From Nemertoderma westbladi (lineage: Eukaryota > Animalia > Xenacoelomorpha): DNA of 64,000 nt. The stretch covers positions 1 through 64,000 of the forward strand of contig JAUCBJ010008889.1 in assembly GCA_032718475.1 (NCBI GenBank), in the 5' to 3' direction. The stretch's first letter is position 1; the number at the start of each line of letters is the position of its first letter. Positions 1 to 64,000 of this stretch are shown in pieces. The translations under genes were made by a program, and so were the position numbers. The notes below the pieces were generated by a model. The model did not search any database, was not told where the DNA came from, and saw only the letters and a list, made by a program, of their open reading frames with translations.

Positions 1-792
1 ATCTTCACTGATTTTAATCACATATAAAAGGAACACAGACTGACTCATGTAGGGTCTATCAAATAACATTAGATTCACTTCAAACCACTTTAACATAAGT
101 CACAATCGTTATTGGTAACCTTTCTCTCTTACCTTCGGTATATCAAGAATATTGGGTGTCGGGGTTATTTCTCGTTATTCCAATATAATAATTCATCAAC
201 AAATATAATGAATAACCGATAACAAATAGCAGTACAGTATTGACAGATCAATCGGGCCAGTTGTTTTGAGTTAAGACAATCAATCAGTCATCAGGTGCGT
301 TTGGTCAGCCGCCAGGTCAGTTTTGTTTGATCATCAGTCAGTTAAAGGATATATGTCCTTATAATTAAACCTCCTAGTGTTGAGCTAAAAAGCAGAAAGC
401 ATAAAACACTACAAAGCCGTTCTTTCGTGGCTTTGAAAAACTCGTGACTACTGCTCTATACGAGGATACCAACTCCCTTATTCCACGAAGCTCCCGTTCA
501 ACACAGAGAAAGAGCAGTGAGATAGGAAATTTTCAGTTCAGTACTCTGTGATAGGTCAACATCAAGGATAACTCAAATTCTATTGGGAGATACAAAACAA
601 GGCTATGACGCAACCTCCCTAGGCTTGTTGGCCGATTAAACAGAGCCCAGATGCCTGCGTACAGCAAATCAGCCAATAAGCTGGTAACTTGCACTATTTT
701 TAGCTGTAGATCACTTTGAGAGTATTCTTAGCGACTGGGGGGGAACTGGCCAACAAGGCAAACGAATCAGTTATCCCACAAAAGCTTTTACA
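1..792 (-). mobile_element. LTR of a sister BEL/Pao family (runs off the window start)
   Basis: The minus strand starts TGTAAAAGCTTTT at 792, versus TGTAAAGGCTTTT at 10142. The reverse complement of 1-225 aligns closely to 10635-10855, and 340-390 aligns to 10538-10584 of the main LTR. Confidence 0.85.
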
Positions 793-1974
793 TAAACTGA
801 CTTAGTATATAATGACACTAGATGGCCTCAATGTCAGAATATCTGATTTTAAGTAAGAAATAGAGAATATTATGACGCAATTAACCTTATCAATAAAAAT
901 GGAACCTTAAACTTAAATTTAGCAAAATAAGTAAACTAAAATCGCAAAGAACACATTTTATTAACACCGCTTCCATTCATTTAGCTAACACAGTGACAAA
1001 AAACGAAGGGACGAGCTCAAATCATACATAGAAAGATGTCTGGCATGTAAATATATCAATCAATAATAGTAAACTCAAATTACATACAAAATATATATAT
1101 CCAGCATATAAAATATCTCAGCTCGTGAACAAAATCAAATTAAATGAATTATTGGGTAACAATTACTTCTGGATAAGTAAACTATAGTGCTAAAGAGTAT
1201 AACTAATAGGTACATATAAAATGTCTCAGCTCGTGAACAAATAAGCTAAATGAATTATTGAGGGTACCACTTACTTATTTTCAGTATAATATAAAGTAGG
1301 AATATGAGTCATATAAAGTAAAAATAGCCGTAATAAAAAGTAACCAGAAAAAATAACGTTTATTTCCGGGTATTTTTGCTCTGGGGGGGGGGGGGGGGGG
1401 GGGGAGGGTCGCTTGCGACGTTTCGGTGATGGGGAGCCATTACCAGGTAACGGAGACGGAGAACTTTGCACTCGTAGCGCCTCAGTGGTGGAAGGATGAA
1501 GTTCCAATGAGTCAGAAGGGTGTGCGATAGTTCGTATGATCGGTCCACCAGTAGATGTTCCCGGTTGAGGTTCGCTAACCACGATTGATGTGGGAACAGA
1601 CAAGCGCAATAACTATACATAACGTAATCGCGTAATTTGATGTAAATCCGCGGAATATACCGGTATCGTAAGTATCAGATATCATATCTTACTAAATTAG
1701 CTACTTCTGTAATAGGCGTTAATTGACAATGATATCGGTGGTTATCGAAATATATATTATATATAGAATATATATTGCAATATTATTAATTTAACTACAA
1801 TAATAATATATATAATAAATATTTTACAATAAACTGTACCTGATTTGGAAGTAGAACAGATAATGACAAGTATCAGTGATGTTATGGATAAATTCGTCAT
1901 CTTGATTTGTTGTATTTATGTAACCTGATGGAAATGAAACAATATTTTATTTAAAAATGGATTTGGAAAGAGTT

Positions 1975-2365
1975 TTGGAGTTGGCGTTTATTGCCACTGA
2001 TTGAACTACAAAGACAGCAAGCTGGCTGGAAGGAGCCCGGGGGAAAAATCCTAGCCAAGACTATTACAAATGAACTATGTCAGTCAGCAGACCTAGGAAG
2101 ACGACTCCAAAACGCTTCCATGGAGCCACGATCCCATCGATTCCTGTTGCAGAGGCTGTTAATAGCGATCTTAATGGGTAACGCTGCATCTATCCTGGGA
2201 ACAGTCAGCAGTTACTAAGTAAACTAAAGAAACAATTATTTAGTTTGCAAATTAGTTAGGCTCATATTCATATTGTTGTGCTTTTCCACTATGTATGCTG
2301 TACTATTAGTTGTTGTAATGCAATTTAATATGTACGAAATAAATAAATAAATAAACAAATAAATT
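1975..2365 (+). mobile_element. 3' fragment of an RLE-endonuclease non-LTR retrotransposon (CRE-like)
   Basis: ORF 1991-2218 ends LGRRL..EPRSHRFLLQRLLIAILMGNAASILGT, matching the C-terminal QRLSIAIQRGNAASILGT-type motif. It is followed by a (TAAA)n tail near 2338-2363. Confidence 0.7.
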
Positions 2366-2882
2366 GTCTAAACTGTAAGTCGTGAAGGCTAGCTGTCTTG
2401 TGGCTCGCTAGCTGTCTTTGTGGCTCGTCCCACATAATAAAAAATTAAACTTTGCTACCACTAACAAAAATATAATATGAAGCAAATAATTTCAATATCA
2501 AGCGCGTTTACAAGATATAAGATTACCGAATATTTATAAAAAAAATGCCCGTGATGCACTACCAGATAAATATAACAACGAATAAGAGCTAAATAATAAA
2601 TTTAGTTTCCTTCTAAATGTATTACCCCGTCACCTGAATCTCTCTTCCCAGTGAATCCTATGTGAATATCTATAAATATCTATAAGGTTACTCACTACTG
2701 CTATGTTAGGTTGTAGCCAAGCTGATTGAATTATAAGCACATGGCCTTTCAAATGTTATAATTAATTATTAATATTAATCAACGATCAGGCTACTTAAAG
2801 CCCCTGTTGTACATATACATACATAATAATATTATCAACAATTTCAGTAAATTAAACATTTCCAATAGACAGTATACAGTAG

Positions 2883-5800
2883 TTAGCAAACAGTTGCACG
2901 TAATTTAAATGCATGAAAAATATATCGCGCAATATTCAAAACTTTAGTAGGATCGTCAGTTTGCATTAATTCAATAAATTTTAAAAAATTCGGGAAAACC
3001 ATATATCTCATACCCAAGTATCTGCACCGCAGGCTGTGATAAAAAGTGCAACCTAATAGAAAATGGTACTCGTCTTCTACTAAATTACAATCGCACATAT
3101 TGCAAATTCGCTGGTCCCTAGCTATACCGTACAAAAAACCGGCGCAACGCTAAATGATTACTCAATACGTAAATGTAAGTAGAGGGTTTGAATATTTCCT
3201 TTATATAAAATCTTCCTTTTGGGGACGATGCTACTTCTGATCTCCAAAATTGCACAAACTGATCAGTGATACGTTGCTTTACATTGAATAGAAAAGTGTT
3301 AACACTATCACCTACATCCTGATTTTGCCAAGCCCAACTAAATCCTAAATCATTTAGTATTCCTCTTAATTGCACAACCCAACTTTTTGGCGTTAAATGA
3401 CTTACTACTATCTAGTACGTTATTCAAATCATTGCACAACATTAAATAAGCCTGTTTCACCAACCTAGTATTTGGTAGATTAATAATTCTGGTCCAATAC
3501 TTAACTAATCTGAATCGACGTTCGAAAATAAGTTGTAATTGACCTGTCTCTCCATATACTGCAAAATTTGGAGTTGTTTTTTTTAACACCCAGAAAATTT
3601 TTCAGAAACCGTAAGTGTACCCTTTCTACATCATCAGCTGTATCAAAACCCCAAATTTCAGCACCGTACATTAAAATAGGTTTCACTAAAGTGTTGAATA
3701 AATTTATAGCACAATCGAAAGTAGAATGGGGAAATCGTACAAAGTATTTTAGTAAAGAAAAATATGCTCTACTACCTTGTTCTGCAATGTTACTTTGAGC
3801 AATATAAAATTTTCCAGATACCGTGAAGATAATACCTAAATATGTATACTGATTAATTTTTGGCATCACTTTGTTATTGTAGTAAAATTGCACCGCCGAT
3901 GGACGACCTTTGTGACCAAAAACAACAACATTAGATTTATCTAAGTTTACTTCCAAGCACCAATATTTACAATAAAATTCTAGAATTATTAGGGATTGCT
4001 GTAAAGCTGACTCAGTCTCTGCCAATATAACGATGTCGTCAGCAAATAGCAATAAGAATAATTTCATCGTACCAACATCTATACCTTCAATGCCACCTTG
4101 TCTTAATTCGTTTTCCAAATCATTAATAAAAATACTGAACAAAAAGGGTGATAAGCTCTCACCTTGTCTTACTCCTATAGATACTAAAAATGTTTCTGAC
4201 AATTTACCATCTACTTTTACACATGACTTTACACTACTATACATATTCTTAATAACATTTAGCATTTTGCCACCCGCACCTAAATTGATTAATTTCAACC
4301 ATAAAGCTGCACGACTAACTGAATCGAATGCCTTTTTCAGGTCAATAAAAGCACAATATAATTTTTTCTTACGAGTTAACAAAAAGTGATCAATAAGCGC
4401 ACGTAAAACAAACATTTGGTCAACTGTAGAAAACCCTGCTCGAAAACCACCCTGGGCTTCAACTACAATACCATAACAATTTGCCCACCATTGTAAACGA
4501 CTATTAATAACGGATGTGAATAATTGACCCAAAATTGACAACAGAGTTATTCCCCTATAGTTACCGGGATCCGACTTTTTCCCCTTTTTAAACAATGGAC
4601 ATATAATTCCAATTGTCCAATCTCGTGGAAAATTGCCCGAATCCAAAATAGCACTAAATAATAATGTTAACACCGGTACTAACTGATCCCGACCTTCAAT
4701 AATAAATTCACTAATAATATTGTCTACACCTGGAGATTTACCGCGCTTTAACTTATTAATAGCGTTATTTACTTCTACTTCATCAAATGGCATACTCAAA
4801 TCATTCTCAAAACAATTTCTACTTTCAATTATATTAACATTTCTACCTACGTAACTACTACAATTCCTTCCCAAATCCTGAAAATTTGAATTGTTTGAAC
4901 TAAGTCGCTCGAAATATTGTTTAAACTCATTAATAGATGGTTCATTTGCCCCTCTCGGAATAGCAACCCGGCAAATAGATTTCAATTTTTTCCAAAACTT
5001 TTTCGGGTCTGACACACGTGCCAGGTTCAGGCGCTGCGCTTCATTTCTCGAATATTCAAATCGGGTTTTACGCAGGGTTGCTTTATATTGAGCACGGCTC
5101 CTTTGAAGTAAGGAATACGCTTCAGGTGCTCCAGAACTTTTCCAATTAGACAACGCACTATTAAAAGCCAACTTTACATCCCTACATTCTAAATTAAACC
5201 AAATTGCACCATTACAAAAGGAATTAACATTACCTTGTTCGTTATCAGTTCGATGTAATGATAAAATTTCTGCCTGACGATCGAATATATCCGAAAGGTT
5301 CCCCACCGCAGCGTCTAAATTTTGCAGTGGAAAATTAACATCGGAGATAATTAGGTCGCCAATGTTCTGCAGCTCGTTTATCATATTTGCATCTTTCATA
5401 TTCGCATTAAATTGCTGTTTAACTCTATCGTTCCAAAAATAACGGTTTACTGGAGTACCCTCAACATGTATGTTACTAGCATCGGGTTCAGTAGCATTTG
5501 GCTCGAGAAATGTTTGCACTTCTAATTTAAATGAAATTGTACAGTGGTGACTATAAATATTTGGGATACCAATAGAAAAATCTGTACAATGCCCCATCAT
5601 TGGTACTGTGCCTAGTACATAATCAATTGTAGAAGAACCATTGCCAGAACGAAAAGTAAAATCACCACAGGCTTCGTCATTCCCTAGCCTTCCATTAAAA
5701 ATGCGTAGGCCAGTGTTTTTACATAGGGTTAATAATGTTGTACCATAGGCATTTACCTTTTTATCAAAATTATTTCTATCGGTATTTATACAATAATAAA

Positions 5801-6512
5801 TAAATTCATTTTCATCATCAACCTGGTCACCAATAAGTGATTCATCACAATGTGTAATCATCCCGCCATTGATTACAATATAATCGCATCCTTTAGCCGT
5901 TCTGGCATTTAAATCACCAATAACTAGTATATATGCACTGTCCCAATAAAATGCCAACCCTCTTTCAATATCATCAAATAAGTCAATTGCACTGTTGTTG
6001 TGGCTAGTGGAATTGTACGGCGCTATATATGCACAACAAAAAATAAGATCCCTTTCTAAACCTAAACATTGTTTATCTAGTTTTAACCATATAATATCTT
6101 CTACACTGAAATCATTTAGATTGGTTACGTGTGGTTCTAGATCAATTTTAAAATATACCAGCACTCCACCACTGAAGCGTTTTGCACTACGATGTTTCTT
6201 ATTCCGACACACCTTAAAATAATTATATCCCCCTATATCTAAGTTTAGTAACCCATATGGAGCTAACCAAGTTTCCGTACATATAAAAATATCGTGTGCT
6301 CGCACGAGTTTATGAAAATCAACATCTGCTAGTGCTGAACTAATACCTTCAACATTTAAATGTCCTACGTTAAGTGATCTAGTAATTGCAGGTTCATCAG
6401 AAACGGAAAGTGTAATATTAGTAGTTATATTATTGTTTACCAAGTTTTGTGATCGATCATCATCATTCGAGTTTAAACTTGAGAGCCCGAACTGATTAGT
6501 TTGGCACCTCAA
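2883..6512 (-). pseudogene. LINE ORF2 (APE-RT), with about three frameshifts in the C-terminal part (~3580, ~3360, ~3135)
   Basis: APE motifs: GHLNVEG, CTETW, GDLNART, TIDYV. RT motifs: NYRGITLL, FIDLKKAFD, GVRQGESLSP, LLFADD, YTYLG. The C-terminal RICNMC..EDEYHFLLGC lies in fragment 2883-3134. Confidence 0.9.
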
Positions 6513-7255
6513 CCGTTGGGTTGTGGATCACACGTTCCGGGGTGCCCTTCTCCCGTCTCATTGGCTGGCTGATCGAGAGAGCCTTCCTCCGGCTCATTGG
6601 CTGGCTGATCGAGTGAGCCTTCTTCTTCACCCAGCACGTCGAACACGTTGTGAAGATGCAAACTAGAGACCTGAGAACCCTCTTGAGGTCTACCAGCAGT
6701 ATCATCAGAACCAGACAGAGGTTGTGAGTATTTGCCGGGAATTATTATCCATTCGGGATTTGAAGGAGTAGAATTCAGTGATCGTTGAAGCTGAACTGTA
6801 ATTGGCGTCTGCGCCCCAGCATTTTCAACCGTCTCAGATTGTATAATACCCTGTTGTTGATATTCTGTGACATCCATTTCAGCCTCGCAGATTGACTCTT
6901 CAATGTGCACGAGCGGATCCATTTCTATAGTAGACCTGGTGACCGAAGAAGAGGACACAGTTGTGCTCGTTGGCGCGGGCGTAGTGGGCGCGGGCTGCCC
7001 CATAGTGGGTGCGGGCTGCCTCATGCGTTGAGTGGGCAGAACTGTAGTAGTAGGCGCGGATGGCCCTGAAGTGGGCGCGGGCGGCCCCGTGCGTTGCATG
7101 GGCGGCCTTGTAGTCGGCGCGGGCGGCCCCGTGCGTTGCATGGGCGTCCTTGCAGTAAACGCGGGCGGCCTTGCAGTGAACGCGGGCGGCCCCGTGCGCT
7201 GCATTATAAGCATAATGCATTTAGGGGTTGGGATTACTCTCTCAGACCTAAGCAA
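6509..7255 (-). CDS. Probable LINE ORF1 C-terminal remnant, Pro/Thr-rich with internal MQRTGPPAPT repeats
   Basis: It abuts and overlaps the ORF2 start on the same strand and has low-complexity repeats. No domain recognised. Confidence 0.5.
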   Translation of the reverse strand: MLRSERVIPTPKCIMLIMQRTGPPAFTARPPAFTARTPMQRTGPPAPTTRPPMQRTGPPAPTSGPSAPTTTVLPTQRMRQPAPTMGQPAPTTPAPTSTTVSSSSVTRSTIEMDPLVHIEESICEAEMDVTEYQQQGIIQSETVENAGAQTPITVQLQRSLNSTPSNPEWIIIPGKYSQPLSGSDDTAGRPQEGSQVSSLHLHNVFDVLGEEEGSLDQPANEPEEGSLDQPANETGEGHPGTCDPQPNG

Positions 7256-7840
7256 ACCAGTTCAATGTGGAGGGAACCAACTACACTACGTTTGTCTATG
7301 GGATGTCTTTTTATCGCCAGCTTGCTGACTTTTCTAGTTAATAATTAATAAATAGGGCTGCCTTTGATGTATTGTAATGTAATAGGTTTGGCCATGGACT
7401 TCTAGAATATTAATTAATACCAGGACTGGAAACTGTTTATTCGGAAATACCAGTTGAGGCCTACTTTCTGGTTTTTGCTAACAGTTATTTATTTTAGGAA
7501 TCATCATATCTAAACCGCTACCGTTTGAGTTTTTCTGAAAGGAATTTAATAATTTATGTTGGATTAGATGCCCAGATTTCTCAGTTTTAATTATGTATAT
7601 AAAATAACCCTTTTATCTGTTAATAATAATAATAATAAAAACAATTTATATAGCGCCAAATTTACATTTTAATAATCTAAGGCGTTGAAACAACAGTATC
7701 GTTCACATTACGTAGTCAAACAACTTAGAATAAAATAAACTATATCTAAAATTTTGTAAAACATGTTTAAAAATTGTGTTAAAATATTCGGTTCAGTTAA
7801 AACAATTCCGAATTCAAATTACTGGGAACAAAACAAGGAA

Positions 7841-8810
7841 TAGGAGTAGCGCCCACCCCTACCTTCGGGTAGGTAGCAGATAGGAGTAGCGCCCACCCCT
7901 ACCTTCGGGTAGCAGATAGGAGTAGCACCCACCCCTACCTTCGGGTAGCAGATAGGAGTGGCGCCCACCCCTACCTTCGGGTAGCAGATAGGAGTAGCAC
8001 CCACCCCTACCTTCGGGTAGCAGATAGGAGTGGCGCCCACCCCTACCTTCGGGTAGCAGATAGGAGTAGCACCCACCCCTACCTTCGGGTAGCAGATAGG
8101 AGTGGCGCCAACCCCTACCTACCTTCGGGTAGCAGATTGGAGTAGCACCCACCCCTACCTTCGGGTAGCAGATAGGAGTGGCGCCCACCCCTACCTTCGG
8201 GTAGCAGATAGGAGTAGCGCCCACCCCTACCTTCGGGTAGCAGATTTGAGTAGCACCCACCCCTACCTTCGGGTAGCAGATAGGAGTAGCGTCCTTTCCT
8301 ATCTTCGGGTAGCAGATAGGAGTAGCGCCAAGGCGCCAACCCCTACCTTCGGGTAGCAGATAGGAGTAACGCCCACCCCTATCTTCGGGTAGCAGATAGG
8401 AGTAGCGCCCACCCCTACCTTCGGGTAGCAGATCCCCTACCTTCGGGTAGCAGATAGGAGCAACGCCTACCCCTATCTTCGGGTAGCAGATAGGAGTAGC
8501 GCCCACCCCTACCTTCGGGTAGCAGATAGGAGTAGCGCCCACCCCTACCTTCGGGTAGCAGATAGGAGTAGCGCCCACCCCTATCTTCGGGTATCAGATA
8601 GGAGTAGCGCCCACCCCTACCTTCGGGTAGCAGATAGGAGCAGCGCCCACCCCTACCTTCGGGTAGCAGATAGGAGTAACGTCCACCCCTACCTTCGGGT
8701 AGCAGATAGGAGTAGCGCCCACCCCTATCTTCGGGTAGCAGATAGGAGTAGCGCCCACCCCTACCTTCCGGTAGCAGATAGGAGTAGCGCCCACCCCTAC
8801 CTACGGGTAG
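7841..8810 (+). repeat. 36-bp tandem array (~27 units), GGAGTAGCGCCCACCCCTACCTTCGGGTAGCAGATA
   Basis: Directly visible. It produces the spurious GATPICYPKVGV repeat ORFs. Confidence 0.97.
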
Positions 8811-8978
8811 TAGCTACCGAAAGAGGAGCCTTCGGGTCGCCTCCGGCCTCGGCCGACTGTTTGCTTTGCTTTGATAATAAATCATGCTCTGGTCTATAAG
8901 TAGGAGTAAGTTGTGATAAATAATTTATGAATGAATTATCCCAAAATCCAAAAATGTTAGAAATATATTTACTGTAGT

Positions 8979-9310
8979 CTATGCGTATCCAAAAAATGTG
9001 TCGCCCAGAGAGGATATTAGTGTCACCACTGTGTTTTGTTTCTCCAGGGTTGTCATGTTTTGGTAGATAAGAGAGAGTGCTCTAACTTTCCTCTCATTTT
9101 GGTACAATTGTTTACATGAAAGGTAATAATTACCTCCATTCATATGTCTGTAACGTCCAAAGCGGAGCTCTAGGGGATCTTGCAACATATTTCGTGTAAG
9201 AACATAATTAAACTTTAACTCATCCAGACATTACCTTACTACATTGACTAAAGCATTCGTGGTATAAATAAATAAGGGCGTCGAAAGTTTCATTTGCAAG
9301 GGCATTTTTA
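8979..9310 (-). pseudogene. P-element/THAP9-like transposase C-terminal remnant
   Basis: FNYVLTRNMLQDPLELRFGRYRHMNGGNYYLS matches the Q-D-x-L-E-x-x-F-G-x-x-R catalytic-Glu motif. Confidence 0.75.
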
Positions 9311-9739
9311 GATTTTACTATATATTTCGGTAGAGGTCCTCCATGTGGTGAGGGACCTTGAAACATTGCCCAGAAAATTAAGTCGATCATCGGTAGTCGA
9401 ATATATTGGATATTTGGAGGGATCGCGTTTCCGGGAACCTGCTGTTGTTGTTTCAACATTCACTATATACCAATACTAGGCCTACTGTAACTCTCCAGAT
9501 ACGAAATCTGCAGTAACCTTGAAGTGAAATACATCACATTGTTATTGGCAAAGCTAAATATAATTTTTAATAATACTAGCTAGTACACAAATAATAGCTA
9601 CCGGTATTTTTATTTTGCCTATAGCTACCTAGTTCCCAGTCCTGGTATAAATAACATTCTAGAAGTCCATGGTTTGGCCCGCCCAATAATACTCCTACAG
9701 CCAACTCTCTATGTATTCCTTTGCCACAGCTGTCAATGA

Positions 9740-9998
9740 ATGTCTAAATACATATAATTTCGCGACAAAATAATGTCAAAAAAACGAAATATTTCGAATA
9801 CCACACATAGAATCGATCTGTGATTATGAACCACCAAAGCAATGTACTTGCAAAGTTTCATAAAAAACGCCAGGCAGGAAGTGCCTGAACCTGGTTAGGA
9901 TGAGCCAGTCAGTGAGTCAGTGAATCAGTCAGTCAGTTAGTCAGCCAGTGTTATATGAACTTAGATTATTACAGTCCGCTGTCGAGCGGGCTCCTAAT
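9740..9998 (+). mobile_element. Short non-autonomous Helentron/HINE-like element (tentative)
   Basis: A (CAGT)n microsatellite at 9905-9948 is followed by a 3' hairpin, CCGCT-GTCG-AGCGG, near 9976-9989. Confidence 0.35.
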
Positions 9999-10141
9999 TA
10001 AGTAACTTTAAAGGAATGATACATTATTGATATTAACTTTAAAGAAGTCAATCATTTAATAATAGATAAAACGAAACAGTAAAAAATAAATTGAACTGCA
10101 GGATTTTACTGGAGTACGAATTGCAGACATATTGGCATATC

Positions 10142-11284
10142 TGTAAAGGCTTTTGCGTAATTAGCCGGTTATTTTCCCCGTAAAGTACTCTGTAGTTGGT
10201 TTAACCGGCATAAAAGGCCGTGTCCTTACTGTATTGTTGTTTTAGAGGACATAAAAGCCATTTCTTCTGTATGTGTACTTTAGCGGACATGATTAGCAAT
10301 TCTATGACGCAATAAGCCGGATCCTCTTGAAACAGTGTAGATACCATGACGACGGCTAACAGCTGATATTGCCACGTAGAACATCTCTTTGTTCTTTGTT
10401 CTCTCTTTGTTCGGTCGACCAATCAGAGCGTTTTTTGCCTCTGTGTTGGAGATGGTATATAGAAACTAGGGAAGTGAGTCAGTATATGATTTCTTCCACA
10501 GCCTACAACACCGGCGTGGAACCTCTGTGTTTCAGTCTTTAGCTTAACATTAGTAGGCTTAATTATAGAGCGTATATCCGTTATCAAACCATATCAATTC
10601 TTATCACACTAACTTACTTAACATTACTGCTTTGCTGTCGGTTATTCATTATATTTGTTGATGAAATATTATATTCGGAATACTGATAAACAATCAGACA
10701 CCCCAATCTTCTTGATATACTAAAGGTTAGAGAGACCGGATACATATAACGATTGCGACTTACATTAAGTGGTTTGAAGTGAATCTAATGCTATTTTATA
10801 GGCCCTATACGTATTGTCTGTTGTTCTCCTTATATGTGACTAAAATTAGTGAAGGTCGGCAGATTAGAGTGCAGTATTGTGCAGCATTGTGTATGATTGT
10901 GATTGATAACGAAGCATCTCCTAAAGAATGCGCCATATACGTGAATCTATAGCCATCCCGTTGCGTCTGGTTTAAGCCATAACTCTGTTTATATATTTAG
11001 AGCGCCACGTCCTAAAGGAACTGTTAATATTTCCCGAAAGTGAATAATATTGTCAGAGATTTATATATCAAGATCAGTCGAATAATACAGTAGGTCTATC
11101 CCGCAATACGATTAGGCTTCCGAATCCAGTCTCCCGGGTATATCCAGCGGGTGAATGATCGCGCATAGACTGGTTTCGGCTAATGTAGTGTATCAAACAT
11201 TTGTCGTAGGCTAAAGACTATCTATTATCTAGAAGACATCCTAATTTGGCAGGTTAAACTGCTAAAGGTCTGAAAGCGCGAACA
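10142..11284 (+). repeat. 5' LTR (1143 bp)
   Basis: TGTAAAGG...GCGCGAACA. The end is defined by the same GCGCGAACA abutting the TSD at 28144. Confidence 0.92.
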
Positions 11285-11296
11285 ATAACGGATATA
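11285..11296 (+). promoter_or_regulatory. Non-tRNA primer-binding site ATAACGGATATA, complementary to LTR 10573-10584
   Basis: It lies directly after the LTR end, lacks the TGG start of a tRNA PBS, and is the exact reverse complement of TATATCCGTTAT at 10573-10584. Confidence 0.65.
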
Positions 11297-11633
11297 AAGT
11301 TCGGATTGCAGGGTAGGCAATAAATACAGTTTAATATTGTTCTGGTAAGAACAATAACGGATATTGCTTCTGTATTGCAGTAGGCAATAAAGCTGAAGTA
11401 CCGGCAACCGGTACCCAGTAGGCCTGACTACCTAACCACCCGGACCGGTACCTACAGCAGTACAGGTACAGCAGTATTATTCGATTTTGATTATTATATA
11501 CCAGTAGGCCTTAATTTAAAATCAGGGAGGGCCCGCCCTGGTTTTTTATTGAGATTTTACTTATTTCTGTCAAGTTTTATTTATTTGTAGGCCAATATTG
11601 ACCAGAAGGCGTGTAAGCCTGCTCAGATTGTAC

Positions 11634-12213
11634 AGATAATTTGTAGCCTTGACTGTTGTCTAACTGTTGTTAAGTCTGAACGGATTGCAGTGTGTGTAGA
11701 GCATCTGTCTGATAAAGTGCTAGTTAGGAATGTAGGGGCTTCAAATGCTGTGAGGTAAACCCCCTTTGAAAGAATAAGTCGTACTACTAGGTTAGAACGC
11801 ATACTAACTAATCATTTCGGAGTCTGCATATACTATAGTTTATTTAGGCTTGATAGTAGTCTGCCATCGTTTGGTCTGTACTTTGTTTGTGTAGTCTGTA
11901 CAGGTAGCGTATAATTCTTATTTAGATAATTTGTAGGCTGGATAGTTGTCTGGCTGTTGTTAGGTCTGAGGAAATTTCGGTGTGTGTAGAGTGTATGTCC
12001 GATAAAGTGCCAGTTGGGAACGTAGGGGCTTCCAGCGCTGTGAGGTAAACCCCCTCTGAAAGAATAAGTCGTACTACTAGGTTAGAACGCATACTAACTA
12101 ACCATTTCGGAGTCTGCATATACCGTAGTTTGTTTAGGCTTGATAGTAGTCTGTCAGTATTTGGTCTGCATTTTGTTTGAGTAGTCTGTACGCGTAGCGT
12201 AATATTTATTATT
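11634..12213 (+). repeat. Diverged ~290-bp tandem duplication in the BEL 5' leader
   Basis: AGATAATTTGTAG...GTAGCGT occurs at 11634 and 11924. Confidence 0.9.
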
Positions 12214-13555
12214 CAGAGTTTATGCTATTATTCGCAACATTCATATCCCCAAGTTTATTCCTACAGTAATTGTGCTTGTTATACATACCGTTATAGTTAA
12301 ACTAACCCCGGTACTACATCAGGGCTGCTTGGCGTAGGTAAAGACTGGAGATTTTATGCTTTGGTCACTCCGGCAGATACCGTGGTTCTTTTAGCTGTTC
12401 AAGTATTTTTAACTACTGATTATTTGTTGTACAAGTACTTGTACCTAATTTAGGGTTTAGTGTACAGTGCTTTCCGAAGGTAATTATCGTGTAGGCAGCA
12501 TATTTGTGTTGTAAAGTGGTTAATAGGCACGTTGGTTCTGGTAGACCGTGGTAATTAACTTCTGGGTAGGAACACTCCGTGATACATAATGTAGTACTTA
12601 TAGCGATATGGCTATAAGTCGTCAGACGGTGGTATTTTCCTATCTGGACAACGCAGTATATTTACTACTACTTATTATTTTCAAATACCGTAGTACCCTG
12701 TCCGTAGTAATAACCAGATATTCTAACCCTTTGTTAGGCTGGTTAGTAGACTTCTTGTAAAATTACCCTAAAAATTCGTATTTGTGTATTTGTAATTTTT
12801 TTTTTGTGTTTATTTAGAGATTGTAATCTCAACCCGAATTGTACGTAATTTGTAGTATTAAGTAACTTAGGTAAATTAGAATTATTTGTTTTAGTGTCCA
12901 ACAAGTAGCACTTCACTGAGAGCGCACCGCTTCTGTGTAGTGACTCCCCCCAGAAATAATAACATTTATTTCAAATATTGACAAAACCCATTTTAACGGG
13001 TATATATATTATAAATCAACTCTAAGATTTATAAATGGTAGGCCTGCCATACAACAATTAGGTCTAAATATCAGTTGGACTACTGCTTAAATAACGGTAA
13101 TAAAGTAAGTTAAAGTAACCAAGTAACCCCTACAAATTCAGAAATTCAATTATTTAAAATAATTGACATACCAGTATTTACCATAGGCTTATTATATTTA
13201 TTTCTATAAATTTAGGCTGAAATTATACCGGTATTCTGTAATTAATTCTAGTCTGTAATTATACTTATATATATACACTATAAGTGTAAGCTGTATACCG
13301 GTTTTCACGATAGGCCTATTATATATTTATATATATTTGTGCTGGAATTACATACCGGTATCCTGTGACAAACCTAGTCTGTAATAATACTTATATATAT
13401 ACTATAAGCATACCGGTATTCTAATATATTATATATATATCACGCTACACTGAGTAGCAGTATCGGTAATTAATTACTAGGCTAACAGTGATACTGAATT
13501 ACTAGACTTGCTTAAACTGTAATATAGCAGTAGGCATTCAACTGTACAAACCAAC

Positions 13556-16500
13556 ATGTCTGACACAAAGCAAAATCTGTCAGACAGTCTCCTAGATACA
13601 ACCATATGTGACCTAGACAGGAGTGTGGAACGTGTTAAACAGAAGTTCAACTCACCTCCTACTGTAAGAAAGATCATTCCCCCAGTAGTAATATCAGAAC
13701 CCAGGCTGGTCCAACACCGTAGATCTATCATAGGCACTAGAGCTCAGGTCAAGCGGGACCAAGAAGCAGCGGAACAACAACAACTCACGAGCCAAGAACT
13801 TATTTCTCAACGGTCCGACAGCTCCAGTAGTGAGGATACTGTAGAGCTGACACCCGAGCGCGGAGCAAAGATGACGGATGCGGTTTATTCGGATCCCCTT
13901 CTCATCCTTCCTGCAGCCGTACTCACTAGGTTATTGATTGTGGTGGAAGAACACCAGATCGATTGGGCGAGAAGTAAGCGATCGACTAAAGATAGTTATG
14001 CGGGATATACAAGGGAAGAACTTAAGTCTATTGTCGAGTCGCAATGGAACTTCCCCGGACCCGGACTCCCGTTTGATTTATCAGAAGCTGCCTGGGAAGA
14101 TATACACAGGATGGGAGTAACCAAGGAAACCGTCGATCCAGCTGTGTGGAAGAGGTCCGCAGCCGGATACGTACAGGGATTCGTAAGCTCTATGGAGCGA
14201 GTAGAAAAACAACTGTTTCAACAACCCCAAGGACCTCAAGAGCAGGGACAACTGCTTTATCAAGTTAGAGAAAGAATTCTACGAATCAGGCTAATCTTAT
14301 CAGCCTTTGAGGAGGCTTCTAAAAGAAGACAAGACACGTCGTTGCAAGTTGCCGTAAAGACTTGGTTTCAACGGGTGAGCCTCCAGGTGCAGGGAACGAC
14401 TCAGTGGAAAGCCCAACTGGAAGAGCGCTCAACCCATGGAGAATCAACAGACGCTACTTTTTCCCAAGTGGAAAGTGAAGCGACGGCAGAGAAGCCGCAT
14501 AAGAGGGATGCCATTGACATCTATCTGTCGGACTATCAACGTTTTGTAGGAGATGAAGAGTTGAGGAGAAGACTAGAGGGGCTTAGCCCTAATAGTGAAG
14601 GAGCCCAGCGTGTGTTGGACGCAATCGATGTGGATAGGTTAGCTGCGAACCAAGCTAAATTCAATGAAAGCATCCGCATTGCTAAGGTTCAAGAAGAACA
14701 AGTAAAGAAAAAACGTATAGAAGACAGAAAGATAGCAGCAGTGGCAGCAGCAGTGGCAGCGGCAGAAGCGGAAAGAAAGGCTGTAGAAGCGGAAAGAAAA
14801 GCAGCCGAAGTGGAAAGAAAAGCAGCAGTGGCAGCGGCAGAAGCGGAAAGAAAGGCTGTAGAAGCGGAAATAAAAGCAGCCAAAGTGGAAAGAAAAGCGG
14901 CAGCGGCAGAGGCAGAAGCGGAAAGAAAAGCAGCCGAAGTGGAAAGAAAAGCGGCAGAGGCAGTGGCAGAAGCAGAACGAAAGGCGTCTGAAGAGACTGC
15001 CCAACTAGAGTTGGAAAATCTTCAAGAGAAGCAAGACAACTTTAATAAACAGTTAACAGCTAGTAATATGCAGATGATGAATCGATCTACTCCCAAAAGG
15101 CAAGGTTATACATCATCTGAGGAAGGCAATACCACAGATCAGGAAGGCGGAGGAAATCGATCTCGCCTAAGCAGACGTAAAAGAATGTCCCACCGTCAGA
15201 AATTGCCTGATTTGCCCCCAGCTGTTCGAAGGCAACTAAATAACACAAATTTAGGTAGTACAGAACCCACAGACCAAATAATTAAAATAGAAAGACTCCC
15301 TACTATAGTAGATGAGCCTGAAATAATTAGGCCTGTTCTTGAAATCACCCCTTCGGTGATAGAGACACCTGTACTCCCAGAACCTACCTTTAAATTCCCT
15401 TTACACAGCACCAAATTATCTGTGCCTAGAGGAACAGCCCCTGAAACAGTGTCGGTCCTGGACTCCAAGCGAAATATAAAGGATATATCGCCCGTAGTCC
15501 CTCGTCTGCCCGCTACGACGTTAGCGGATCCTGCTTCGGCGGTTGATTGGGTAGACGAGAGACGGCGGGGGATGGATATTCTCCTCGGAAAGATGGAGGA
15601 GAATCGAGTGCGCTCCTCCCAACAGGTCCGAGAGTTAGAAGGGACTGTTCAACAGTTAAAGGGAACCGTAAAGGAAAGTAGGTTAGAGTTGCAAGAAGTG
15701 CAGCAAAGTATCGCGCTAGAACGCGATAAATTAGCAAATTTACAAAAGGGTATACCACCACCCCCGGTAACAATGTGTCAACCTGTTAGGTCTGAAGTAT
15801 CTCATGCGCAAGGTGTGGAGCCTACACGCATATATACTGCTAGCGAAGTAGAAACTCCTATAGTGAACCCTATTAAGGGTAATTATAGACCTGTTGATAA
15901 TGATATTCCCTATAGACCTGATCATAATCCGAGAAATTTATATACCGATAACTCGATATTGAATAACACGATGGCCCAAGAAAGTTTTACGTGTCAAATG
16001 GCTAGAACCGAAGCCCGGCAAGCGGTAAAGGTGGGAGAGATCGTCAAGTTCAATGGAGATGAGATGAAATGGTTACCTTTTAATGAATATTACAAAGATA
16101 ACATACAGAACTCTGTACTATCTAATGGAGAGAAACTTAGATTCCTCATCGAGTGCTTGGAAGGATCTCCCAAGTTAATGGCGTTAAAGTTTATTGGACA
16201 TCCAGACGGATTAAGACAAGTTTGGGATACACTGAACATCAGGTATGGTAATAGGAATAACATAGCTAAATATTTGTATGCAAAATTAGTAGCGCCCCGA
16301 AAGTTCATTAGCAGCGGGATAATAGAGTTTTCCGATGAGATTCAGGAGATCTGTAGACAATTAGATTGGTTAGGTAAGTCTCATGAATATCAGAGTTCTA
16401 TGGTTATTGGAGCCGTGGCCTCTACTTTACCGAAGGGTGGAGTAGGTACACGCTGGGATAAGAAAGTGTTATATATGATGGAACAACAACAACGAGACCC

Positions 16501-17092
16501 TACCATGGCTGATCTCATGTCATTCTTGGATGGCGAAGTGAAATTACAGCTCATAAAGCAGTCCAGAGAGAAGACACCGGAAAACAAGGTAAGTGAGAAA
16601 CCCGTCTCTAGGAGAAAGGTAACACCAGTGTGTTATACAGACGGCGGCGAAAGCCAGACTTCTCAAGGAGAGGATAGCAGGAAAGACACTGAAAGATCTT
16701 ATTATGTCAATAAAACGCCTAAAGAACCGGTAAGTAAATTCAAGTCTCGAACCAATGACAGGAGAGAACAGGTAAGAAAAACTCCTCCTACGTCTCCCAA
16801 GAGAATTCAGGTGAGAAAGCCCGAAGAAAGAACGAGTGTGCACAATGTTATTCAAAATAAGGTAAGTAACATCAAACCGAAATGTGCGCTATGTGACGGG
16901 ACTCACCGTTTGAATATGTGTGATGAATTCCTGAAGAAATCATTAGCGGAGAGACGGGAAGTCATGTGGGATAAGCGTTTGTGTTATAATTGCCTCAGAC
17001 AAGGACACCAACGGCGAACCTGTTACTCCGACACAAGGTGTGCAAAGTGCGGTGCGAAACATCATATCTTGTTGCACACTGAATTCGAGTGA
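13556..17092 (+). CDS. gag: BEL/Pao Gag, 1178 aa, with a long N-terminal extension and coiled-coil repeat
   Basis: DUF1759-like KFNGDEMKWLPF..LSNGEKLRFLIECLEG; BEL-type triple knuckle CALCDGTHRLNMC / CYNCLRQGHQRRTC / CAKCGAKHHILLH. Confidence 0.93.
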   Translation: MSDTKQNLSDSLLDTTICDLDRSVERVKQKFNSPPTVRKIIPPVVISEPRLVQHRRSIIGTRAQVKRDQEAAEQQQLTSQELISQRSDSSSSEDTVELTPERGAKMTDAVYSDPLLILPAAVLTRLLIVVEEHQIDWARSKRSTKDSYAGYTREELKSIVESQWNFPGPGLPFDLSEAAWEDIHRMGVTKETVDPAVWKRSAAGYVQGFVSSMERVEKQLFQQPQGPQEQGQLLYQVRERILRIRLILSAFEEASKRRQDTSLQVAVKTWFQRVSLQVQGTTQWKAQLEERSTHGESTDATFSQVESEATAEKPHKRDAIDIYLSDYQRFVGDEELRRRLEGLSPNSEGAQRVLDAIDVDRLAANQAKFNESIRIAKVQEEQVKKKRIEDRKIAAVAAAVAAAEAERKAVEAERKAAEVERKAAVAAAEAERKAVEAEIKAAKVERKAAAAEAEAERKAAEVERKAAEAVAEAERKASEETAQLELENLQEKQDNFNKQLTASNMQMMNRSTPKRQGYTSSEEGNTTDQEGGGNRSRLSRRKRMSHRQKLPDLPPAVRRQLNNTNLGSTEPTDQIIKIERLPTIVDEPEIIRPVLEITPSVIETPVLPEPTFKFPLHSTKLSVPRGTAPETVSVLDSKRNIKDISPVVPRLPATTLADPASAVDWVDERRRGMDILLGKMEENRVRSSQQVRELEGTVQQLKGTVKESRLELQEVQQSIALERDKLANLQKGIPPPPVTMCQPVRSEVSHAQGVEPTRIYTASEVETPIVNPIKGNYRPVDNDIPYRPDHNPRNLYTDNSILNNTMAQESFTCQMARTEARQAVKVGEIVKFNGDEMKWLPFNEYYKDNIQNSVLSNGEKLRFLIECLEGSPKLMALKFIGHPDGLRQVWDTLNIRYGNRNNIAKYLYAKLVAPRKFISSGIIEFSDEIQEICRQLDWLGKSHEYQSSMVIGAVASTLPKGGVGTRWDKKVLYMMEQQQRDPTMADLMSFLDGEVKLQLIKQSREKTPENKVSEKPVSRRKVTPVCYTDGGESQTSQGEDSRKDTERSYYVNKTPKEPVSKFKSRTNDRREQVRKTPPTSPKRIQVRKPEERTSVHNVIQNKVSNIKPKCALCDGTHRLNMCDEFLKKSLAERREVMWDKRLCYNCLRQGHQRRTCYSDTRCAKCGAKHHILLHTEFE
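14735..14990 (+). repeat. Coding minisatellite in gag (AAEAERKA / AAEVERKA)
   Basis: GCAGAAGCGGAAAGAAAGGC-like units repeated in frame. Confidence 0.9.
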
Positions 17093-17252
17093 AATAGTCC
17101 GAGTCAGGTAAGTGATTCCGAACTACATGTCCAATTCAGTGATGTGAACGACACTGATCAATCTGAGATGGAAGGATTCTATACGGACGAGTTCTCCGAT
17201 GAAAACGAATCCTGTTACATGATAAATACCGCAGTGTATCGAGCACTCACGT

Positions 17253-20200
17253 ATGAAAAAGATACAGACAGCACACCTCACCCTAACTACTTCTGATCGA
17301 CAACCATCTTGGAAAGCGCCATCTTCCAATGTAGGAATCCGAGCATTTCCTGTAGTACAGGTAAGGGTCCACGGACCTAAAAGGAGTTATGTAGTGAACG
17401 CCCTCCTTGACTCCGGTAGTACAGGAACATTCATCGACAAAGAACTAGCCGAAGACATCTTTGCTGGACAACCCAAGTTCCGAACTAAGCTAAACATGTC
17501 AGGAATTATGCAGGTTTGGAAATCTACAGTAATTGCGGATTATTATGTAGGTGCGTTGTCCACCCCCCAGGATGAACTAGGAGAACATAGTATAAGGTCA
17601 GTAAAAATGGTGGCGATAAAGAACTTCACTACCACCCAAGTGGAACCTTATAACTGGGATGAGGACGATTTCACCCAGCAGCTGGAAATACCTAGATTCA
17701 ACACCGATTACCCTGGAGTGCAAATACTCATCGGTCAAAACGCGCATGAAGCGCTCGAGACATTGGAGAAACGGCCCGCTCAACCGCGACCACTACAAGC
17801 TTATGCGGGAAGAACTAGAGTGGGTTGGTACTTTACTGGCCCTTCCCGTAGAACTCTCATGGAAAGATTACCGAAAGACCAGGTATGTCAAGTGAGAGAA
17901 TGGGAAGTCGAGGGCAGTGAGTTAGATGATCTAACTGAGGGAACACCATACTCCTCAGATAATGACGATGTCCACCAACTTTTCGATGAGGAGAACACCA
18001 TCGATCTCCTTAAGGAAAACGAGACTTGGCAAAACCAAGTGAACTTATGTCAGCTCCTTCTTCCATCAGAACGAGACGACTATAACGACGAACTTAATGA
18101 CGTCATTGAACGATATAATGCCAAGACTCGGGATGAACATGCCGTACGATTCTTTACTCAAGAGGCTGTAGAGCCCAATTCCTACGATAAGGCCCTATCG
18201 GTAGAGGAAGAAAGAGGCAAGCAGATCCAAGAGACAACTACACGTTTTCTTAAAGATCAAGGTAGATATGAGATCGGTTTACCTTTCCGAAAGCGAGAAC
18301 CAAAGTTCGTAAACAACAGACCCTTGGCGGAGAAAAGAATTGCTCAACTACATCGACGCCTTACGGCAAATTCTTCAGCTAAAGAAATGTATCAAACGCA
18401 GTTGAAGAAGTTTATTAGCAAGGGATATGCGGAGCTAGTACCGGAAGAAACACCTATAACTGAGAGAACGTATTATTTAACTCACCATTACGTTCCCAAA
18501 CCCGGTAAACCACATGAGGTACGGGTGGTGTTTGACGGCTCCGCCCTCTATATGGGCCAATCCCTTAATTCTGAATTGCTACCCGGACCCAACTTACTCC
18601 AATCATTGTTGGGAATACTTTTAAGATTAAGACAATATTCCATTGCTTTCGCCTCAGATATAGAAGGCATGTTCTTACAAGTCAAAGCGCTGGATAGGGA
18701 TCGAGACAGCCTACGATTTCTGTGGTGGCCTGAAGGAGACCTCAATCAGAAACCGGTGGAGTACTGGATGACCATCCAGGCTTTTGGGATAATCTCGAGC
18801 CCTTCAAACGCCTGTTCCGTGGTGCGCACCACTGCGGATGACAACCGAGACGCCTTCTCTAAAGAGGTGATTGACAACATTAAGCGGGATATATACATGG
18901 ACGACAATCTAAAGTCCCTTCCATCAGTCGAAGAAGCCATCGATGTCGCTAAAGGAACGGTAGAGTGCTTAAAAAGAGGTGGATTTCGATTAACTAAATT
19001 CACCAGCAACTCCCGTGAGTTTCTGGAGTCGATCCCGGTAGAAGATCGAGGAGCAAAAGACCTGGATCTAATAAAAGATGATCTCCCAGAAACTAAGACC
19101 CTTGGTTTGAAATGGGACACCGAAAGAGATATCCTGTTTTTCCAACTAAAACAGCGAGATAATCCAGTTCGGACTAAACGGATTTGTTTAAGTATCCTGA
19201 GCACTTATTTCGATCCATTGGGATTTATTAGCCCAGTTATATTGATTGCTCGGAGTCTAGTACAACAAATGTGGCTTGAAAACCACTCATGGGACGATCC
19301 ACTTAAGGGAGAATTATTAAAGAAGTGGATGAAATGGGAAGATTCTCTACCAGCCATCGAGAACTTTATAATTTCCCGTTCATATTTTGGTCATGTTCTC
19401 CCTACGTATTCCTATCAACTCCATGTGTTTGGAGACGCCAGCGATATGGGAATAGGTATAGTAGCCTACCTAAGGGAGGAAACTCCGGACGGAATCAAAG
19501 TCGCCTTGGTTACTTCTAAGACATTGATAAACAATAAGTTGAAAGTTCCTCGAGCGGAGTTAAAAGCGGCTCTATACGCTACAGCCATCGGCCGGAATGT
19601 AACAGAACAGATCGACTATCCACTGGAGAAAACTGTATATTGGACCGACGCTTTACTCGTGTTGGAGTATATAACCAATGAAGTCTGTCAGTTCAGCGTC
19701 TTCGTTACCAACAGAGTAGCCATTATACTCAGTCGCACAACGATGGATCAATGGAGACATTGCCCCGGAACGATTAATCCAGCAGACATCGCCTCCAGGG
19801 GAGCAACTCCACAAGAACTGGTAGACACTCCAGACTGGTTAGGTGGACCCGACTTCCTCTACAAAGAAGAAGAAGAATGGCCTCCTTATCTTACTACAGC
19901 AGAGATTAGACAGGCCAAGGGAGCGGAGAAAGTCAAACCTAAAACTCGGGCGAGTAAATCGAAGTTATTCAAACCCATGGTAGATCTGTCTGTACTACAT
20001 ATTTCCGGAGACGACGCTTTGGATCAGAAATCCACAGCCACAAATAAACTTGTTGTGGAAATCCGTGAGAAGGATTGGAAATCTGGAATACCAGACGTCT
20101 CGCAAGGACTCTCACCTCTTCTGCAGAGAGCGATACATCACTACAGTTCCTGGAATCGGCTCTGTAAGGCCGTTACATATTTAAAGAGATGTTTTCACCA

Positions 20201-21671
20201 TCACTACTCCGGGATGAAGGCCAAAGGTGATACCGTTCCAATAACATCAGTGCAGGTCCATGTTATTAAAGATCTTCCCAAATATAAGATACCCGACAGG
20301 TTTCTGAAGGAGAAGATCAGTTATCAGGAGCATGAAGAAACCAACAAGCAGATGCTGAGACTCCTGCAATGCTATGAGGATTCCGATAAGTATTTCCTGT
20401 TGTTGAGAAATCCACAGATGCGCTTAAGGGATCGTTTCTCTAGCACAATGATAGATGGGTTGATACGTGTTGGAGGAAGATTAACGAATGCTCCACTATC
20501 CTTTGACACTAAGTTTCCCATACTCATTAGAAATCTTGAAATACAAGTCAAGATGATTGTAGACGTTCACAGCAAACTTTATCATGCTGGTAGGGAACGA
20601 GTTCTTAGCGAAATTCGAACTCGCTATTATTTTTATAAACCTCGTAGAGCTCTGAACCAAGTTCTTAGGAACTGCATACCCTGTAGGAAAGCATTCAGTA
20701 GGCCTTTAACACAGCGAGAGGCAGAATTACCTAGGGAACGAGTAAGCTTCTATGAACCACCCTTTACTAATACCGGTGTGGATTTATTTGGCCCTATTGA
20801 AGTATATCGTGCTAGGACTATAGTCAAGAGATGGTGTGTCATCTTTGTTTGTATGACTTGTAGAGCTATCCATCTCGACATGGTGAACGATTTATCTACC
20901 AACAGCTTTCTATTAAGCTTACGACGACAGATCGCTCGCTTTGGCACTAGTAACACGATGAGATCTGATAAGGGAACAAACTTCATTGGTGCCAACAATG
21001 AAATCAAAGCTTACGTCAAAGATTGGAACCAAAGACAGGTGGACGATCAGCTACGAGTAACAGCGTCTAGCTGGACCTTCAACGCCGCCGACGCCCCTTG
21101 GTGGGGAGGAAGTTGGGAGAGATTAATAAGAAGTGTGAAGACAGCATTTCACTTTATAGTGCCTTGCCGCGCGTATCTCACCGACGAACTTTTGCGGACG
21201 TTAATGGAGGAAATCGCCGCCTATCTCAACGAGAGACTGCTTATGCCAGTCTCATCGAGTCCCGATTCCCTGGAAGCGCTAACACCCGCGCATTTCCTAC
21301 TAAAGAAACCTGTAGCCATGCTCCCACAATCGGAAATCACAGACGGAGACGAATACTGCCGGCAAACTTGGCAACTCATGCAGTTGTTATCCTGTCGTTT
21401 CGCTGATCATTTTGAAAAACATCATCTGCCCATGCTACAACTTCGAACTAAGTGGTTTGCGCAGCAAGAAAACGTCAGCGCTGGAGACATGGTTCTTATT
21501 GTGGATGTAGATCTTCCACGTAAGCGGTGGCAGACAGGTCGTATCATCGAGACTCACATCTCTGATGATGGTTTGGTGCGATCGGTAGAACTCGTCGTCA
21601 TGCGACGTAACTTCAAGAAACCGGGAATTGTCTTCGAGACGCAGCAGCTCAATCGCCCAGTTGGTACCTAA
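17253..21671 (+). CDS. pol: BEL/Pao Pol (protease, RT, RNase H, integrase)
   Basis: ALLDSGST (PR); RVVFDGS, SDIEGMFLQ, YMDD (RT); HVFGDAS, PRAEL, WTDA (RH); H-H..CIPC, GVDLFGP, RSDKGTNF, WERLIRSVK (IN). Confidence 0.97.
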   Translation: MKKIQTAHLTLTTSDRQPSWKAPSSNVGIRAFPVVQVRVHGPKRSYVVNALLDSGSTGTFIDKELAEDIFAGQPKFRTKLNMSGIMQVWKSTVIADYYVGALSTPQDELGEHSIRSVKMVAIKNFTTTQVEPYNWDEDDFTQQLEIPRFNTDYPGVQILIGQNAHEALETLEKRPAQPRPLQAYAGRTRVGWYFTGPSRRTLMERLPKDQVCQVREWEVEGSELDDLTEGTPYSSDNDDVHQLFDEENTIDLLKENETWQNQVNLCQLLLPSERDDYNDELNDVIERYNAKTRDEHAVRFFTQEAVEPNSYDKALSVEEERGKQIQETTTRFLKDQGRYEIGLPFRKREPKFVNNRPLAEKRIAQLHRRLTANSSAKEMYQTQLKKFISKGYAELVPEETPITERTYYLTHHYVPKPGKPHEVRVVFDGSALYMGQSLNSELLPGPNLLQSLLGILLRLRQYSIAFASDIEGMFLQVKALDRDRDSLRFLWWPEGDLNQKPVEYWMTIQAFGIISSPSNACSVVRTTADDNRDAFSKEVIDNIKRDIYMDDNLKSLPSVEEAIDVAKGTVECLKRGGFRLTKFTSNSREFLESIPVEDRGAKDLDLIKDDLPETKTLGLKWDTERDILFFQLKQRDNPVRTKRICLSILSTYFDPLGFISPVILIARSLVQQMWLENHSWDDPLKGELLKKWMKWEDSLPAIENFIISRSYFGHVLPTYSYQLHVFGDASDMGIGIVAYLREETPDGIKVALVTSKTLINNKLKVPRAELKAALYATAIGRNVTEQIDYPLEKTVYWTDALLVLEYITNEVCQFSVFVTNRVAIILSRTTMDQWRHCPGTINPADIASRGATPQELVDTPDWLGGPDFLYKEEEEWPPYLTTAEIRQAKGAEKVKPKTRASKSKLFKPMVDLSVLHISGDDALDQKSTATNKLVVEIREKDWKSGIPDVSQGLSPLLQRAIHHYSSWNRLCKAVTYLKRCFHHHYSGMKAKGDTVPITSVQVHVIKDLPKYKIPDRFLKEKISYQEHEETNKQMLRLLQCYEDSDKYFLLLRNPQMRLRDRFSSTMIDGLIRVGGRLTNAPLSFDTKFPILIRNLEIQVKMIVDVHSKLYHAGRERVLSEIRTRYYFYKPRRALNQVLRNCIPCRKAFSRPLTQREAELPRERVSFYEPPFTNTGVDLFGPIEVYRARTIVKRWCVIFVCMTCRAIHLDMVNDLSTNSFLLSLRRQIARFGTSNTMRSDKGTNFIGANNEIKAYVKDWNQRQVDDQLRVTASSWTFNAADAPWWGGSWERLIRSVKTAFHFIVPCRAYLTDELLRTLMEEIAAYLNERLLMPVSSSPDSLEALTPAHFLLKKPVAMLPQSEITDGDEYCRQTWQLMQLLSCRFADHFEKHHLPMLQLRTKWFAQQENVSAGDMVLIVDVDLPRKRWQTGRIIETHISDDGLVRSVELVVMRRNFKKPGIVFETQQLNRPVGT

Positions 21672-23380
21672 AGAGGTGAGGTCTCTATAGGGGTGCCAAC
21701 AACAGGCGGCGGCGGACTCGTGAGAGTCCGGGGGCACGTTAAAATGGGGCGATAAGTGCAAGGGAGATACTGAAGGCCCTCGTGTCTAGCGAACCATGAA
21801 TTGACATGGTGCCGTGGTACCGTCTAGTCGGCCTGTTGCCGTACTGCCAGTCCTGTACACAGTAGGGGTGGTGGCATAGTGTGATCTGTGGTTTGTGTGT
21901 GGACGATCAGTGGCAGTTTGCTTGAGCTTTCTGTTGCTGTGGGTACGTGGTATATGTGAGTGTATGTATGGCCACTGCGAGTGAGTATGGGAACCCTTGC
22001 CGGTTGGTTTAGTCGCCGCTGGTATTAGTAGGACCATATCTTTACTGCGCCCCAGCATACTTTGTGCACACAAAGTTATTTTGCCCTGACGGCAAAATAA
22101 GATACTCTCGACTCTTTTATTAGTCGATACAATTTTGTCCCCTCTGATTTTGTCACCGATTTTGTCTTTCCCGATTATGTCCTCTGTGTGTGCATGGTAT
22201 GTGTCTGATTTTGTGTTTACCTTTTGTGTACTTGATTATCGAACATCTGTTCAGTACACGTGTACAGTGACTGGTAAGTGGTGACTTGTTCAGTAGCTTT
22301 TTAGCTACAGACAGTATTGTCTTTCTAATACTGCCGGCGAGGCGGGTGAAAACGGTCAATATTCCATGTTGGGTAGCGCAAGCCCACTTGGGACAAGACC
22401 GTCGGTTTGGCTCAAGGGCGACCTTGATGCTCGATCGCTATCGACTGGTCCATCCGCCGGTTGACTCTCTGAGTTGGCTCAATGTACAGTCAGGCCACAG
22501 TAAGTTAACAGTAGGCGATCATTGGAGCATGGATCGGCTACATCGACGAGCTGTGCCGGTGTGATCGGGGGATTGAAAATTGAACCCGGGAAGCATCGGG
22601 CTACCCTCCGGCCCAGTCTGATAAAAACGGAGTCGGACTGGCCCCAAGGGTGGTGGGACAGCGTCCGCCTCATGGGTGCGCCTCGGAGTCATCAGAGAGG
22701 AGCCCAGAAGGACGCAAGCGCGCTTATGTTTACTGGAAAGAGACAGAGAACTCTCCGGAAACTATGGGAGACAAGATACTCTTCCCACGACCACCTCCCT
22801 ACTCCAACAAACATCTAGGGACTCCCCAGCTTGGTAGCATATGGAGTGAGCGTGTGACCATATTATTTTATATTCTTATTATTTTATATTTATGTATGTA
22901 TTATTATGTAATTTTATTATAATCGTTTTATTTAATTTTATTTAGTAGCATGTTATTTTAGCGATTATTTAGTAGATTAGTGCAATATATTCGCGTTTAT
23001 TACGTAATTACTTATATTATATATTTAGTGCGACGGCGAGAAACAATTCTTTTTCTCTTTCCTTACTGCCTGTATTACATTACGAATACGTAACTACAGT
23101 AAGATGAAATGTCCGTACTTATTAAAGTACAATAAAGCCACTACTATATTCAAGTATTATTGGTAGGCAGAGTATTAGGAATGCAAAGTTCAGATCCTCG
23201 TGTCTCGGCTAAACCAAGCTCTGGGTAGACCTTGGAAACGACTTGCCTCTTCACACTGACATTGCTTCGTGCGATATTGCTCTCATACCGTATATTAAAT
23301 AATACATATAGTAGCGTGATGTCCCTTTAACAGTAGCGTATAACGCAAAATAAATCTGTTAAACCCTTTGACCATCTGCA

Positions 23381-23690
23381 ATTCTAGTCGATTAAGATAT
23401 CGCGGCACCCACCGATATACTTGAAAGACAAAATTCTAGAATCAGTGGTTAACGTCCCCAGACAAGTTCTGGAATAAACTGGTGCCTATCCTAAATATTA
23501 ATTATTAATATTTACAAAATCTGTCAAATTTTAGATCCTTTAACATTCTAGTCGATTAAGATATCGTAGCACTTACCGATACTCTTAAAAAGACAAAATT
23601 CCTAGAATCAAGGATCCCAGTCCCCAGACACGTTCTGGAATAAAATTACGTCTATTTAACATTAAATAATAAAATTTACGGGAATAAATT
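23381..23690 (+). repeat. ~165-bp diverged tandem duplication in the BEL 3' region
   Basis: ATTCTAGTCGATTAAGATATCG...GTTCTGGAATAAA occurs at 23381 and 23546. Confidence 0.85.
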
Positions 23691-24454
23691 TAAATTCATA
23701 TATTTCAATGAATTTAATAAATTGTCATTTTATACAATTTATAACATTCCCAAAATTCCATTAATTAATAGATCATGGGAGTGGAGATTCACTCTATTAA
23801 GTGTATTTGTGTGCGAGAATCTCCAATATATAGTCAATACCCGATAAAATTCATAAAATCATATATAGAGAGGATATTGACAATTAAAGAATTACTATTA
23901 AATAGCATCCCAGATCTGTATGCATGAGAATTACCCTAATTCTACCGCTAGCTTTCCATAATGTCACCATGGCAACAACCACGCTAGAATTAGAAGTGAG
24001 TTAAAAGAACAATAAAGGGCTTGCGCATTGAATAGCATACGGAATAAATAGCACACCGCTAGTATCCAAGGATACATAATAACAACGTGACATTCTGGAA
24101 GGCACTTGACTAACGGACAAATGACCCGAATGTGTGATAGAATGTGTACCATTTGTGACAGTTACGTGGAATTTGTGCATTTGTAGGTGAATGTTACTAC
24201 TAAGGTGTGTTTACAGTAGCGAGTCGCAATTGTGAAAGTAGCCCTAACTCTCCAGTAAGAACCTGAAGTATATCTAAGCCTTTGGGACGGACGGTGGAGT
24301 GACTTGTGCTGGTTGTTGTAGTCGTTGTGCAGCTACGACGTTGGCGATAGGCACATCGGCGAAAGTACACCAGCGCTGAGGATCTCGCACTGTCCGGGGG
24401 CAGAGAGGGGTAGGCAGCGACGCCCGCTCGCCTAAATATAAACTCATTATAATA

Positions 24455-26050
24455 TGGATGAACTTATATAGCAGATATGATTGAGTTGATAGAAGATGAT
24501 CTTGGTATCAGGGAGCGATATACTCTACCTTTGCAAGCGTTTGTTGATAGCTTGATACGCGGCGACGCTGGTCCAACTACTACGGAGGACGATGGTCGTG
24601 ATATCTAACCGCCAATGTCCCGGGAGCAACTTGCGCGTGGGTTGGACTGTAGAAAATTCACCGCTCGCTATACGCATCGTAATGGTACGTATATGGACTT
24701 CTTAACTACTGGTCATCCTATCGACCTACACGATACGAACGATATAGACACCAAAAGGGAAATGGTTTATTTAAATATCATACCCAGCGGAAGCGGAACG
24801 ATAAACTGAGACTCGAACACGAAAATTATATTCGAAACCGACTCGAAAATGCAGATGTCGAAGAGCCGGATAAACGCAGCGACTCCACCAAATACCTGGA
24901 ATTCTTGAGAGAAACCTATCTCGATATTACCAGTCAACAGAATCTAGAAACTCGATATCCTCAAGGTATACATCATGACCGCATGGTAGAACTCAAACGG
25001 CTCTATTCCACTATGATGTATCTTACCGCCGATCGATCGCTACCTGTTGTACCGGATAGCTTCGAACGGATGGAGGAATATTGTAAGCTGGAGAAAGATC
25101 ACTCGCGTTTCCCCTACAAGACGTGCGTTTTTGGTATTATTGCGATGAATGCCCAAGACCCAACCAACAAACGGAAAGACATAAACATCCGCGGAGACGT
25201 TGCTTTAAACACGGTTTTACTCGCTATATTTACGGGAGTTTCGAACGAAACTTGTTCGATGTATCACCTACGCTCGTTCGACTCAGACGATCCTTAAATA
25301 AACCAATGATCAGAGTTTCGGAATACTCGATCAGACCTCCTCATTCCCTAGTGAGACCTCAGACTCTTGATCCTATTAGTATGACGGATCCTCCCGAGCT
25401 GTACTCACTGCTCAAAGATCTAGTGTTACCTGAACAATTAGTCGGTGGCACCCCGGTTGTGGGCTTCCTAGATATTAGCCCATCCTACCTAGCCGGATTG
25501 GGACGCGGACATTTAATATCGCTGTTTAACCCTTACCATCGTCCCGGCTTAACACGATATAACCTGTCACCAAAGTGGCGGAGAGCGTTGTACCAAATGA
25601 GTTAGACGCCATTCTACAAAGATCAGAAAGGGAACTTACGCTTGTTCAGATAAACGTAAATTGCACTAGCAAGTCCAAGCGGTAAACAAAGTAACTATAT
25701 CTCAGTTCGATCAGGAAATCCAGAATCTCTAAGAAGTTATCAAACTTGGACGATCCTATTCTCTGCGAGAGTTTTTGGATGAACGTATCCAGCTACGAGC
25801 GGAGGAAAATCAGCTCGAGGAGAAGCATATCGAAACGGCAGATACCTCGACCATAATCCTACATCTTCTGATGCAATCATATTGCACCCTTCACCCAGGA
25901 GTTATGGCCCTCCTAGTAAAGTGGCTCCCCCCAAAGATAAAAGGACTCTTGCTAGCCTCAAAAAACTGCGTAAACGCCATCTGCGTAAGAAAGACTAACT
26001 GTTTAGAGTATCTTTATATTTTAGAAACTGTGATTTGTTATATTTTATAG
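24455..26050 (+). pseudogene. Decayed extra ORF (ORF3) of the BEL element, product unknown
   Basis: Co-linear ORF fragments 24615-24809, 24905-25297, ~25300-25605 and 25775-26050 can be joined through stops and frameshifts into ~500 codons ending just before the PPT. Confidence 0.55.
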
Positions 26051-26068
26051 ACTTAAATCCCATTTTCT

Positions 26069-26076
26069 GGGAGCGG
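26069..26076 (+). promoter_or_regulatory. Polypurine tract (GGGAGCGG)
   Basis: Purine-rich run directly before the TG of the 3' LTR. Confidence 0.7.
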
Positions 26077-27219
26077 TGTAAAGGCTTTAGCGTAATTAGC
26101 CGGTTATTTTCCCCGTAAAGTACTCTGTAGTTGGTTTAACCGGCATAAAAGGCCGTGTCCTTACTGTATTGTTGTTTTAGAGGACATAAAAGCCATTTCT
26201 TCTGTATGTGTACTTTAGCGGACATGATTAGCAATTCTATGACGCAATAAGCCGGATCCTCTTGAAACAGTGTAGATACCATGACGACGGCTAACAGCTG
26301 ATATTGCCATGTAGAACATCTCTTTGTTCTTTGTTCTCTCTTTGTTCGGTCGACCAATCAGAGCGTTTTTTGCCTCTGTGTTGGAGATGGTATATAGAAA
26401 CTAGGGAAGTGAGTCAGTATATGATTTCTTCCACAGCCTACAACACCGGCGTGGAACCTCCGTGTTTCAGTCTTTAGCTTAACATTAGTAGGCTTAATTA
26501 TAGAGCGTATATCCGTTATCAAACCATATCAATTCTTATCACACTAACTTACTTAACATTACTGCTTTGCTGTCGGTTATTCATTATATTTGTTGATGAA
26601 ATATTATATTCGGAATACTGATAAACAATCAGACACCCCAATCTTCTTGATATACTAAAGGTTAGAGAGACCGGATACATATAACGATTGCGACTTACAT
26701 TAAGTGGTTTGAAGTGAATCTAATGCTATTTTATAGGCCCTATACGTATTGTCTGTTGTTCTCCTTATATGTGACTAAAATTAGTGAAGGTCGGCAGATT
26801 AGAGTGCAGTATTGTGCAGCATTGTGTATGATTGTGATTGATAACGAAGCATCTCCTAAAGAATGCGCCATATACGTGAATCTATAGCCATCCCGTTGCG
26901 TCTGGTTTAAGCCATAACTCTGTTTATATATTTAGAGCGCCACGTCCTAAAGGAACTGTTAATATTTCCCGAAAGTGAATAATATTGTCAGAGATTTATA
27001 TATCAAGATCAGTCGAATAATACAGTAGGTCTATCCCGCAATACGATTAGGCTTCCGAATCCAGTCTCCCGGGTATATCCAGCGGGTGAATGATCGCGCA
27101 TAGACTGGTTTCGGCTAATGTAGTGTATCAAACATTTGTCGTAGGCTAAAGACTATCTATTATCTAGAAGACATCCTAATTTGGCAGGTTAAACTGCTAA
27201 AGGTCTGAAAGCGCGAACA
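26077..27219 (+). repeat. 3' LTR
   Basis: Copy of 10142-11284; I saw only about three substitutions by eye. Confidence 0.93.
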
Positions 27220-28144
27220 ATAACGGATATAAAGTTCGGATTGCAGGGTAGGCAATAAATACAGTTTAATATTGTTCTGGTAAGAACAATAACGGATATT
27301 GCTTCTGTATTGCAGTAGGCAATAAAGCTGAAGTACCGGCAACCGGTACCCAGTAGGCCTGACTACCTAACCACCCGGACCGGTACCTACAGCAGTACAG
27401 GTACAGCAGTATTATTCGATTTTGATTATTATATACCAGTAGGCCTTAATTTAAAATCAGGGAGGGCCCGCCCTGGTTTTTTATTGAGATTTTACTTATT
27501 TCTGTCAAGTTTTATTTATTTGTAGGCCAATATTGACCAGAAGGCGTGTAAGCCTGCTCAGATTGTACAGATAATTTGTAGCCTTGACTGTTGTCTAACT
27601 GTTGTTAAGTCTGAACGGATTGCAGTGTGTGTAGAGCATCTGTCTGATAAAGTGCTAGTTAGGAATGTAGGGGCTTCAAATGCTGTGAGGTAAACCCCCT
27701 TTGAAAGAATAAGTCGTACTACTAGGTTAGAACGCATACTAACTAATCATTTCGGAGTCTGCATATACTATAGTTTATTTAGGCTTGATAGTAGTCTGCC
27801 ATCGTTTGGTCTGTACTTTGTTTGTGTAGTCTGTACAGGTAGCGTATAATTCTTATTTAGATAATTTGTAGGCTGGATAGTTGTCTGGCTGTTGTTAGGT
27901 CTGAGGAAATTTCGGTGTGTGTAGATATATTATATATCAAGATCAGTCGAATAATACAGTAGGTCTATCCCGCAATACGATTAGGCTTCCGAATCCAGTC
28001 TCCCGGGTATATCCAGCGGGTGAATGATCGCGCATAGACTGGTTTCGGCTAATGTAGTGTATCAAACATTTGTCGTACTATCTATTATCTAGAAGACATC
28101 CTAATTTGGCAGGTTAAACTGCTAAAGGTCTGAAAGCGCGAACA
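27220..28144 (+). repeat. Extra copy of the 5' leader (27220-27925) plus a second U5 end (27930-28144)
   Basis: 27220-27925 equals 11285-11990. 27930-28144 equals 11061-11284 minus 9 bp (AGGCTAAAG) and is followed by the TSD. Confidence 0.92.
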
Positions 28145-29528
28145 ATATCTGCATATATATGCAGACATTATGTAGTAAAATTTAAGTAATTCAAAAAAAT
28201 ATTTTTTGGGATTTTGGGATATATTCGGGCAAAAAATTAACAATTTAAGAAAGTCTTTTTAAGCCTACAATCTTTTTATAATAACTTCAGATACTGTTTT
28301 ATTATTATTATTTATATTTATTTCAACCAAAGCCATAGTAAAGTAAGGTAACATTATGACGTACAGTAAAATATAAATATACAGAAAATAAATGAAGCTT
28401 ATTTACAGTGAAGTAGAAACGGCTTATATAATGCAGAAGTCGAACGACAGGTGAAGCGGAAAGCACAGATAATGTGGAATAGCGCAAAATATCTACACGA
28501 TGATGAATGCTAAAAAGTGAAAAACGATGATGATGCTCCATAGAACATCAATTAAGATTTACAAGCATTTCGCTAGCTACCGCTATTTATCCTGTTCCAC
28601 CATCATATAAGCGAATGAATACCAAAAAAGTTTCTGACTGTTTTCAATTGGTTTTAATTGCTCTTACCTTAGTAAACTGTGTCATTTATTTCGATGAGAG
28701 CCGTCGAATGTCGCCAACTTGGAATATTTTCCCATTAAGAATAGAAATCCTATGGCGGCAGGCAATACTATTGGATGGACGTAATTGGATGGAAGGAGAT
28801 GGTAACAACTACACCAAACCGGTAACAGATCTATGTTAAGGAGTCAACCAATCCGCGTACACGCTTAAATAAAACCCCGTGAGTGCCGTGTGGCCCAGAT
28901 CCTCTAAAGTACATAGCCGAGGTCCTGTTTACCAAACACCAGGGAATGAGAGAACGAGGCCTCGCATGTCTGTTAGGGGGTGTAAGGCGGCGACTTCAAT
29001 TGGCGCTCCTCTGGTCCAGCTCGCTCTGTCTCCGCAGTGGCCGTCGTTCATGGCGTGGGCTATGGCTCGGGATCCGCGGCTACGACATTAAGGGGAAGGT
29101 AGATGAGTGCTGGCTGGAGGGATTATGGCGTTCATAACTGCTATTTCGGTTTTTGTACTTCGGTAGTCATTCGGTTTTACGAACTGATCCAATAATTTTA
29201 TTATACAAAAGTGACTCCAATTATAGTAGGCCTTACTAACTAAAACTATTAATTTACTTAATTATTCTAAAATTATGAACATGTAAATTCTGTTTGGTTT
29301 ATAATGAATTATAGATTTCATTAATATACCATTATAAGTTATAATAAAACCCCGTCAGCTACAATGTTGGAAATTACTTTGCTTTCAGTTTTAGAGCGCA
29401 AAGTAATTTACATAAATTCTACACAAATATTCAACAATTTATAACCAATTAATCCATTGTATGTATTCAGAAAACCAATGAATCAAAATAAATCATTAAT
29501 TAATTATTAATAAAGCATTAATTGTTAA

Positions 29529-31105
29529 CCCTATTAAACCCGGGGGGTGGGGGGTCAATATGACCCCCCCCCCCCCAGTAGTTTTTTTATTATAATTCTG
29601 AAACAAACGCAGTTGGGAATCTGAAATTTTATGACTGTTCCTAAAAATCTATTGTCTTCCTAGTAGTGAAAACTGTTTTCAAAAATATTGGGTAGTTTTC
29701 GAGTTATAGCACCATTTTTTAACCCTACTTTTGGCACTTTTTTGAGACGTTTTTTGAAAATTACATTTCATTAAATATGAATTGTAACATCTCTATTTTT
29801 TATTTACACCGGTTTTTTGGTGTTAGCAATTGGATGGAATTCATATAAATTGATTTAGAAATTTCAAACTTGTTTTTTTCGGTGGGTGCCAAATTTTGGT
29901 GCCAGCACCAAATTTTGAAATATGTCAATTTTGTAAATTGATTGTTTGAAACTTGCTTTTTACGCAATTGGGGTTTTTTGGGGTTCTGGTTTCGATGAAA
30001 TATATACGAGTTGCACCAAGCGTATCAAACTTGTATTTTTCGGTGCTGTGTGCAAATTTTGGTGCTAGCACGAAATTTTTAAAATCCATTCAATAGATAA
30101 AATTGCTTGTGACAAATTATTTCTTGCGTTTTAGCGGTTTATGGCTGTTCTGAATTCAATGGAATATGTGCAAAATGTGGTGCTAGCACCAAAGTTTGAA
30201 AACCATCAAATATATCAATTGATTGTGTCACCTTGATTCTTGCGTTATACGGGTTTGTGAAGATTCTGAATTCAATGGAATCAGTAAAAAATTGCATAAG
30301 ATATTTTCATAGTATATGTAGTCTATGTTTCCATATTTTCATATATTTTCAAAGATATTTTCAAACTTGTATTTTTCGCCGGAGGGTGAAAATTGTTGTG
30401 CCAGCACCAAATTTTGGAAAATAAGCAAATTGATCAATAGATAGTATCATCTTGTTTCTTGCGTTATACGGGTTTATGAGGGTCCTGAATACGATGGAAT
30501 CAATAAAAACAGCACTGGACATCGCAAAGTTGTACTTTTTGGTGATGGGTACGAAATTTGGTGCTAGCACCAAAACTTGCCAAATTACGCCGAAAAATAC
30601 AAGTAGCAATGATCTGGCATATTAGAAATGTGTTCCATTAGAATCAACGCCCTAGAAAACCTGAAAATGTGAATTGATACAGTAGCATCGTATAAGTGAA
30701 TTAAAAAGTTTGTTTTCTAACTGAAAAGTGCTGGTTACTTGTTTTTTTCATTTTTTCCTACGCAGAGAGGACTAAACAGCCATTTATAGTAATCATATCA
30801 TTTTCCAATGTATTTTGCGCCCCAGAAAATCTGTATTGAAAAACAATTAGCCGAAAAATGTAACTTTCAAATTTTGTGAAAATTGTGCACTGTTACTTGT
30901 AATTTTGGTGCTGCAATATAACCACCACAGTAGATTTTTTCAAAATTTTTTTTTTCGGTCGGATCCAGACTAGTGATACCTACGTACAAACAATAAATCA
31001 GACGTTTTCGTTAAAATTTGTAGATTTTAGAGGGGGGGGGGGGGGGGGGGGTCAATATGACCCCTCGGTATTTGTACAACATTTTATAGGCCGTTACTAA
31101 TAGGG
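29529..31105. mobile_element. Non-autonomous piggyBac-like element
   Basis: TTAA|CCCTATTA...TAATAGGG|TTAA. GGGGTCAATATGACCCC subterminal palindromes occur at both ends, and there are internal diverged repeats with TTTGGTGCTAGCACCAAA palindromes. Confidence 0.85.
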
Positions 31106-33494
31106 TTAATCTATAAATAAATTCCTGCTCTGTTCATTTTTGCTATAGTATCTGTGACCAAAATATGCAATCTGTATAGTATTTATTTATAGCGAACCTG
31201 CCTGTATACGAGGTCCTAGAATATAGTGTCGTTATTCTGGTAGCTGCCCCGCCCACAAATATGTCTACAAATCTCAATGAGATTGCATAAAATTTGAAAT
31301 AGAGATAGTTTCACTCAACCTCCTTAATGGGTGAGTCAGAAATTATTTTTATTTTTGCTCTTAATTTTTTTTAGCTACAAGCTTTCCAATAGCGTCAGAA
31401 GCCGCAGCAATTATTTTACGATTGTGTTACGACCTTTATCTGTTATTTTCAGACCTATTTTGATACTATTGTGTATTTTTCGGATTATTTTTCGAGGCTA
31501 TACTTTGGATCCTAACGGACCCAAAGCACCCCTCACCCGGTTTCTCGTTTTCCCACTTCCCAGAGGGTTTTCTATGGTGTTACGTACAGTTCGCTATTTT
31601 TATACAAAGGAAGACATTAATAACATCTGAAAAATAGAAATCACTGTGTGTGTTTTTGTACTATCTGGAAAGGGGTGTGGACGTCCATAAAGTACAAGTC
31701 GTTTTAGGACCGTGTTTTAGGCGAACTAGTTCAAATCAGTCATCGCGAGCGAGAAACGAAGTGTGTTAGCACTTGGAAATATTTTGAGATACTTTTAAAA
31801 GCCGTTTAGGAGCTCGCAAAAGTGCCTACCTTTCGTTTTATTGTTTGGGTTTTTTTTCGGCCAAGTGCAGGTCCTGCCAGAGAGGCCTATACTACCATTG
31901 TTCTTGCCCCAATTATTTTCACACAAATTGAAATAATTTTAATAGGCTCGTGGTAGCACTCATGATCATGGGTAGCGGTTGCTGAAATGGTTATTTAAAT
32001 AGCAATTGCAAACACTTGGTCACACAGTCCGAGAGTAATTTCGTAGGTTCTATATTACCGTTGTCTACGAATCTGTATATGAAGAAAGAGACTGACACAT
32101 CTACCGACGGAAAAAGTATTCAGGGAGTAGCGTTGGTGGGAGGAACTCGCCCAGGGATGGGGGGGGGAGGGACCATAGACCAGATCGGCAGATGAGATGC
32201 CCAAGTCGTCCTTGGGGGCGGTCCGAATTCCGAGAATATAATTTCTACTTCTTCGTTTTTTATTGCAGCATACAAATTATGTTGAGCGCGGATGGTGAAT
32301 GTTGCTGTCGCCATGTGGCACATGATAGAAGCTCACAGGACAAAATGGAGAAACATTTATAGGTTTATGCAGAAAACATTTTTATGAAACTGTAGGGCCT
32401 ACAGTAGGAATGGAGCCGTTTGAAAATTAGCCACATGGCAAAATAAATCATCTGGAAGGCAATGGTGCGTACCCCCCCCCCCCCCCCCCCCCCCCCCAAC
32501 CCATTCTACACAGTGTGACACTACACTAGTCCATAACATTGTAACTAATAATCGAGTAGACGCTTGGTACATTTTACTGACGAACCGTTCTCTAGCGTAT
32601 GACTGCAATTATATGGATGAAGCTTTCCGTTACGTTCCAAGTCCTTTTCAGGCTCGTAATAGCTCCGTACACTACAAACGCTTGACCTCTGTCGGTCAAG
32701 CGAGGAAGTATGGTTTTCCGTTGCGTTCCTAGTCCTTTTCAGGCTCGTAATAACTTCATAGATCACAAACCCCGCTCCGTCAGTGTCAGTCCTTTGCAGA
32801 GCGCTATGCCGATTGTTTCCGAGTCCTTTTCAGGCTCGTACTACGCACAGTAAAAGAATGTAAAGGAATAAGTTGTCCCTTCGCACTAGGCTAGGCTGTC
32901 AGGAACTCTACCTGAAGCCAGGTACATGATTTCTTGGACTTCAGGGCTCCTTTTAACTTTTAAAAGCCGACAATTTCATGGTCAGCCTTCCTGAAAAACA
33001 GCCCGGGATCGAATAATTTTGGGTTTCATAACTTCTAGTTTTTTGCCCACCGGGTATATTTGGAATTTTCATTTGGGATTAATGTATAAATTTGGTGGAT
33101 ACCCGGTGCCAAATTGAAATAACGCGAACACTCCCCCCAAATTACCCTTTGCAGCATCATTTTTTGGAGATGAGGGGGGGGGGGGGGGGGGGGGGCATTT
33201 CCCATAATTTTATTACTATGAGTTTTATTTATTTTTATTATTTAGTCCTAGAGTTTGTTTTTATATGTAATCCTAAATATACTGTATAATGTTCTATGGG
33301 AGTTTTATTTGGAATGTTTCTCTCTAGGTCTTCCTCTTCTTTGCTGCCCATCTTCCCTCAACGAGTGCCGTCGCCGGTAGAGGCTCGTCAGAAACTGTGG
33401 TAGCCATCATTGCTTGTCTCCTAGTCTCATGTTTTGTGGGAGGTAGTTGGATCTGATCAACACGTCTATCAAGCTCTCCTTGCTGGGCGATAAG

Positions 33495-33970
33495 GAACCA
33501 TTGTAATCTATCTATAAAGATATTGAAGAAGCACGGCAAGCATATACTACCCTGGATAACACCATTAGTACAATGAAATACCTCGGAGTAGACACCATTC
33601 CAACGCACAAACATATTAATATTGCGATACCAGTATAGGATCACCCTAACGATATATAATTTAGCAAGTTTTAACAAGTAAGCATTTAAACAGCTTACCA
33701 TGGTCTACGCTATCGAAGGTCTTGGAGGCGTCCAAATAGCATATGTAAACACTAGATCCCCGAACCAGGAAATAATTAATTATTTTCTTAATTGCGTAAA
33801 TAGCCATTTCCGTACCCATATCCTTTTTAAATCAAAATTGATGACTACCAGTGTCCAGAAAAACCCGTATTCTTTGTAAAAGAATTACTTTAAATAGTTT
33901 ACTAAGTATAGACGTCAACGAAATGGGTCTATAATTAGCAGAATCAGTAAGCTTACCAGTTTTACTCTTG
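33495..33970 (-). pseudogene. LINE RT fragment (CR1/L2/RTEX group)
   Basis: NYRPISLTSILSKLF, YMCYLDASKTFDSVDH and NGVIQGSICLPCFFNIFID in shifted frames. Confidence 0.8.
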
Positions 33971-34266
33971 TGACGGGATCCCCGAGTTGGCGAGGGAATC
34001 CCGACTGGGTTTTGTCTTGGTTTAATACGTGTCGCCGCGTCCGCTTGTTGTGGCTGAATGACTGAAGGCCGAAGGCCGGTTATAATAAAAGAGTTTGGTG
34101 TTAATGTTGTTAATCTCTGATAAGTATACAAGTACCGGTAGTATAGCACAATCAGTAACATAATGACAGCAGACAATGACGATGGTTGAAAACCACCCGA
34201 CTTCTGCTCATCCAATATACCAACTAAAGCACAATTGACAGAGTAATGGTTATATATTACACGTTC

Positions 34267-37222
<2,956 letters not shown>

Positions 37223-38719
37223 ATGGGACACATTAACTACCCAGGTTTGGCCAACCAGTGGATGGCCGTAATTGGACACATGCTGTCCCTCCATTGGTTG
37301 ATCTATCCCCTTGGCCAAACCTACCTTCCTTTTTCCTATGCTAGCTTCTACCCTGAGATGAGCTGTGCGCTGGCATCTCTCCCTGTGGCTGGTAATGTAT
37401 ATTGCCTTTGTTGGTTGTTAGGTGACATTATATTTGTAATGTCACCTAACCAACTATAATTGGTAAAAAGCCACATTCCCCAATTTCCGCTGGGTAGTGC
37501 AGCGAATTGGATCTGCTCACACCACCCCCCCCCCCATGCTATCTTCCTGGTGAGAAGATAGCATCAACCTAAAGTGCACTCCAATTCCGCTGGAATCCAA
37601 TCTAGTATTGGATGTGGGGTGGTATATTTTTCTTGGGACCAGTATTCCAGACTGGTCCCCATGGGTTTGTTCTCACTACCCATCCTTGGTACATCTGCGA
37701 GCTAAGCTGTACCAAGTCATCTGGCGTCTCTGTTTAGACGATCGCACCTTTTCCTCACTCAATAGTCCCATAGGACTCATCCTCCCCTCCATAGCCTCGT
37801 TTAACTTTGCCACTAGGCGGCACAAGTGCCGCCCAGTTGAATCAATTTGCCGCCCAGTCACAGCCAGAGTGCCTTCCTAATATATTATATCTGGACTAGC
37901 CTCAGCCAGCGACCAATCTAATATGTATCAATCCCAGTAAAGTACCTACATAAACTTCTAAAGGAATAAGTGATTGACAGCACAGAGACTTCAATGGGTG
38001 ATAGCCATAGTACAGTAGTAGTAGTGGAGGGATGAGTCAGTGTCCAACCCAATGCGACCTTTACTAATGTTAGTAAAGGTCGCCTTTGGTCCAATCATTG
38101 TGTAGATGTCTATAGATTCCTGATAGTCTTACTGCAGTTAATTGGTGCCTCAGATGGATATTGGATAGTTCCAACTTCCAAGGCTGCTTGCTATCACCAT
38201 ACTTACCTGTCTGGCACCTTTAGCCCCCTACCCCTGTTAAGAGTAGTCAGTTTTCAGTATATGTTACAATTAGTATTCAGGAGATATTTAGAAGTTTATT
38301 AGTCATTATAAACTACCCCGAGACGGCAGGGCTTACATTGCATCATTGCTTTATTATGTAATAAATTGGTTTTGAAAATTAAGTGTGTAACTACTTAATT
38401 AGGGTTCGTCTATGTACATTTATTAATAATTTGATATAATTATAATAATACTATTATTATTTTACTAATAATAATTTATTAAGTTTTAATAATGATTTTT
38501 ATGATACTGTATATTTATTTATTTATTTATGATACTGATATTATTTTTCTTATAAATTTAATTATATTATTTTTAATAAGTATATTTATGCCCATGTGAA
38601 GAATACCAGACTTTCTGCCGTTATATTTCACTTTGCAGTTACCCCCATGTGAAGAATATCAGGTTTTCACAAAAAAAAACACAGGTTACAGACGGGTTGA
38701 ATCTAACCAAAACAATAAA

Positions 38720-39730
38720 CTAATTAGTATATGTACAGCTTATAAGAGTTTGCAGTTAGTGGAAGATGGAGTTTGGCGACGATGTCTGCGACGAGAGTCC
38801 GTTCATTACAGAGTGCAATGACTAGCCGGTTGTGGGTTGACTTGTGTAGGCAAAGCGCTTTCTTTAAGTAAGTAGATTTAATCTTGTCGATTGCGATCAT
38901 ATTGGCTACAGTAAGGAACGGCCAGATTTCCCTGCAACCATAGAGTACGATTGGTAAAATCTTTATCTGGAACAATTTGATAGATGTAGTAAGTGATAGC
39001 AGTTCGGGTTTGTTAATTGAGTGGATGGCCATGACTGCTTTGCACATAGTTGCCGCTACATGTGTGTACATGCTACAGTGTCGTCTGCAGGGTGATGCCG
39101 AGATATTTGTTAGAGTTGACAATCTCAACCGGGTTTCCGTTGTACGTGAACTTGTCGGCGTTGGCGAGGCGACCGCCACGACGGAACATCGAGACCGTTT
39201 TTTGCCGACCAAACTGCGACCGCGTCGAGCCCGGCCTGCGCTGCCTCCCGGGAGTCTCCGTAAAACAAGAGATCGTCAATATTATGAGTTTACCGATGTG
39301 GGCAATTGCACGTTTAATGTAGTTATAGTTCATATCCGTACCGATGGTATTTTCGTATTGCAAAAATAAGACTATAAGTATGAAATACCCTATGTTATTG
39401 AGATAATGTTTATTGTTTTGGTTAGAAAAGCCCACCACTGTAACCTGCTCCTTTCCGTTAATTAAGTAATGGAGAATAGTTTATTGTTTTGGTTAGAAAA
39501 CACCACCACTGTAACACCATCGGTACGCATATGAACGATAACCTTTAATGTGGCTGACAATGTCAAATATGAACAGAATAAACAGCAGGGGGCTGAGACT
39601 GTCTCCCTGAAGAACTCCCCGTGTTTGCTCGACTATTTTCGACTTTCTGAGGCCGTCGAAGATTTGTATGTAGTTGATCTTTAAGATGCATTTTATTAAC
39701 GTATAAAGGTTGCCCCTAATGTTGAAATGA
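38720..39730 (-). pseudogene. LINE RT 3' fragment (RTEX-like)
   Basis: RGVLQGDSLSPLLFILFI, KYLGITLQ, LFQIKILPIVLYGCREIWP. Confidence 0.8.
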
Positions 39731-40324
39731 AACCGAGTTTAAATAGTAACTTGGTATTATAATTTTATATTTATGTATAATAATGATTTAATTAAGTTTT
39801 GTAAAATTATTTGTTGCTTCTTATAGAAATTATATCCATTATTGTCAATAAACAATATATTACAGTATGCTTAATAGTTTTTCGTTCACACACATTAAAA
39901 ATGTGTATCAAATTCACCCCCCCCCCCCCCCCCCCCCCCACTCATACAATTTGCCATGGCGAGTGACTGTGCCGCCCAGTAAAAAATTCTTAAAAGAGGC
40001 TATGCTCCCCTCTGCTCGCTCCCCCACACTTGGATCACGCACCTCTTACGTTTCCTCGAAACTCCAGCACCTCCTCCCCATGCTCCTCTCATACTCACCC
40101 CTTTTATTCTCACTCTACACCCCTCTTAGCCCACACAAGCCACGGTCCCATCAAGTCTCCCTCCTACTCAAACCCCCGGTAGCGCCCGTATGGATGATTC
40201 TTTTCCTGCGGGATATGAGCTCTTACAATAAATCCTAAACTCCACCCTGTTGTTCAATGACCACACAATCTGGGTTGGCCTACCCCTCCACTCTTAACCC
40301 CTAATCATGACTCCAGCTAGGCTC

Positions 40325-40620
40325 TATATGGTCCCATTGACCCGGCATTATTACGTATGTGTGGTCTCATTGACCTGTGTTAGTGCATATGTATGGTCCC
40401 ATTGACCAGGCGTTAGTGTGTATGTATGGTCCCATTGACCTGGCTTTAGTGTGTATGTATGGTCCTATTGACCCGGCGTTAGTGCGTATGTATGGTCCCA
40501 TTGACCCGGCATTAGTGCGTATGTATGGTCCCATTGACCTGGCTTTAGTGCGTATGTATGGTCCCACTGACCCGGCGTTAGTGCATACGTATGGTCCCAT
40601 TGACCCAGCGTTAGTGCGTA
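40325..40620 (+). repeat. 33-bp tandem array (TATGTATGGTCCCATTGACCCGGCGTTAGTGCG, ~9 units)
   Basis: Directly visible. Confidence 0.95.
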
Positions 40621-40899
40621 AATTATGTACTTTGGTACATTTGTACCATACGTTAGTACATGTGTACTACACATGTATTGTACATTTTTGTACCCATCGA
40701 ACATACGTAATTGTAACTAGCTACTCCTATTATGTATGTTGGTATGTTTGTTCCATATGTTAGTACATGTGTTGTGTACTACGTATGTATTGGACATTTG
40801 TACCCATCGGACGTACGTAATTATAACTAGCTACTCCTAGATATTATTATTATTTTTTTTTATTTTTTATTTTTATGGGAAGGGTGTATCACCCTCATT

Positions 40900-42858
40900 C
40901 CCACTTCCCTCAGTCCAATTTATTGGATGACTCATCAACCTAAGGGCGATTCTTCCAGCAGGCAACTCTCCCACTGCCCCCCTGTAGGTCCTCTTATTCT
41001 TCGCCCCACTCTCCTTGCCAATTCCAATTATCTTGGATCTGACCTTCCCTTCTCCTCCATCTTCAGATCGGGTCTTTCCGTCACCTCTCAGAACTCATCA
41101 TCGTCCCCTGGCGGAAAAATGCCACCCTTCATATCATCCTCACTGGTACATGTCACCTCTGCCGGCCTCCCCCTCAATATGTGCGCCGGCATTAAAGCTC
41201 CCAATGACCCTTGGTCATCCTTCAGTGCGCATAATGGCTTATCATTTAATGCCCCCTCGCACTCTGCCAGCCCCATGTACAACACGTCTCCTCTAACTTT
41301 CCTGTTTCCTTTGTCAACCTTTATCATCGGCTCCTTTCCCTTTGGATTAACGTTCTTACGTCCTATACGTAGGGGTATCTGTATACTTCTGATTTGGATC
41401 GGCGTCTCTTCCGTACATCTCTCCGGATATCTCGCCGTCCAATCTTCCCCATCCTTGTACCGGACCGGCGTCTCTTCGGGACATTTCTCCGGATATCTCG
41501 CCATCCGCCCTTCCCCATCCTCATACTGATACTCGCCAGGAACATCTTTGTTCCACCCCATTGCTTCTAGGTCCTGTGAGTCGAACCCATTCTCCTCCGC
41601 CCACATTTCTCCGGATTCATCTTCCACCCTTTCCACTATACGTGGATCCAGATCCATACCCGCTTCTGACTCCTGGTATCTTTCCCCGGGCTGCTTCTCA
41701 TATGGGATCTCCCCATCGCCCGTGTTTGACTTCTGCTTGGGCCGCTTCCCATATGGGACCTCCACATTGCCCATTTTTGGCTTCTGCTCTATGTCCTCAA
41801 CGGTACTGGACAGCATGCATCCTGAGGATTCGGACACGCTAAACAGGATCTTCATCTTCATTGGGCCACTGAGCGTCCATACGAATGGCGTAAGAATGGC
41901 CACCGGGTCTTGCTTTTTATTGTCACCGAAGATGGTTTGCAGCCTCTCGTGGGCTGTCAGACAATCCATGCCGATTATGAGACACACTTTCGGGACATAT
42001 AGTTTGGGTACGGAGAAGTCAAGGACATCCAGGTACCGGTATTGTTCGATCTCGATCTTTGCAGGTCGTCTGGCATTGATGTTGATTGAGTCTATTATTT
42101 GGATGGGTTCGATCATAGCCCCATAGTCAAACCCTGGTGTTGTCGCTTCAATTTCACACTGTCCCGTCCTCATCTTCATGACCTCGTTTTTGCTCGATAT
42201 CGTGGTCACTGCTATTTTACTTGGCCTGGTCTTCAACCCTATCTTCTTGGCCTCCCAACTCTCCATTAGCGTGAACACTGCTCCGCTATCGACTAATATT
42301 AATGTTGTAACCGATAGTCCATTTTCTCCAATTATCCTCACCAGTACTACTCCGAGTAGTACTGTTCTCTTCCTCCTTACTCCTGTGGTGCTCGTCGCCA
42401 TCCTGGTCTGGCCTCCAGTTTCATCAGTCTCGGCATACTTTGGTGGGTTCTCTCAACACCTAACCTTCTTATGTCCTCCCACTGTGCATCTGTGGCATAA
42501 CCCAAATCTCCCTGTATAGGCTAATCGATCTTCTTTCAGCAGTGCCTGCCACTGGTCGCAATCTATGGTCTTATGTGTCCCATCCCATATATGCACATGC
42601 TTTCTATGTAGCTAGCACCTGTAGTTTGGATTATAACGCTCTCTGTATAGCGTCTTGTGTATTTCGTCCAGATTTCATGAGATCTCGTGTCCACCTCCCG
42701 GATGAACTCTACCATTCTCCTTTCGTTTTCCGAATGAGTTTGACGTTCCTTCGTTTGGCCGCTTGCGGCGTGAACGTTTTTCCCTTTACCCAGTTGTACG
42801 GCCACGTAGATATTTGCTGCCCTTCTACTCTCCTCCATCGTCGGGTGCCACGGTTCAC
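40900..42858 (-). pseudogene. Deleted BEL/Pao remnant (gag knuckles, protease, integrase C-terminus; RT/RH absent)
   Basis: ILVDSGAVFT, LIIGMD and TPFVWTLSGP, then ECEGALNDKPL..ALMPAHILRGRP, all in ORF 41088-42401. A CHRC..GHKKVRC knuckle lies upstream. Confidence 0.8.
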
Positions 42859-42862
42859 TTAA

Positions 42863-43576
42863 GGGGGGGTACACCATTTTCGGACAACTCTTCGATTTAT
42901 CACTCTCAGCGTTTCAAAATTGTTTGGTTTTTGCTAAAATTTGGCATATAAGTGCCTAAGATGCTATTCTACTTGACAGGTTAGAAAAAAAAAAATTTCC
43001 GCTATTTAATATTAGTTAATACTAGTTAACAATAAAAAAAACTTGGTTGCGCTTAAAACCCTAAGGCTTTTACAGTTTTGAACCTAATCACATGAAAGTT
43101 TTTTTATATGATAGATCAAAGATGGGGCAACATAACTATCAGGCGAAATTTTGTGAAAATAATTCTACACCGCTAGGTGGCGCTGCAAATTTATGCTAAT
43201 TTTTAGGTTTTTTATAAATAGTATTAAATTTTATTAACAAAAAATTTCGAAAAGTTGCCTGATACTTTTATGCAGGGTGACTATCTAGACACCCACAGGA
43301 AGTTTCAGACTAATTACTCAAAAATTGTAGAAGTAGTAGGGTTTTGAAGTTGACAATTTCATGAAAAAAATATTTGGAGATAATTGACCTTTCATTATAC
43401 ATAGTAATAGTAATTTCAATAGGAATCACGAAATGGAAATTTACACATAACTTGAAAACTAAAAGAGCCTTTAAATAGCGGTTTTCAGATTTGGAAACAC
43501 CATTCAATGGTGCATTATAATAGACAATAAAAAAAATTTCGACATATTTTGGACCAAAATGGTGTACCCCCCCCCC
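42863..43576. mobile_element. Kolobok-like MITE
   Basis: TTAA|GGGGGGGTACACCATTTT ... AAAATGGTGTACCCCCCCCCC|TTAA. Confidence 0.8.
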
Positions 43577-44099
43577 CTTAACTCACCACATGCATTTCCC
43601 GCCGACATCTGTGGGGCGCCTGTAGCCCCCCCCCCCCCCCACCCGTCAATAGCTGGTTGTGGTGGGGTGCCCATAGCCCCCCCCCCCACCCGTCACTTCT
43701 CGTCTCATACCTTTCACCCCTTTCTTCACACTTCACACCCCCCTCCAGTCGACACGTTGCCCCTATCTCCCCTGGGCCCATTCGCCTGCGTCTCCCGCTG
43801 CGTCTCCCGCTGCGTCTCCCGCTGCGTCTCCACTGTCAAATTATTATTATTATTATTATTATTATTATTGGCTTTATTTCAGGCCCAGTTGGCCCATAAA
43901 AATACTGTACTAATACATATACAAACAAACAGAATATACACAGTCAGGCTAACAACGTAAAGCACAATAAAGGTTGGTTATAAAACAATATAGTAAAAAT
44001 ACACAAAACAAAACAGATAACCGAAAAATATGACCAAAATGATAAAAAAAAATTACAACTTAAACCCAAGTCTTAGGGTCACACATTTCCCTTATTCTG

Positions 44100-44400
44100 G
44101 ATGTACTGTCCAGACGGCATACATTAGTAATTGTACTCAATATTTTGTTATCAGTCTTAATCAACTCTTTTAAATAAACTTACAATTGACATGTATCTAA
44201 TATGAACCATCATTTTAACATTAAATTGCCCGAATGCGCTGCTAATACTAGTTGGTTCACCGTTTGTTACTCTCGGAATATGAAAAAGTAACCTAAAACA
44301 ATTGTTATACGCTATTCTGAGTTTATTATGCACAATTCCTGAATAATTTCGTTTAGCCCATAAAGCATTACAATAAACTGTTGAACAGAAAATGTACAAA
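44100..44400 (-). pseudogene. LINE ORF2 3' fragment
   Basis: FCSTVYCNALW..KLRIAYNNCFRLLF; similar to the fragment at 56690-57480. Confidence 0.65.
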
Positions 44401-45687
44401 TGTATGTATCTACGTCCAGTATAATGCAGTATAGCATATATATATTTATAATAATTATAATTATAATAATAATATATTTATTATATATTCAAACTATATA
44501 AGATATCAAATATATAGAAGGAGGAACACCGGTACGGCGGTACGTTTCCTATATTACTGTTTTACACTTTAAGGTAGGTACCGACAATTGCCACCGGGCG
44601 ACGTCGCACAGGTGGCAATTGTCGGTACCAGCTCGAAACAAAATAACATTCTTCATGCCATTGTTCCTGTGTCTAAACTATTTGTATCAATAATCATTCC
44701 AGAGGCAACTGTTGACATTCTCGAGTTGTATATCAAGGATTCCTTTGGGGTTAAAGCACCCTGCAAGAAGCTGACATGCCTTCGACATCGCACAGGGAGA
44801 GCTCCATGTAACGCCATGTTGCCCCACCTTGACCGTGTCGCCCCACCCTGACCACCCGACCCGGGGCTGGGTGTAAGAACATTAAACGAAACAGATCTTT
44901 CATCCAGCCTGAGAACACTCTGATCCCTCTCACGGCCAGGTGGCCTGGCCTCCTGTGCAGCAGAGTGGAACCTGTACCGAAAATTGATTCAAAGTCCCTC
45001 CACCCCCCAAGATTGACCAATGGCAGGAACCGGGAACACTAGCCACTGCTACTATCGGTTCCTGCCAGGGCACTTAATTTAAGTCTTAAACTCTATAGTT
45101 TCCTGTTTCCAAAAGATAAATACATTTAAAGAAAGATTAAAATGCTCACTCGGGAAATTATAGTATAGTATATTATGATTGTACAATTTTAAAATTGTGT
45201 GCGGTCATCCTTGATTTAAGAAAAAAAAATTGATTGAATGGCATTAAGACTGCCGGATGCCACTGATGCATATGACACCCCACCTCTTGATTGCATTACA
45301 GTCAAACAGTTTTTAACCGAAGCCATGTCAGAAACCAAGGTTGCAAGTACGCTAGAAACTGGGGTTATAGGAGGTAAGACAGAAAAATCATCGACTACAA
45401 AACACTGTTTCTCATCTGATAATGCATTAAAAGCCAAACATTCCAACAGATTAGTTATATCAGTAACTAACTTGTATCTTTTCTGGATCACTGGTATGTT
45501 TGGTACTAAACTTATTTGTCACATCTCTGTCCCCAGTCTGGACGTCCATCAGAATATATCGAGCAGCTTCGAAATCTTGTGTAGAAAACGCCAGCCAGCA
45601 GGATATAGTATTAACTAACTTATTGTGCGGAATTCCATGAGAAGAATACGGAGCCCCTAAGGTGACATGAATAATAAAAAAAAATTC

Positions 45688-45887
45688 TAACACGAACTTT
45701 GTCTTACTAACACGAACTTCGTGTTACTAACACGAAGTACGTCTTACTAACACGAACTTCGTGTTACTAACACGAACTTCGTCTTACTAACACGAACTTC
45801 GTCTTACTAACACGAACTTCGTGTTACTAACAGGAACTTCGTCTTACTAACACGAACTTCGTCTTACTAACACGAACTTCGTGTTAG
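45688..45887. repeat. Left subterminal 20-bp palindromic repeats (ACTAACACGAACTTCGTGTT)
   Basis: About 10 units, mirrored at 53371-53510. Confidence 0.95.
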
Positions 45888-46021
45888 GGGGGAGGGAAAT
45901 TCAAATTTCTATGGTATGGTATTATATTTCAATCATATAGGTACCACTACTGCATCACTGGTCTACTGCACTATCTGACTAGGGCCAATGTACTAAGGAC
46001 TGTTATTTATCAGTAACGATA

Positions 46022-49000
46022 ATGGATGGTACCGGTACGGCAAACCCTACCATGTTTGAATACATGAAGAATAGAGGTATTCGAGAAGAATTAATAAATA
46101 AAATGCGTGAGGATAGGGTTGATGAAGACGTGGTTCGAATAATGTCGGATTCTCAATTACAGGAATACATACCATGTTATGGCGATCGCGTCCTTGTTTC
46201 CGCTTTTTGTAATCTCAATGAAACCGCCAGGAGTTGTACCGGTACCGGAACTCACCTTGCAAGTGCCGGTAGTTTAAGTCGAAAAGAAGACACACTCGCT
46301 CGTTTGTGTAGCCGCCTTTCCAGCAAACGTAAGAATCCGACGAAGGTGAATGAACCGGGTCCGTCGAAGCGCACCCGTCGTGTTGAGTTGGGCTGGATGC
46401 ACTTTCGGGATGACGAAACTTACAAACAAATTCGCACTTCCTCAGTGGTGGAATTCGACATCTAACTGTCGACCGGCACACGTCTGTATCTGAAGTACTG
46501 AAGACCGGAGAAGAGTTATTTTTTGCCGGCGGCGTTTCCGCTCAAGGAGCCCTGAAGGATTTAATTCTGGAAATCCGGGACTTTCAGGGTAATTGTTTCG
46601 AAGACGATTCTATAACTATCGATGAGTTATATGATGTTACGAAGCTAAACATGTTGCGGTTGTATTTGTATTCACGTTGAGTCCAAGGGGTCCAAGAGGG
46701 GAACACGGTGAACGAGAGAGAGCAAGCCTTACACAGTTTAAAGACTTCTCTTATCTACAGTCCAGTTTCAGAATTAAAAAAATGTGAACCCAAAGTTGTT
46801 GAAATTGTAGAGCCTTGTCTTTCTGAACTACCGGGACTCTCTGAATCTCTACCACTAGTTCCACCACACGATTTGAATGAAACGCTGGAAGATATACTAG
46901 TGCGACTTGAAACCCAACTTATTGAAGATGGTGATGGACGAAATATAGTCAACGTAGACATAGACAATGCGCTCGACGGCGGATTCCGTAGATTTGAGAG
47001 GAAGAGCTTCGACCCATGCTGCTGCCTGGATGTTAAGTTCGTGGACGAAGATGGAATCGACGAAGGTGGTCCTTGACGCGAATTTATGAGGATAGCTATG
47101 ATTGCAATCAGAGATTCATCAATGTTTTGTGGACAGGACGACTCAAAATTCCTTAGTCTCGACTATAACTGTAAGTTACTATTTTAACAAAGTTTTATTT
47201 TATATTACCCCACCCCTTAGGGGGTCAAATAAGCATCTAATTTTTCTCCGATGGAATAGTTAATAGAATATTGTAATTAAATTAAAATTGTATTAATTTT
47301 ATTTTAGGTTTAAATAATGACCGATACCTGCTTGTGGGTCGTATGATTTCCTACATGATAGTACACCGTGGCCCATTTCCGAGTTTTTTCTCGTCTCAAC
47401 TTTTTGAGTTGGTTTGTAGCGGAGAAACAAATGTTACTATTACTATGGAAGATATTAATGACTATGATTGGAAGGCAGAAGTTTATTCGGTAAGTGAGTG
47501 AATATATTCTTTGTATGGAAATACACGCAATTGAATTTATTTATTAATTATGTTAATTATAGATAACTTTCATATTCTTAATCCAAGTAGATCTCTGTAT
47601 CGAAAACAGTGGAAGAATTTAAAGAAGCTGTGACCAAATCACAAGAGTTACTGGGGATGTCTGGCGGTATAAACCTGTCTCTCCACTTCGAAAACAAGGA
47701 CAATCTTGTCAAGAGCCTTATCAAGTTTCTTGTGGTCGATCGAATTCGGGAACCATTGCAACAGTAATTATAACGTTTCTTGGCTTGTCTTCTGATTTAT
47801 TTTCTATTCTGATTTCTTCCGTATCTGATTATTTTATTTTCCTTTCTGATGAAGCAAATCAAAATTAATGTTGGAATGAGTTAATTAATATTATTATAAA
47901 TTTATTATTTAATTCATTTTTATGAATATATTCTTGAAATTATTCCTAAAATTCATAATATAATAATAAAGTAATAAGCTACGTAATTTATTATTTTGAA
48001 ATTAGGTACTTGTTAAAATAATTGTGTTTGTAATTAATTTCTTTTAGATTGCGGGCGGGTTTAGAGACGCTTGGATTATTACGCGAAATTATCAAGAAGC
48101 CGAACACTTTTAAAAACGTGTTTATTGGCCAATCTGCGCGAATTCCTTTAGATCCATTTATAGTTGATCGTCTCTTTACAATACAGTGGTATGAGGCAGG
48201 GAGTAATAGGAGAAGAAGAGAACGGCGCACGATTTCTTACTGGAAGGACTTTCTCCAAGACCTTTCTGGTTATTAATTAATACAATAAAGGACTATTATT
48301 CGATAAAAAAAAGTAAGCGGAAAACACCGGTTTTTTACACTCATTTTCTGTTTAGCGAAATTCAACTATTCTACCGGAGTGGTTGAGTTTTACACGAGCT
48401 GGCAAGTTTTTAGCACGAGCGAAGCGAGTGCTAGAGTGGAAAAGGGGTGTTTTCCGTTACATTTTTATATCGAATATATTGTTTTATTTGAAAAAAATAT
48501 CATAAAAATTATCACTGTTTATGGTTAGGTTAAATATAAGTATATTTTAACAAATTTTAAAATTAGTGAAAAAAAAGTCTTTTTTTCACTAATTTTCAGA
48601 AAAATTAGTGAAAAAAAGTTAGTTTAATTCACTCATTTTTAAAAATATTAGTGAGAAAAAGCGGTTTTTTCAAATAAAGACATATTTATTTAATTAATTA
48701 TTTATTATCACTTAACTTAATTAATTACTATTAATAATAATAATAATTGGTATATTTAAAACTTTCAGATGGTATTGAGATTTCTGGGTTTACGGGTTCC
48801 ATTCAACTCGTTGATCTCCTGAATTTCGTCACCGGCTCAGACACGATACCTGCATTAGGATTTGAAGTAGAACCGTCAATTTCATTTATTCATCCTGAAG
48901 ACAGTTCAAATGAGTTTACTGTTGGACTGCCGAAGGTTAATACCTGCGCGATCGAGTTATCACTTCCTATTCTAGAAGATTATGAGATGTTTAAGGAGCG

Positions 49001-49046
49001 ATTGTCACGATGTATTAAAATGGTATCTACATTTACCACGGCGTAA
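46022..49046 (+). pseudogene. Transposon-borne HECT E3 ubiquitin ligase (G2E3-like HECT), five exons, disrupted
   Basis: HECT motifs: LDVKFVDEDGIDEGGP*REF, YLLVGRMI, LLNFVTGSDTIPALGF, LPKVNTC (catalytic Cys). GT-AG introns at 47171-47307, 47490-47590, 47764-48047 and 48269-48768. Frameshift ~46445; stops at 46678 and 47074. Confidence 0.85.
48295..48480. mobile_element. Small foldback/MITE in the last HECT intron
   Basis: TATTCGATAAAAAAAAGTAAGCGGAAAACACC ... GGTGTTTTCCGTTACATTTTTATATCGAATA inverted repeat around CACGAGCGAAGCGAGTG. Confidence 0.65.
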
Positions 49047-49279
49047 TAACATGACTGTATTACCTCATGACTTTATTATTAGATCGATAGAAATAAGGAA
49101 CTGGAACTCCAACCATGTTTTTAACTTTCAGATAAATGTTAATAAAGGAATATTTACTTGCAATATTACTGCAATATTATACTTATTAAATACTTTATAA
49201 TCATTAACTTAATTATAATTAATAATTAATTATTATATTATAATTAATATAATAAGAATTAATTAATAATTATAATTAT

Positions 49280-50476
49280 CTACTTTAACTTATATAATTT
49301 CGTTTATCTCTTTAATTAAGTTCAAGTACAGAGCAATTGCCTCAGAAGCATTTTTTTGGCACAGTCAAACCGTTTTCCGACATTAATAAAAGACATAGAT
49401 TATACACATCAATATCACAGGGCACAGTTTCGCGATAAGTTGCTTCTTCGATGCAAGTGTCTAGATCAGAGTTATTTACGGCAAAAAGTTGGTCAGTTGT
49501 TCCCCAGAGACATGGGCTATGGTACATAATATTTGGGCGGCCGTGTGGTACGTTGAGGTTGCGACTTGGACGAATACTATGTGCGTTCCAAATTTCTTTT
49601 ACAGAGTTCAATTCGTCCTGAATAATGGCAGTAAAACAAAATTGTACAACTGCTTTCGATATAAATGTGCCATCAAAAAGCCCCTGGTCTATGAAATCTT
49701 TAAAAAGATTGATCCAGTATTCAGCACATTCTTTGCGAAGGATTCCCCACCAACTCTCAATCCGTTGGTTGGCAGTACTCGCCCCGTCTAAATAGGCAAT
49801 CTCAACGTATCGATCCGTTCCATTTCGCCGTAAGAAGTGTTGGTAGCAACGAATATGTCCATTCTCAGTCCCGCAGCCCGCCCTAACTCGAATTGGACAA
49901 CCATTCAGCTGTTTGACTGTATCTAAAAAATAACTACCTATAAGTTTCGGATTGTTGTTACTATTATAAACGCGCAGCCACAGAATTTTCCTTGAAAACC
50001 CATCAATGCATCCACTGATACAGATCCCATACGGTTTTAATTTATCGTATCCGTATGTGCCAGATAAAGTTTGGACCACAGGCATAATATGATCTTCGAT
50101 GCAACCTTAGAGATTGGCACGATTCGACACCGATTGGATCCAAATCCTTAAGTATCACTCGCACGTCTTCCTTGCGAACCCTGAGACCATGTAGCCTACA
50201 CTTTGCATGCATCATACGATAGCCCAAAAGTCTTCCAGACCCATTCAATTCATGTTGAATAAATGAATAAACATCGTCAAAGTCGTCATATACACGACGC
50301 GAAAGGCCCATAGCATTAATAACGCGTTTAATTTGGCGAACTCCTATAAGGATATTATGATCCTTCTCCAACACAAAACTAATTTCCTTGTATGATAAAT
50401 CGAAGTATAATAGTATAGTAGTAAGAATAGTATATGATAAATCGAAGTACGTTTTGATGACTTCGTTGCGTTCCAT
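49280..50476 (-). pseudogene. Integrase-core (IS3/IS481-like) DDE transposase with N-terminal HTH, frameshifted
   Basis: GPNFIWHI(D)GYDKLKPYGICISGCIDGFSRKI, RVRAGCGTEN (second Asp mutated) and NQRIESWW. Frameshift near 50050. Confidence 0.9.
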
Positions 50477-50495
50477 TACTTGCGACAAAATAATG

Positions 50496-51378
50496 TAATT
50501 GTGCTGGATTACGCAATGAGGACGGCCACAAAGGGTGAAGACCTGGGATTCACACTTCAAGAACGCAGAAGTAGTAGATATCCGGCAACTACAGTCACAG
50601 ACACCGACTTTGCGGATGACATCGCCCTGCTCTCTAATACCCTAGCAGATGCACAGCTTCTACTAAATAAAGTGGAGAGGGCTGCTAAGGAGGTTGGATT
50701 GCATATAAATGCTACAAAGACCGAATTCATGACCTTTAATGTTGATGGAAACTTGACAACCATTGATAATAATCAACTAAGGAAGGTCGATGACTTCCAG
50801 TACCTTGGATCATGGATAGAGAGTAGCAAAAAGGACATAGAAGTTAAAGTTAGGAAAGCAAAGGCTTGGGTAGCTCTATCAAAAATGGATACCATCTGGA
50901 AATCAGATCTCTCCAGGCACCTGAAGACTAAGTTCTTTCGAGCCACAGTGGAAAGTGTATTTTTATATGGGGGTGAGACCTGGACACTGACTAAATCACT
51001 TGAACAACGAATTGATGGTTGCTACACAAGACTACTAAGGGCAGCCCTAAACATCAGCTGGAGACAACACATGACAAACGCCGAGCTTTATGGTACAATA
51101 CCACCTGTATCAACCACCCTCCGTGAACGCAGATTAAGATTCAGTGGGCACTGCTGGCGAAGTAAAGACGAGGTCATACCAGATCTACTTTTCTGGCAAC
51201 CAACTCATGGAAAGTGTAGTCGTGGACGACCGGCCATAACATATATAGATCAACTTGAAAGGGATACTGAACTTAGGAGAAACGAAATTGCGACAACTAT
51301 GGAGAATCGGGAAGCCTGGAAGGATCTCATTTCTACTGTCCGAGTTCGCTCGACCATGTAGTAGTATAGTAGTAGTAA
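50496..51378 (+). mobile_element. 5'-truncated RTE-clade LINE
   Basis: DTDFADDIALL, GLHINATKT, FQYLGS, LYGGETW, RRLRFSGHCWR, RGRP; (TAG)n tail after the stop at 51361. Confidence 0.92.
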
Positions 51379-52524
51379 AATTAATACACGGAGACACCAG
51401 AAATTAATAAAGTGACATTTGTGTGAGTTGATAATAATGCCAACAGTTGGCCAGTGATTAAACACAAACTCTTACGAGTTGATAATAGTGACATCAGTTG
51501 GTCAGGGATTGAACACAAAGTCTTCACTTGGCCAGAGATTACACACAAAGTCTTCACGATTTATTTCCAGTGCGGTCCCCCGTAACCATACTCCCCAGAG
51601 GAAATTTGTTCTCATTTCGAGATCATTTATGGATGTAAGGCGATATGAGCCCTTAATATACATTGCCTCCAAGAAAGACAAATAAGGACTATCGATAATT
51701 CGACTCATTTTGTTATTTATTATAATTACATCGCTTCTTTTAATTTTTGCCTAAATTATTTTAAATCTTTAAAAATTTAATTCCATTTAAAAAAACAATG
51801 ATAAATAATATCTATGTGTATCAGATTTCTCGCGAATATCACGCTATTCGACTGTAGAACAGTTAGTGGGGCAAATTTCCGCCGCATTGTAAATTTCTGT
51901 AATACGCTGAATTTACTGAAGGTATCGGTCAAAGAGGTCTTTATCAAGGAAGTGGTACAATAATGTGACACCGGGTTTATTGAATATGGTTAAGTTAAAG
52001 GAGTTAATTGACTTGTGCAGAAATGAAATTGAATTTTTGGGTTCAGTCGACAGGAAATTGAGCAGATATTAAACTTTTTGTGTAACGAATAATTCAATTT
52101 GATATGTATTTAATATGTTTAATGTTAATCATTAAATTTAATGTGATTTATACTTTATAGTGCTGTTTTAGAATTTGTAAATTTTGGTTCGTAAATCTGA
52201 TTAATTTTGTGATTTTTCCACTTTTTCTTTAATTGAAATTGTGCTGTGATTGATTGCAGGTAATATAAATGTGCTGTGATTGATTGCAGGTAATATAAAT
52301 CATTATTGTCGTTGATTTTTGGTCCAAAATAGTTATACATTTACTTATTTATTACATAATAACTATATAAAATCTTACATTATATTATTGTGCTATTTAT
52401 GTCTGTCTAACTGTACGTGCATAATTATTTCTTATTCACTGTACGATAATAACAATAATAATATGTATATAAAACCTTTCAACTAGTGCAACACTATATA
52501 TACAGACATAGTGTATAGCTATAA

Positions 52525-52608
52525 ACGGAAGGCGGCATACGGAAGGCGGCATAAGGAAGGCGGCATACGGAAGGCGGCATACTGAAGGCGGCATATGGAA
52601 GGCGGCAT
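52525..52608 (+). repeat. 14-bp tandem repeat (GGAAGGCGGCATAC) x6
   Basis: Directly visible. Confidence 0.9.
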
Positions 52609-53370
52609 TAAGAATGCTATACCGGCTTCAAATCATCAAAGTTGTGCCGCCGCAGCGCCCTATCAATGATTAATATCGCGAGATTCTAATCTTCAAGGCC
52701 ATTGACGTGTTCCTTAAGAAGCGAATCCAGAAAGTCATGAGCTGTACATATGCTTATTATTTCCATGAGGCCGCCCCAAATCACAACAAAGGGAGGATGT
52801 GAGGAATGCCGTGGGGATCTCAGTGGGCCTCTCGGCGAAAGCGTTGTCCTGCAAAGCGGAAGCGACTCTGTTCAAGTTTCGAGCTTGCGAGGACTAATGA
52901 GAAACGTCTAATGCTGTAAAAGGGTCTGGTTAAAGATGTGGACACAATGAACTGGGCGTAGCATTATTGTTGTGTGTGTGTGCTGTCCAGAGATAACATT
53001 ACTGCTGGCTGCGCGAAATAAAAAAATAAATAATAGAAAGTGTACTCACTGTTAACCAGTGAAGTATATCTTCTATTGTATTATATGAAATTGTAATGAA
53101 CAAAACCATTTAACTAACTTAACTAATGTTTGTAATGTTAGTATAGGAGCCACCTATCTGTGTGACTACGACAAAATAATGACCTACGACCTATTGGAAC
53201 CTAATAAAATTAATAAAGAAACTGAGAAGGTAACCGGTACCACAATTACCAATACTATCAGTATTGTAAGATAATGAACTATAAGACAGTCCTTATACAG
53301 TACAGTACTACCACTACCTACATGATTGGATTGCAATATACCACCCTTGTAATTTGAATTTCCCTCCTCC

Positions 53371-53510
53371 CTAACACGAACTTCGTATTAGTAAGACGAA
53401 GTTCGTCTTAGTAACACGAACTTCGTGTTAGTAAGTCGAAGTTCGTGTTACTAACACGAATTTCGTGTTACTAACACGAACTTCGTCTTACTAACTCGAA
53501 GTTCGTGTTA
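53371..53510. repeat. Right subterminal 20-bp palindromic repeats
   Basis: About 7 units of the same motif. Confidence 0.95.
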
Positions 53511-55409
53511 GATTTTTTTTTATTTTTAATGTCCCCTTAGGGGCTCCGTAGAAGAACGTTGCCAAGCAAAACAGAATATTGGATTGATAATTAAGGGCCT
53601 ACTGCTACTAGTAGGCATGACGACTGGTATCACTGTAGGATATACAGCCTACAGCTTGGAATCGCTGTTGTAATATCAGTCAGAGCCTACTTATCCAACA
53701 ATTCAAGGACCAGTTGCTATTGTAACCAACAAGTTAATGGAAAGTTATTCCCCATTGTTCGTTCGACTTCTGTTGAGGAACCATGCCTTCCGTAATTTGA
53801 AATGATTCAGATGTGACGTTGAAACTGAAACAGCTGCTTTATTACATGATAAACCATATATACTCAGATGTGTCAACTACATTAATGAGAACATTAAAGA
53901 ACATGGGCGCAAAGATGATGATGATGTTGTGAAATCGATTATATCATATATTGGTCAGGTGAGGTGAGGTGAAGTCAGTGAGACTGCAGTTTCACCAGAA
54001 ATCACTCATGATATGTTCCTCCAATTTCCGAAATGGAATATGTTGACGGGAAAGTTCCAAGACTACCTGAAATTGAAAGTATTTCCTGGTTTTTCAGTAA
54101 ACGCTGTCATTTACAGGTTAATGATCTCATTCTTGAAACAAACATTAAAAAGAACTTCGTTAACAGTAGAATGGAGTCTTCTCATCATATGCCCAAACCC
54201 TGGCATGAAAAGCAACTGTTTATGACTTTATAAACGACGTTAACTAGTTAAATACAGTCACAAGAGAAAGAATACATTAAGTCAGAGGTTTTGTGTATAT
54301 CTCAGTCAGATGAACATATCCTATACCGCCCTGATGACATAGTTCAAACCGAGCATAACATATTTATTAATCATAAAAAAAATCGAGCTGCATTGCTTTC
54401 TGGGCACGCCATATAGATTATCAATGATAATTCCATAATTTCAGGTTTTGGTGACACCGTCATTGTCGAATGTTAAGGAAACATATCTGACTCCCATTTC
54501 ATTTCGTGGAGCATATTCTTATGATCACAAAACTGAAAAAATTATTAAATTCGGTTAATTTTTCATCTGGCTTCGTGGTCATATTGTGTTGCAACGCCAT
54601 AGTTGAGTTGAGCCGGCCTAACCTTTTGTATCATATGCTGATAAATAAGCACTGTACTCTTGTTCTGAATGTTTCTACCCCCACGAAATCGACCATTGCG
54701 GTTCTAATGTGACCCTATTCTTAACTCTTTTATGATTAGTGGAAGCATTACTTTTAGCAATATTCCAATATTGCCTTAGCGCGATAACAGGTAAAAATTG
54801 GTTTCAACCAAGAAAGCCACAATATACCGGTAGTATGCTAGGCAGACTGTCAGATTAATGTATAAAAACATGTACCAGTACTGGCAGAGTAGGTGGAGGG
54901 CCCTGAATCCGCATTGTACCCGATAATATTCAGTTGAGCTAGCTCACCTCTTTTTTGTCATATCACAAGCGACGACTTCGAACATTATGAATAAGGGAAA
55001 GGCCAGCTTACAATAAACACTATAATAACCTATCAACGATGCATTTTTATATACACTTATTTATATATATTTATTTTTATATATACTACAGTGGACAGAT
55101 TCATACAGTTTCAGACTTTTTTTTTGCTCATGTCATTCACACCAACTAATTATTTTTTTTATTTTAATCTTTAATCCAGACATAACTGTCAATAAAAATA
55201 GAATTACATACGGAACAGCACAAAACAAATAAACCAGTTACATTAATTAATCTACTGTAAATAGTGGAACCAAATGTGTAATATTCCAATTAAGTATTAT
55301 TTACAAAGAAAAAGATATGTTTTCCATCAGTAGGATACGGGAAACAGTTAGAGAGAATGTTACCGATTATTGGATTGGACGATGCACGTAATCGCTTAAA
55401 AAGACTGCT

Positions 55410-56620
55410 GATTGCAACAGTTTACCCTTGAGATGGAGGTGGAGGGCCGCTTGTCCTTTCTTGATTTGGTTGTCACTCGGGTTGACTATGCTCTTTCAAC
55501 GGTGTGGTATCGCAAGCCTACAGATACTGGGCTCGATCTCAATGTCACTGCGTGTGCCCCTGAGTCTTACAAACGCGGTGAAGTTCATGGTATATTCCAT
55601 CGCATCTTTAACGCCAGTAAGGATGGGGATGGTTCCCAACTACCGCTATTGGGGATGCTAAGAATATTCTCAGCAATAACCAATATACTGATGCGGTGGT
55701 CGAGCATGAGCTAGCCGCAGTTCAAGCCGCTAGGGGGCGTTCAAGTAGTGGTTCTGGGGGCGAGGCACTCAACAGTTTTCCCCACCAAGATCATTGACCC
55801 AGTGGACCAGGCAGCTGCTGATGATACAAAGCCCATTATCTGTAAGTTTGAGTACCGAGGTCGGGGAACCGATCTGTTTGTTCGAAAGTTGCGTGGACTT
55901 ATACCTAGGTCTTGCACACGGCCAGTTCAGTTCGTTTTCACTACATCTAAACTGCGCCAGTCACTCCCATCTCTAAAACATCCCATCCCGGATATCCTTG
56001 TGTCTAATGTATTTTACTCTTTCTCTTGTCCCTCTTGTAAGGGAGAATATGTTGGACACACCATCCAACACTTGTTTGACGCGTTAGACAGCACCAGGAT
56101 GGGACAGCTAAGGATGGGAGCGAACAGGGTAAGACTGTGCACAACCACATCATGACTCACCGCTGCGAACCCATTACACGTTTTACTGACTGACTGGCGT
56201 GAATTGTTTAAACATTTCAAAGTAATTGCTAGACACCCATTGTGGCCAGTGTTGCAAAAGCATGAAATGTATTACATTCAAACACACAAGCCCGCAACAA
56301 CAAGCAGAAACGTGATTGGCATAAGTTTGTGGTGCTGCTTCCCAGTGGCTAGTTACCTACAGACCTCTCTCTTCATGCAATACTCTTTCTGTCTCCCTTT
56401 GAGAATTTCTCTCTACATTTCCTGGCTTGGCCTCCTGAGAATGCCTTCAGCTGCGGGGCGAAACCAACCGATTAGCTGGCTGCTGTCAGCTGATCACTGA
56501 TTGCATGCAACGTCTAGTTTCTGTACGTCAACATCTAGGTCCTGTTTTTTTTTAGTTTTTTTACATGCTTTGGTACTAACACACCTACCGGTAAGATTTT
56601 TTACTTAACGTGCTTGATAA
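55410..56620 (+). mobile_element. Penelope-like element fragment (RT C-terminus + GIY-YIG)
   Basis: QFTLEMEVEGRLSFLDL..WYRKPTDTG; SNVFYSFSCPSCKGEYVGHT. Confidence 0.88.
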
Positions 56621-56689
56621 TAAATATATATAATTATTAATATGTATAAAAGTTGTAATTCCCAATTTGCTACACGTAAGAGAGATTCT

Positions 56690-57480
56690 GGTTGGTTCAT
56701 CGTTCGTCATTCTGGGAATTTTGAAAAGCATCCAAATACCGTTATTGTAAGCTACTCGTCATTTAGAGTATACACGACCTGAAAAATTGAATCTAGACCA
56801 GACAGCATTACAATATAAAGATGAACAAAACGCTTTAAAAACTTTAATTTTAACTGAAAGTGAGCGAGAACCGAATTTCCTAACGAGTGTATTACACCAT
56901 GCGTATAGGGTGCCAGTCTGACGCTTTATATCAAAATCATCATCAGTTGTTGAGTGAAATACATGGCCTAAGTAAATATATTTATCTACAATTTACAAGT
57001 ACTCACTATTAATATAAACCTTACTTGGTATAACAAACTGCACAATTTTTTGGCAAAAAATATAAACATTTATATTTTTCAAATTAAATAAAAATGACAT
57101 TGAAATAGTACCCGCGAATTCAACACAAATATTAATTAAATGTTGTAACTCAAATAATGAGTTAGAAAATAACCCCAAATCATCCACGTAACCTAAGTGA
57201 TTGGTTCGTTGACTACCAATACGGCACCCGGTATCCAAATTATTTAAGGCCATGCTTACGTCGTCAATGTAAATATTAAACAGAAAAGGGCTCAACAAAC
57301 CACCCTGTTTCGTACCATTGGTAACAAAAAAAACTATCAGAAATACAAGCACCCCATGATACAAAGAGTTGCTGATGACGATACCAATAAGCTATTAACC
57401 TAACCATAATTGGTGGAATACCAATCTTAATTATCTTATTGAATAATATAAAATGGTTTAGCCTGTCAAACTGTTCCAGA
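56690..57480 (-). pseudogene. LINE RT fragment
   Basis: NGTKQGGLLSPFLFNIYIDD..NHLGYVDDL..YIYLGHV. Confidence 0.8.
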
Positions 57481-58048
57481 TATTCTTGCGTCTAACGTCG
57501 TTTATTCTTTCTCTTGTCCCGCTTGTAAGGGGGAATATGTTGGACATACCACCCAGCACTTGTTTGAATGCGTTAGACAGCATCAAGACGGGTCGGCCAA
57601 TGATGGTAGTGAACAAGGCAAGAGTTCACAACCATATCATGACACACCGCGGCGAGCCCAATACACGGTGGTTGACGGAGTGGCGTGAGTTCTTCAAGCA
57701 TTTCAAAGTAATTGCACGGCACCCATTGCGGCCTGTCCTGCAAAAACTTGAAATGTTTTATATGTATGCGTCAGCCCGCCATTAACAAACAGAAACGTGA
57801 TTGGCGCAAGTTTGAGGTGCTGCTTCCCAGTGGTTAGACGGATACACTTCTACCTTGTTTCACTTTACCTTTCTTTCTCCCTTGGGAACTTCTATCTATT
57901 GTCTCCTTTCTAGCACTAACTACTTGAGAAAGCCCCCATTGGGGCGATTGCATGCAACGTCTACAGGTCAGTTGCTTTTTTACTGTTTCATTTGTACTGC
58001 ATACCTACCGGTAAGGTTTTTACTTCACTGCTTGACAATTAAATAAAA
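57474..58048 (+). mobile_element. Second Penelope 3' fragment (GIY-YIG + 3' end)
   Basis: Paralogous to 55985-56620: SNVVYSFSCPACKG, FKHFKVIARHPL and a shared 3' sequence. Confidence 0.85.
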
Positions 58049-58349
58049 GTACCACTATATTGCATTAACTCAAACTTTTTAATTCATTAGATATATTATT
58101 TAACAATTATTTAACACAATTAATACATAATTAATAGAATACCATAAGCATAATTAATACCATGTCTGTAAGTCCGTCATGTGTAGACTGCAACATTAAG
58201 TGTGTAGTCTTCATTTATTGATCTATGTTTTACTTCACCATACTGAATGCTTGAAATTTCTTAACCATAAATAAGTATATGAAATAAATGAAGGTATGAC
58301 AGAAATAATCGTTGTACTTGGAGACAAACTTCCTATAATACACATTAGG

Positions 58350-61250
58350 TTGTAATAGGTGTTATCCATTATTCTCCTGGGGGAAAACCATCACAAGAAA
58401 CACAAAAAAGGAAGGATGCCATCACTTATTATACAAAAGCACTGATTGAACTTTGGAGTAAAGCCTTCGGAGTGGAACACATTCAGACACGAAAAACTGT
58501 TTCAAAAAAAATCCGGGCCGCTATCAAAACATACCATACTCAGGTAATAAATGTTAAACCATGTCACACAAAACTGTCACGGATAGAACGACTCAGGCAA
58601 TGGCGGAGTAACAATTATATGCTATTTGAAATTTTAAGGCCTTCATCTGATCCAAATACCTCCAATGAGGAAGAAAAATTATTTTATTTTGGTCAGAAAA
58701 GTGATTTGCGCACATAAGTGATCAAATTGATGAAATCTATGAACCTCCTAGTTCACAAGCAGCACTGCCAGTTGAACATGAGACTTTTTCAGATGAAAGC
58801 TGCAACGAAATTGAAGTATCTCCATATTGTCTGTGGTAACTCAATCTGCAAGTAGATCAGGATTTGTCCGCCTTACAAAACCTACTGATAATGTCTATAC
58901 ACAAACAGAATTTTCACTTGCAATCTTTCGGAAAGGATTAAAAAACTTTGTTGCATGTGCTCTCTCTCTCTAGAAAAATCTAGAGTTGCAGTTCAAATTA
59001 CCTGTAAAGAACTTTATGGACATCAATATTATCTTTCACCTACTGAGGTTAAAGGTACTACTATATCTGAAGAAGCTTCGATGAAACCACCACCAGACAA
59101 ATCACCAAAAACTGCCGATGATTATTTATCTTACAAAGACTTCCTTCCATCTCGTCGAGTATTAGTAAGATACAAACATTAACAGGCAACCTCTACCGAA
59201 AAACAAGTAAGTATAGCCCTTCATTGTAAAGAACAACATACAAAGGTTACATTGCACTATGACACTACGAGTATAAATTGCATGGATGGTGAATGGGCAT
59301 CACTCATTCATTTTAAACTTTTCTAATAACATTAGCTTCAATTTAAGGCCTATATACTTTGTATTCGAAGACCGAGAAAATATAGCTTGCCTTGCTTGTT
59401 GTAGAAACATATGAACGACTAGCAATTGCAGCTTCAACACCTTTAACTAAAGAGATTAAAGCTAAAGAACTTTGGTGTCAAACAAATGCCTTTATGACAG
59501 ATTCAGTATCAAAAAACTTACGGTAGACTGACTACCAGCCATTCCACTTGCTATGTAAATCCCATACAGTGGAAGCCTTTGATAGATCAAATATATATAC
59601 TTTAGGCTCCTTAGAAAAGAAACTAAAAATGAGAGATAAATTCGAGTCTGCAAATCCAAATTTAAAGTCATGGTTTTGATGTGAAAAGGCAGTTTTCGTT
59701 GCAGGTATAAAATTGTTAAAATGTTAAAATTGATTTCACATCAAAAAAAGTGCTAGCTCTAGCAATCTTACAGAAGAATTTGATAGAATTGTCGAACTTG
59801 AAAATAAGACAAAATATCTAACACTCTACCAGGAACGCCGTTTTGCGAAATTGGGACGATCATGCGCTTCAATATTAGATGCTTTACCCTTTATAAGCCA
59901 GCTCTTATCTGAAACTACATCATCTAATCAACATATTGAGGCTGCACGACTTTATCTTGATTGCGAATTCTTAATTTGCGAACTTGAAGTTGTTTCATAT
60001 TTTTCATATCATAGTACACTGCCTTTCTTAAACTTGATAGAGATGAGCAGCCATTCAGAACTTCGTACTATATTTCCACGTCTCTATAATGATTTATTGA
60101 GTAGTAAGGTAAATAAATACATTACAAGCATACCATATTGAATATAGCAAAATGAAAGTGAAAGAACTCTCTGGTGTGCACCAAATAGAGATGTTAAGAA
60201 CGCTGTGCAATGAAGCAGCGCAATGCTTTTACAGACAATGTTCCAGAGAATATGGGTTTAATACTGCTGTTGATACCCCACTTAGAGCTACTGACCTCAG
60301 CACTTTAACAGAAAATGAACTAAGTGGCTTACCAACCAATAATATTATTTGTGAACGTCAACTTACCGATTTTAATAGGAGGGCAAAAGTCGCCACTTGC
60401 CGAAACATATATTTCAAAGCAGGTGGCATACATGATGATTTGGTTTCTAACATCATCTGTTGAGTCCGGGTCAATTGATAAAGTAACAAAAGCAGTTCAT
60501 CGTATACTTGACAAACGTGAGCAAGTCTGGACTGACAGTCAAAAATGGTGCTGGCTAACAGAATTGCTGCAAAACAGATAAAGGTAGCATCTACACAAAT
60601 TTACGAAGAGAAACTTATAAAAGAATGCAAGTCATGTGGAGGACCTTGTTCAAGTCTGGAGGAATTTCAGTCTATCCTTCAACAGGCTCCAGACAATGAA
60701 GACCATATCGTTAGAATTGAACTATCTTATTTTCGACAATGTCACCATGCTGATATGATTAACAGGCCTGAATTATATAGATTAAACAATATATATTCTG
60801 AAGATCTTATCTAATGATGTACATGATTCGCCAGTGATGCTGCCAACTATCAAAGATGCTACCTCAATTTGCTTTAATATTAATAACTATTCAGATTCAA
60901 ATGAAAACTGTGAGAGTAATTACTCGGAGATAGATGGGGATTTTGTTGTAAGTGTAAATGATATGTGTGTAACTGTTTGGGATGGGAGGATTGGAGATAA
61001 AATATGGTATCTAGGTTGTTGCACTTCTACCAGTTCTGAGACCTCTACGATTCTTGTTGATCACTTACATCGAGTTGATGACAGCAGCAACATAAACTGG
61101 CGATATGCACGTTCACCTGATTGTGTCTCTGTTTCTCAAGACCAAATCTTAGTCTTAACTCCTTCGGGAAGCTGGAATTTCACAAACTGACTACAAACAT
61201 TCAAACTTTCAAATTCTAAAATAATCGTTAACAATGTATATGAGAACTTT
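58350..61250 (+). pseudogene. Heavily decayed DNA-transposon transposase-like gene (superfamily not assigned)
   Basis: Co-linear broken ORFs with LHYDTTS, MTDSVSKN, HLLCKSH (CxxH) and LPTNNIICER, consistent with a DDE/CxxH transposase. Confidence 0.55.
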
Positions 61251-62000
61251 AACTGAGTAACACAGTAACAAAGTCTAAATTAAAATATAAATGCAGGCTG
61301 TGTTGTATATAGGCATAATTTGGCCATATGATATATCATACAAACCTATGATTGAGGTTGAAACATGCTCTGAAAAATTAGTAAAATATCCTAAATACAG
61401 TATTTGATTCCATAGAAGGGGAACCGAAACCAGTGCACTGTACCGTATCATTAGCCCTTTAATGCAATATATTATATAGGCACATCACAAAAAATAATAC
61501 TTCATGGGACCACACCCCAAATATCAAGATCATTCGAATCACAATAATGATTAATTTATTGTGTGTAATATACAACTTCAAGGGAATGGAGATAATAGTT
61601 TTCAAATATGGCACAAAAATGTACAATTCTGATATGCTTATTAATGTTGAGATACATTTATAGTGTAATATATCGAAAACAAATCAATATACTCTTGTTT
61701 TGAAGTTTTCTACACCCACTAAATAGACTGTTGCGGTTCGAATATGCCCAAAATCAACTCTACTGTATATGACAAATTGGACTCCTCATATCCATAAAAA
61801 TTATACCCATAGTAACCATGCCATTATCGCCATATGCACACGACCAGTTGATGTCACAAAAAGAGCAGAAGCCTGATGAAAAAATGCACCAATTATATAA
61901 CTTTTAACATTTTTGAGCTTCTCAAACAATTTACTTTAAAATTAGATAGGAGCAAGAATGAATCTCCACGAATCTCCATTTTATAGCCCAGCTCTACATA

Positions 62001-62088
62001 CAGAGGAGTAGCGAGGGGGATGTGGATTTGGGGGGGGGCTATCTCAGCTTCATTCCCCTGGGCGCCAGAAGGGTTCGCTACGCCTCTG
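62001..62088. mobile_element. Tiny hAT-like MITE
   Basis: CAGAGGAGTAGCGA ... TCGCTACGCCTCTG inverted ends; imperfect 8-bp flanks TCTACATA/CCTACTTA. Confidence 0.6.
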
Positions 62089-62448
62089 CCTACTTATACT
62101 GTAAATATTGCAGGAGGAATCCCTTCTGTGCCTTGCAAGCACCAGGTTTCCATTGCCACCAAATATAAAACAATGGACAAATTCATCCTCTGTATTTGAA
62201 AGTATAAACGCAAGTACTAGCGCTGGCCTAATGGGAAATGAAAAGCCAAAATAGGGCTGTAAACACTGTTGTTTACCAATAGCATCTCGTCGATCTACCT
62301 TCACTGCGACTACATCCCCAATCGGGGTTTGAACATGTGAGCCGTGTGTGTCCTGGTAAGAAGTGGTAACTTCTACATATTCAGTTGCTTCCCCCACAAA
62401 CCAGAAGATGTCGAAGTAAAGTAGTAGAAGTAAAACATCACAAACCAT
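62089..62448 (-). other. Possible coding exon of unknown gene (hydrophobic N-terminus, RHRR motif)
   Basis: An open frame of ~120 codons with protein-like composition; no recognised domain. Confidence 0.2.
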
Positions 62449-64000
62449 TGTATTACAATTTCAGAATAGTAGTTATATAAATAGAAGAAATCGATTTGGG
62501 GTAATGGTTCCTTTCACAGATCTTAGCTTGACGCACTGGTGCGTTATTGCCCCCGAAATCTTAACAGAATATAACTGGAATTCATTAAATAAATGCCCAA
62601 CAATACGCCGCCCATTATTCCGTCTTTGTGAAATCATTTTGATTTTTGATAGTACAAATTATTAAAGAATACTAATAAACAATAAATAATATAATAAATA
62701 ATGAAAATATGTTTTGTTAGTGTAAAAATAATGATATTTATGTAATAACGTTCCCATGAATATTTCATATTTACCGGGGGGGGGGGGGGGTGGTGGTGGG
62801 GGGGCGGGGGGGCGGGGGGATGGGGGGGGGGGGGGGGGCGTCGACGATTTATACCCTATACACTTTGATAGTAGAGTAGAGTAGCACTATTCTCATTAGT
62901 TTTATGTTACATGTTAGCACCATGCAACCCTGAGTGGGAGGCCTGACTTTCAGAAACCAATAATGTCTTCAGCGATATGACATTAAAATAAAATCAACGA
63001 CTGACTAATATATTATTCATTAAACTTAAAATTGTTCGAGTCATTGATGTCATTCACTCATAAAAAAAACTGTTGAAAGGAACCAATGTAAAATGCACTG
63101 ATGCCAGGATATGTACCTAACCGCACTTACCTACCTGCCTTTAATGGGATTTACTATGTTATAATCTTATCCCAGAATCGACGAGATATCACGATGTAAG
63201 ATCCCTGCCAACTAAGGCCTACTACCTGTGGCTATAACCGTTATCATTATCCCAGCCCAGTTAGAACTCCTCGGTTATATCCCATTGGTTGTTTTTGACA
63301 AGGTTCCCTTAGTTCAACAATAATAATGCATTAACTTTCCTTGACAGGAATAGTTCATATTTGCTCTTAAAATTAAAATCCCTGATTCATTATAGGTGAA
63401 AATACAGTTCGGAGAAGGAACATCTATTTACATATTTCAGTGTCATTATAAAACTGTATATTGGGATCATAGTTTTTATGACATATTGCAGTTTTGTTTG
63501 ATTTCCATTTTACAGTCCATTGCATTCTTATTTATTCTATTAGAGTTTAGACTGACAGATTAGTATTAGAGTAGACTTAATCTTTGTAATTTTGTATGTA
63601 GTACAGTAGTACGTAGTATTAAGAGTAGCCTAAACATATCCTTAAACTTAGACCTAGACCTAGCTCGGGAATGGGATCAGCAGATTCTGAAAACAGTTTA
63701 CTAAATAACTTAATAATAGGAAACATACAACTAGTGTCCATCAAATCGAAAAAATTTCAACCAAAGTGACACGAGTTGACCTATTGTCCTTAATATTAAT
63801 CAATTCAACGGATTATAATCTCCCTTTTACAGGGCTATCTTTAATTAAATTAAATTATTAATTAGATTTAACACTCATATATTACAATAGCTGTAATTCA
63901 ATCATGTCAAGACGTCAAGAATTGAGGCGCTGGTTTAACTTTCAATGCGGAAATAGAGACAAGGAGATATTTCCTGAAGAACAACCCAATATAATCCATT

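Follow-up and report, generated by a model that had tools for sequence, protein, structure and literature searches.

The window analysed here, a 64,000-nt stretch of Nemertoderma westbladi DNA, carries a young BEL/Pao retrotransposon on its plus strand at 10142-28144 and, at its start, part of a diverged sister LTR on the minus strand (Table 1). A 5-bp ATATC target duplication flanks the whole element, and within this one duplication the layout is tandem: LTR, internal region, LTR, leader, deletion, and LTR end piece. The two full LTRs differ at 3/1143 sites, indicating that the element was copied recently and with its present primer site, which has no TGG. Pfam profiles matched DUF1759 in the gag-like frame and Peptidase_A17, Integrase_H2C2, and DUF5641 in pol; a match to a protease profile was weak and fell below the cut-off. 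Homologues of the RT-RNase H region among the 120 matches listed were 38-45% identical, all with PF05380, and those listed by name came from echinoderms, cnidarians, a mussel, a nemertean, and a tunicate.

Table 1. Positions of the BEL/Pao element, the sister LTR, and their parts within the 64,000-nt window.
Feature	Position	Strand	Remarks
Sister LTR, 5' part	1..792	-	leaves window at base 1; no preceding polypurine tract
Sister downstream LTR segment	3..234	-	82% identical to 10625-10854
Variable linker 3' of sister 12-mer	235..341	-	subfamily-specific; z 0.1
Sister candidate self-primer segment	341..353	-	12-mer 353-342; likely 3' end 341; exact in contigs suggestive of multiple copies
Sister LTR block, homologue of 10538-10584	342..389	-	38/47 identical
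Left target-site duplication ATATC	10137..10141	+	
5' LTR, 1143 bp, TGT...ACA	10142..11284	+	3 differences from second LTR
Possible 69-nt GT...AG intron	10474..10542	+	ends at block start; donor absent in sister; unsupported
Candidate self-primer 12-mer	10573..10584	+	exact complement of 11285-11296
LTR-internal 9-nt competitor	10903..10911	+	predicted to pair with 10579-10587
Primer-binding slot right after LTR end	11285..11296	+	no TGG
Second leader unit, 69 nt downstream	11349..11391	+	repeats last five bases of LTR and 11 nt of primer site
gag-like ORF	13523..17092	+	DUF1759; Cys/His knuckles at C-terminus
pol ORF	17226..21671	+	protease, RT (YMDD), Peptidase_A17 region, integrase, DUF5641; frame differs from gag
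Polypurine tract	26069..26076	+	adjoins second LTR, no spacer
Second LTR	26077..27219	+	
Second primer site and leader copy (tandem arrangement)	27220..27925	+	cut by deletion
Third LTR, 3' piece	27930..28144	+	followed by right target duplication 28145-28149

The assignment to BEL/Pao rests on the TG...CA LTRs with their target duplication, the type of Gag and Pol with the PR-RT-RH-IN order, and the polypurine tract. In these respects, and in having gag and pol, the element resembles the Belpaoviridae (Semotivirus) as described by ICTV (PMC8742986). It differs in two others: in the ICTV description the primer site is 18 nt long and takes the 3' end of tRNA-Arg or tRNA-Gly, and the genome measures 4.2-10 kb, whereas the window element has no TGG after its LTR and an LTR-to-LTR unit of ~17 kb. 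The departure at the primer site does not outweigh the protein evidence. In an RT tree (96 rows, FastTree, midpoint root, no row dropped; references of Suzu, Sinbad, Sparrow, and Surcouf not included), the window Pol formed a long branch to which none of the loci was closely related, and we therefore carry clade-level results over to this element by inference.

The gag and pol frames are separated by 133 nt (17092-17226). Between pol and the second LTR lie 4.4 kb (21672-26068), the two longest ORFs of which, 204 and 172 aa, had no Pfam match. The leader contains a 290-bp tandem duplication (86%) at 11634-12217, and gag an Ala/Glu/Arg/Lys repeat at 14725-14970.

Because of the target duplication, the end of the LTR is fixed independently of any pairing argument. 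The primer slot lies at spacer 0 from this end, and 10573-10584 is its only 12-nt complement within the LTR. Since a slot without a tRNA-type start exactly complements 12 nt of the element's own LTR, we consider it likely that this family self-primes minus-strand DNA synthesis in cis using part of its own RNA, in the manner of Tf1. In Tf1, according to excerpts of PMC7175516 and PMC4600332, pairing takes in the first 11 bases, and the RNase H cut falls between bases 11 and 12; against the ~11 nt of own-LTR complementarity typical of Tf1/sushi elements, the window element has 12/12 nt. With offsets 0-6 allowed, a 12-nt match arose in 5/5000 dinucleotide shuffles, and the actual match stands at spacer 0. 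This frequency argues against a match that is mere chance or a relic, with the block around the 12-mer kept only as a promoter and the changes in the sister being neutral drift, as does the recent copying of the element with its present slot and no TGG. We judge such an explanation very unlikely.

Pairing extended beyond an 11-mer was not significant (112/2000 and 442/2000 shuffles). A splice junction lengthening the element's own match was rejected, the best such match being 8 nt versus 12 contiguous. The possible intron at 10474-10542 gained no support: its acceptor-like site is common to the sister, its donor is not, and no joint across the sister equivalent was found in contigs. The 64,000-nt window holds no tRNA genes, and an Rfam search of 10100-13600 returned one match only, with an E of 0.93 and under the gathering score.

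The sequence-only reading had recognised in the sister LTR a homologue of 10538-10584 with a changed 12-mer. The homology of the minus-strand block 389-342 was borne out by BLAST (38/47, E 4e-6) and by global alignment (38/48, z 9.6), and the 12-mers do differ, at positions 8 and 12. That reading had also held that the LTR flanks do not align by eye, which proved wrong for much of the LTR. The segment downstream of the linker aligns with an E of 1e-57 and an identity as high as that of the block (82% vs 79-81%), and the upstream part, 390-792, aligns weakly to the main LTR, above chance (54%, z 4.6, 0/200 shuffles), as far as a TGT at 792 that marks the LTR start. Only the linker after the 12-mer failed to align (107 vs 40 nt). 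Since the flanks align in part, the block stands out as conserved against the upstream DNA and the linker but not against the LTR as a whole. Its conservation does not exceed that of the downstream LTR, a point in favour of the match being chance or a relic. From the LTR start to the 12-mer it is 439 nt in the sister and 431 nt in the main copy. The sister LTR has no polypurine tract before it and is therefore a 5' LTR or a solo LTR; if solo, as it may be, this copy would have no primer site of its own. No further sister copy was found in the 64,000-nt window.

The further claim that the block is a primer module gains support, of an indirect kind: the main 12-mer complements the slot after an LTR end fixed by target duplication, and relatives show the same arrangement in other letters. 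The sister 12-mer and the main primer site form 7 bp of pairing, at -7.3 vs -13.3 kcal/mol for the element's own 12-mer, and the primer site of the sister is predicted to carry changes matching its altered 12-mer. Because the paired segment starts T-T in none of 19 elements, and G-T or A-T in 18, the sister primer probably ends one base later than the homologous 12-mer, at 341, and its primer site would then be like plus strand 341-353 and not 342-353. The base after the sister 12-mer, at 341, is C; two contigs from a second organism match up to 340 and 339, respectively, and then diverge. The block begins with a pyrimidine run and TAG at 380-389 and 10538-10542, and likewise in the second-organism contigs; this may be a splice acceptor or an initiator-like element.

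Public contigs from three studies of the same organism (X1, X2, and X3), in which depth does not equal copy number, showed the LTR family to be very abundant. The exact sister sequence was present for 344-429 in one X2 contig at a depth of 2157 and for 286-360 in one X1 contig at a depth of 429, and other contig records listed alongside had depths down to 27-116. Exact contigs at such high depth suggest that the sister LTR represents a multi-copy subfamily with a changed 12-mer, not a single decayed copy. The summed depth of the sister linker was ~1/100 of that of its flanks, and joints crossed the linker. The two changes predicted for the sister's primer slot were not among the variants listed, for which the 1% cut (~2,700) exceeds the depth of the subfamily (~2,200 in X2); a further 8 rows stood outside the list, and the absence of the changes carries no weight. 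Within the primer slot's initial 11 bases, the only variant listed at this cut was G>A at 11290 (primer-site position 6, in a CpG), with ~10% of the depth in X2 and X3; being without explanation, this variant counts on the side of chance or a relic. Other LTR-end junctions in contigs begin purine-T and have no TGG, and contig joints skip 69 nt, which is the spacing of the second leader unit. In one X2 contig, which represents a rearranged copy, the LTR is joined at window position 19 to sequence that resembles the main leader around 12500 but runs the opposite way. LTR-end patterns gave 0 matches each in metagenome, viral, and prokaryote contigs, and Pol-based scans of viral contigs gave no match.

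By summed contig depth, a crude measure, LTR ends were several-fold more abundant than primer-slot junctions, so that many LTRs are probably solo. This excess is what would be wanted if the primer were supplied in trans, or by the LTR copy at the 3' end, with solo-LTR transcripts or spliced LTR RNA being co-packaged and cut, an arrangement that we think unlikely. The block could in that case be a TATA-containing promoter with a start downstream of the 12-mer, and a TATA-like word does stand ~10 nt ahead of the 12-mer in the two window copies, as well as before the junction of one relative (L027, below); this word could indeed put the start site downstream of the 12-mer. The word is, however, missing at that place in most relatives of the splice type described next.

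Distant BEL/Pao relatives came from metagenome contigs: of 78 loci, 27 had a usable LTR and 51 had none. The primer site was complementary to the element's own LTR in 24/27 loci, across a predicted splice junction in 22 and contiguously in 2; this tally of phylogenetically non-independent loci is made up of 18 computed cases, 4 by inspection, 2 contiguous, and 3 negative (L007, L040, and L074, with no own-LTR match). For a first set of 12 loci, the LTR end was taken from two LTR copies (from siblings for L069; the starts of L026 and L030 were arbitrary). Nine of the 12 had a 10-15 nt slot complement across a predicted junction, while L058, L068, and L074 failed. The junctions always combined a GTAAG donor with a pyrimidine-rich acceptor, though any GT[AG] donor was allowed. 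By inspection, the 5' copy of L068 has its donor side as in L069, and L058 is one change away from a match and would still pair as G-U.

A second set was searched blind, using 16 loci with a known LTR start (2 common to the first set). Matches of at least 11 nt were found in 9/16 loci, and all 9 lay within 5 nt after ACA, whereas three wrong-orientation controls gave 0, 1, and 0 of 16. L063 and L070 have donor side and primer slot in common with L069. The contiguous matches were 10 nt in L001 (26/1000 shuffles) and 11 nt in L024, each with a deduced LTR end. Pyrimidine-rich runs ending in TAG, 13 nt before the donor, occur in the LTRs of L043, L050, and L067 and are a possible micro-exon.

Among 18 families, own-family matches were 10-15 nt, which is uninformative alone because the families were selected as positives. 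Cross-family matches had a median of 3 nt, and the 20/306 that reached 10 nt all fell within five loci with one common primer site. In the splice-type families, the junction match was longer than the match to genomic sequence in 15/15. Splice-type loci were scattered across the whole RT tree, and TGG after the LTR was absent from the window element and from the 18 relatives examined. The recurrence of one design across the tree is further evidence against chance or a relic, and matching this strict within families needs no trans partner.

The 18 families have 14 distinct primer sites. This diversity bears on whether the pairing might instead be structural, serving circularisation, packaging, or a switch, with the primer being some host RNA not recognised as such, for instance a fragment of a tRNA. 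Half-tRNA priming in some copia lineages (excerpts of PMC6317226) and the tRNA priming that ICTV gives for the family (PMC8742986) would fit such a primer. Nevertheless, each of the 14 different sites matches its own LTR and would need its own host RNA, and the paired segment starts where spacer symmetry, described below, puts the primer end; we thus hold a host primer to be quite unlikely.

The 5' LTR copy of L027 lacks a 117-nt GT...AG segment that its 3' copy holds (1-214 vs 6935-7265). An intron-less 5' copy with an intron-bearing 3' copy is what priming in cis would lead one to expect, and it speaks against a primer from the 3' copy or in trans, with the proviso that the contig may be chimeric and may derive from DNA or RNA. 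On the other side, the persistence of the intron in splice-type relatives requires one unspliced template, which counts for supply in trans or from the 3' copy. In L027, 11 bases shortly before the junction are identical to those preceding the sister 12-mer.

The presence of a spacer at the primer site and at the polypurine tract agreed in 18/18 elements with both sites (Fisher p 0.0012; the loci are linked by kinship, blind LTR ends are the nearest ACA, and L030, in which no tract was found, was omitted). Where the polypurine tract abuts the LTR, in the window element, L001, and L069, pairing runs from the first base after the LTR; where the tract has a spacer of 1-6 nt, in 15 elements, the primer slot has one of 2-5 nt. 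Such symmetry is expected if the paired segment marks the start of minus-strand synthesis. The paired segment began with G-T in 15/19 cases, A-T in 3/19, A-G in 1/19, and T-T in 0/19.

In predicted RNA folds, the long-range helix appeared only for RNA 5' ends at ~10568-10575, where the second leader unit was the usual partner (P 0.84-0.99 for 5' ends 10571-10575). When the second unit was excluded, the first-unit helix had a P of 0.70 at 10573 and 0.88 at 10568, but three starts close by gave 0.05-0.24. With the RNA beginning at 10564 or earlier, the LTR-internal competitor won (P 0.8-0.96; pair 10579:10911), and that upstream 5' ends do not favour the fold is again a point for chance or a relic. 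The target duplication shows this insertion to have ended at the first leader unit. Overall, the predicted fold was most favourable with the 12-mer near the transcript 5' end, as in Tf1, a prediction that does not itself locate the start.

If priming occurs in cis with the element's own RNA, as we favour, the 5' LTR copy of the 12-mer would fold onto the primer site across ~700 nt. By analogy with Tf1, the RNase H of RT would cut the RNA just 3' of the 12-mer, and the new 3'-OH would prime at the first base after the LTR. Priming at this base would yield a blunt right end, the mirror of the blunt polypurine end. For most relatives, the pairing segment would be formed only once the predicted LTR intron is removed; the window family would then be the intron-less form of the same design, its contiguous form having presumably arisen via intron loss. 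A broader proposal, to which we give even chances, is that self-priming is the standard mode across a wide range of marine-invertebrate BEL/Pao and is gated by host splicing. Intron removal from the 5' copy only would build the primer, the unspliced 3' copy would pass the intron on, occasional 3' splicing would delete the intron and create contiguous families of the Tf1 kind, including the present one, and the first paired base would set the DNA end, keeping it matched to the polypurine tract.

The closest parallels are Tf1/Tf2 of Schizosaccharomyces pombe, Tj1 of S. japonicus, and Tf1/sushi elements in general, which in the excerpted accounts resemble the window element in having no tRNA primer site and 11-12 nt of their own LTR complementary to the primer slot. 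Tf1/sushi elements are Ty3/gypsy chromoviruses, whereas the window element has a BEL/Pao Pol. It further differs from Tf1 in the ~700 nt between the paired strands, and most of its relatives pair across a predicted splice junction, a feature not given for Tf1 in those excerpts. Tf1 reportedly also has a supporting U5 inverted-repeat stem. The window element thus likely works like Tf1 without belonging to the Tf1 group.

Self-priming has also been predicted, from a primer site complementary to the own LTR, for Tcn1 (gypsy) and TAR (copia) of plants (excerpts of PMC6317226). As for the window element, the prediction there is drawn from own-LTR complementarity, and the trait recurs in separate superfamilies; unlike it, these are elements of other superfamilies in plant hosts, for which the same excerpts give no junction-spanning primer or spacer symmetry. 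BEL/Pao replication has been called poorly understood and is assumed to be tRNA-primed (PMC8742986). A search of papers outside subscription journals, with PMC6934838, PMC3601003, PMC6238403, and PMC4558846 among them, turned up no account of BEL/Pao elements that prime themselves or form a primer at a junction; Repbase, GyDB, subscription journals, and supplements may contain one. By word counts, PMC554778 and PMC3118150 do not mention PBS, tRNA, or priming.

BEL/Pao is one of the main animal LTR superfamilies. A self-made primer in this group, if confirmed, would mean that tRNA-free priming arose independently once more, and a spliced primer in the relatives would tie host splicing to the start of reverse transcription. 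A self-made primer might also explain why BEL/Pao primer sites are hard to annotate.

Elsewhere in the window, a LINE-type element at 3501-7261 (minus strand) has an open frame of 1008 aa for endonuclease and RT, with a 250-aa ORF upstream. Other mobile-element fragments, with an aspartyl protease, an integrase core (rva_4), and RT, lie at 41088-42452, 49342-50106, and 50441-51361. Repeats include a 36-bp tandem array (7764-8913), a long purine-only simple repeat (34700-37200), and a 33-bp array (40327-40653). Two arrays of a 20-bp near-palindromic unit, at 45627-45947 and 53311-53571, are inverted relative to each other, 7.4 kb apart, and have flanks in common; they are possibly a MITE-like family.

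Follow-up and report, generated by a model that had tools for sequence, protein, structure and literature searches.

A contiguous candidate self-primer in a BEL/Pao retrotransposon of Nemertoderma westbladi and predicted splice-built primers among its relatives

The window analysed here, a 64,000-nt stretch of Nemertoderma westbladi DNA (contig JAUCBJ010008889.1), contains at position 10142 a young, recently inserted LTR retrotransposon of the BEL/Pao superfamily. We estimate at roughly 0.68 the probability that this element primes minus-strand DNA synthesis with a contiguous arm of its own RNA, encoded at 10573–10584 on the forward strand. Judged by analogy, it is probably a case of Tf1-like self-priming, in the intron-less form of a primer that many relatives are predicted to build by splicing. 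The feature is real, and would give a known mechanism a new form within a superfamily that has been described as tRNA-primed.

In the proposed route, the transcript would probably begin at or just before 10572, and in vivo the arm would fold onto the primer-binding position at 11285–11296. The RNase H of the element, acting as in Tf1, would cut after 10584 and release the primer. Reverse transcriptase would then extend the released arm directly into the LTR end, with zero spacer, yielding a strong-stop DNA of about 700 nt.

Organization of the element

Positions 10142–11990 recur at 26077–27925 with only 3 differences in 1849 nt (99.8% identity), and a partial third copy of the LTR sequence terminates at 28144. 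The 5' LTR (10142–11284, forward strand, 1143 nt) ends at 11284, because ATATC flanks the whole arrangement on both sides, as target-site duplications at 10137–10141 and 28145–28149, and the LTR reads TGT..ACA; one public contig terminates at the same base. These observations bear out the LTR end that the sequence-only reading had fixed from the copy at 28144. That reading overlooked, however, that the copy at 28144 closes a deleted tandem remnant and that the full second LTR lies at 26077–27219. A later LTR end, with GTTCGG at 11299 as the site, is ruled out by the target-site duplication and the contig end, which fix 11284. The simplest reading of the layout is an LTR–internal–LTR element of 17 kb (10142–27219) and, behind it, a second unit in tandem, shortened by a loss of about 15 kb. 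This second unit starts with a copy of the leader carrying both primer-binding sites (27220–27925) and ends, after the internal deletion, with the 3' remnant of a third LTR (27926–28144).

The gag gene (13556–17092, forward strand) encodes a DUF1759 domain, C-terminal Cys/His knuckles and a long low-complexity insert. The pol gene (17226–21671, forward strand), in a frame other than that of gag, encodes protease (DSG), reverse transcriptase (YMDD), RNase H (PF05380) and integrase in the order PR-RT-RH-IN, together with DUF5641 and an integrase zinc finger recognized by Pfam. The RNase H is of the Pao type, and its predicted acidic, catalytic D-E-D-D motifs are in place. The gag stop is the TGA at 17090–17092. 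The frame stays open for about 67 codons further, overlapping the start of the pol frame, and GTAAGT lies shortly 3' of the stop. Recoding, splicing and a lesion are each candidate explanations.

The 2.2-kb leader between the LTR and gag contains internal duplications of 290 and 120 nt (11634–12217 and 13168–13408) and carries six ACCGGT and five TAACGG motifs. Neither AATAAA nor ATTAAA is present in the LTR. Two AATAAA motifs lie shortly downstream of it (11319 and 11386), and in the tandem copy these motifs come after the second LTR. The 4.4-kb 3' region includes two overlapping extra open reading frames without a Pfam match (24683–25605, forward strand). Atlas searches with the 3' reading frames gave leads below 0.9 or none; for the first of the overlapping frames in the interval 24683–26000 the leads below 0.9 were to tyrosine-recombinase-like families (DUF3435, DUF3504, ResT-TelK). 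A purine-rich stretch at 26069–26076, the putative polypurine tract, abuts the second LTR with zero spacer, as does the purine tract of one related family (L023). Agreement between the spacers of the polypurine tract and of the primer-binding site, judged by eye and not used as evidence, is seen in some families only. Public contigs of one organism cover 10142–12000 very deeply and unevenly (a summed depth, not a copy number), which suggests a large and diverse family.

The arm, its binding position and the start of the transcript

The 12 nt at 11285–11296 are the exact reverse complement of 10573–10584, as had been proposed from the letters, and the neighbouring positions on both sides are unpaired. 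Nor does TGG follow the LTR, again as claimed; the first TGG downstream of it is at 11343. The working rule for self-priming, at least 10 nt of LTR complement 0–5 nt after the 5' LTR and no tRNA site, takes its 10-nt sequence rule from the accessible part of PMC6317226; the window element has 12 nt at offset 0. When the 30 nt after the LTR were shuffled, 2 of 20,000 trials reached 12 nt at offsets 0–5, and second-order Markov LTRs held the complement in 52 of 40,000 trials at offset 0 and in 134 of 40,000 at offsets 0–5. Across null models the chance of the match is thus 1e-4 to 3e-3.

A second copy of the LTR end and site, with an 11-nt complement, lies 69 nt downstream (11349–11364, forward strand) and was overlooked in the sequence-only reading; in public contigs, some copies of the family skip the 69-nt interval with this second site. 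The arm lies 700 nt from its first site, as against 78–361 nt in the relatives described below. It lacks a preceding CA/AC context, and it ends in AT, compared with AC in 19 of 20 relatives. In public contigs from four sequencing runs, none of the 40 letter differences listed (of 491) falls in either arm. Likewise, the 15 joints listed (of 17) include no candidate splice. Both results are weak hints.

Folding predictions give the helix between the arm and the first site a probability of 0.00–0.01. The arm is predicted to favour instead the second site (0.98) or LTR-internal positions 10904–10911 and 10935–10942 (0.86–0.99), and a three-duplex structure around the first site is not predicted. 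Folding predictions are unreliable over long distances, and poor folding is likewise seen for 6 of 16 relatives. Positions 10570–10942 are predicted to form a long imperfect hairpin within the LTR that sequesters the arm; in the model this hairpin could be a competing structure or a switch. A stem between the U5 end and the leader (11279–83 with 11299–303) was set aside at a probability of no more than 0.03.

A TATA/Inr-like pair at 10456/10479 had earlier been offered as a possible start of the transcript. This placement is doubtful and now appears the less likely one. A related LTR fragment on the reverse strand at 3–389 (about 82% identical; its own primer site is outside the window) aligns with 10538–10584 (81%) and with 10625–10854 (82%) but not with 10142–10537, and because the alignment begins only at 10538, the vicinity of the arm is favoured over 10456/10479 as the place of the promoter or of the start of R. 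Judging from this conservation, the block at 10538–10584 is likely the core promoter or the start of R. The related fragment keeps 10 of the 12 arm positions; one of the two that differ is the 3' base. The proposed Inr also overlaps the sole GTRAG donor-like motif of the LTR, a candidate GTGAGT at 10474–10479 (forward strand), an overlap missed in the sequence-only reading.

Primers of the relatives

A protein search with the window element returned 739 matches, the best 44–45% identical, and the named ones came from marine invertebrates; a search of viral contigs found no relatives. From an alignment of 16 rows we obtained 80 metagenome loci, the best 80 of 455 confirmed. LTR ends could be fixed from direct repeats, picked by eye, in 17 loci. 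A TGG site of the tRNA type was seen in two of them (L020 and L077), which are also the only two among the 80. Most of the other fixed-end loci have a contiguous complement of only 5–11 nt, with a T-rich tract plus AG in front of it and a GTAAG donor upstream; joining donor to acceptor lengthens the complement. In 12 of the 17 loci, a complement of 10–15 nt spans a GTRAG..YAG junction inside the LTR. Swapping sites between families gave 2 such matches in 298 (both from one pair with a common primer), and shuffling gave 2 in 1800.

Since the junction rule was first seen on these 17 loci, all 80 were then scanned without LTR ends. This yielded 27 matches with introns of up to 250 nt and 31 with introns of up to 600 nt. 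The 31 loci represent 20 distinct primers, the complement starts 0–5 nt after an ACA, and the site pairs over 10–15 nt only with the spliced junction. The reverse strand and the coding regions each gave none in 80, and a relaxed scan allowing G-U pairs found no further loci. The predicted LTR introns are 66–372 nt long. In three loci with longer LTRs (L004, L046 and L058) the intron measures about 370 nt, and they share an 11-nt primer with L010 and L015, where the intron has 164 nt. Another locus, L053, has a 2.6-kb direct repeat (1–2631 and 6722–9352, 99.8%) at both contig ends, which may be a copy in tandem or an overlap left by the assembly.

Forty-nine loci were roughly readable, and the splice-junction type, with 29, is the commonest among them. 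The other 20 include the 2 with TGG, 3 with a contiguous 10-nt arm (L051, L054 and L056), 2 with a junction but no ACA (L030 and L059), and a remainder with none of these. Contiguous 10-nt matches, taken alone, are near noise in the relatives (10 of 38, against 4 and 2 in the nulls). Primer columns 3–10 from the 3' end show three or four bases across families while the pairing stays perfect; because pairing was the rule of selection, the evidence rests in the nulls and not in perfect pairing. The check for covariation across related families, proposed with the original observation, came out positive between families: many BEL/Pao relatives have non-tRNA, self-complementary sites whose sequences differ. 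In 13 of 21 contexts a CA dinucleotide marks the start of the primer, compared with a background of 0.145 (the families are not independent), which is consistent with a transcription start site. In RNAs spliced as predicted, the primer helix reaches a probability of at least 0.83 in 10 of 16 relatives, and in unspliced RNAs it is at most 0.51 in all 16.

The suggestion that this BEL lineage primes itself is supported in part, by the self-complementary, non-tRNA sites that occur across the relatives; it had overlooked the predicted need for splicing in most of the readable ones. In these relatives the primer would be split by an LTR intron and joined by the predicted splicing. Since the intron lies inside the primer or ahead of it, it would be left out of strong-stop DNA, and progeny could retain it only through a 3' LTR copy that remains unspliced in the RNA.

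Contiguous arms comparable to that of the window element, of 10 nt each, occur in two families, L051/L054 and L056. L056 has no donor in its 177-nt LTR and groups with the spliced L033 and L076 at 95/85. Its nesting among them gives intron loss a precedent. If a spliced 3' end were copied, the LTR would come out without its intron and with the arm already joined. L056 likely arose in this way, and the window element may have done so too. The tree with this grouping has 39 rows, one per chosen family; L069, too short, was left out of another tree. The window reverse transcriptase has a branch length of 1.6–1.9, is at most 45% identical to the others and is unplaced in the tree, so the relatives serve as an analogy and not as proof of shared descent of self-priming. 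On balance we lean slightly towards the broader view that a large part of BEL/Pao consists of splice-built self-primers rather than tRNA-primed elements, and that repeated intron loss has given rise to contiguous primers, of which the window element is one case. If this is true, splicing at the 5' end would be a licence for reverse transcription while the intron copy at the 3' end must be retained. If self-priming holds here, all three LTR superfamilies would include tRNA-free members. The splice-built form would tie retrotransposon replication to the host spliceosome, which can be tested by ordinary RNA-seq, and many BEL/Pao elements of animals may go unnoticed or be misjudged by LTR finders that demand a tRNA site.

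Alternative explanations and known systems

An unlikely explanation of the complementarity is that it is incidental, reflecting a common short DNA motif or an RNA-structure element, with priming by another route. TAACGG, which we take to be a Myb-type core, occurs five times in the leader, 10 times the background, and a motif so enriched could inflate the match of arm and site. The folding predictions, which favour other partners for the arm, point the same way, and in a very large scan a chance of up to 0.3% for each element cannot be neglected. Against this, pairing stops exactly at the LTR boundary, a tRNA-type site is absent, and self-complementary sites at the same position are the commonest type among the readable relatives (29 of 49). 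We also consider it improbable that the window primer is itself built by splicing, through a 673-nt intron at 10580–11252 or an intron from 10474. Joining the GT inside the arm at 10580 to the AG at 11252 would give an 11-nt primer about 30 nt from its site and would do away with both the 700-nt gap and the LTR hairpin that competes for the arm. When every GT may serve as a donor, the best junction for the window element is 7+4 nt at offset 1. This donor, however, reads GTTATC, whereas the matches in the relatives are all GTAAG or GTGAG, and GT is missing at this position in the related LTR. By a rough estimate a 4-nt junction match of this kind is expected about 15% of the time, and the acceptor at 11252 lies inside a hairpin with a predicted probability of 1.0. 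The GTGAGT at 10474 has pyrimidine-rich acceptors 60–95 nt downstream, within or just under the 66–372 nt of the relatives, and such an intron would put the arm in exon 2 after a short first exon, but joining 10474 to acceptors just upstream of the arm does not strengthen the pairing. None of the 20 canonical GTRAG..YAG junctions in the window LTR matches the post-LTR site, and strict and relaxed junction scans of the window found none.

It is very unlikely that the primer at 11285 is half of a host tRNA, as it is in some copia lineages, or another small RNA of the host. An anticodon loop has U at position 33 and a purine at position 37; checked by hand, only 1 of 12 registers (offsets 0–5, ends at 39 or 40) agrees with such a loop, and this one has no paired stem. 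No tRNA genes were found within the window, and Rfam reported nothing above threshold over 10100–13600. Priming by tRNA halves is known in Osser, Bryco and Bianca, according to the accessible text of PMC6317226, but it would leave the 12-nt LTR complement unaccounted for. Self-priming through the contiguous arm remains our preferred reading.

According to the ICTV, the Belpaoviridae are primed by host tRNA, with an 18-nt site for tRNA-Arg or tRNA-Gly, have genomes of 4.2–10 kb and are poorly understood (PMC8742986). The window element resembles them in its gag-pol with the order PR-RT-RH-IN, PF05380, DUF5641 and DUF1759, in its purine tract and 5-bp target-site duplication, and in its LTR, which at 1.14 kb with TG..CA falls within the 0.2–1.2 kb of the family. 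It differs in its length of 17 kb and in having no tRNA-Arg or tRNA-Gly site; this site is a described trait of the family and not its phylogenetic basis.

Self-priming has been described for the Tf1/sushi group and predicted for Tcn1 and TAR/Houba/Osr-1 (accessible portions of PMC6317226, PMC4600332 and bioRxiv 2022.12.06.519325). In Tf1, the RNA's initial 11 bases pair with the site and RNase H cuts between bases 11 and 12 (PMC7175516, as far as accessible). Like Tf1, Tf2 and Tj1 of this group of Ty3/gypsy chromoviruses, which includes the plant Tcn1, the window element has no tRNA site, has an RNase H, and has an LTR segment of 11–12 nt complementary to a site directly after the 5' LTR. It belongs, however, to another superfamily (Pao-type RNase H, DUF1759, DUF5641), and Pfam found no chromodomain match in it. 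It therefore works like the Tf1/sushi group without being a member, as its Pol lacks the chromodomain of that group. Unlike in Tf1, the three-duplex 'pretzel' (reported in the accessible part of bioRxiv 2022.12.06.519325) is not predicted, the arm is 700 nt from its site, and the start at the arm is a conjecture; the BEL/Pao relatives moreover split the arm with an intron, a trait not found described for Tf1 in the accessible sources. Outside the gypsy group, tRNA-less primer positions are reported for TAR/Houba/Osr-1 copia elements, whose prediction from sequence follows the 10-nt rule applied here (PMC6317226, accessible part), and for the fungal GalEa (PMC5445492, accessible part). These elements differ from ours in their copia domain order and in their plant or fungal hosts, and GalEa, on the same partial text, uses a local hairpin and has no LTR complement.

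Self-priming was noted from the outset as not known to be described for BEL/Pao, and searches of the accessible literature agree: they found no case of BEL/Pao self-priming and no primer with an LTR intron, although subscription papers, Repbase/GyDB and supplements, which lay outside their scope, may contain an earlier mention. In the accessible text of four papers on BEL/Pao or LTR elements (PMC554778, PMC3118150, PMC6238403, PMC2774666), term searches located no passage on the primer-binding site or priming.

Other repeats lie elsewhere in the window. A non-LTR element with endonuclease and reverse transcriptase, accompanied by an upstream ORF, occupies 3501–7261 on the reverse strand. At 34284–37459, about 2.5 kb is open in all six frames (801–910 codons), with an inverted repeat at 34284/37158; the two frames tested gave no Pfam match. 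Remnants with matches to aspartyl protease, integrase core and reverse transcriptase are found at 41088–42452 (reverse strand) and 49342–51361, the integrase and reverse transcriptase pieces being on opposite strands. Tandem arrays with units of 36, 33 and 20 nt are located at 7764–8913, 40347–40653, 45627–45947 and 53311–53571, and at 53.3 kb the 20-nt array has internal palindromic symmetry.

Follow-up and report, generated by a model that had tools for sequence, protein, structure and literature searches.

The window analysed here is a stretch of 64,000 nucleotides from Nemertoderma westbladi (contig JAUCBJ010008889.1, positions 1 to 64,000), and the two LTRs of the BEL/Pao element described below, with their features, the PBS, gag and pol, lie on the plus strand. 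Positions 10142–11284 hold the 5′ LTR of an integrated element, a 1143-bp repeat of the form TG...CA that has three differences from the second LTR copy at 26077–27219 (99.7% alike). The element is a BEL/Pao LTR retrotransposon by its protein domains, its TG...CA LTRs, the purine tract preceding the 3′ LTR and a target duplication of 5 bp around the whole insertion (10137–10141 and 28145–28149). Its gag gene (13556–17092) encodes DUF1759, and its pol gene (17226–21671) encodes Peptidase_A17, DUF5641 and Integrase_H2C2; a Pfam domain search of the polyprotein gave no match to a chromodomain. The closest homologues of these proteins are BEL/Pao polyproteins with 38–45% identity and the same Pfam families, the named ones coming from marine invertebrates. 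The 4.4-kb gap between pol and the 3′ LTR (21672–26076) contains two short overlapping open reading frames (24683–25605) with no Pfam match. The region 10142–28149 is a tandem insertion within one target duplication, made up of an LTR, the internal part, an LTR, a leader of about 700 nt and the last 215 nt of an LTR (27930–28144); tandem copies with a common LTR are known for Tf1/Tf2, according to the accessible text of PMC11042837.

A fragment of a second LTR family, referred to here as family 2, lies on the minus strand at positions 1–792, truncated by the window edge, and carries a primer-like 13-mer at 353–341. Between the two LTR families there is a LINE with endonuclease and RT domains (3501–7261, minus strand). 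Elsewhere in the window, a 20-nt near-palindromic unit forms two inverted arrays (45627–45947 and 53311–53571), which are 7.4 kb apart and are possibly the ends of a DNA transposon. In four DNA runs of organism A, the LTR of the BEL/Pao element is covered by thousands of contigs with many variants, which points to a large element family. Exact LTR patterns had zero matches in viral, metagenome and prokaryote collections, and a search of viral contigs by RT alignment found no relative of the element.

The primer-binding site (PBS, 11285–11296) adjoins the LTR (offset 0) and has no TGG. All 12 of its positions are Watson–Crick complements of positions 10573–10584 within the LTR, a match expected 2e-4 times by chance in this LTR, and this 12-mer is therefore referred to as the putative self-primer. 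Self-priming has been recognised by at least 10 nt of complementarity to the element's own LTR at 0–5 nt past the LTR, as given in the available excerpt of PMC6317226; the corresponding values here are 12 of 12 nt and offset 0. The first five letters of the PBS (11285–11289), ATAAC, are those of the Tf1 PBS as given in the accessible part of PMC11042837, and this agreement may reflect either chance or a common cut preference. A second copy of the LTR end and PBS lies 69 nt downstream (11347–11364), with an 11-nt primer match; contigs of the X2 and X3 sets skip 69 nt at this second copy, and the sole AATAAA motifs near the LTR (11319 and 11386) fall within the 69-nt repeat.

Upstream of the primer by about 90–120 nt, the LTR has a candidate TATA box (10456–10461) and a candidate initiator-like TCAGT (10479–10483), both picked out by sequence and used to place a presumed transcription start. 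A candidate short intron (10474–10542), for which splicing is predicted from sequence, runs from GTGAGT to a pyrimidine tract and TAG, and its acceptor context is present in family 2 too. The primer is contiguous in the DNA, and the candidate intron ends 30 nt upstream of it; release of the primer by the spliceosome was considered and dropped because there is no GT after 10584. With the candidate intron removed, the joint GAA/CTT (10473/10543) would be complementary to the 6 nt after the PBS (11297–11302), a match that was noticed post hoc. The first letters of the exon after the candidate intron, CTTAAC (CTCAAC in family 2), resemble the exon-2 primer halves of the relatives described below, and the spliced joint may be left over from a primer that was once split.

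The initial annotation described a large conserved RNA fold that starts at the 3′ end of this primer and is held together by four nested long-range helices. All four are present in the sequence, with correct coordinates and letters. H1 (10580–10587/10903–10910) has 8 of 8 Watson–Crick pairs and a mean pair probability of 0.95; H2 (10621–10630/10871–10880) has 9 of 10 pairs, with a U10624–U10877 mismatch (0.86); H3 (10635–10641/10856–10862) has seven pairs, two of them G–U (0.92); and H4 (10645–10651/10847–10853) has seven pairs, one of them G–U (0.66). These means are valid in 8 of 10 folding windows. In the two that start at 10585, H1 is gone, and in one of these (10585–11480) H2–H4 drop to about 0.1. 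The 5′ strands of H2, H3 and H4 occupy 10621–10651, of which the last part can alternatively join a local hairpin at 10645–10665. Beyond the four reported helices, we found further pairing at 10564–10569/10946–10951, at 10570–10577/10935–10942 and between 10579 and 10911. The second LTR copy has the same fold at 26515–26845.

Neither AATAAA nor ATTAAA occurs in the LTR. The predicted poly(A) hexamer is ACTAAA at 10839–10844 (ATTAAA in family 2), the best of six variant hexamers past the primer by downstream GT/TG content. It is followed by a CA at 10860–10861, the predicted cleavage site, and, 25 nt past the hexamer, by the most GT/TG-rich 50-mer of the LTR (10869–10918); hexamer, cleavage site and GU-rich element follow one another in the usual order, as set out in the available part of PMC12789967. 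We infer that R ends near 10861 and that the block conserved between the two families is R, so that the 3′ strands of H3, H2 and H1 (10856–10911) would coincide with the cleavage CA and the GU-rich downstream element. Six TGTA motifs lie in the first 200 nt of U3 (10142–10340) and none in R, and they are possible upstream poly(A) enhancers exclusive to the 3′ LTR transcript.

The energy of the reported fold is ordinary (z −0.05, with 48 of 100 shuffles as good), and three alternative boundaries gave z values from 0.0 to +0.3; the minus strand of the region folds no better (z −0.69). The mass of long-range pairs exceeded that of 59–60 of 60 shuffles when the ends were set by hand around the helices, and with LTR-defined ends the long-range pair count was matched by 4 of 70 shuffles. 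The proposed check against Rfam gave zero covariance-model matches at the gathering score in the window. In a lenient search of Rfam 15, one chance snoRNA match (E 0.93) fell outside the fold and no ribozyme or intron model appeared at E ≤ 5, and ARAGORN reported nothing within the fold.

The conserved block, which is likely the R region (10625–10854), is 82% identical to family 2 (window 3–234), with long invariant runs between the two families. The enclosed part of the fold had been called the best-conserved part between the families, but 10542–10581 is similarly conserved (32 of 40 positions). The family-2 copy ends at the equivalent of 10856, and the 3′ strands of H1–H3 fall outside the comparison. 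On the two-family consensus, the structure conservation index (SCI) was 0.46 against a null of 0.46, with one compensatory pair against 1.7 expected, and the pair mass common to separate folds of the two families was reached by 3 of 100 nulls. Family 2 differs at 21 of 64 positions that are paired in the window copy and, less often, at 26 of 168 unpaired positions; an interior hairpin (10683–10697) is lost in family 2. A weakly supported arm at 10738–10841 has z values of −0.7 here and −1.6 in family 2, and its part around 10750–10825 folds in both families in a shifted register. Profile searches of the window and of 80 BEL/Pao loci turned up no further copy of the block. A coding origin of the conservation was dropped because the families differ by single-base gaps. 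The description as a large conserved fold is thus overstated: the sequence is conserved, while the pairs do not covary and the folding energy does not stand out from shuffles, two of the three observations named in advance as speaking against it. Runs free of AG follow the primer over 127 nt here (10569–10696, p 0.016) and over 187 nt in family 2 (359–172, p <0.0002), the latter containing five CTGAC/CTGAT motifs.

These results bear on a reading in which no fold has been selected. The 3′ strands would be simply the GU-rich poly(A) downstream element, pairing loosely through G–U pairs with the A/C/U-rich start of R, and the block would be conserved since R and the 3′-end signals change more slowly than U3 or have been exchanged between subfamilies by template switching. 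We hold this reading to be a tentative one, of lesser but real probability. A fold z of about 0, an SCI equal to its null and the location of family-2 differences in predicted stems all fit it, as do the base composition of the arms (2 G in 50 nt in the 5′ arm and 14 G in 49 nt in the 3′ arm) and the coincidence of the 3′ strands with the most GT/TG-rich 50-mer just past the candidate hexamer. LTRs are conserved chiefly towards their 3′ end and poorly in U3, according to the accessible portion of PMC3601003. The position of the 3′ strands on the GU-rich element explains the G–U pairs and makes composition the main rival to a functional structure.

Variation among copies was read from contigs of three sets (X1–X3, two samples of organism A) for 40 of 43 variant rows, with variants unlinked within molecules. 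The contig depth is lowest at the linker (10585–10629) and highest at 10855–10944. C10579T, at 85–94% of depth, faces position 10911, which is A (46–63%), G or T (14–25%); A and G pair and T does not, and the letters at 10579 and 10911 change together at the population level, which argues against composition as the sole source of the pairing. Among the 40 of 43 variant rows, none of at least 8% falls in H3, in 10570–10577/10935–10942 or in 10904–10910. The commonest letter at 10903 (T10903C, 73–81%) breaks the innermost H1 pair, which lies beyond the primer end; T10847C (13–33%) disrupts the terminal pair of H4, T10875C (8–13%) disrupts one pair of H2, and A10664G is compatible with the local hairpin at 10645–10665. 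The depletion of variants in strong helices is not significant (5 of 115 against 22 of 243, p 0.08). This pattern suggests that the cores of the outer helices have been kept tolerably well, unlike their ends, H4 and the interior.

H1 overlaps the primer, as had been noted, at its last five bases (10580–10584), and the helices 10570–10577/10935–10942 and 10579–10587/10903–10911 together cover 11 of the 12 primer bases (pair probability 0.95–0.97). Their downstream side forms a split anti-primer (10903–10951), in which 10903–10911 and 10935–10942, with 10946–10951 in addition, pair with the primer and its flank around a hairpin at 10914–10931 (pair probabilities 0.92–0.97 for the anti-primer helices). 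The anti-primer starts 64 nt past the candidate hexamer, and the modelled unpaired fraction is 0.10 for the primer and 0.0 for the cleavage CA. Forcing the primer to pair with the PBS costs 0 to 2.4 kcal/mol in minimum free energy (−177.1 against −177.1, or −254.1 free against −251.7 forced).

H1 and 10570–10577/10935–10942 are nearly all Watson–Crick (16 such pairs), a two-helix match reached by 5 of 1000 shuffles in a post hoc test, which speaks against loose pairing with a GU-rich element. Net primer binding with hairpins allowed was equalled by 21 of 100 shuffles, the duplex of the primer with R/U5 gave p values of 0.28 and 0.55, and the cost of opening the primer is under the shuffled mean (2.75 against 4.6 kcal/mol). 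The statistics for this copy alone are weak (p 0.005–0.55).

Downstream, two predicted duplexes flank the PBS within 11094–11318, one between 11159–11170 and 11268–11281 and the other between 11094–11111 and 11301–11318. They resemble the side duplexes of Tf1, in which the "pretzel" consists of three duplexes, two of them besides primer:PBS (accessible text of PMC10085805), and together with primer:PBS they are predicted to share the topology of that structure. The best-folded part of the LTR is 11155–11284 (z −3.25, 0 of 200 shuffles), and 11222–11481 has z values of −3.9 to −5.1; the well-folded parts of the LTR surround the PBS, not the reported region.

We then compared the element with 80 BEL/Pao loci from metagenome contigs, fetched by RT alignment. 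In 35 of the 80 loci, the CA-adjacent PBS matches a GT...AG splice junction in the locus's own LTR over 10–15 nt, compared with 12 of 80 on the opposite strand. Ten repeat junctions and seven matches with implausible LTR geometry were dropped from the 35, locus L046 was added and L063 removed (its LTR end is not in the same copy), which left 18 families with one locus each and geometry judged by eye; these families are mutually related and several have primer letters in common. Taken alone, the primer outdid shuffles in pairing with the R/U5 of its own family in 5 of the 18 (Fisher 4e-5), and the comparison of own with other families gave p 5e-4. For the 25 nt ending at the primer, 6 of 18 were significant at p<0.05 (Fisher 1.2e-7) and 12 of 18 not individually so; the energy was −16.3 kcal/mol with own R/U5 and −12.3 with other families (permutation p 5e-5). 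An upstream control 25-mer did better than shuffles in 0 of 18 families, and the nine families unseen when the idea was formed gave a Fisher value of 9e-5. The spliced form binds better than the unspliced one in 17 of 18, to which intron composition contributes.

The primer-complementary site starts 5–64 nt past the hexamer in 11 of the 13 hexamer-bearing families, and the hexamer lies less than 100 nt from the primer in 12 of 13. The primer ends in AC in 16 of 18 relatives and in AT in one, AT being the ending in the window element also. Such family-specific primer complements in R/U5 speak against a purely compositional origin of the pairing. The RT of the window element sits on a long branch of a quick tree, with its placement unsure, and the window LTR has no sequence match to the loci of the 80 relatives; for these two reasons, homology of the anti-primer pairing with theirs is by position only. 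Three relatives (L015, L030 and L079) have a conserved GGAGC ahead of the splice donor and, in U5, a GCTCC that pairs with it, giving a second anti-primer helix as in the window. Another locus has a TGG-type PBS (L039:843-860), and tRNA priming likely persists among these relatives.

The earlier suggestion of a priming switch gains support from the extra helices over the primer, the near-equal energy of primer:PBS pairing and the complements in distant families, with weak statistics for this copy. Our leading interpretation, to which we give about even weight, is that the outer helices form a primer-parking clamp across the R/U5 border, which gives way to a primer:PBS structure resembling that of Tf1, with RNase H making the cut. 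In this model, the primer (10573–10584) would pair with a split PBS look-alike (10903–10911 and 10935–10942) a short way downstream of the predicted poly(A) site, and the beginning of R would be held against the cleavage site and the GU-rich element by H2 and H3. Since its 3′ end lies some 330 nt upstream of the PBS, the clamp would form first as the RNA is transcribed and would keep the primer off the PBS; it may also damp use of the 5′ poly(A) site. In the particle, chaperoning by Gag would let the primer shift to the PBS; the resulting structure, which the two side duplexes would flank, has a modelled energy close to that of the clamp. The element's RT–RNase H would then cut after U10584 and extend the 3′-OH. 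The cut is assigned to RT–RNase H because the context of the primer end is common to relatives without a long R; Levin reportedly found in 1996 that the Tf1 cut requires RNase H. The same clamp is modelled with U3 attached, and freeing of the 3′ poly(A) site is hence not explained by the clamp model.

The part enclosed by the clamp, about 220 nt, would then be an unusually long, sequence-conserved R that is looped out, with no established fold of its own. An unlikely alternative is that this interior acts in packaging or dimerisation of the RNA or in the export of unspliced transcripts, in the manner of the Rex response element of HTLV-1, and that the outer helices are only its closing stem. 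The long invariant runs and the arm around 10750–10825 that both families fold independently are consistent with it, and HTLV-1 has a structured R of more than 200 nt (available excerpts of PMC3694450 and PMC12789967). In addition, GTGAAT occurs four times in R–U5 (10779, 10941, 11040 and 11151) against 0.14 expected, and TCCTAAAG occurs twice; these repeats are possible protein-binding motifs or old duplications. However, the arm has modest z values in either family, no Rfam model matches, no accessory protein was identified, and the relatives, with their hexamers so close to the primer, have no room for such a domain.

An internal primer requires a cut, and the block starts 40 nt from the predicted one and keeps long invariant runs. 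These points would suit an unrecognised ribozyme, or a target of a host nuclease, that cuts after U10584 and leaves a 3′-OH primer, a reading that we consider highly improbable. The predicted cut is followed by a hypervariable A/C/U-rich linker (10585–10624), whose length of 40 nt compares with 106 nt in family 2, and such a change of spacing between primer end and block argues against both a ribozyme and a cleavage-positioning element, two roles put forward in the initial annotation. The innermost H1 pair is lost with the letter most often found at 10903, most relatives have less than 100 nt from primer to poly(A) signal, and relatives without the block have the same primer end context, which suggests a common protein enzyme; with no Rfam ribozyme or intron model matching, neither role is supported. 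Cleavage by small self-cleaving ribozymes gives a cyclic phosphate end in place of a 3′-OH. A more specific version, in which opening of the clamp activates a new catalytic RNA, the R block, which hydrolyses the transcript after U10584, giving a 3′-OH primer without RNase H, would likewise be a very long shot. Hammerhead, group I (P7-like GACC/GGTC) and C/D-box motifs were looked for by eye against consensus sequences and rejected, being incomplete or broken in family 2.

The primer-parking clamp, if true, would answer how a self-primer avoids priming or being cut before packaging, and it would link the control of priming to the choice of the poly(A) site in the 5′ LTR. It specifies base pairs exactly and family by family, and the analysis as a whole makes a new large ribozyme at this locus less likely. 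In the literature searched, mostly outside subscription journals, we found no description of self-priming or of LTR RNA structure in BEL/Pao elements, nor of a primer-tracking decoy of the PBS in U5. A family-tracking anti-primer in self-primed BEL/Pao LTRs is what the present analysis adds.

Several known systems share features with the element. Self-priming is documented in Tf1/sushi and predicted in some Ty1/copia lineages (available excerpt of PMC6317226). The likeness to Tf1/Tf2/Tj1 and Tf1/sushi lies in a PBS complementary to the element's own LTR, in two further duplexes between the LTR and PBS-adjacent sequence (accessible text of PMC10085805) and in a PBS starting with ATAAC (PMC11042837, in part). 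Tf1/sushi elements are self-primed Ty3/gypsy chromoviruses, whereas the window element has a BEL/Pao polyprotein; their primer is the 5′ end of the RNA, whereas here it is likely internal, about 90 nt past the predicted start, and the distance of about 700 nt from primer to PBS is also unlike theirs. A competing PBS look-alike in U5 is predicted here and goes unmentioned for Tf1/sushi in the accessible parts of PMC10085805 and PMC11042837.

The BEL/Pao relatives that appear to be primed by a splice junction share with the window element a PBS without TGG, a match of 10–15 nt to the own LTR, a primer ending in A and a pyrimidine, and a complement just past the poly(A) hexamer. In contrast, the window primer is contiguous, the LTR is 1143 bp long against about 370–650 bp, R is about 280 nt, and RT identity is at most 45%. 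The PBS of tRNA-primed LTR elements is complementary to a tRNA 3′ end (TGG) or to a half-tRNA, and the TGG is absent from the window PBS. As for HIV-1 and its poly(A) hairpin and U5 primer-activation elements, local structure there governs whether the poly(A) signal is accessible or priming can start; the poly(A) hairpin is said to have been described as such a control by Klasens in 1999. HIV-1 is tRNA-primed and uses short local hairpins, whereas the long-range helix set of the window element would mask an RNA self-primer together with the downstream element. The Rex response element of HTLV-1, a structured long R that functions in export and in 3′-end formation, is similar in its length and its predicted end-to-end pairing beside the poly(A) site (available excerpts of PMC3694450 and PMC12789967). 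In HTLV-1, the AAUAAA is in U3 and is bridged by the R fold, according to the accessible text of PMC3694450, whereas the window LTR has neither AATAAA nor ATTAAA, its candidate hexamer lies inside the fold, and its poly(A) site would be covered, not bridged.

Follow-up and report, generated by a model that had tools for sequence, protein, structure and literature searches.

In Nemertoderma westbladi, a DNA transposon of the IS3EU/GingerRoot type carries, besides its transposase, a gene for a HECT E3 ubiquitin ligase. This gene is very probably a native cargo of the transposon family, since it occupies an equivalent position in related transposons. The window analysed here is the whole stretch of 64,000 nucleotides at the start of contig JAUCBJ010008889.1. 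The copy that it contains is dead, both genes being broken. For the family, we place slightly more belief than doubt in a reading in which the cargo is a predicted active HECT ligase whose target, reached in trans, is a host protein that keeps the transposon in check.

Organization of the transposon

The element encloses two convergent genes, a DDE transposase on the minus strand and a HECT gene of five exons, arranged as follows.

45641..45646: left target-site duplication (TSD), 6 bp, GAAGAA
45647..53550: IS3EU/GingerRoot DNA transposon, decayed, with TAC..GTA ends, 6-bp TSD and long inverted arms
45647..46040, + strand: left inverted arm, TAC end, with ten 20-bp near-palindromic units at 45687-45886
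45934..45935, + strand: likely ligase transcription start, in the left arm, 88 nt 5′ of the ATG
46022..47170, + strand: ligase exon 1 (SAM-like helices, ubiquitin-like domain, linker, start of the HECT N-lobe)
~46052-46261, + strand: SAM-like helices, in exon 1
~46382-46677, + strand: ubiquitin-like domain, in exon 1
from ~46885, + strand: start of the HECT N-lobe, in exon 1
47308..47489, + strand: ligase exon 2 (weak Pfam HECT match, E 0.022)
47591..47763, + strand: ligase exon 3
48048..48268, + strand: ligase exon 4
48769..49046, + strand: ligase exon 5, HECT C-lobe (Pfam HECT, E 4.7e-12)
49290..50476, - strand: IS3EU DDE transposase, intronless, broken (Pfam rva_4, E 6.5e-24)
50483..53181, + strand: nested insert in the transposase 5′ UTR, 2,686 bp, 13-bp TSD
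50483-50495 and 53169-53181: TSD of the nested insert, 13 bp
50496 to ~51376, + strand: 3′ fragment of a non-LTR retroelement, in the nested insert
53233..53550, - strand: right inverted arm, GTA end, with seven 20-bp units at 53372-53511
53551..53556: right TSD, 6 bp, GAAGAA

The termini have the TAY..RTA form that defines IS3EU/GingerRoot in PMC10045372 and PMC12730594, the TIRs exceed 30 bp, and a 6-bp TSD match is expected by chance at ~3e-4 given the local composition. The arms are identical at 38/41 of their outermost bases and can be aligned to an offset of ~390 on the left and 318 on the right. Past the array of units, the left arm keeps ~150 bp alignable to the right arm, a segment that includes the 5′ UTR of the ligase and its first codons. 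In the transposase, the first catalytic Asp lies at position ~130 when a small duplication is discounted (accepted range: 100-300 from the N-terminus). Comparison by eye shows that the motifs around all three catalytic residues match the Repbase IS3EU rows in the supplementary alignment of PMC10045372; no HHCC motif was seen by eye in this protein. By the same means, the nearest known elements are IS3EU-2_SK, IS3EU-1_DR, IS3EU-1_CGi, IS3EU-1_TC and AD_GR-003. Thus, the TIRs, the TSD and the exactly two convergent genes described in an earlier, sequence-only reading of this DNA are all found, and its assignment to IS3EU agrees with the ends, the 6-bp TSD, the long TIRs and the integrase-like DDE core.

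That reading had also called the copy inactivated, which is the case. In the ligase gene, the frame shifts once, near 46444, and is interrupted by stops at 46678 and at 47074. The transposase has a frameshift at its first catalytic Asp (~50055), a Gly in place of the second (49877), a further frameshift near 49358 and the small duplication already mentioned (50392-50449).

The nested insert is foreign to the transposon proper. It had been described as an RTE element; the insertion itself is real, but just ~880 of its 2,686 bp are a reverse-transcriptase fragment, which we take to be of the RTE type, and the remaining 1.8 kb are other DNA. No tRNA gene was found in it. Once the insert is taken out, the two ATGs lie 375 and 388 bp from their termini, in agreement with the 375-390 bp proposed earlier. 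From this symmetry, it had been argued that the ligase is a native gene. The conclusion holds thanks to the relatives described below. As stand-alone evidence the symmetry was rejected, being partly coincidence, because the array-to-ATG distances differ (135 vs 209 bp).

The HECT ligase

The five exons proposed for the ligase, with the intact catalytic NTC motif, are borne out. All four introns (4/4) have GT-AG borders and the reading frame is continuous over the junctions. Exon 5 carries the NTC at 48939-48947 and a Phe four residues before the protein end. When the damaged positions are read through as X, the translation spans 366/366 positions of a HECT HMM built without the window's own sequence (E 2e-114). 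The gene therefore has what is expected of a HECT ligase, a bilobed C-terminal domain of ~350 residues with a catalytic Cys in the C-lobe. HECT domains take ubiquitin onto this Cys as a thioester. In the model of a homologue (P0140), the HECT domain is complete, both lobes being predicted with high confidence, and it matches SMURF2, NEDD4 and HUWE1 at E ~1e-13, with an identity to solved HECT domains of only 16-19% for most top matches.

Upstream of the HECT domain, the model of the N-terminal module has five helices followed by a beta-grasp, the matches of a fold search being all taken up by the latter. For the SAM-like N-terminus of the sequence-only reading, the helices are present in the model, and the domain search that this reading proposed for the spliced product recovers HECT. 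By contrast, Pfam finds no SAM match in the window N-terminus; SAM_1 exceeds the Pfam cut-off in two homologues only (P0262 and P0150, E ~1e-5). The ubiquitin-like domain downstream of the helices had been overlooked. In the homologue P0261, the model of residues 102-213 is a beta-grasp closest to the Polycomb ULD (Z 10.5, rmsd 2.1 over 80 residues), then to Atg8, UFM1 and SUMO. In the Atlas, the N-terminal module returned only unnamed clusters. Weak Pfam matches to S1-like and HTH_21 in the window fell below the cut-off and were set aside.

As suggested earlier, the closest named homologues are annotated G2E3-like: 35/97 homologues are called 'G2/M phase-specific E3 ligase-like'. Among structures in the Atlas, a true G2E3 ranks first (TM 0.87; others 0.75-0.84). 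G2E3 and the 'GL-Metazoa' class IV HECT family (PMC3673628; PMC2837046) likewise have a highly divergent HECT domain. However, Pfam detects none of the PHD/RING-like zinc fingers of G2E3 in the window gene or its homologues. The window gene has instead a SAM-like and ubiquitin-like N-terminus, and it is not a single-copy host gene, since it lies in a TSD-flanked element and the species has at least two copies.

Conservation in related transposons

The HECT gene was found in 26/80 related metagenome loci, which are not all independent (L076/L077 and L006/L011 are near-duplicates), in 18/22 of those with at least 2.5 kb downstream and in 8/8 of those with at least 5 kb. All HECT-domain matches (59/59) are downstream of the transposase and on the opposite strand, with 0 in a reversed-sequence control; in 10 loci Pfam alone confirms HECT. 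The transposases of the 26 HECT-bearing loci are only 37-62% identical. At 12/12 junctions placed in six loci, the intron phase is that of the window; the junction residue is the same at 8/12 and is 4-10 residues off at the other 4/12, all of them intron 4. The catalytic Cys is kept in 76/79 database homologues and 25/27 loci, in both deep clades. The convergent pairing and the conserved introns in relatives thus substantiate the proposal that the ligase is a long-standing second gene of the transposon.

The sequence-only reading had suggested a search for TIR-bounded copies with both genes; in the metagenomes, inverted arms surround both genes in L002, L006, L011 and L054. Among HECT-bearing relatives none has both true ends and a TSD, the contigs stopping at the arrays. 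The inverted repeat of L076/L077 is probably not an element arm, one HECT exon falling outside it. No HECT gene is visible in 54/80 loci, most of which are too short, and 4/22 long loci are negative. Family copies without the gene had been considered as evidence against a native ligase, and in part such copies occur. HECT is absent from L037, although this element is complete and flanked by a TSD, and L038, bounded by arms, lacks it too; because both are adjacent to HECT-bearing sisters on the tree, they are read as losses. In L086 and L058, a kinase occupies the position of the HECT gene.

Sequenced genomes give further cases. In one fish, the locus tags of the N-terminal module and of the transposase differ by two, and this arrangement occurs twice (PBY51_019564/566 and 019570/572). 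In a limpet genome, three contigs each encode the same HECT protein, letter for letter (XP_050401791.1, XP_050411309.1 and XP_050418981.1). Eight related loci in genome_contigs, one with the HECT gene and one with a kinase, are read as eukaryotic contamination of MAGs. The 68 pattern matches in viral contigs included no relative.

Other copies in Nemertoderma westbladi

Contigs assembled from public sequencing runs of the species (X1-X4) reveal other copies. Loose contig ends fall exactly at 45647 in three runs (two in X1, four in X2, one in X4), so that the same terminus is joined to other flanks. One contig of X3 stops at 45646, and contigs of X1 and X2 continue across this position; no empty insertion site was found among the joints listed. 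A contig of X2 links 50482 directly to 53169, as in a copy without the nested insert. Other copies are more intact: the frameshift at 46444 and the nested insert are absent from them, and the second transposase Asp is preserved. The species carries at least two distinct copies of the ligase gene.

In X4, exons 1 and 2 are joined exactly across a GT..AG intron, with 137 nt skipped, in one contig of one run recorded as 'DNA?' that represents a sister copy ~89% identical and with indels of its own. One X4 contig starts at 45934..45935 behind 21 loose letters, hence the likely transcription start. These letters resemble a cDNA template-switch oligo. Over the 35 rows counted, among the 40 listed of 94, a diverged sister copy has 9 silent and 10 replacement changes (p 0.03 against an expectation of 25% silent) and the dead window copy 3 silent and 13 replacement changes.

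Proposed role of the ligase

Considering these features, the following mechanism may be envisaged. Promoters in the two homologous arms would drive both genes inward. The transposase would bind the 20-bp arrays and mobilize the element, and a host E2 would pass ubiquitin to the C-lobe Cys of the ligase. The SAM-like and ubiquitin-like N-terminus would contact the substrate, possibly a host protein restraining the element, whose tagging would help the element to spread. That the substrate is a host protein is in our opinion an even call. The sequence-only reading had proposed that the ligase may degrade host silencing factors or regulate its transposase.

The history of the gene bears on this point. 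HECT types A and B, on opposite sides of a 100/100 branch, interleave on the transposase tree, where at least 5-6 changes are needed. Co-phylogeny in the strict form, a test called for by the sequence-only reading, fails: a single clade of type-A transposases is rejected (AU p 7e-59) and the transposase-HECT distances correlate poorly overall (Mantel r 0.29). Congruence is partial only, with r 0.55 (p 0.016, n=9) within type A and r 0.23 (p 0.09, n=13) within type B. We infer that transposase lineages exchanged the HECT gene, that some copies lost it and that in others a kinase took its place. Such a pattern is easier to reconcile with a helper directed at the host than with a partner tailored to a single transposase, and the opposed cargo of fungal IS3EU elements, described below, points the same way. 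Nevertheless, one ligase could recognize many conserved transposases, so that swapping is also compatible with a transposase target. In such a model, of identical anatomy, the ligase would ubiquitinate its own transposase, either limiting its level or stripping it from DNA after strand transfer for gap repair. The convergent arrangement, which does not vary, and the arm promoters, which the two genes probably share, would co-express both proteins and point that way, as do the partial co-descent of the two genes and the SAM-like/ubiquitin-like module common to types A and B. On the other hand, HECT clades were swapped across well-supported transposase clades, a kinase can fill the same position, and the N-terminal module is kept in just 2/97 homologues of a mostly fish set. 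Altogether, a transposase target appears rather unlikely.

It may also be imagined that the cargo is native but non-catalytic, serving as a decoy or scaffold that binds E2s, ubiquitin or the transpososome. The strong divergence of the domain from solved HECT structures, the UBX-like ubiquitin-pathway modules present in relatives and the report that the HECT domain of G2E3 is non-functional (PMC3673628) would fit, but the retention of the Cys in nearly all homologues and loci of both deep clades and the completeness of the two lobes make such a role improbable. Finally, this one element might have picked up a G2E3-like host gene by chance, in the manner of Pack-MULEs, or have landed beside a host gene; this reading is largely refuted and retains a very small probability. 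According to the accessible part of PMC6839031, GingerRoot elements do capture host sequences (22/77), and some relatives lack the gene; however, those captures are fragments, not whole genes. Here, the entire gene lies within the arms and TSD, the zinc fingers of true G2E3 are absent, introns are conserved, and 26 loci with divergent transposases have the same gene on the same side in the same orientation. The preferred reading is therefore still that of a native ligase acting on a restraining host protein.

Comparison with known systems

In the literature searched, no report was found that identifies the second IS3EU protein as a HECT ligase, or that describes any DNA transposon encoding a complete HECT ligase. 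HECT has 0 occurrences in the available text of PMC10045372, PMC11934779, PMC12730594 with its supplement, PMC6839031 and PMC10853768, and Repbase may name it; the HECT surveys PMC3673628 and PMC2837046 have 0 mentions of transposons. IS3EU/GingerRoot elements (Repbase; PMC10045372; PMC6839031) share with the present one TA..TA ends, 6-bp TSD, DDE core and long arms. They also have more than one protein, as indicated by supplementary rows ending in _2p (PMC10045372) and by the description 'encoding two proteins' (PMC10853768). Structure and function of the superfamily are called largely unexplored in the available part of PMC11934779.

A parallel is found in rust fungi, where, in the text available for PMC12730594, TET+ IS3EU elements of the same superfamily and termini carry an enzyme gene facing the transposase, with cargo exchanged between lineages. 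In that case, the opposed cargo is an alpha-kinase and a TET/JBP gene for a dioxygenase, which moves between transposon lineages, whereas here it is a ubiquitin ligase. Maize MuDR (mudrA/mudrB) and Arabidopsis VANDAL (VANC) also have an extra gene, for integration or anti-silencing. The MuDR layout is convergent. Their transposase superfamily and accessory proteins are unrelated to those described here, and the analogy is functional only. Promoters are located in the arms of MuDR/VANDAL (PMC6446971, in the part available).

Implications

Although dead, the window copy is of value: its study yielded evidence on splicing and on the transcription start, and it brought to light conserved introns, a ubiquitin-like domain and the swapping of cargo. 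The pairing would name a second protein of the IS3EU superfamily. Genome annotation is concerned as well, since transposon cargo may account for many genes named 'G2/M phase-specific E3 ligase-like'. Hence, G2E3 'expansions' merit a recheck, for example the 20 G2E3 copies of a hadal sea cucumber that are read as a DNA-repair adaptation in the available text of PMC9700323. More tentatively, and with doubts that outweigh our belief, the animal IS3EU ligase might be an interchangeable, catalytically active weapon against host control. The 'G2E3-like' multicopies of fish, molluscs, echinoderms and beetles, among them expansions that were published as adaptive, would then be this transposon cargo, from which vertebrate G2E3 would have acquired its HECT domain by domestication. 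If the ligase is active, a mobile element would have direct control of protein turnover, and the restraining host factor could be traced through the substrate.

Anatomy of the element

The sequence-only reading had described terminal inverted repeats and a 6-bp target-site duplication (TSD) around two convergent genes. This arrangement is borne out by the ends and flanks of the element (chance of matching 6-bp flanks, about 3e-4), which contains:

45647-53550, IS3EU/GingerRoot transposon, TAC to GTA, TSD GAAGAA on either flank
46022-47170, 47308-47489, 47591-47763, 48048-48268, 48769-49046, plus strand, five-exon ligase gene, all introns GT-AG
50476 to 49290, minus strand, intronless transposase gene
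transposase 5′ UTR, nested insert of 2,686 bp with a 13-bp TSD

The left and right arms are identical at 38 of 41 terminal bases and carry a 20-bp near-palindromic unit, in ten copies on the left and seven on the right. They can be aligned for about 150 bp past these arrays, a stretch that on the left takes in the ATG of the ligase. Without the nested insert, the element measures 5,218 bp and the ATGs lie at offsets of 375 and 388 from the termini, in line with the symmetry proposed earlier, but the array-to-ATG distances are unequal (135 vs 209). Similarly, the attribution of the insert to an RTE element agrees with a reverse-transcriptase fragment, but this accounts for just about 880 bp of the 2,686 bp. 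As had also been claimed, the window copy is inactivated, ligase and transposase genes being both broken.

After the retroelement tail of the insert, the remaining 1.8 kb (51377-53168) is mixed DNA: the pieces at ~51400-51600 and ~52824-52887 occur in high copy, and a 14-bp tandem repeat lies at 52525-52608. Positions 51377-51837 recur in a contig of sequencing run X1 with different DNA upstream, so that this contig represents another locus. The arm unit (45687-45886) lies under many more contigs than the genes do, which suggests that short non-autonomous relatives of the family exist. The window is rich in other mobile-element pieces:

3504-7261, minus strand, two-ORF non-LTR element
13523-21668, plus strand, Pao/BEL LTR element
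41091-42452, minus strand, retroviral-type protease ORF
56996-57391, minus strand, reverse-transcriptase fragment
10142-11990 and 26077-27925, direct repeat (99.8%), possibly LTRs

Other copies in the species

Assembled contigs of four of the six listed public sequencing runs (X1-X4) were compared with the element. Loose contig ends fall exactly at 45647 in X1 (two contigs), X2 (four) and X4 (one), hence the left end is joined to other flanks elsewhere. The 2,686-bp insert is skipped in one X2 contig, and a small duplication in X1-X3. Position 49877 encodes Asp in the listed X1-X3 contigs and Gly in the window copy; at the 46444 frameshift site, one base is added in X2-X4, and X1 shows a gap of one base. 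In one X4 contig, a sister copy about 89% identical, 47170 is joined to 47308 across GT..AG, and the sequence variants of this contig are also found in X2 and X3, there with an intron. A further X4 contig starts at 45934, after 21 letters resembling a cDNA template-switch oligo. X4, on record solely as 'DNA?', is likely cDNA; if so, intron 1 would be confirmed and the ligase start site would lie inside the left arm. Since the sister copy has indels of its own, it is evidence of splicing, not of an intact mRNA.

Silent and replacement changes were counted over 35 coding rows, among 40 of 94 difference rows; the five others were non-coding (two), fell at the frameshift (two) or gave an alternative letter (one). 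The diverged copy shows 9 silent and 10 replacement changes (p 0.03 against 25% silent); near-identical copies differ from the window copy by 3 silent and 13 replacement changes (p 0.80). Such counts weakly support past selection and present decay.

The transposase and the ligase

Among 1,144 candidates, 989 transposase relatives were found at E up to 1e-20; the best 120 of them, 45-66% identical, come from fish, echinoderms, molluscs, beetles, a frog and an acorn worm. Compared by eye, the motifs at all three catalytic residues match the Repbase IS3EU rows in the supplement of PMC10045372. In that paper, TA..TA ends and, as a rule, 6-bp TSDs are the defining features of IS3EU, which is united with GingerRoot. 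Of 33 related transposases whose upstream frame is open, 18 have an in-frame hydrophobic stretch there that resembles a signal peptide (loci L001, L002, L004, L007, L010, L012, L013, L016, L017, L018, L023, L035, L037, L038, L040, L049, L058 and L059). It often ends in a conserved small-residue/VLPxY-like motif, is odd for a DNA-binding enzyme, and is absent from the window transposase.

In the ligase, exon 5 matches Pfam HECT (E 4.7e-12), and the X-read-through covers all 366 positions of a profile built without it. A database homologue 40% identical (P0140) has a modelled fold (pLDDT 85) matching the HECT domains of SMURF2, NEDD4 and HUWE1. In HECT domains, ubiquitin is taken up by a Cys of the C-lobe (PMC6063350); of 79 database homologues covering this residue, 76 retain it, as do 25 of 27 loci. 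For the SAM-like segment proposed for the N-terminus, the model of a second homologue (P0261; pLDDT 88) has five helices, and after them a beta-grasp domain close to a Polycomb ubiquitin-like domain (Z 10.5). A SAM profile matches two homologues, and the SAM assignment is tentative. Intron 4 holds a high-copy repeat (48270-48700, contig depth in thousands), probably a small non-autonomous element. Some fish gene models (P0244, P0273-P0276, P0302, P0304) fuse this HECT clade with caspase-CARD or MHC-like genes, either by mis-joined annotation at insertion sites or by real exon capture.

A native second gene

Of 521 confirmed relatives from a metagenome scan, the best 80 were searched with two HECT profiles, the type-B one seeded with locus L054 as bait; near-duplicates are present among the loci. 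A HECT gene was found in 26 of the 80, rising to 18 of 22 loci where 2.5 kb or more follows the core and 8/8 where 5 kb or more does. Every one of the 59 domain matches, one MAG-contig locus included, lies downstream on the opposite strand; the upstream side is thinly covered, as only 10 loci have 2.5 kb there. Reversed sequences gave zero matches with these profiles, and Pfam independently confirmed HECT in 10 loci. In four loci both genes lie between arms, but no locus of the four shows both true ends with a TSD; the window's terminal motif is common to L020, L029, L037 and L050. All twelve intron junctions that were placed, in six loci, agree in phase with the window; eight fall at the same residue and the remaining four, all of intron 4, are displaced by 4-10 residues. 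The compared introns are missing from L015 and L020. Among 30 proteins looked up in annotated genomes, two cases emerged: in a fish, the N-terminal module lies two locus tags from a transposase, twice, and in a limpet one letter-identical HECT protein has three accessions on three contigs. The convergent layout and the constant intron phase uphold the view of the ligase as a native gene: the window element is a real, decayed IS3EU with a native HECT ligase gene of predicted function.

This pairing is probably unpublished. HECT is absent from the main texts of PMC10045372, PMC11934779, PMC12730594, PMC6839031, PMC10853768 and bioRxiv 2021.09.26.461848. Full-text searches, whose reach did not extend to Repbase records, subscription journals or bioRxiv supplements, gave no match for transposons, HECT domains and terminal inverted repeats together and did not find the IS3EU-HECT pairing. 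Row names ending in _2p suggest that Repbase curators annotate a second IS3EU protein.

Exchange, loss and replacement of the cargo

The HECT genes split deeply into clade A, to which the window's gene belongs, and clade B, with 100/100 support. These interleave on the transposase tree, where well-supported branches force at least 5-6 changes, and a single clade of type-A transposases is rejected (AU p 7e-59); strict co-phylogeny thus fails. The correlation of HECT and transposase distances is partial (r 0.29, p 0.002, 22 pairs, six having been dropped as short or duplicate). Copies without HECT, which the sequence-only reading had set against a native gene, do occur: L037, 2,885 bp long and flanked by a TSD, is a complete element, and L038 has arms. 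However, both adjoin HECT-bearing sisters on the transposase tree, so that loss is the simplest reading. A convergent protein-kinase gene takes the place of HECT in a complete 9.3-kb IS3EU-type element with a 6-bp TSD (L086:7853-17183) and in another IS3EU-type element (L058:2674-2922). The L086 contig is filed under a bacterial MAG. The clade changes, the AU test, loss and kinase replacement speak against a fixed ligase-transposase partnership.

Relation to G2E3

The name G2/M phase-specific E3 ligase(-like) is attached to 35 of 97 homologues in one set and 5 of 10 in another. None of the 97 and 10 lists a PHD family, whereas true G2E3 has zinc fingers, with a non-functional HECT (PMC3673628). 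True G2E3 is the best structural match (TM 0.87), and its presence is reported solely after the split of chordates and echinoderms (PMC2837046). On these grounds, G2E3's HECT domain may derive from a transposon. Other reports describe G2E3 matches in a fish, where they belong to repeats of variable copy number (PMC5638112), and 20 G2E3 copies in a sea cucumber (PMC9700323).

Possible target of the ligase

Starting from the observed anatomy, family mobility, constant layout and conserved catalytic residue, a model may be proposed in which promoters in both arms would face inward, the ligase would act in trans and its substrate would be a host protein. A ligase aimed at the element's own transposase seems less likely, given that the cargo moves between transposase lineages, has been lost from some elements and gives way to kinases in others; the reasoning here is one from pattern. 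The swapping recalls fungal transposons, among which TET/JBP genes move (PMC12730594). A host target is favoured over the transposase, and the whole chain, target included, appears slightly more probable than its opposite: the HECT ligase of these elements may act on the host.
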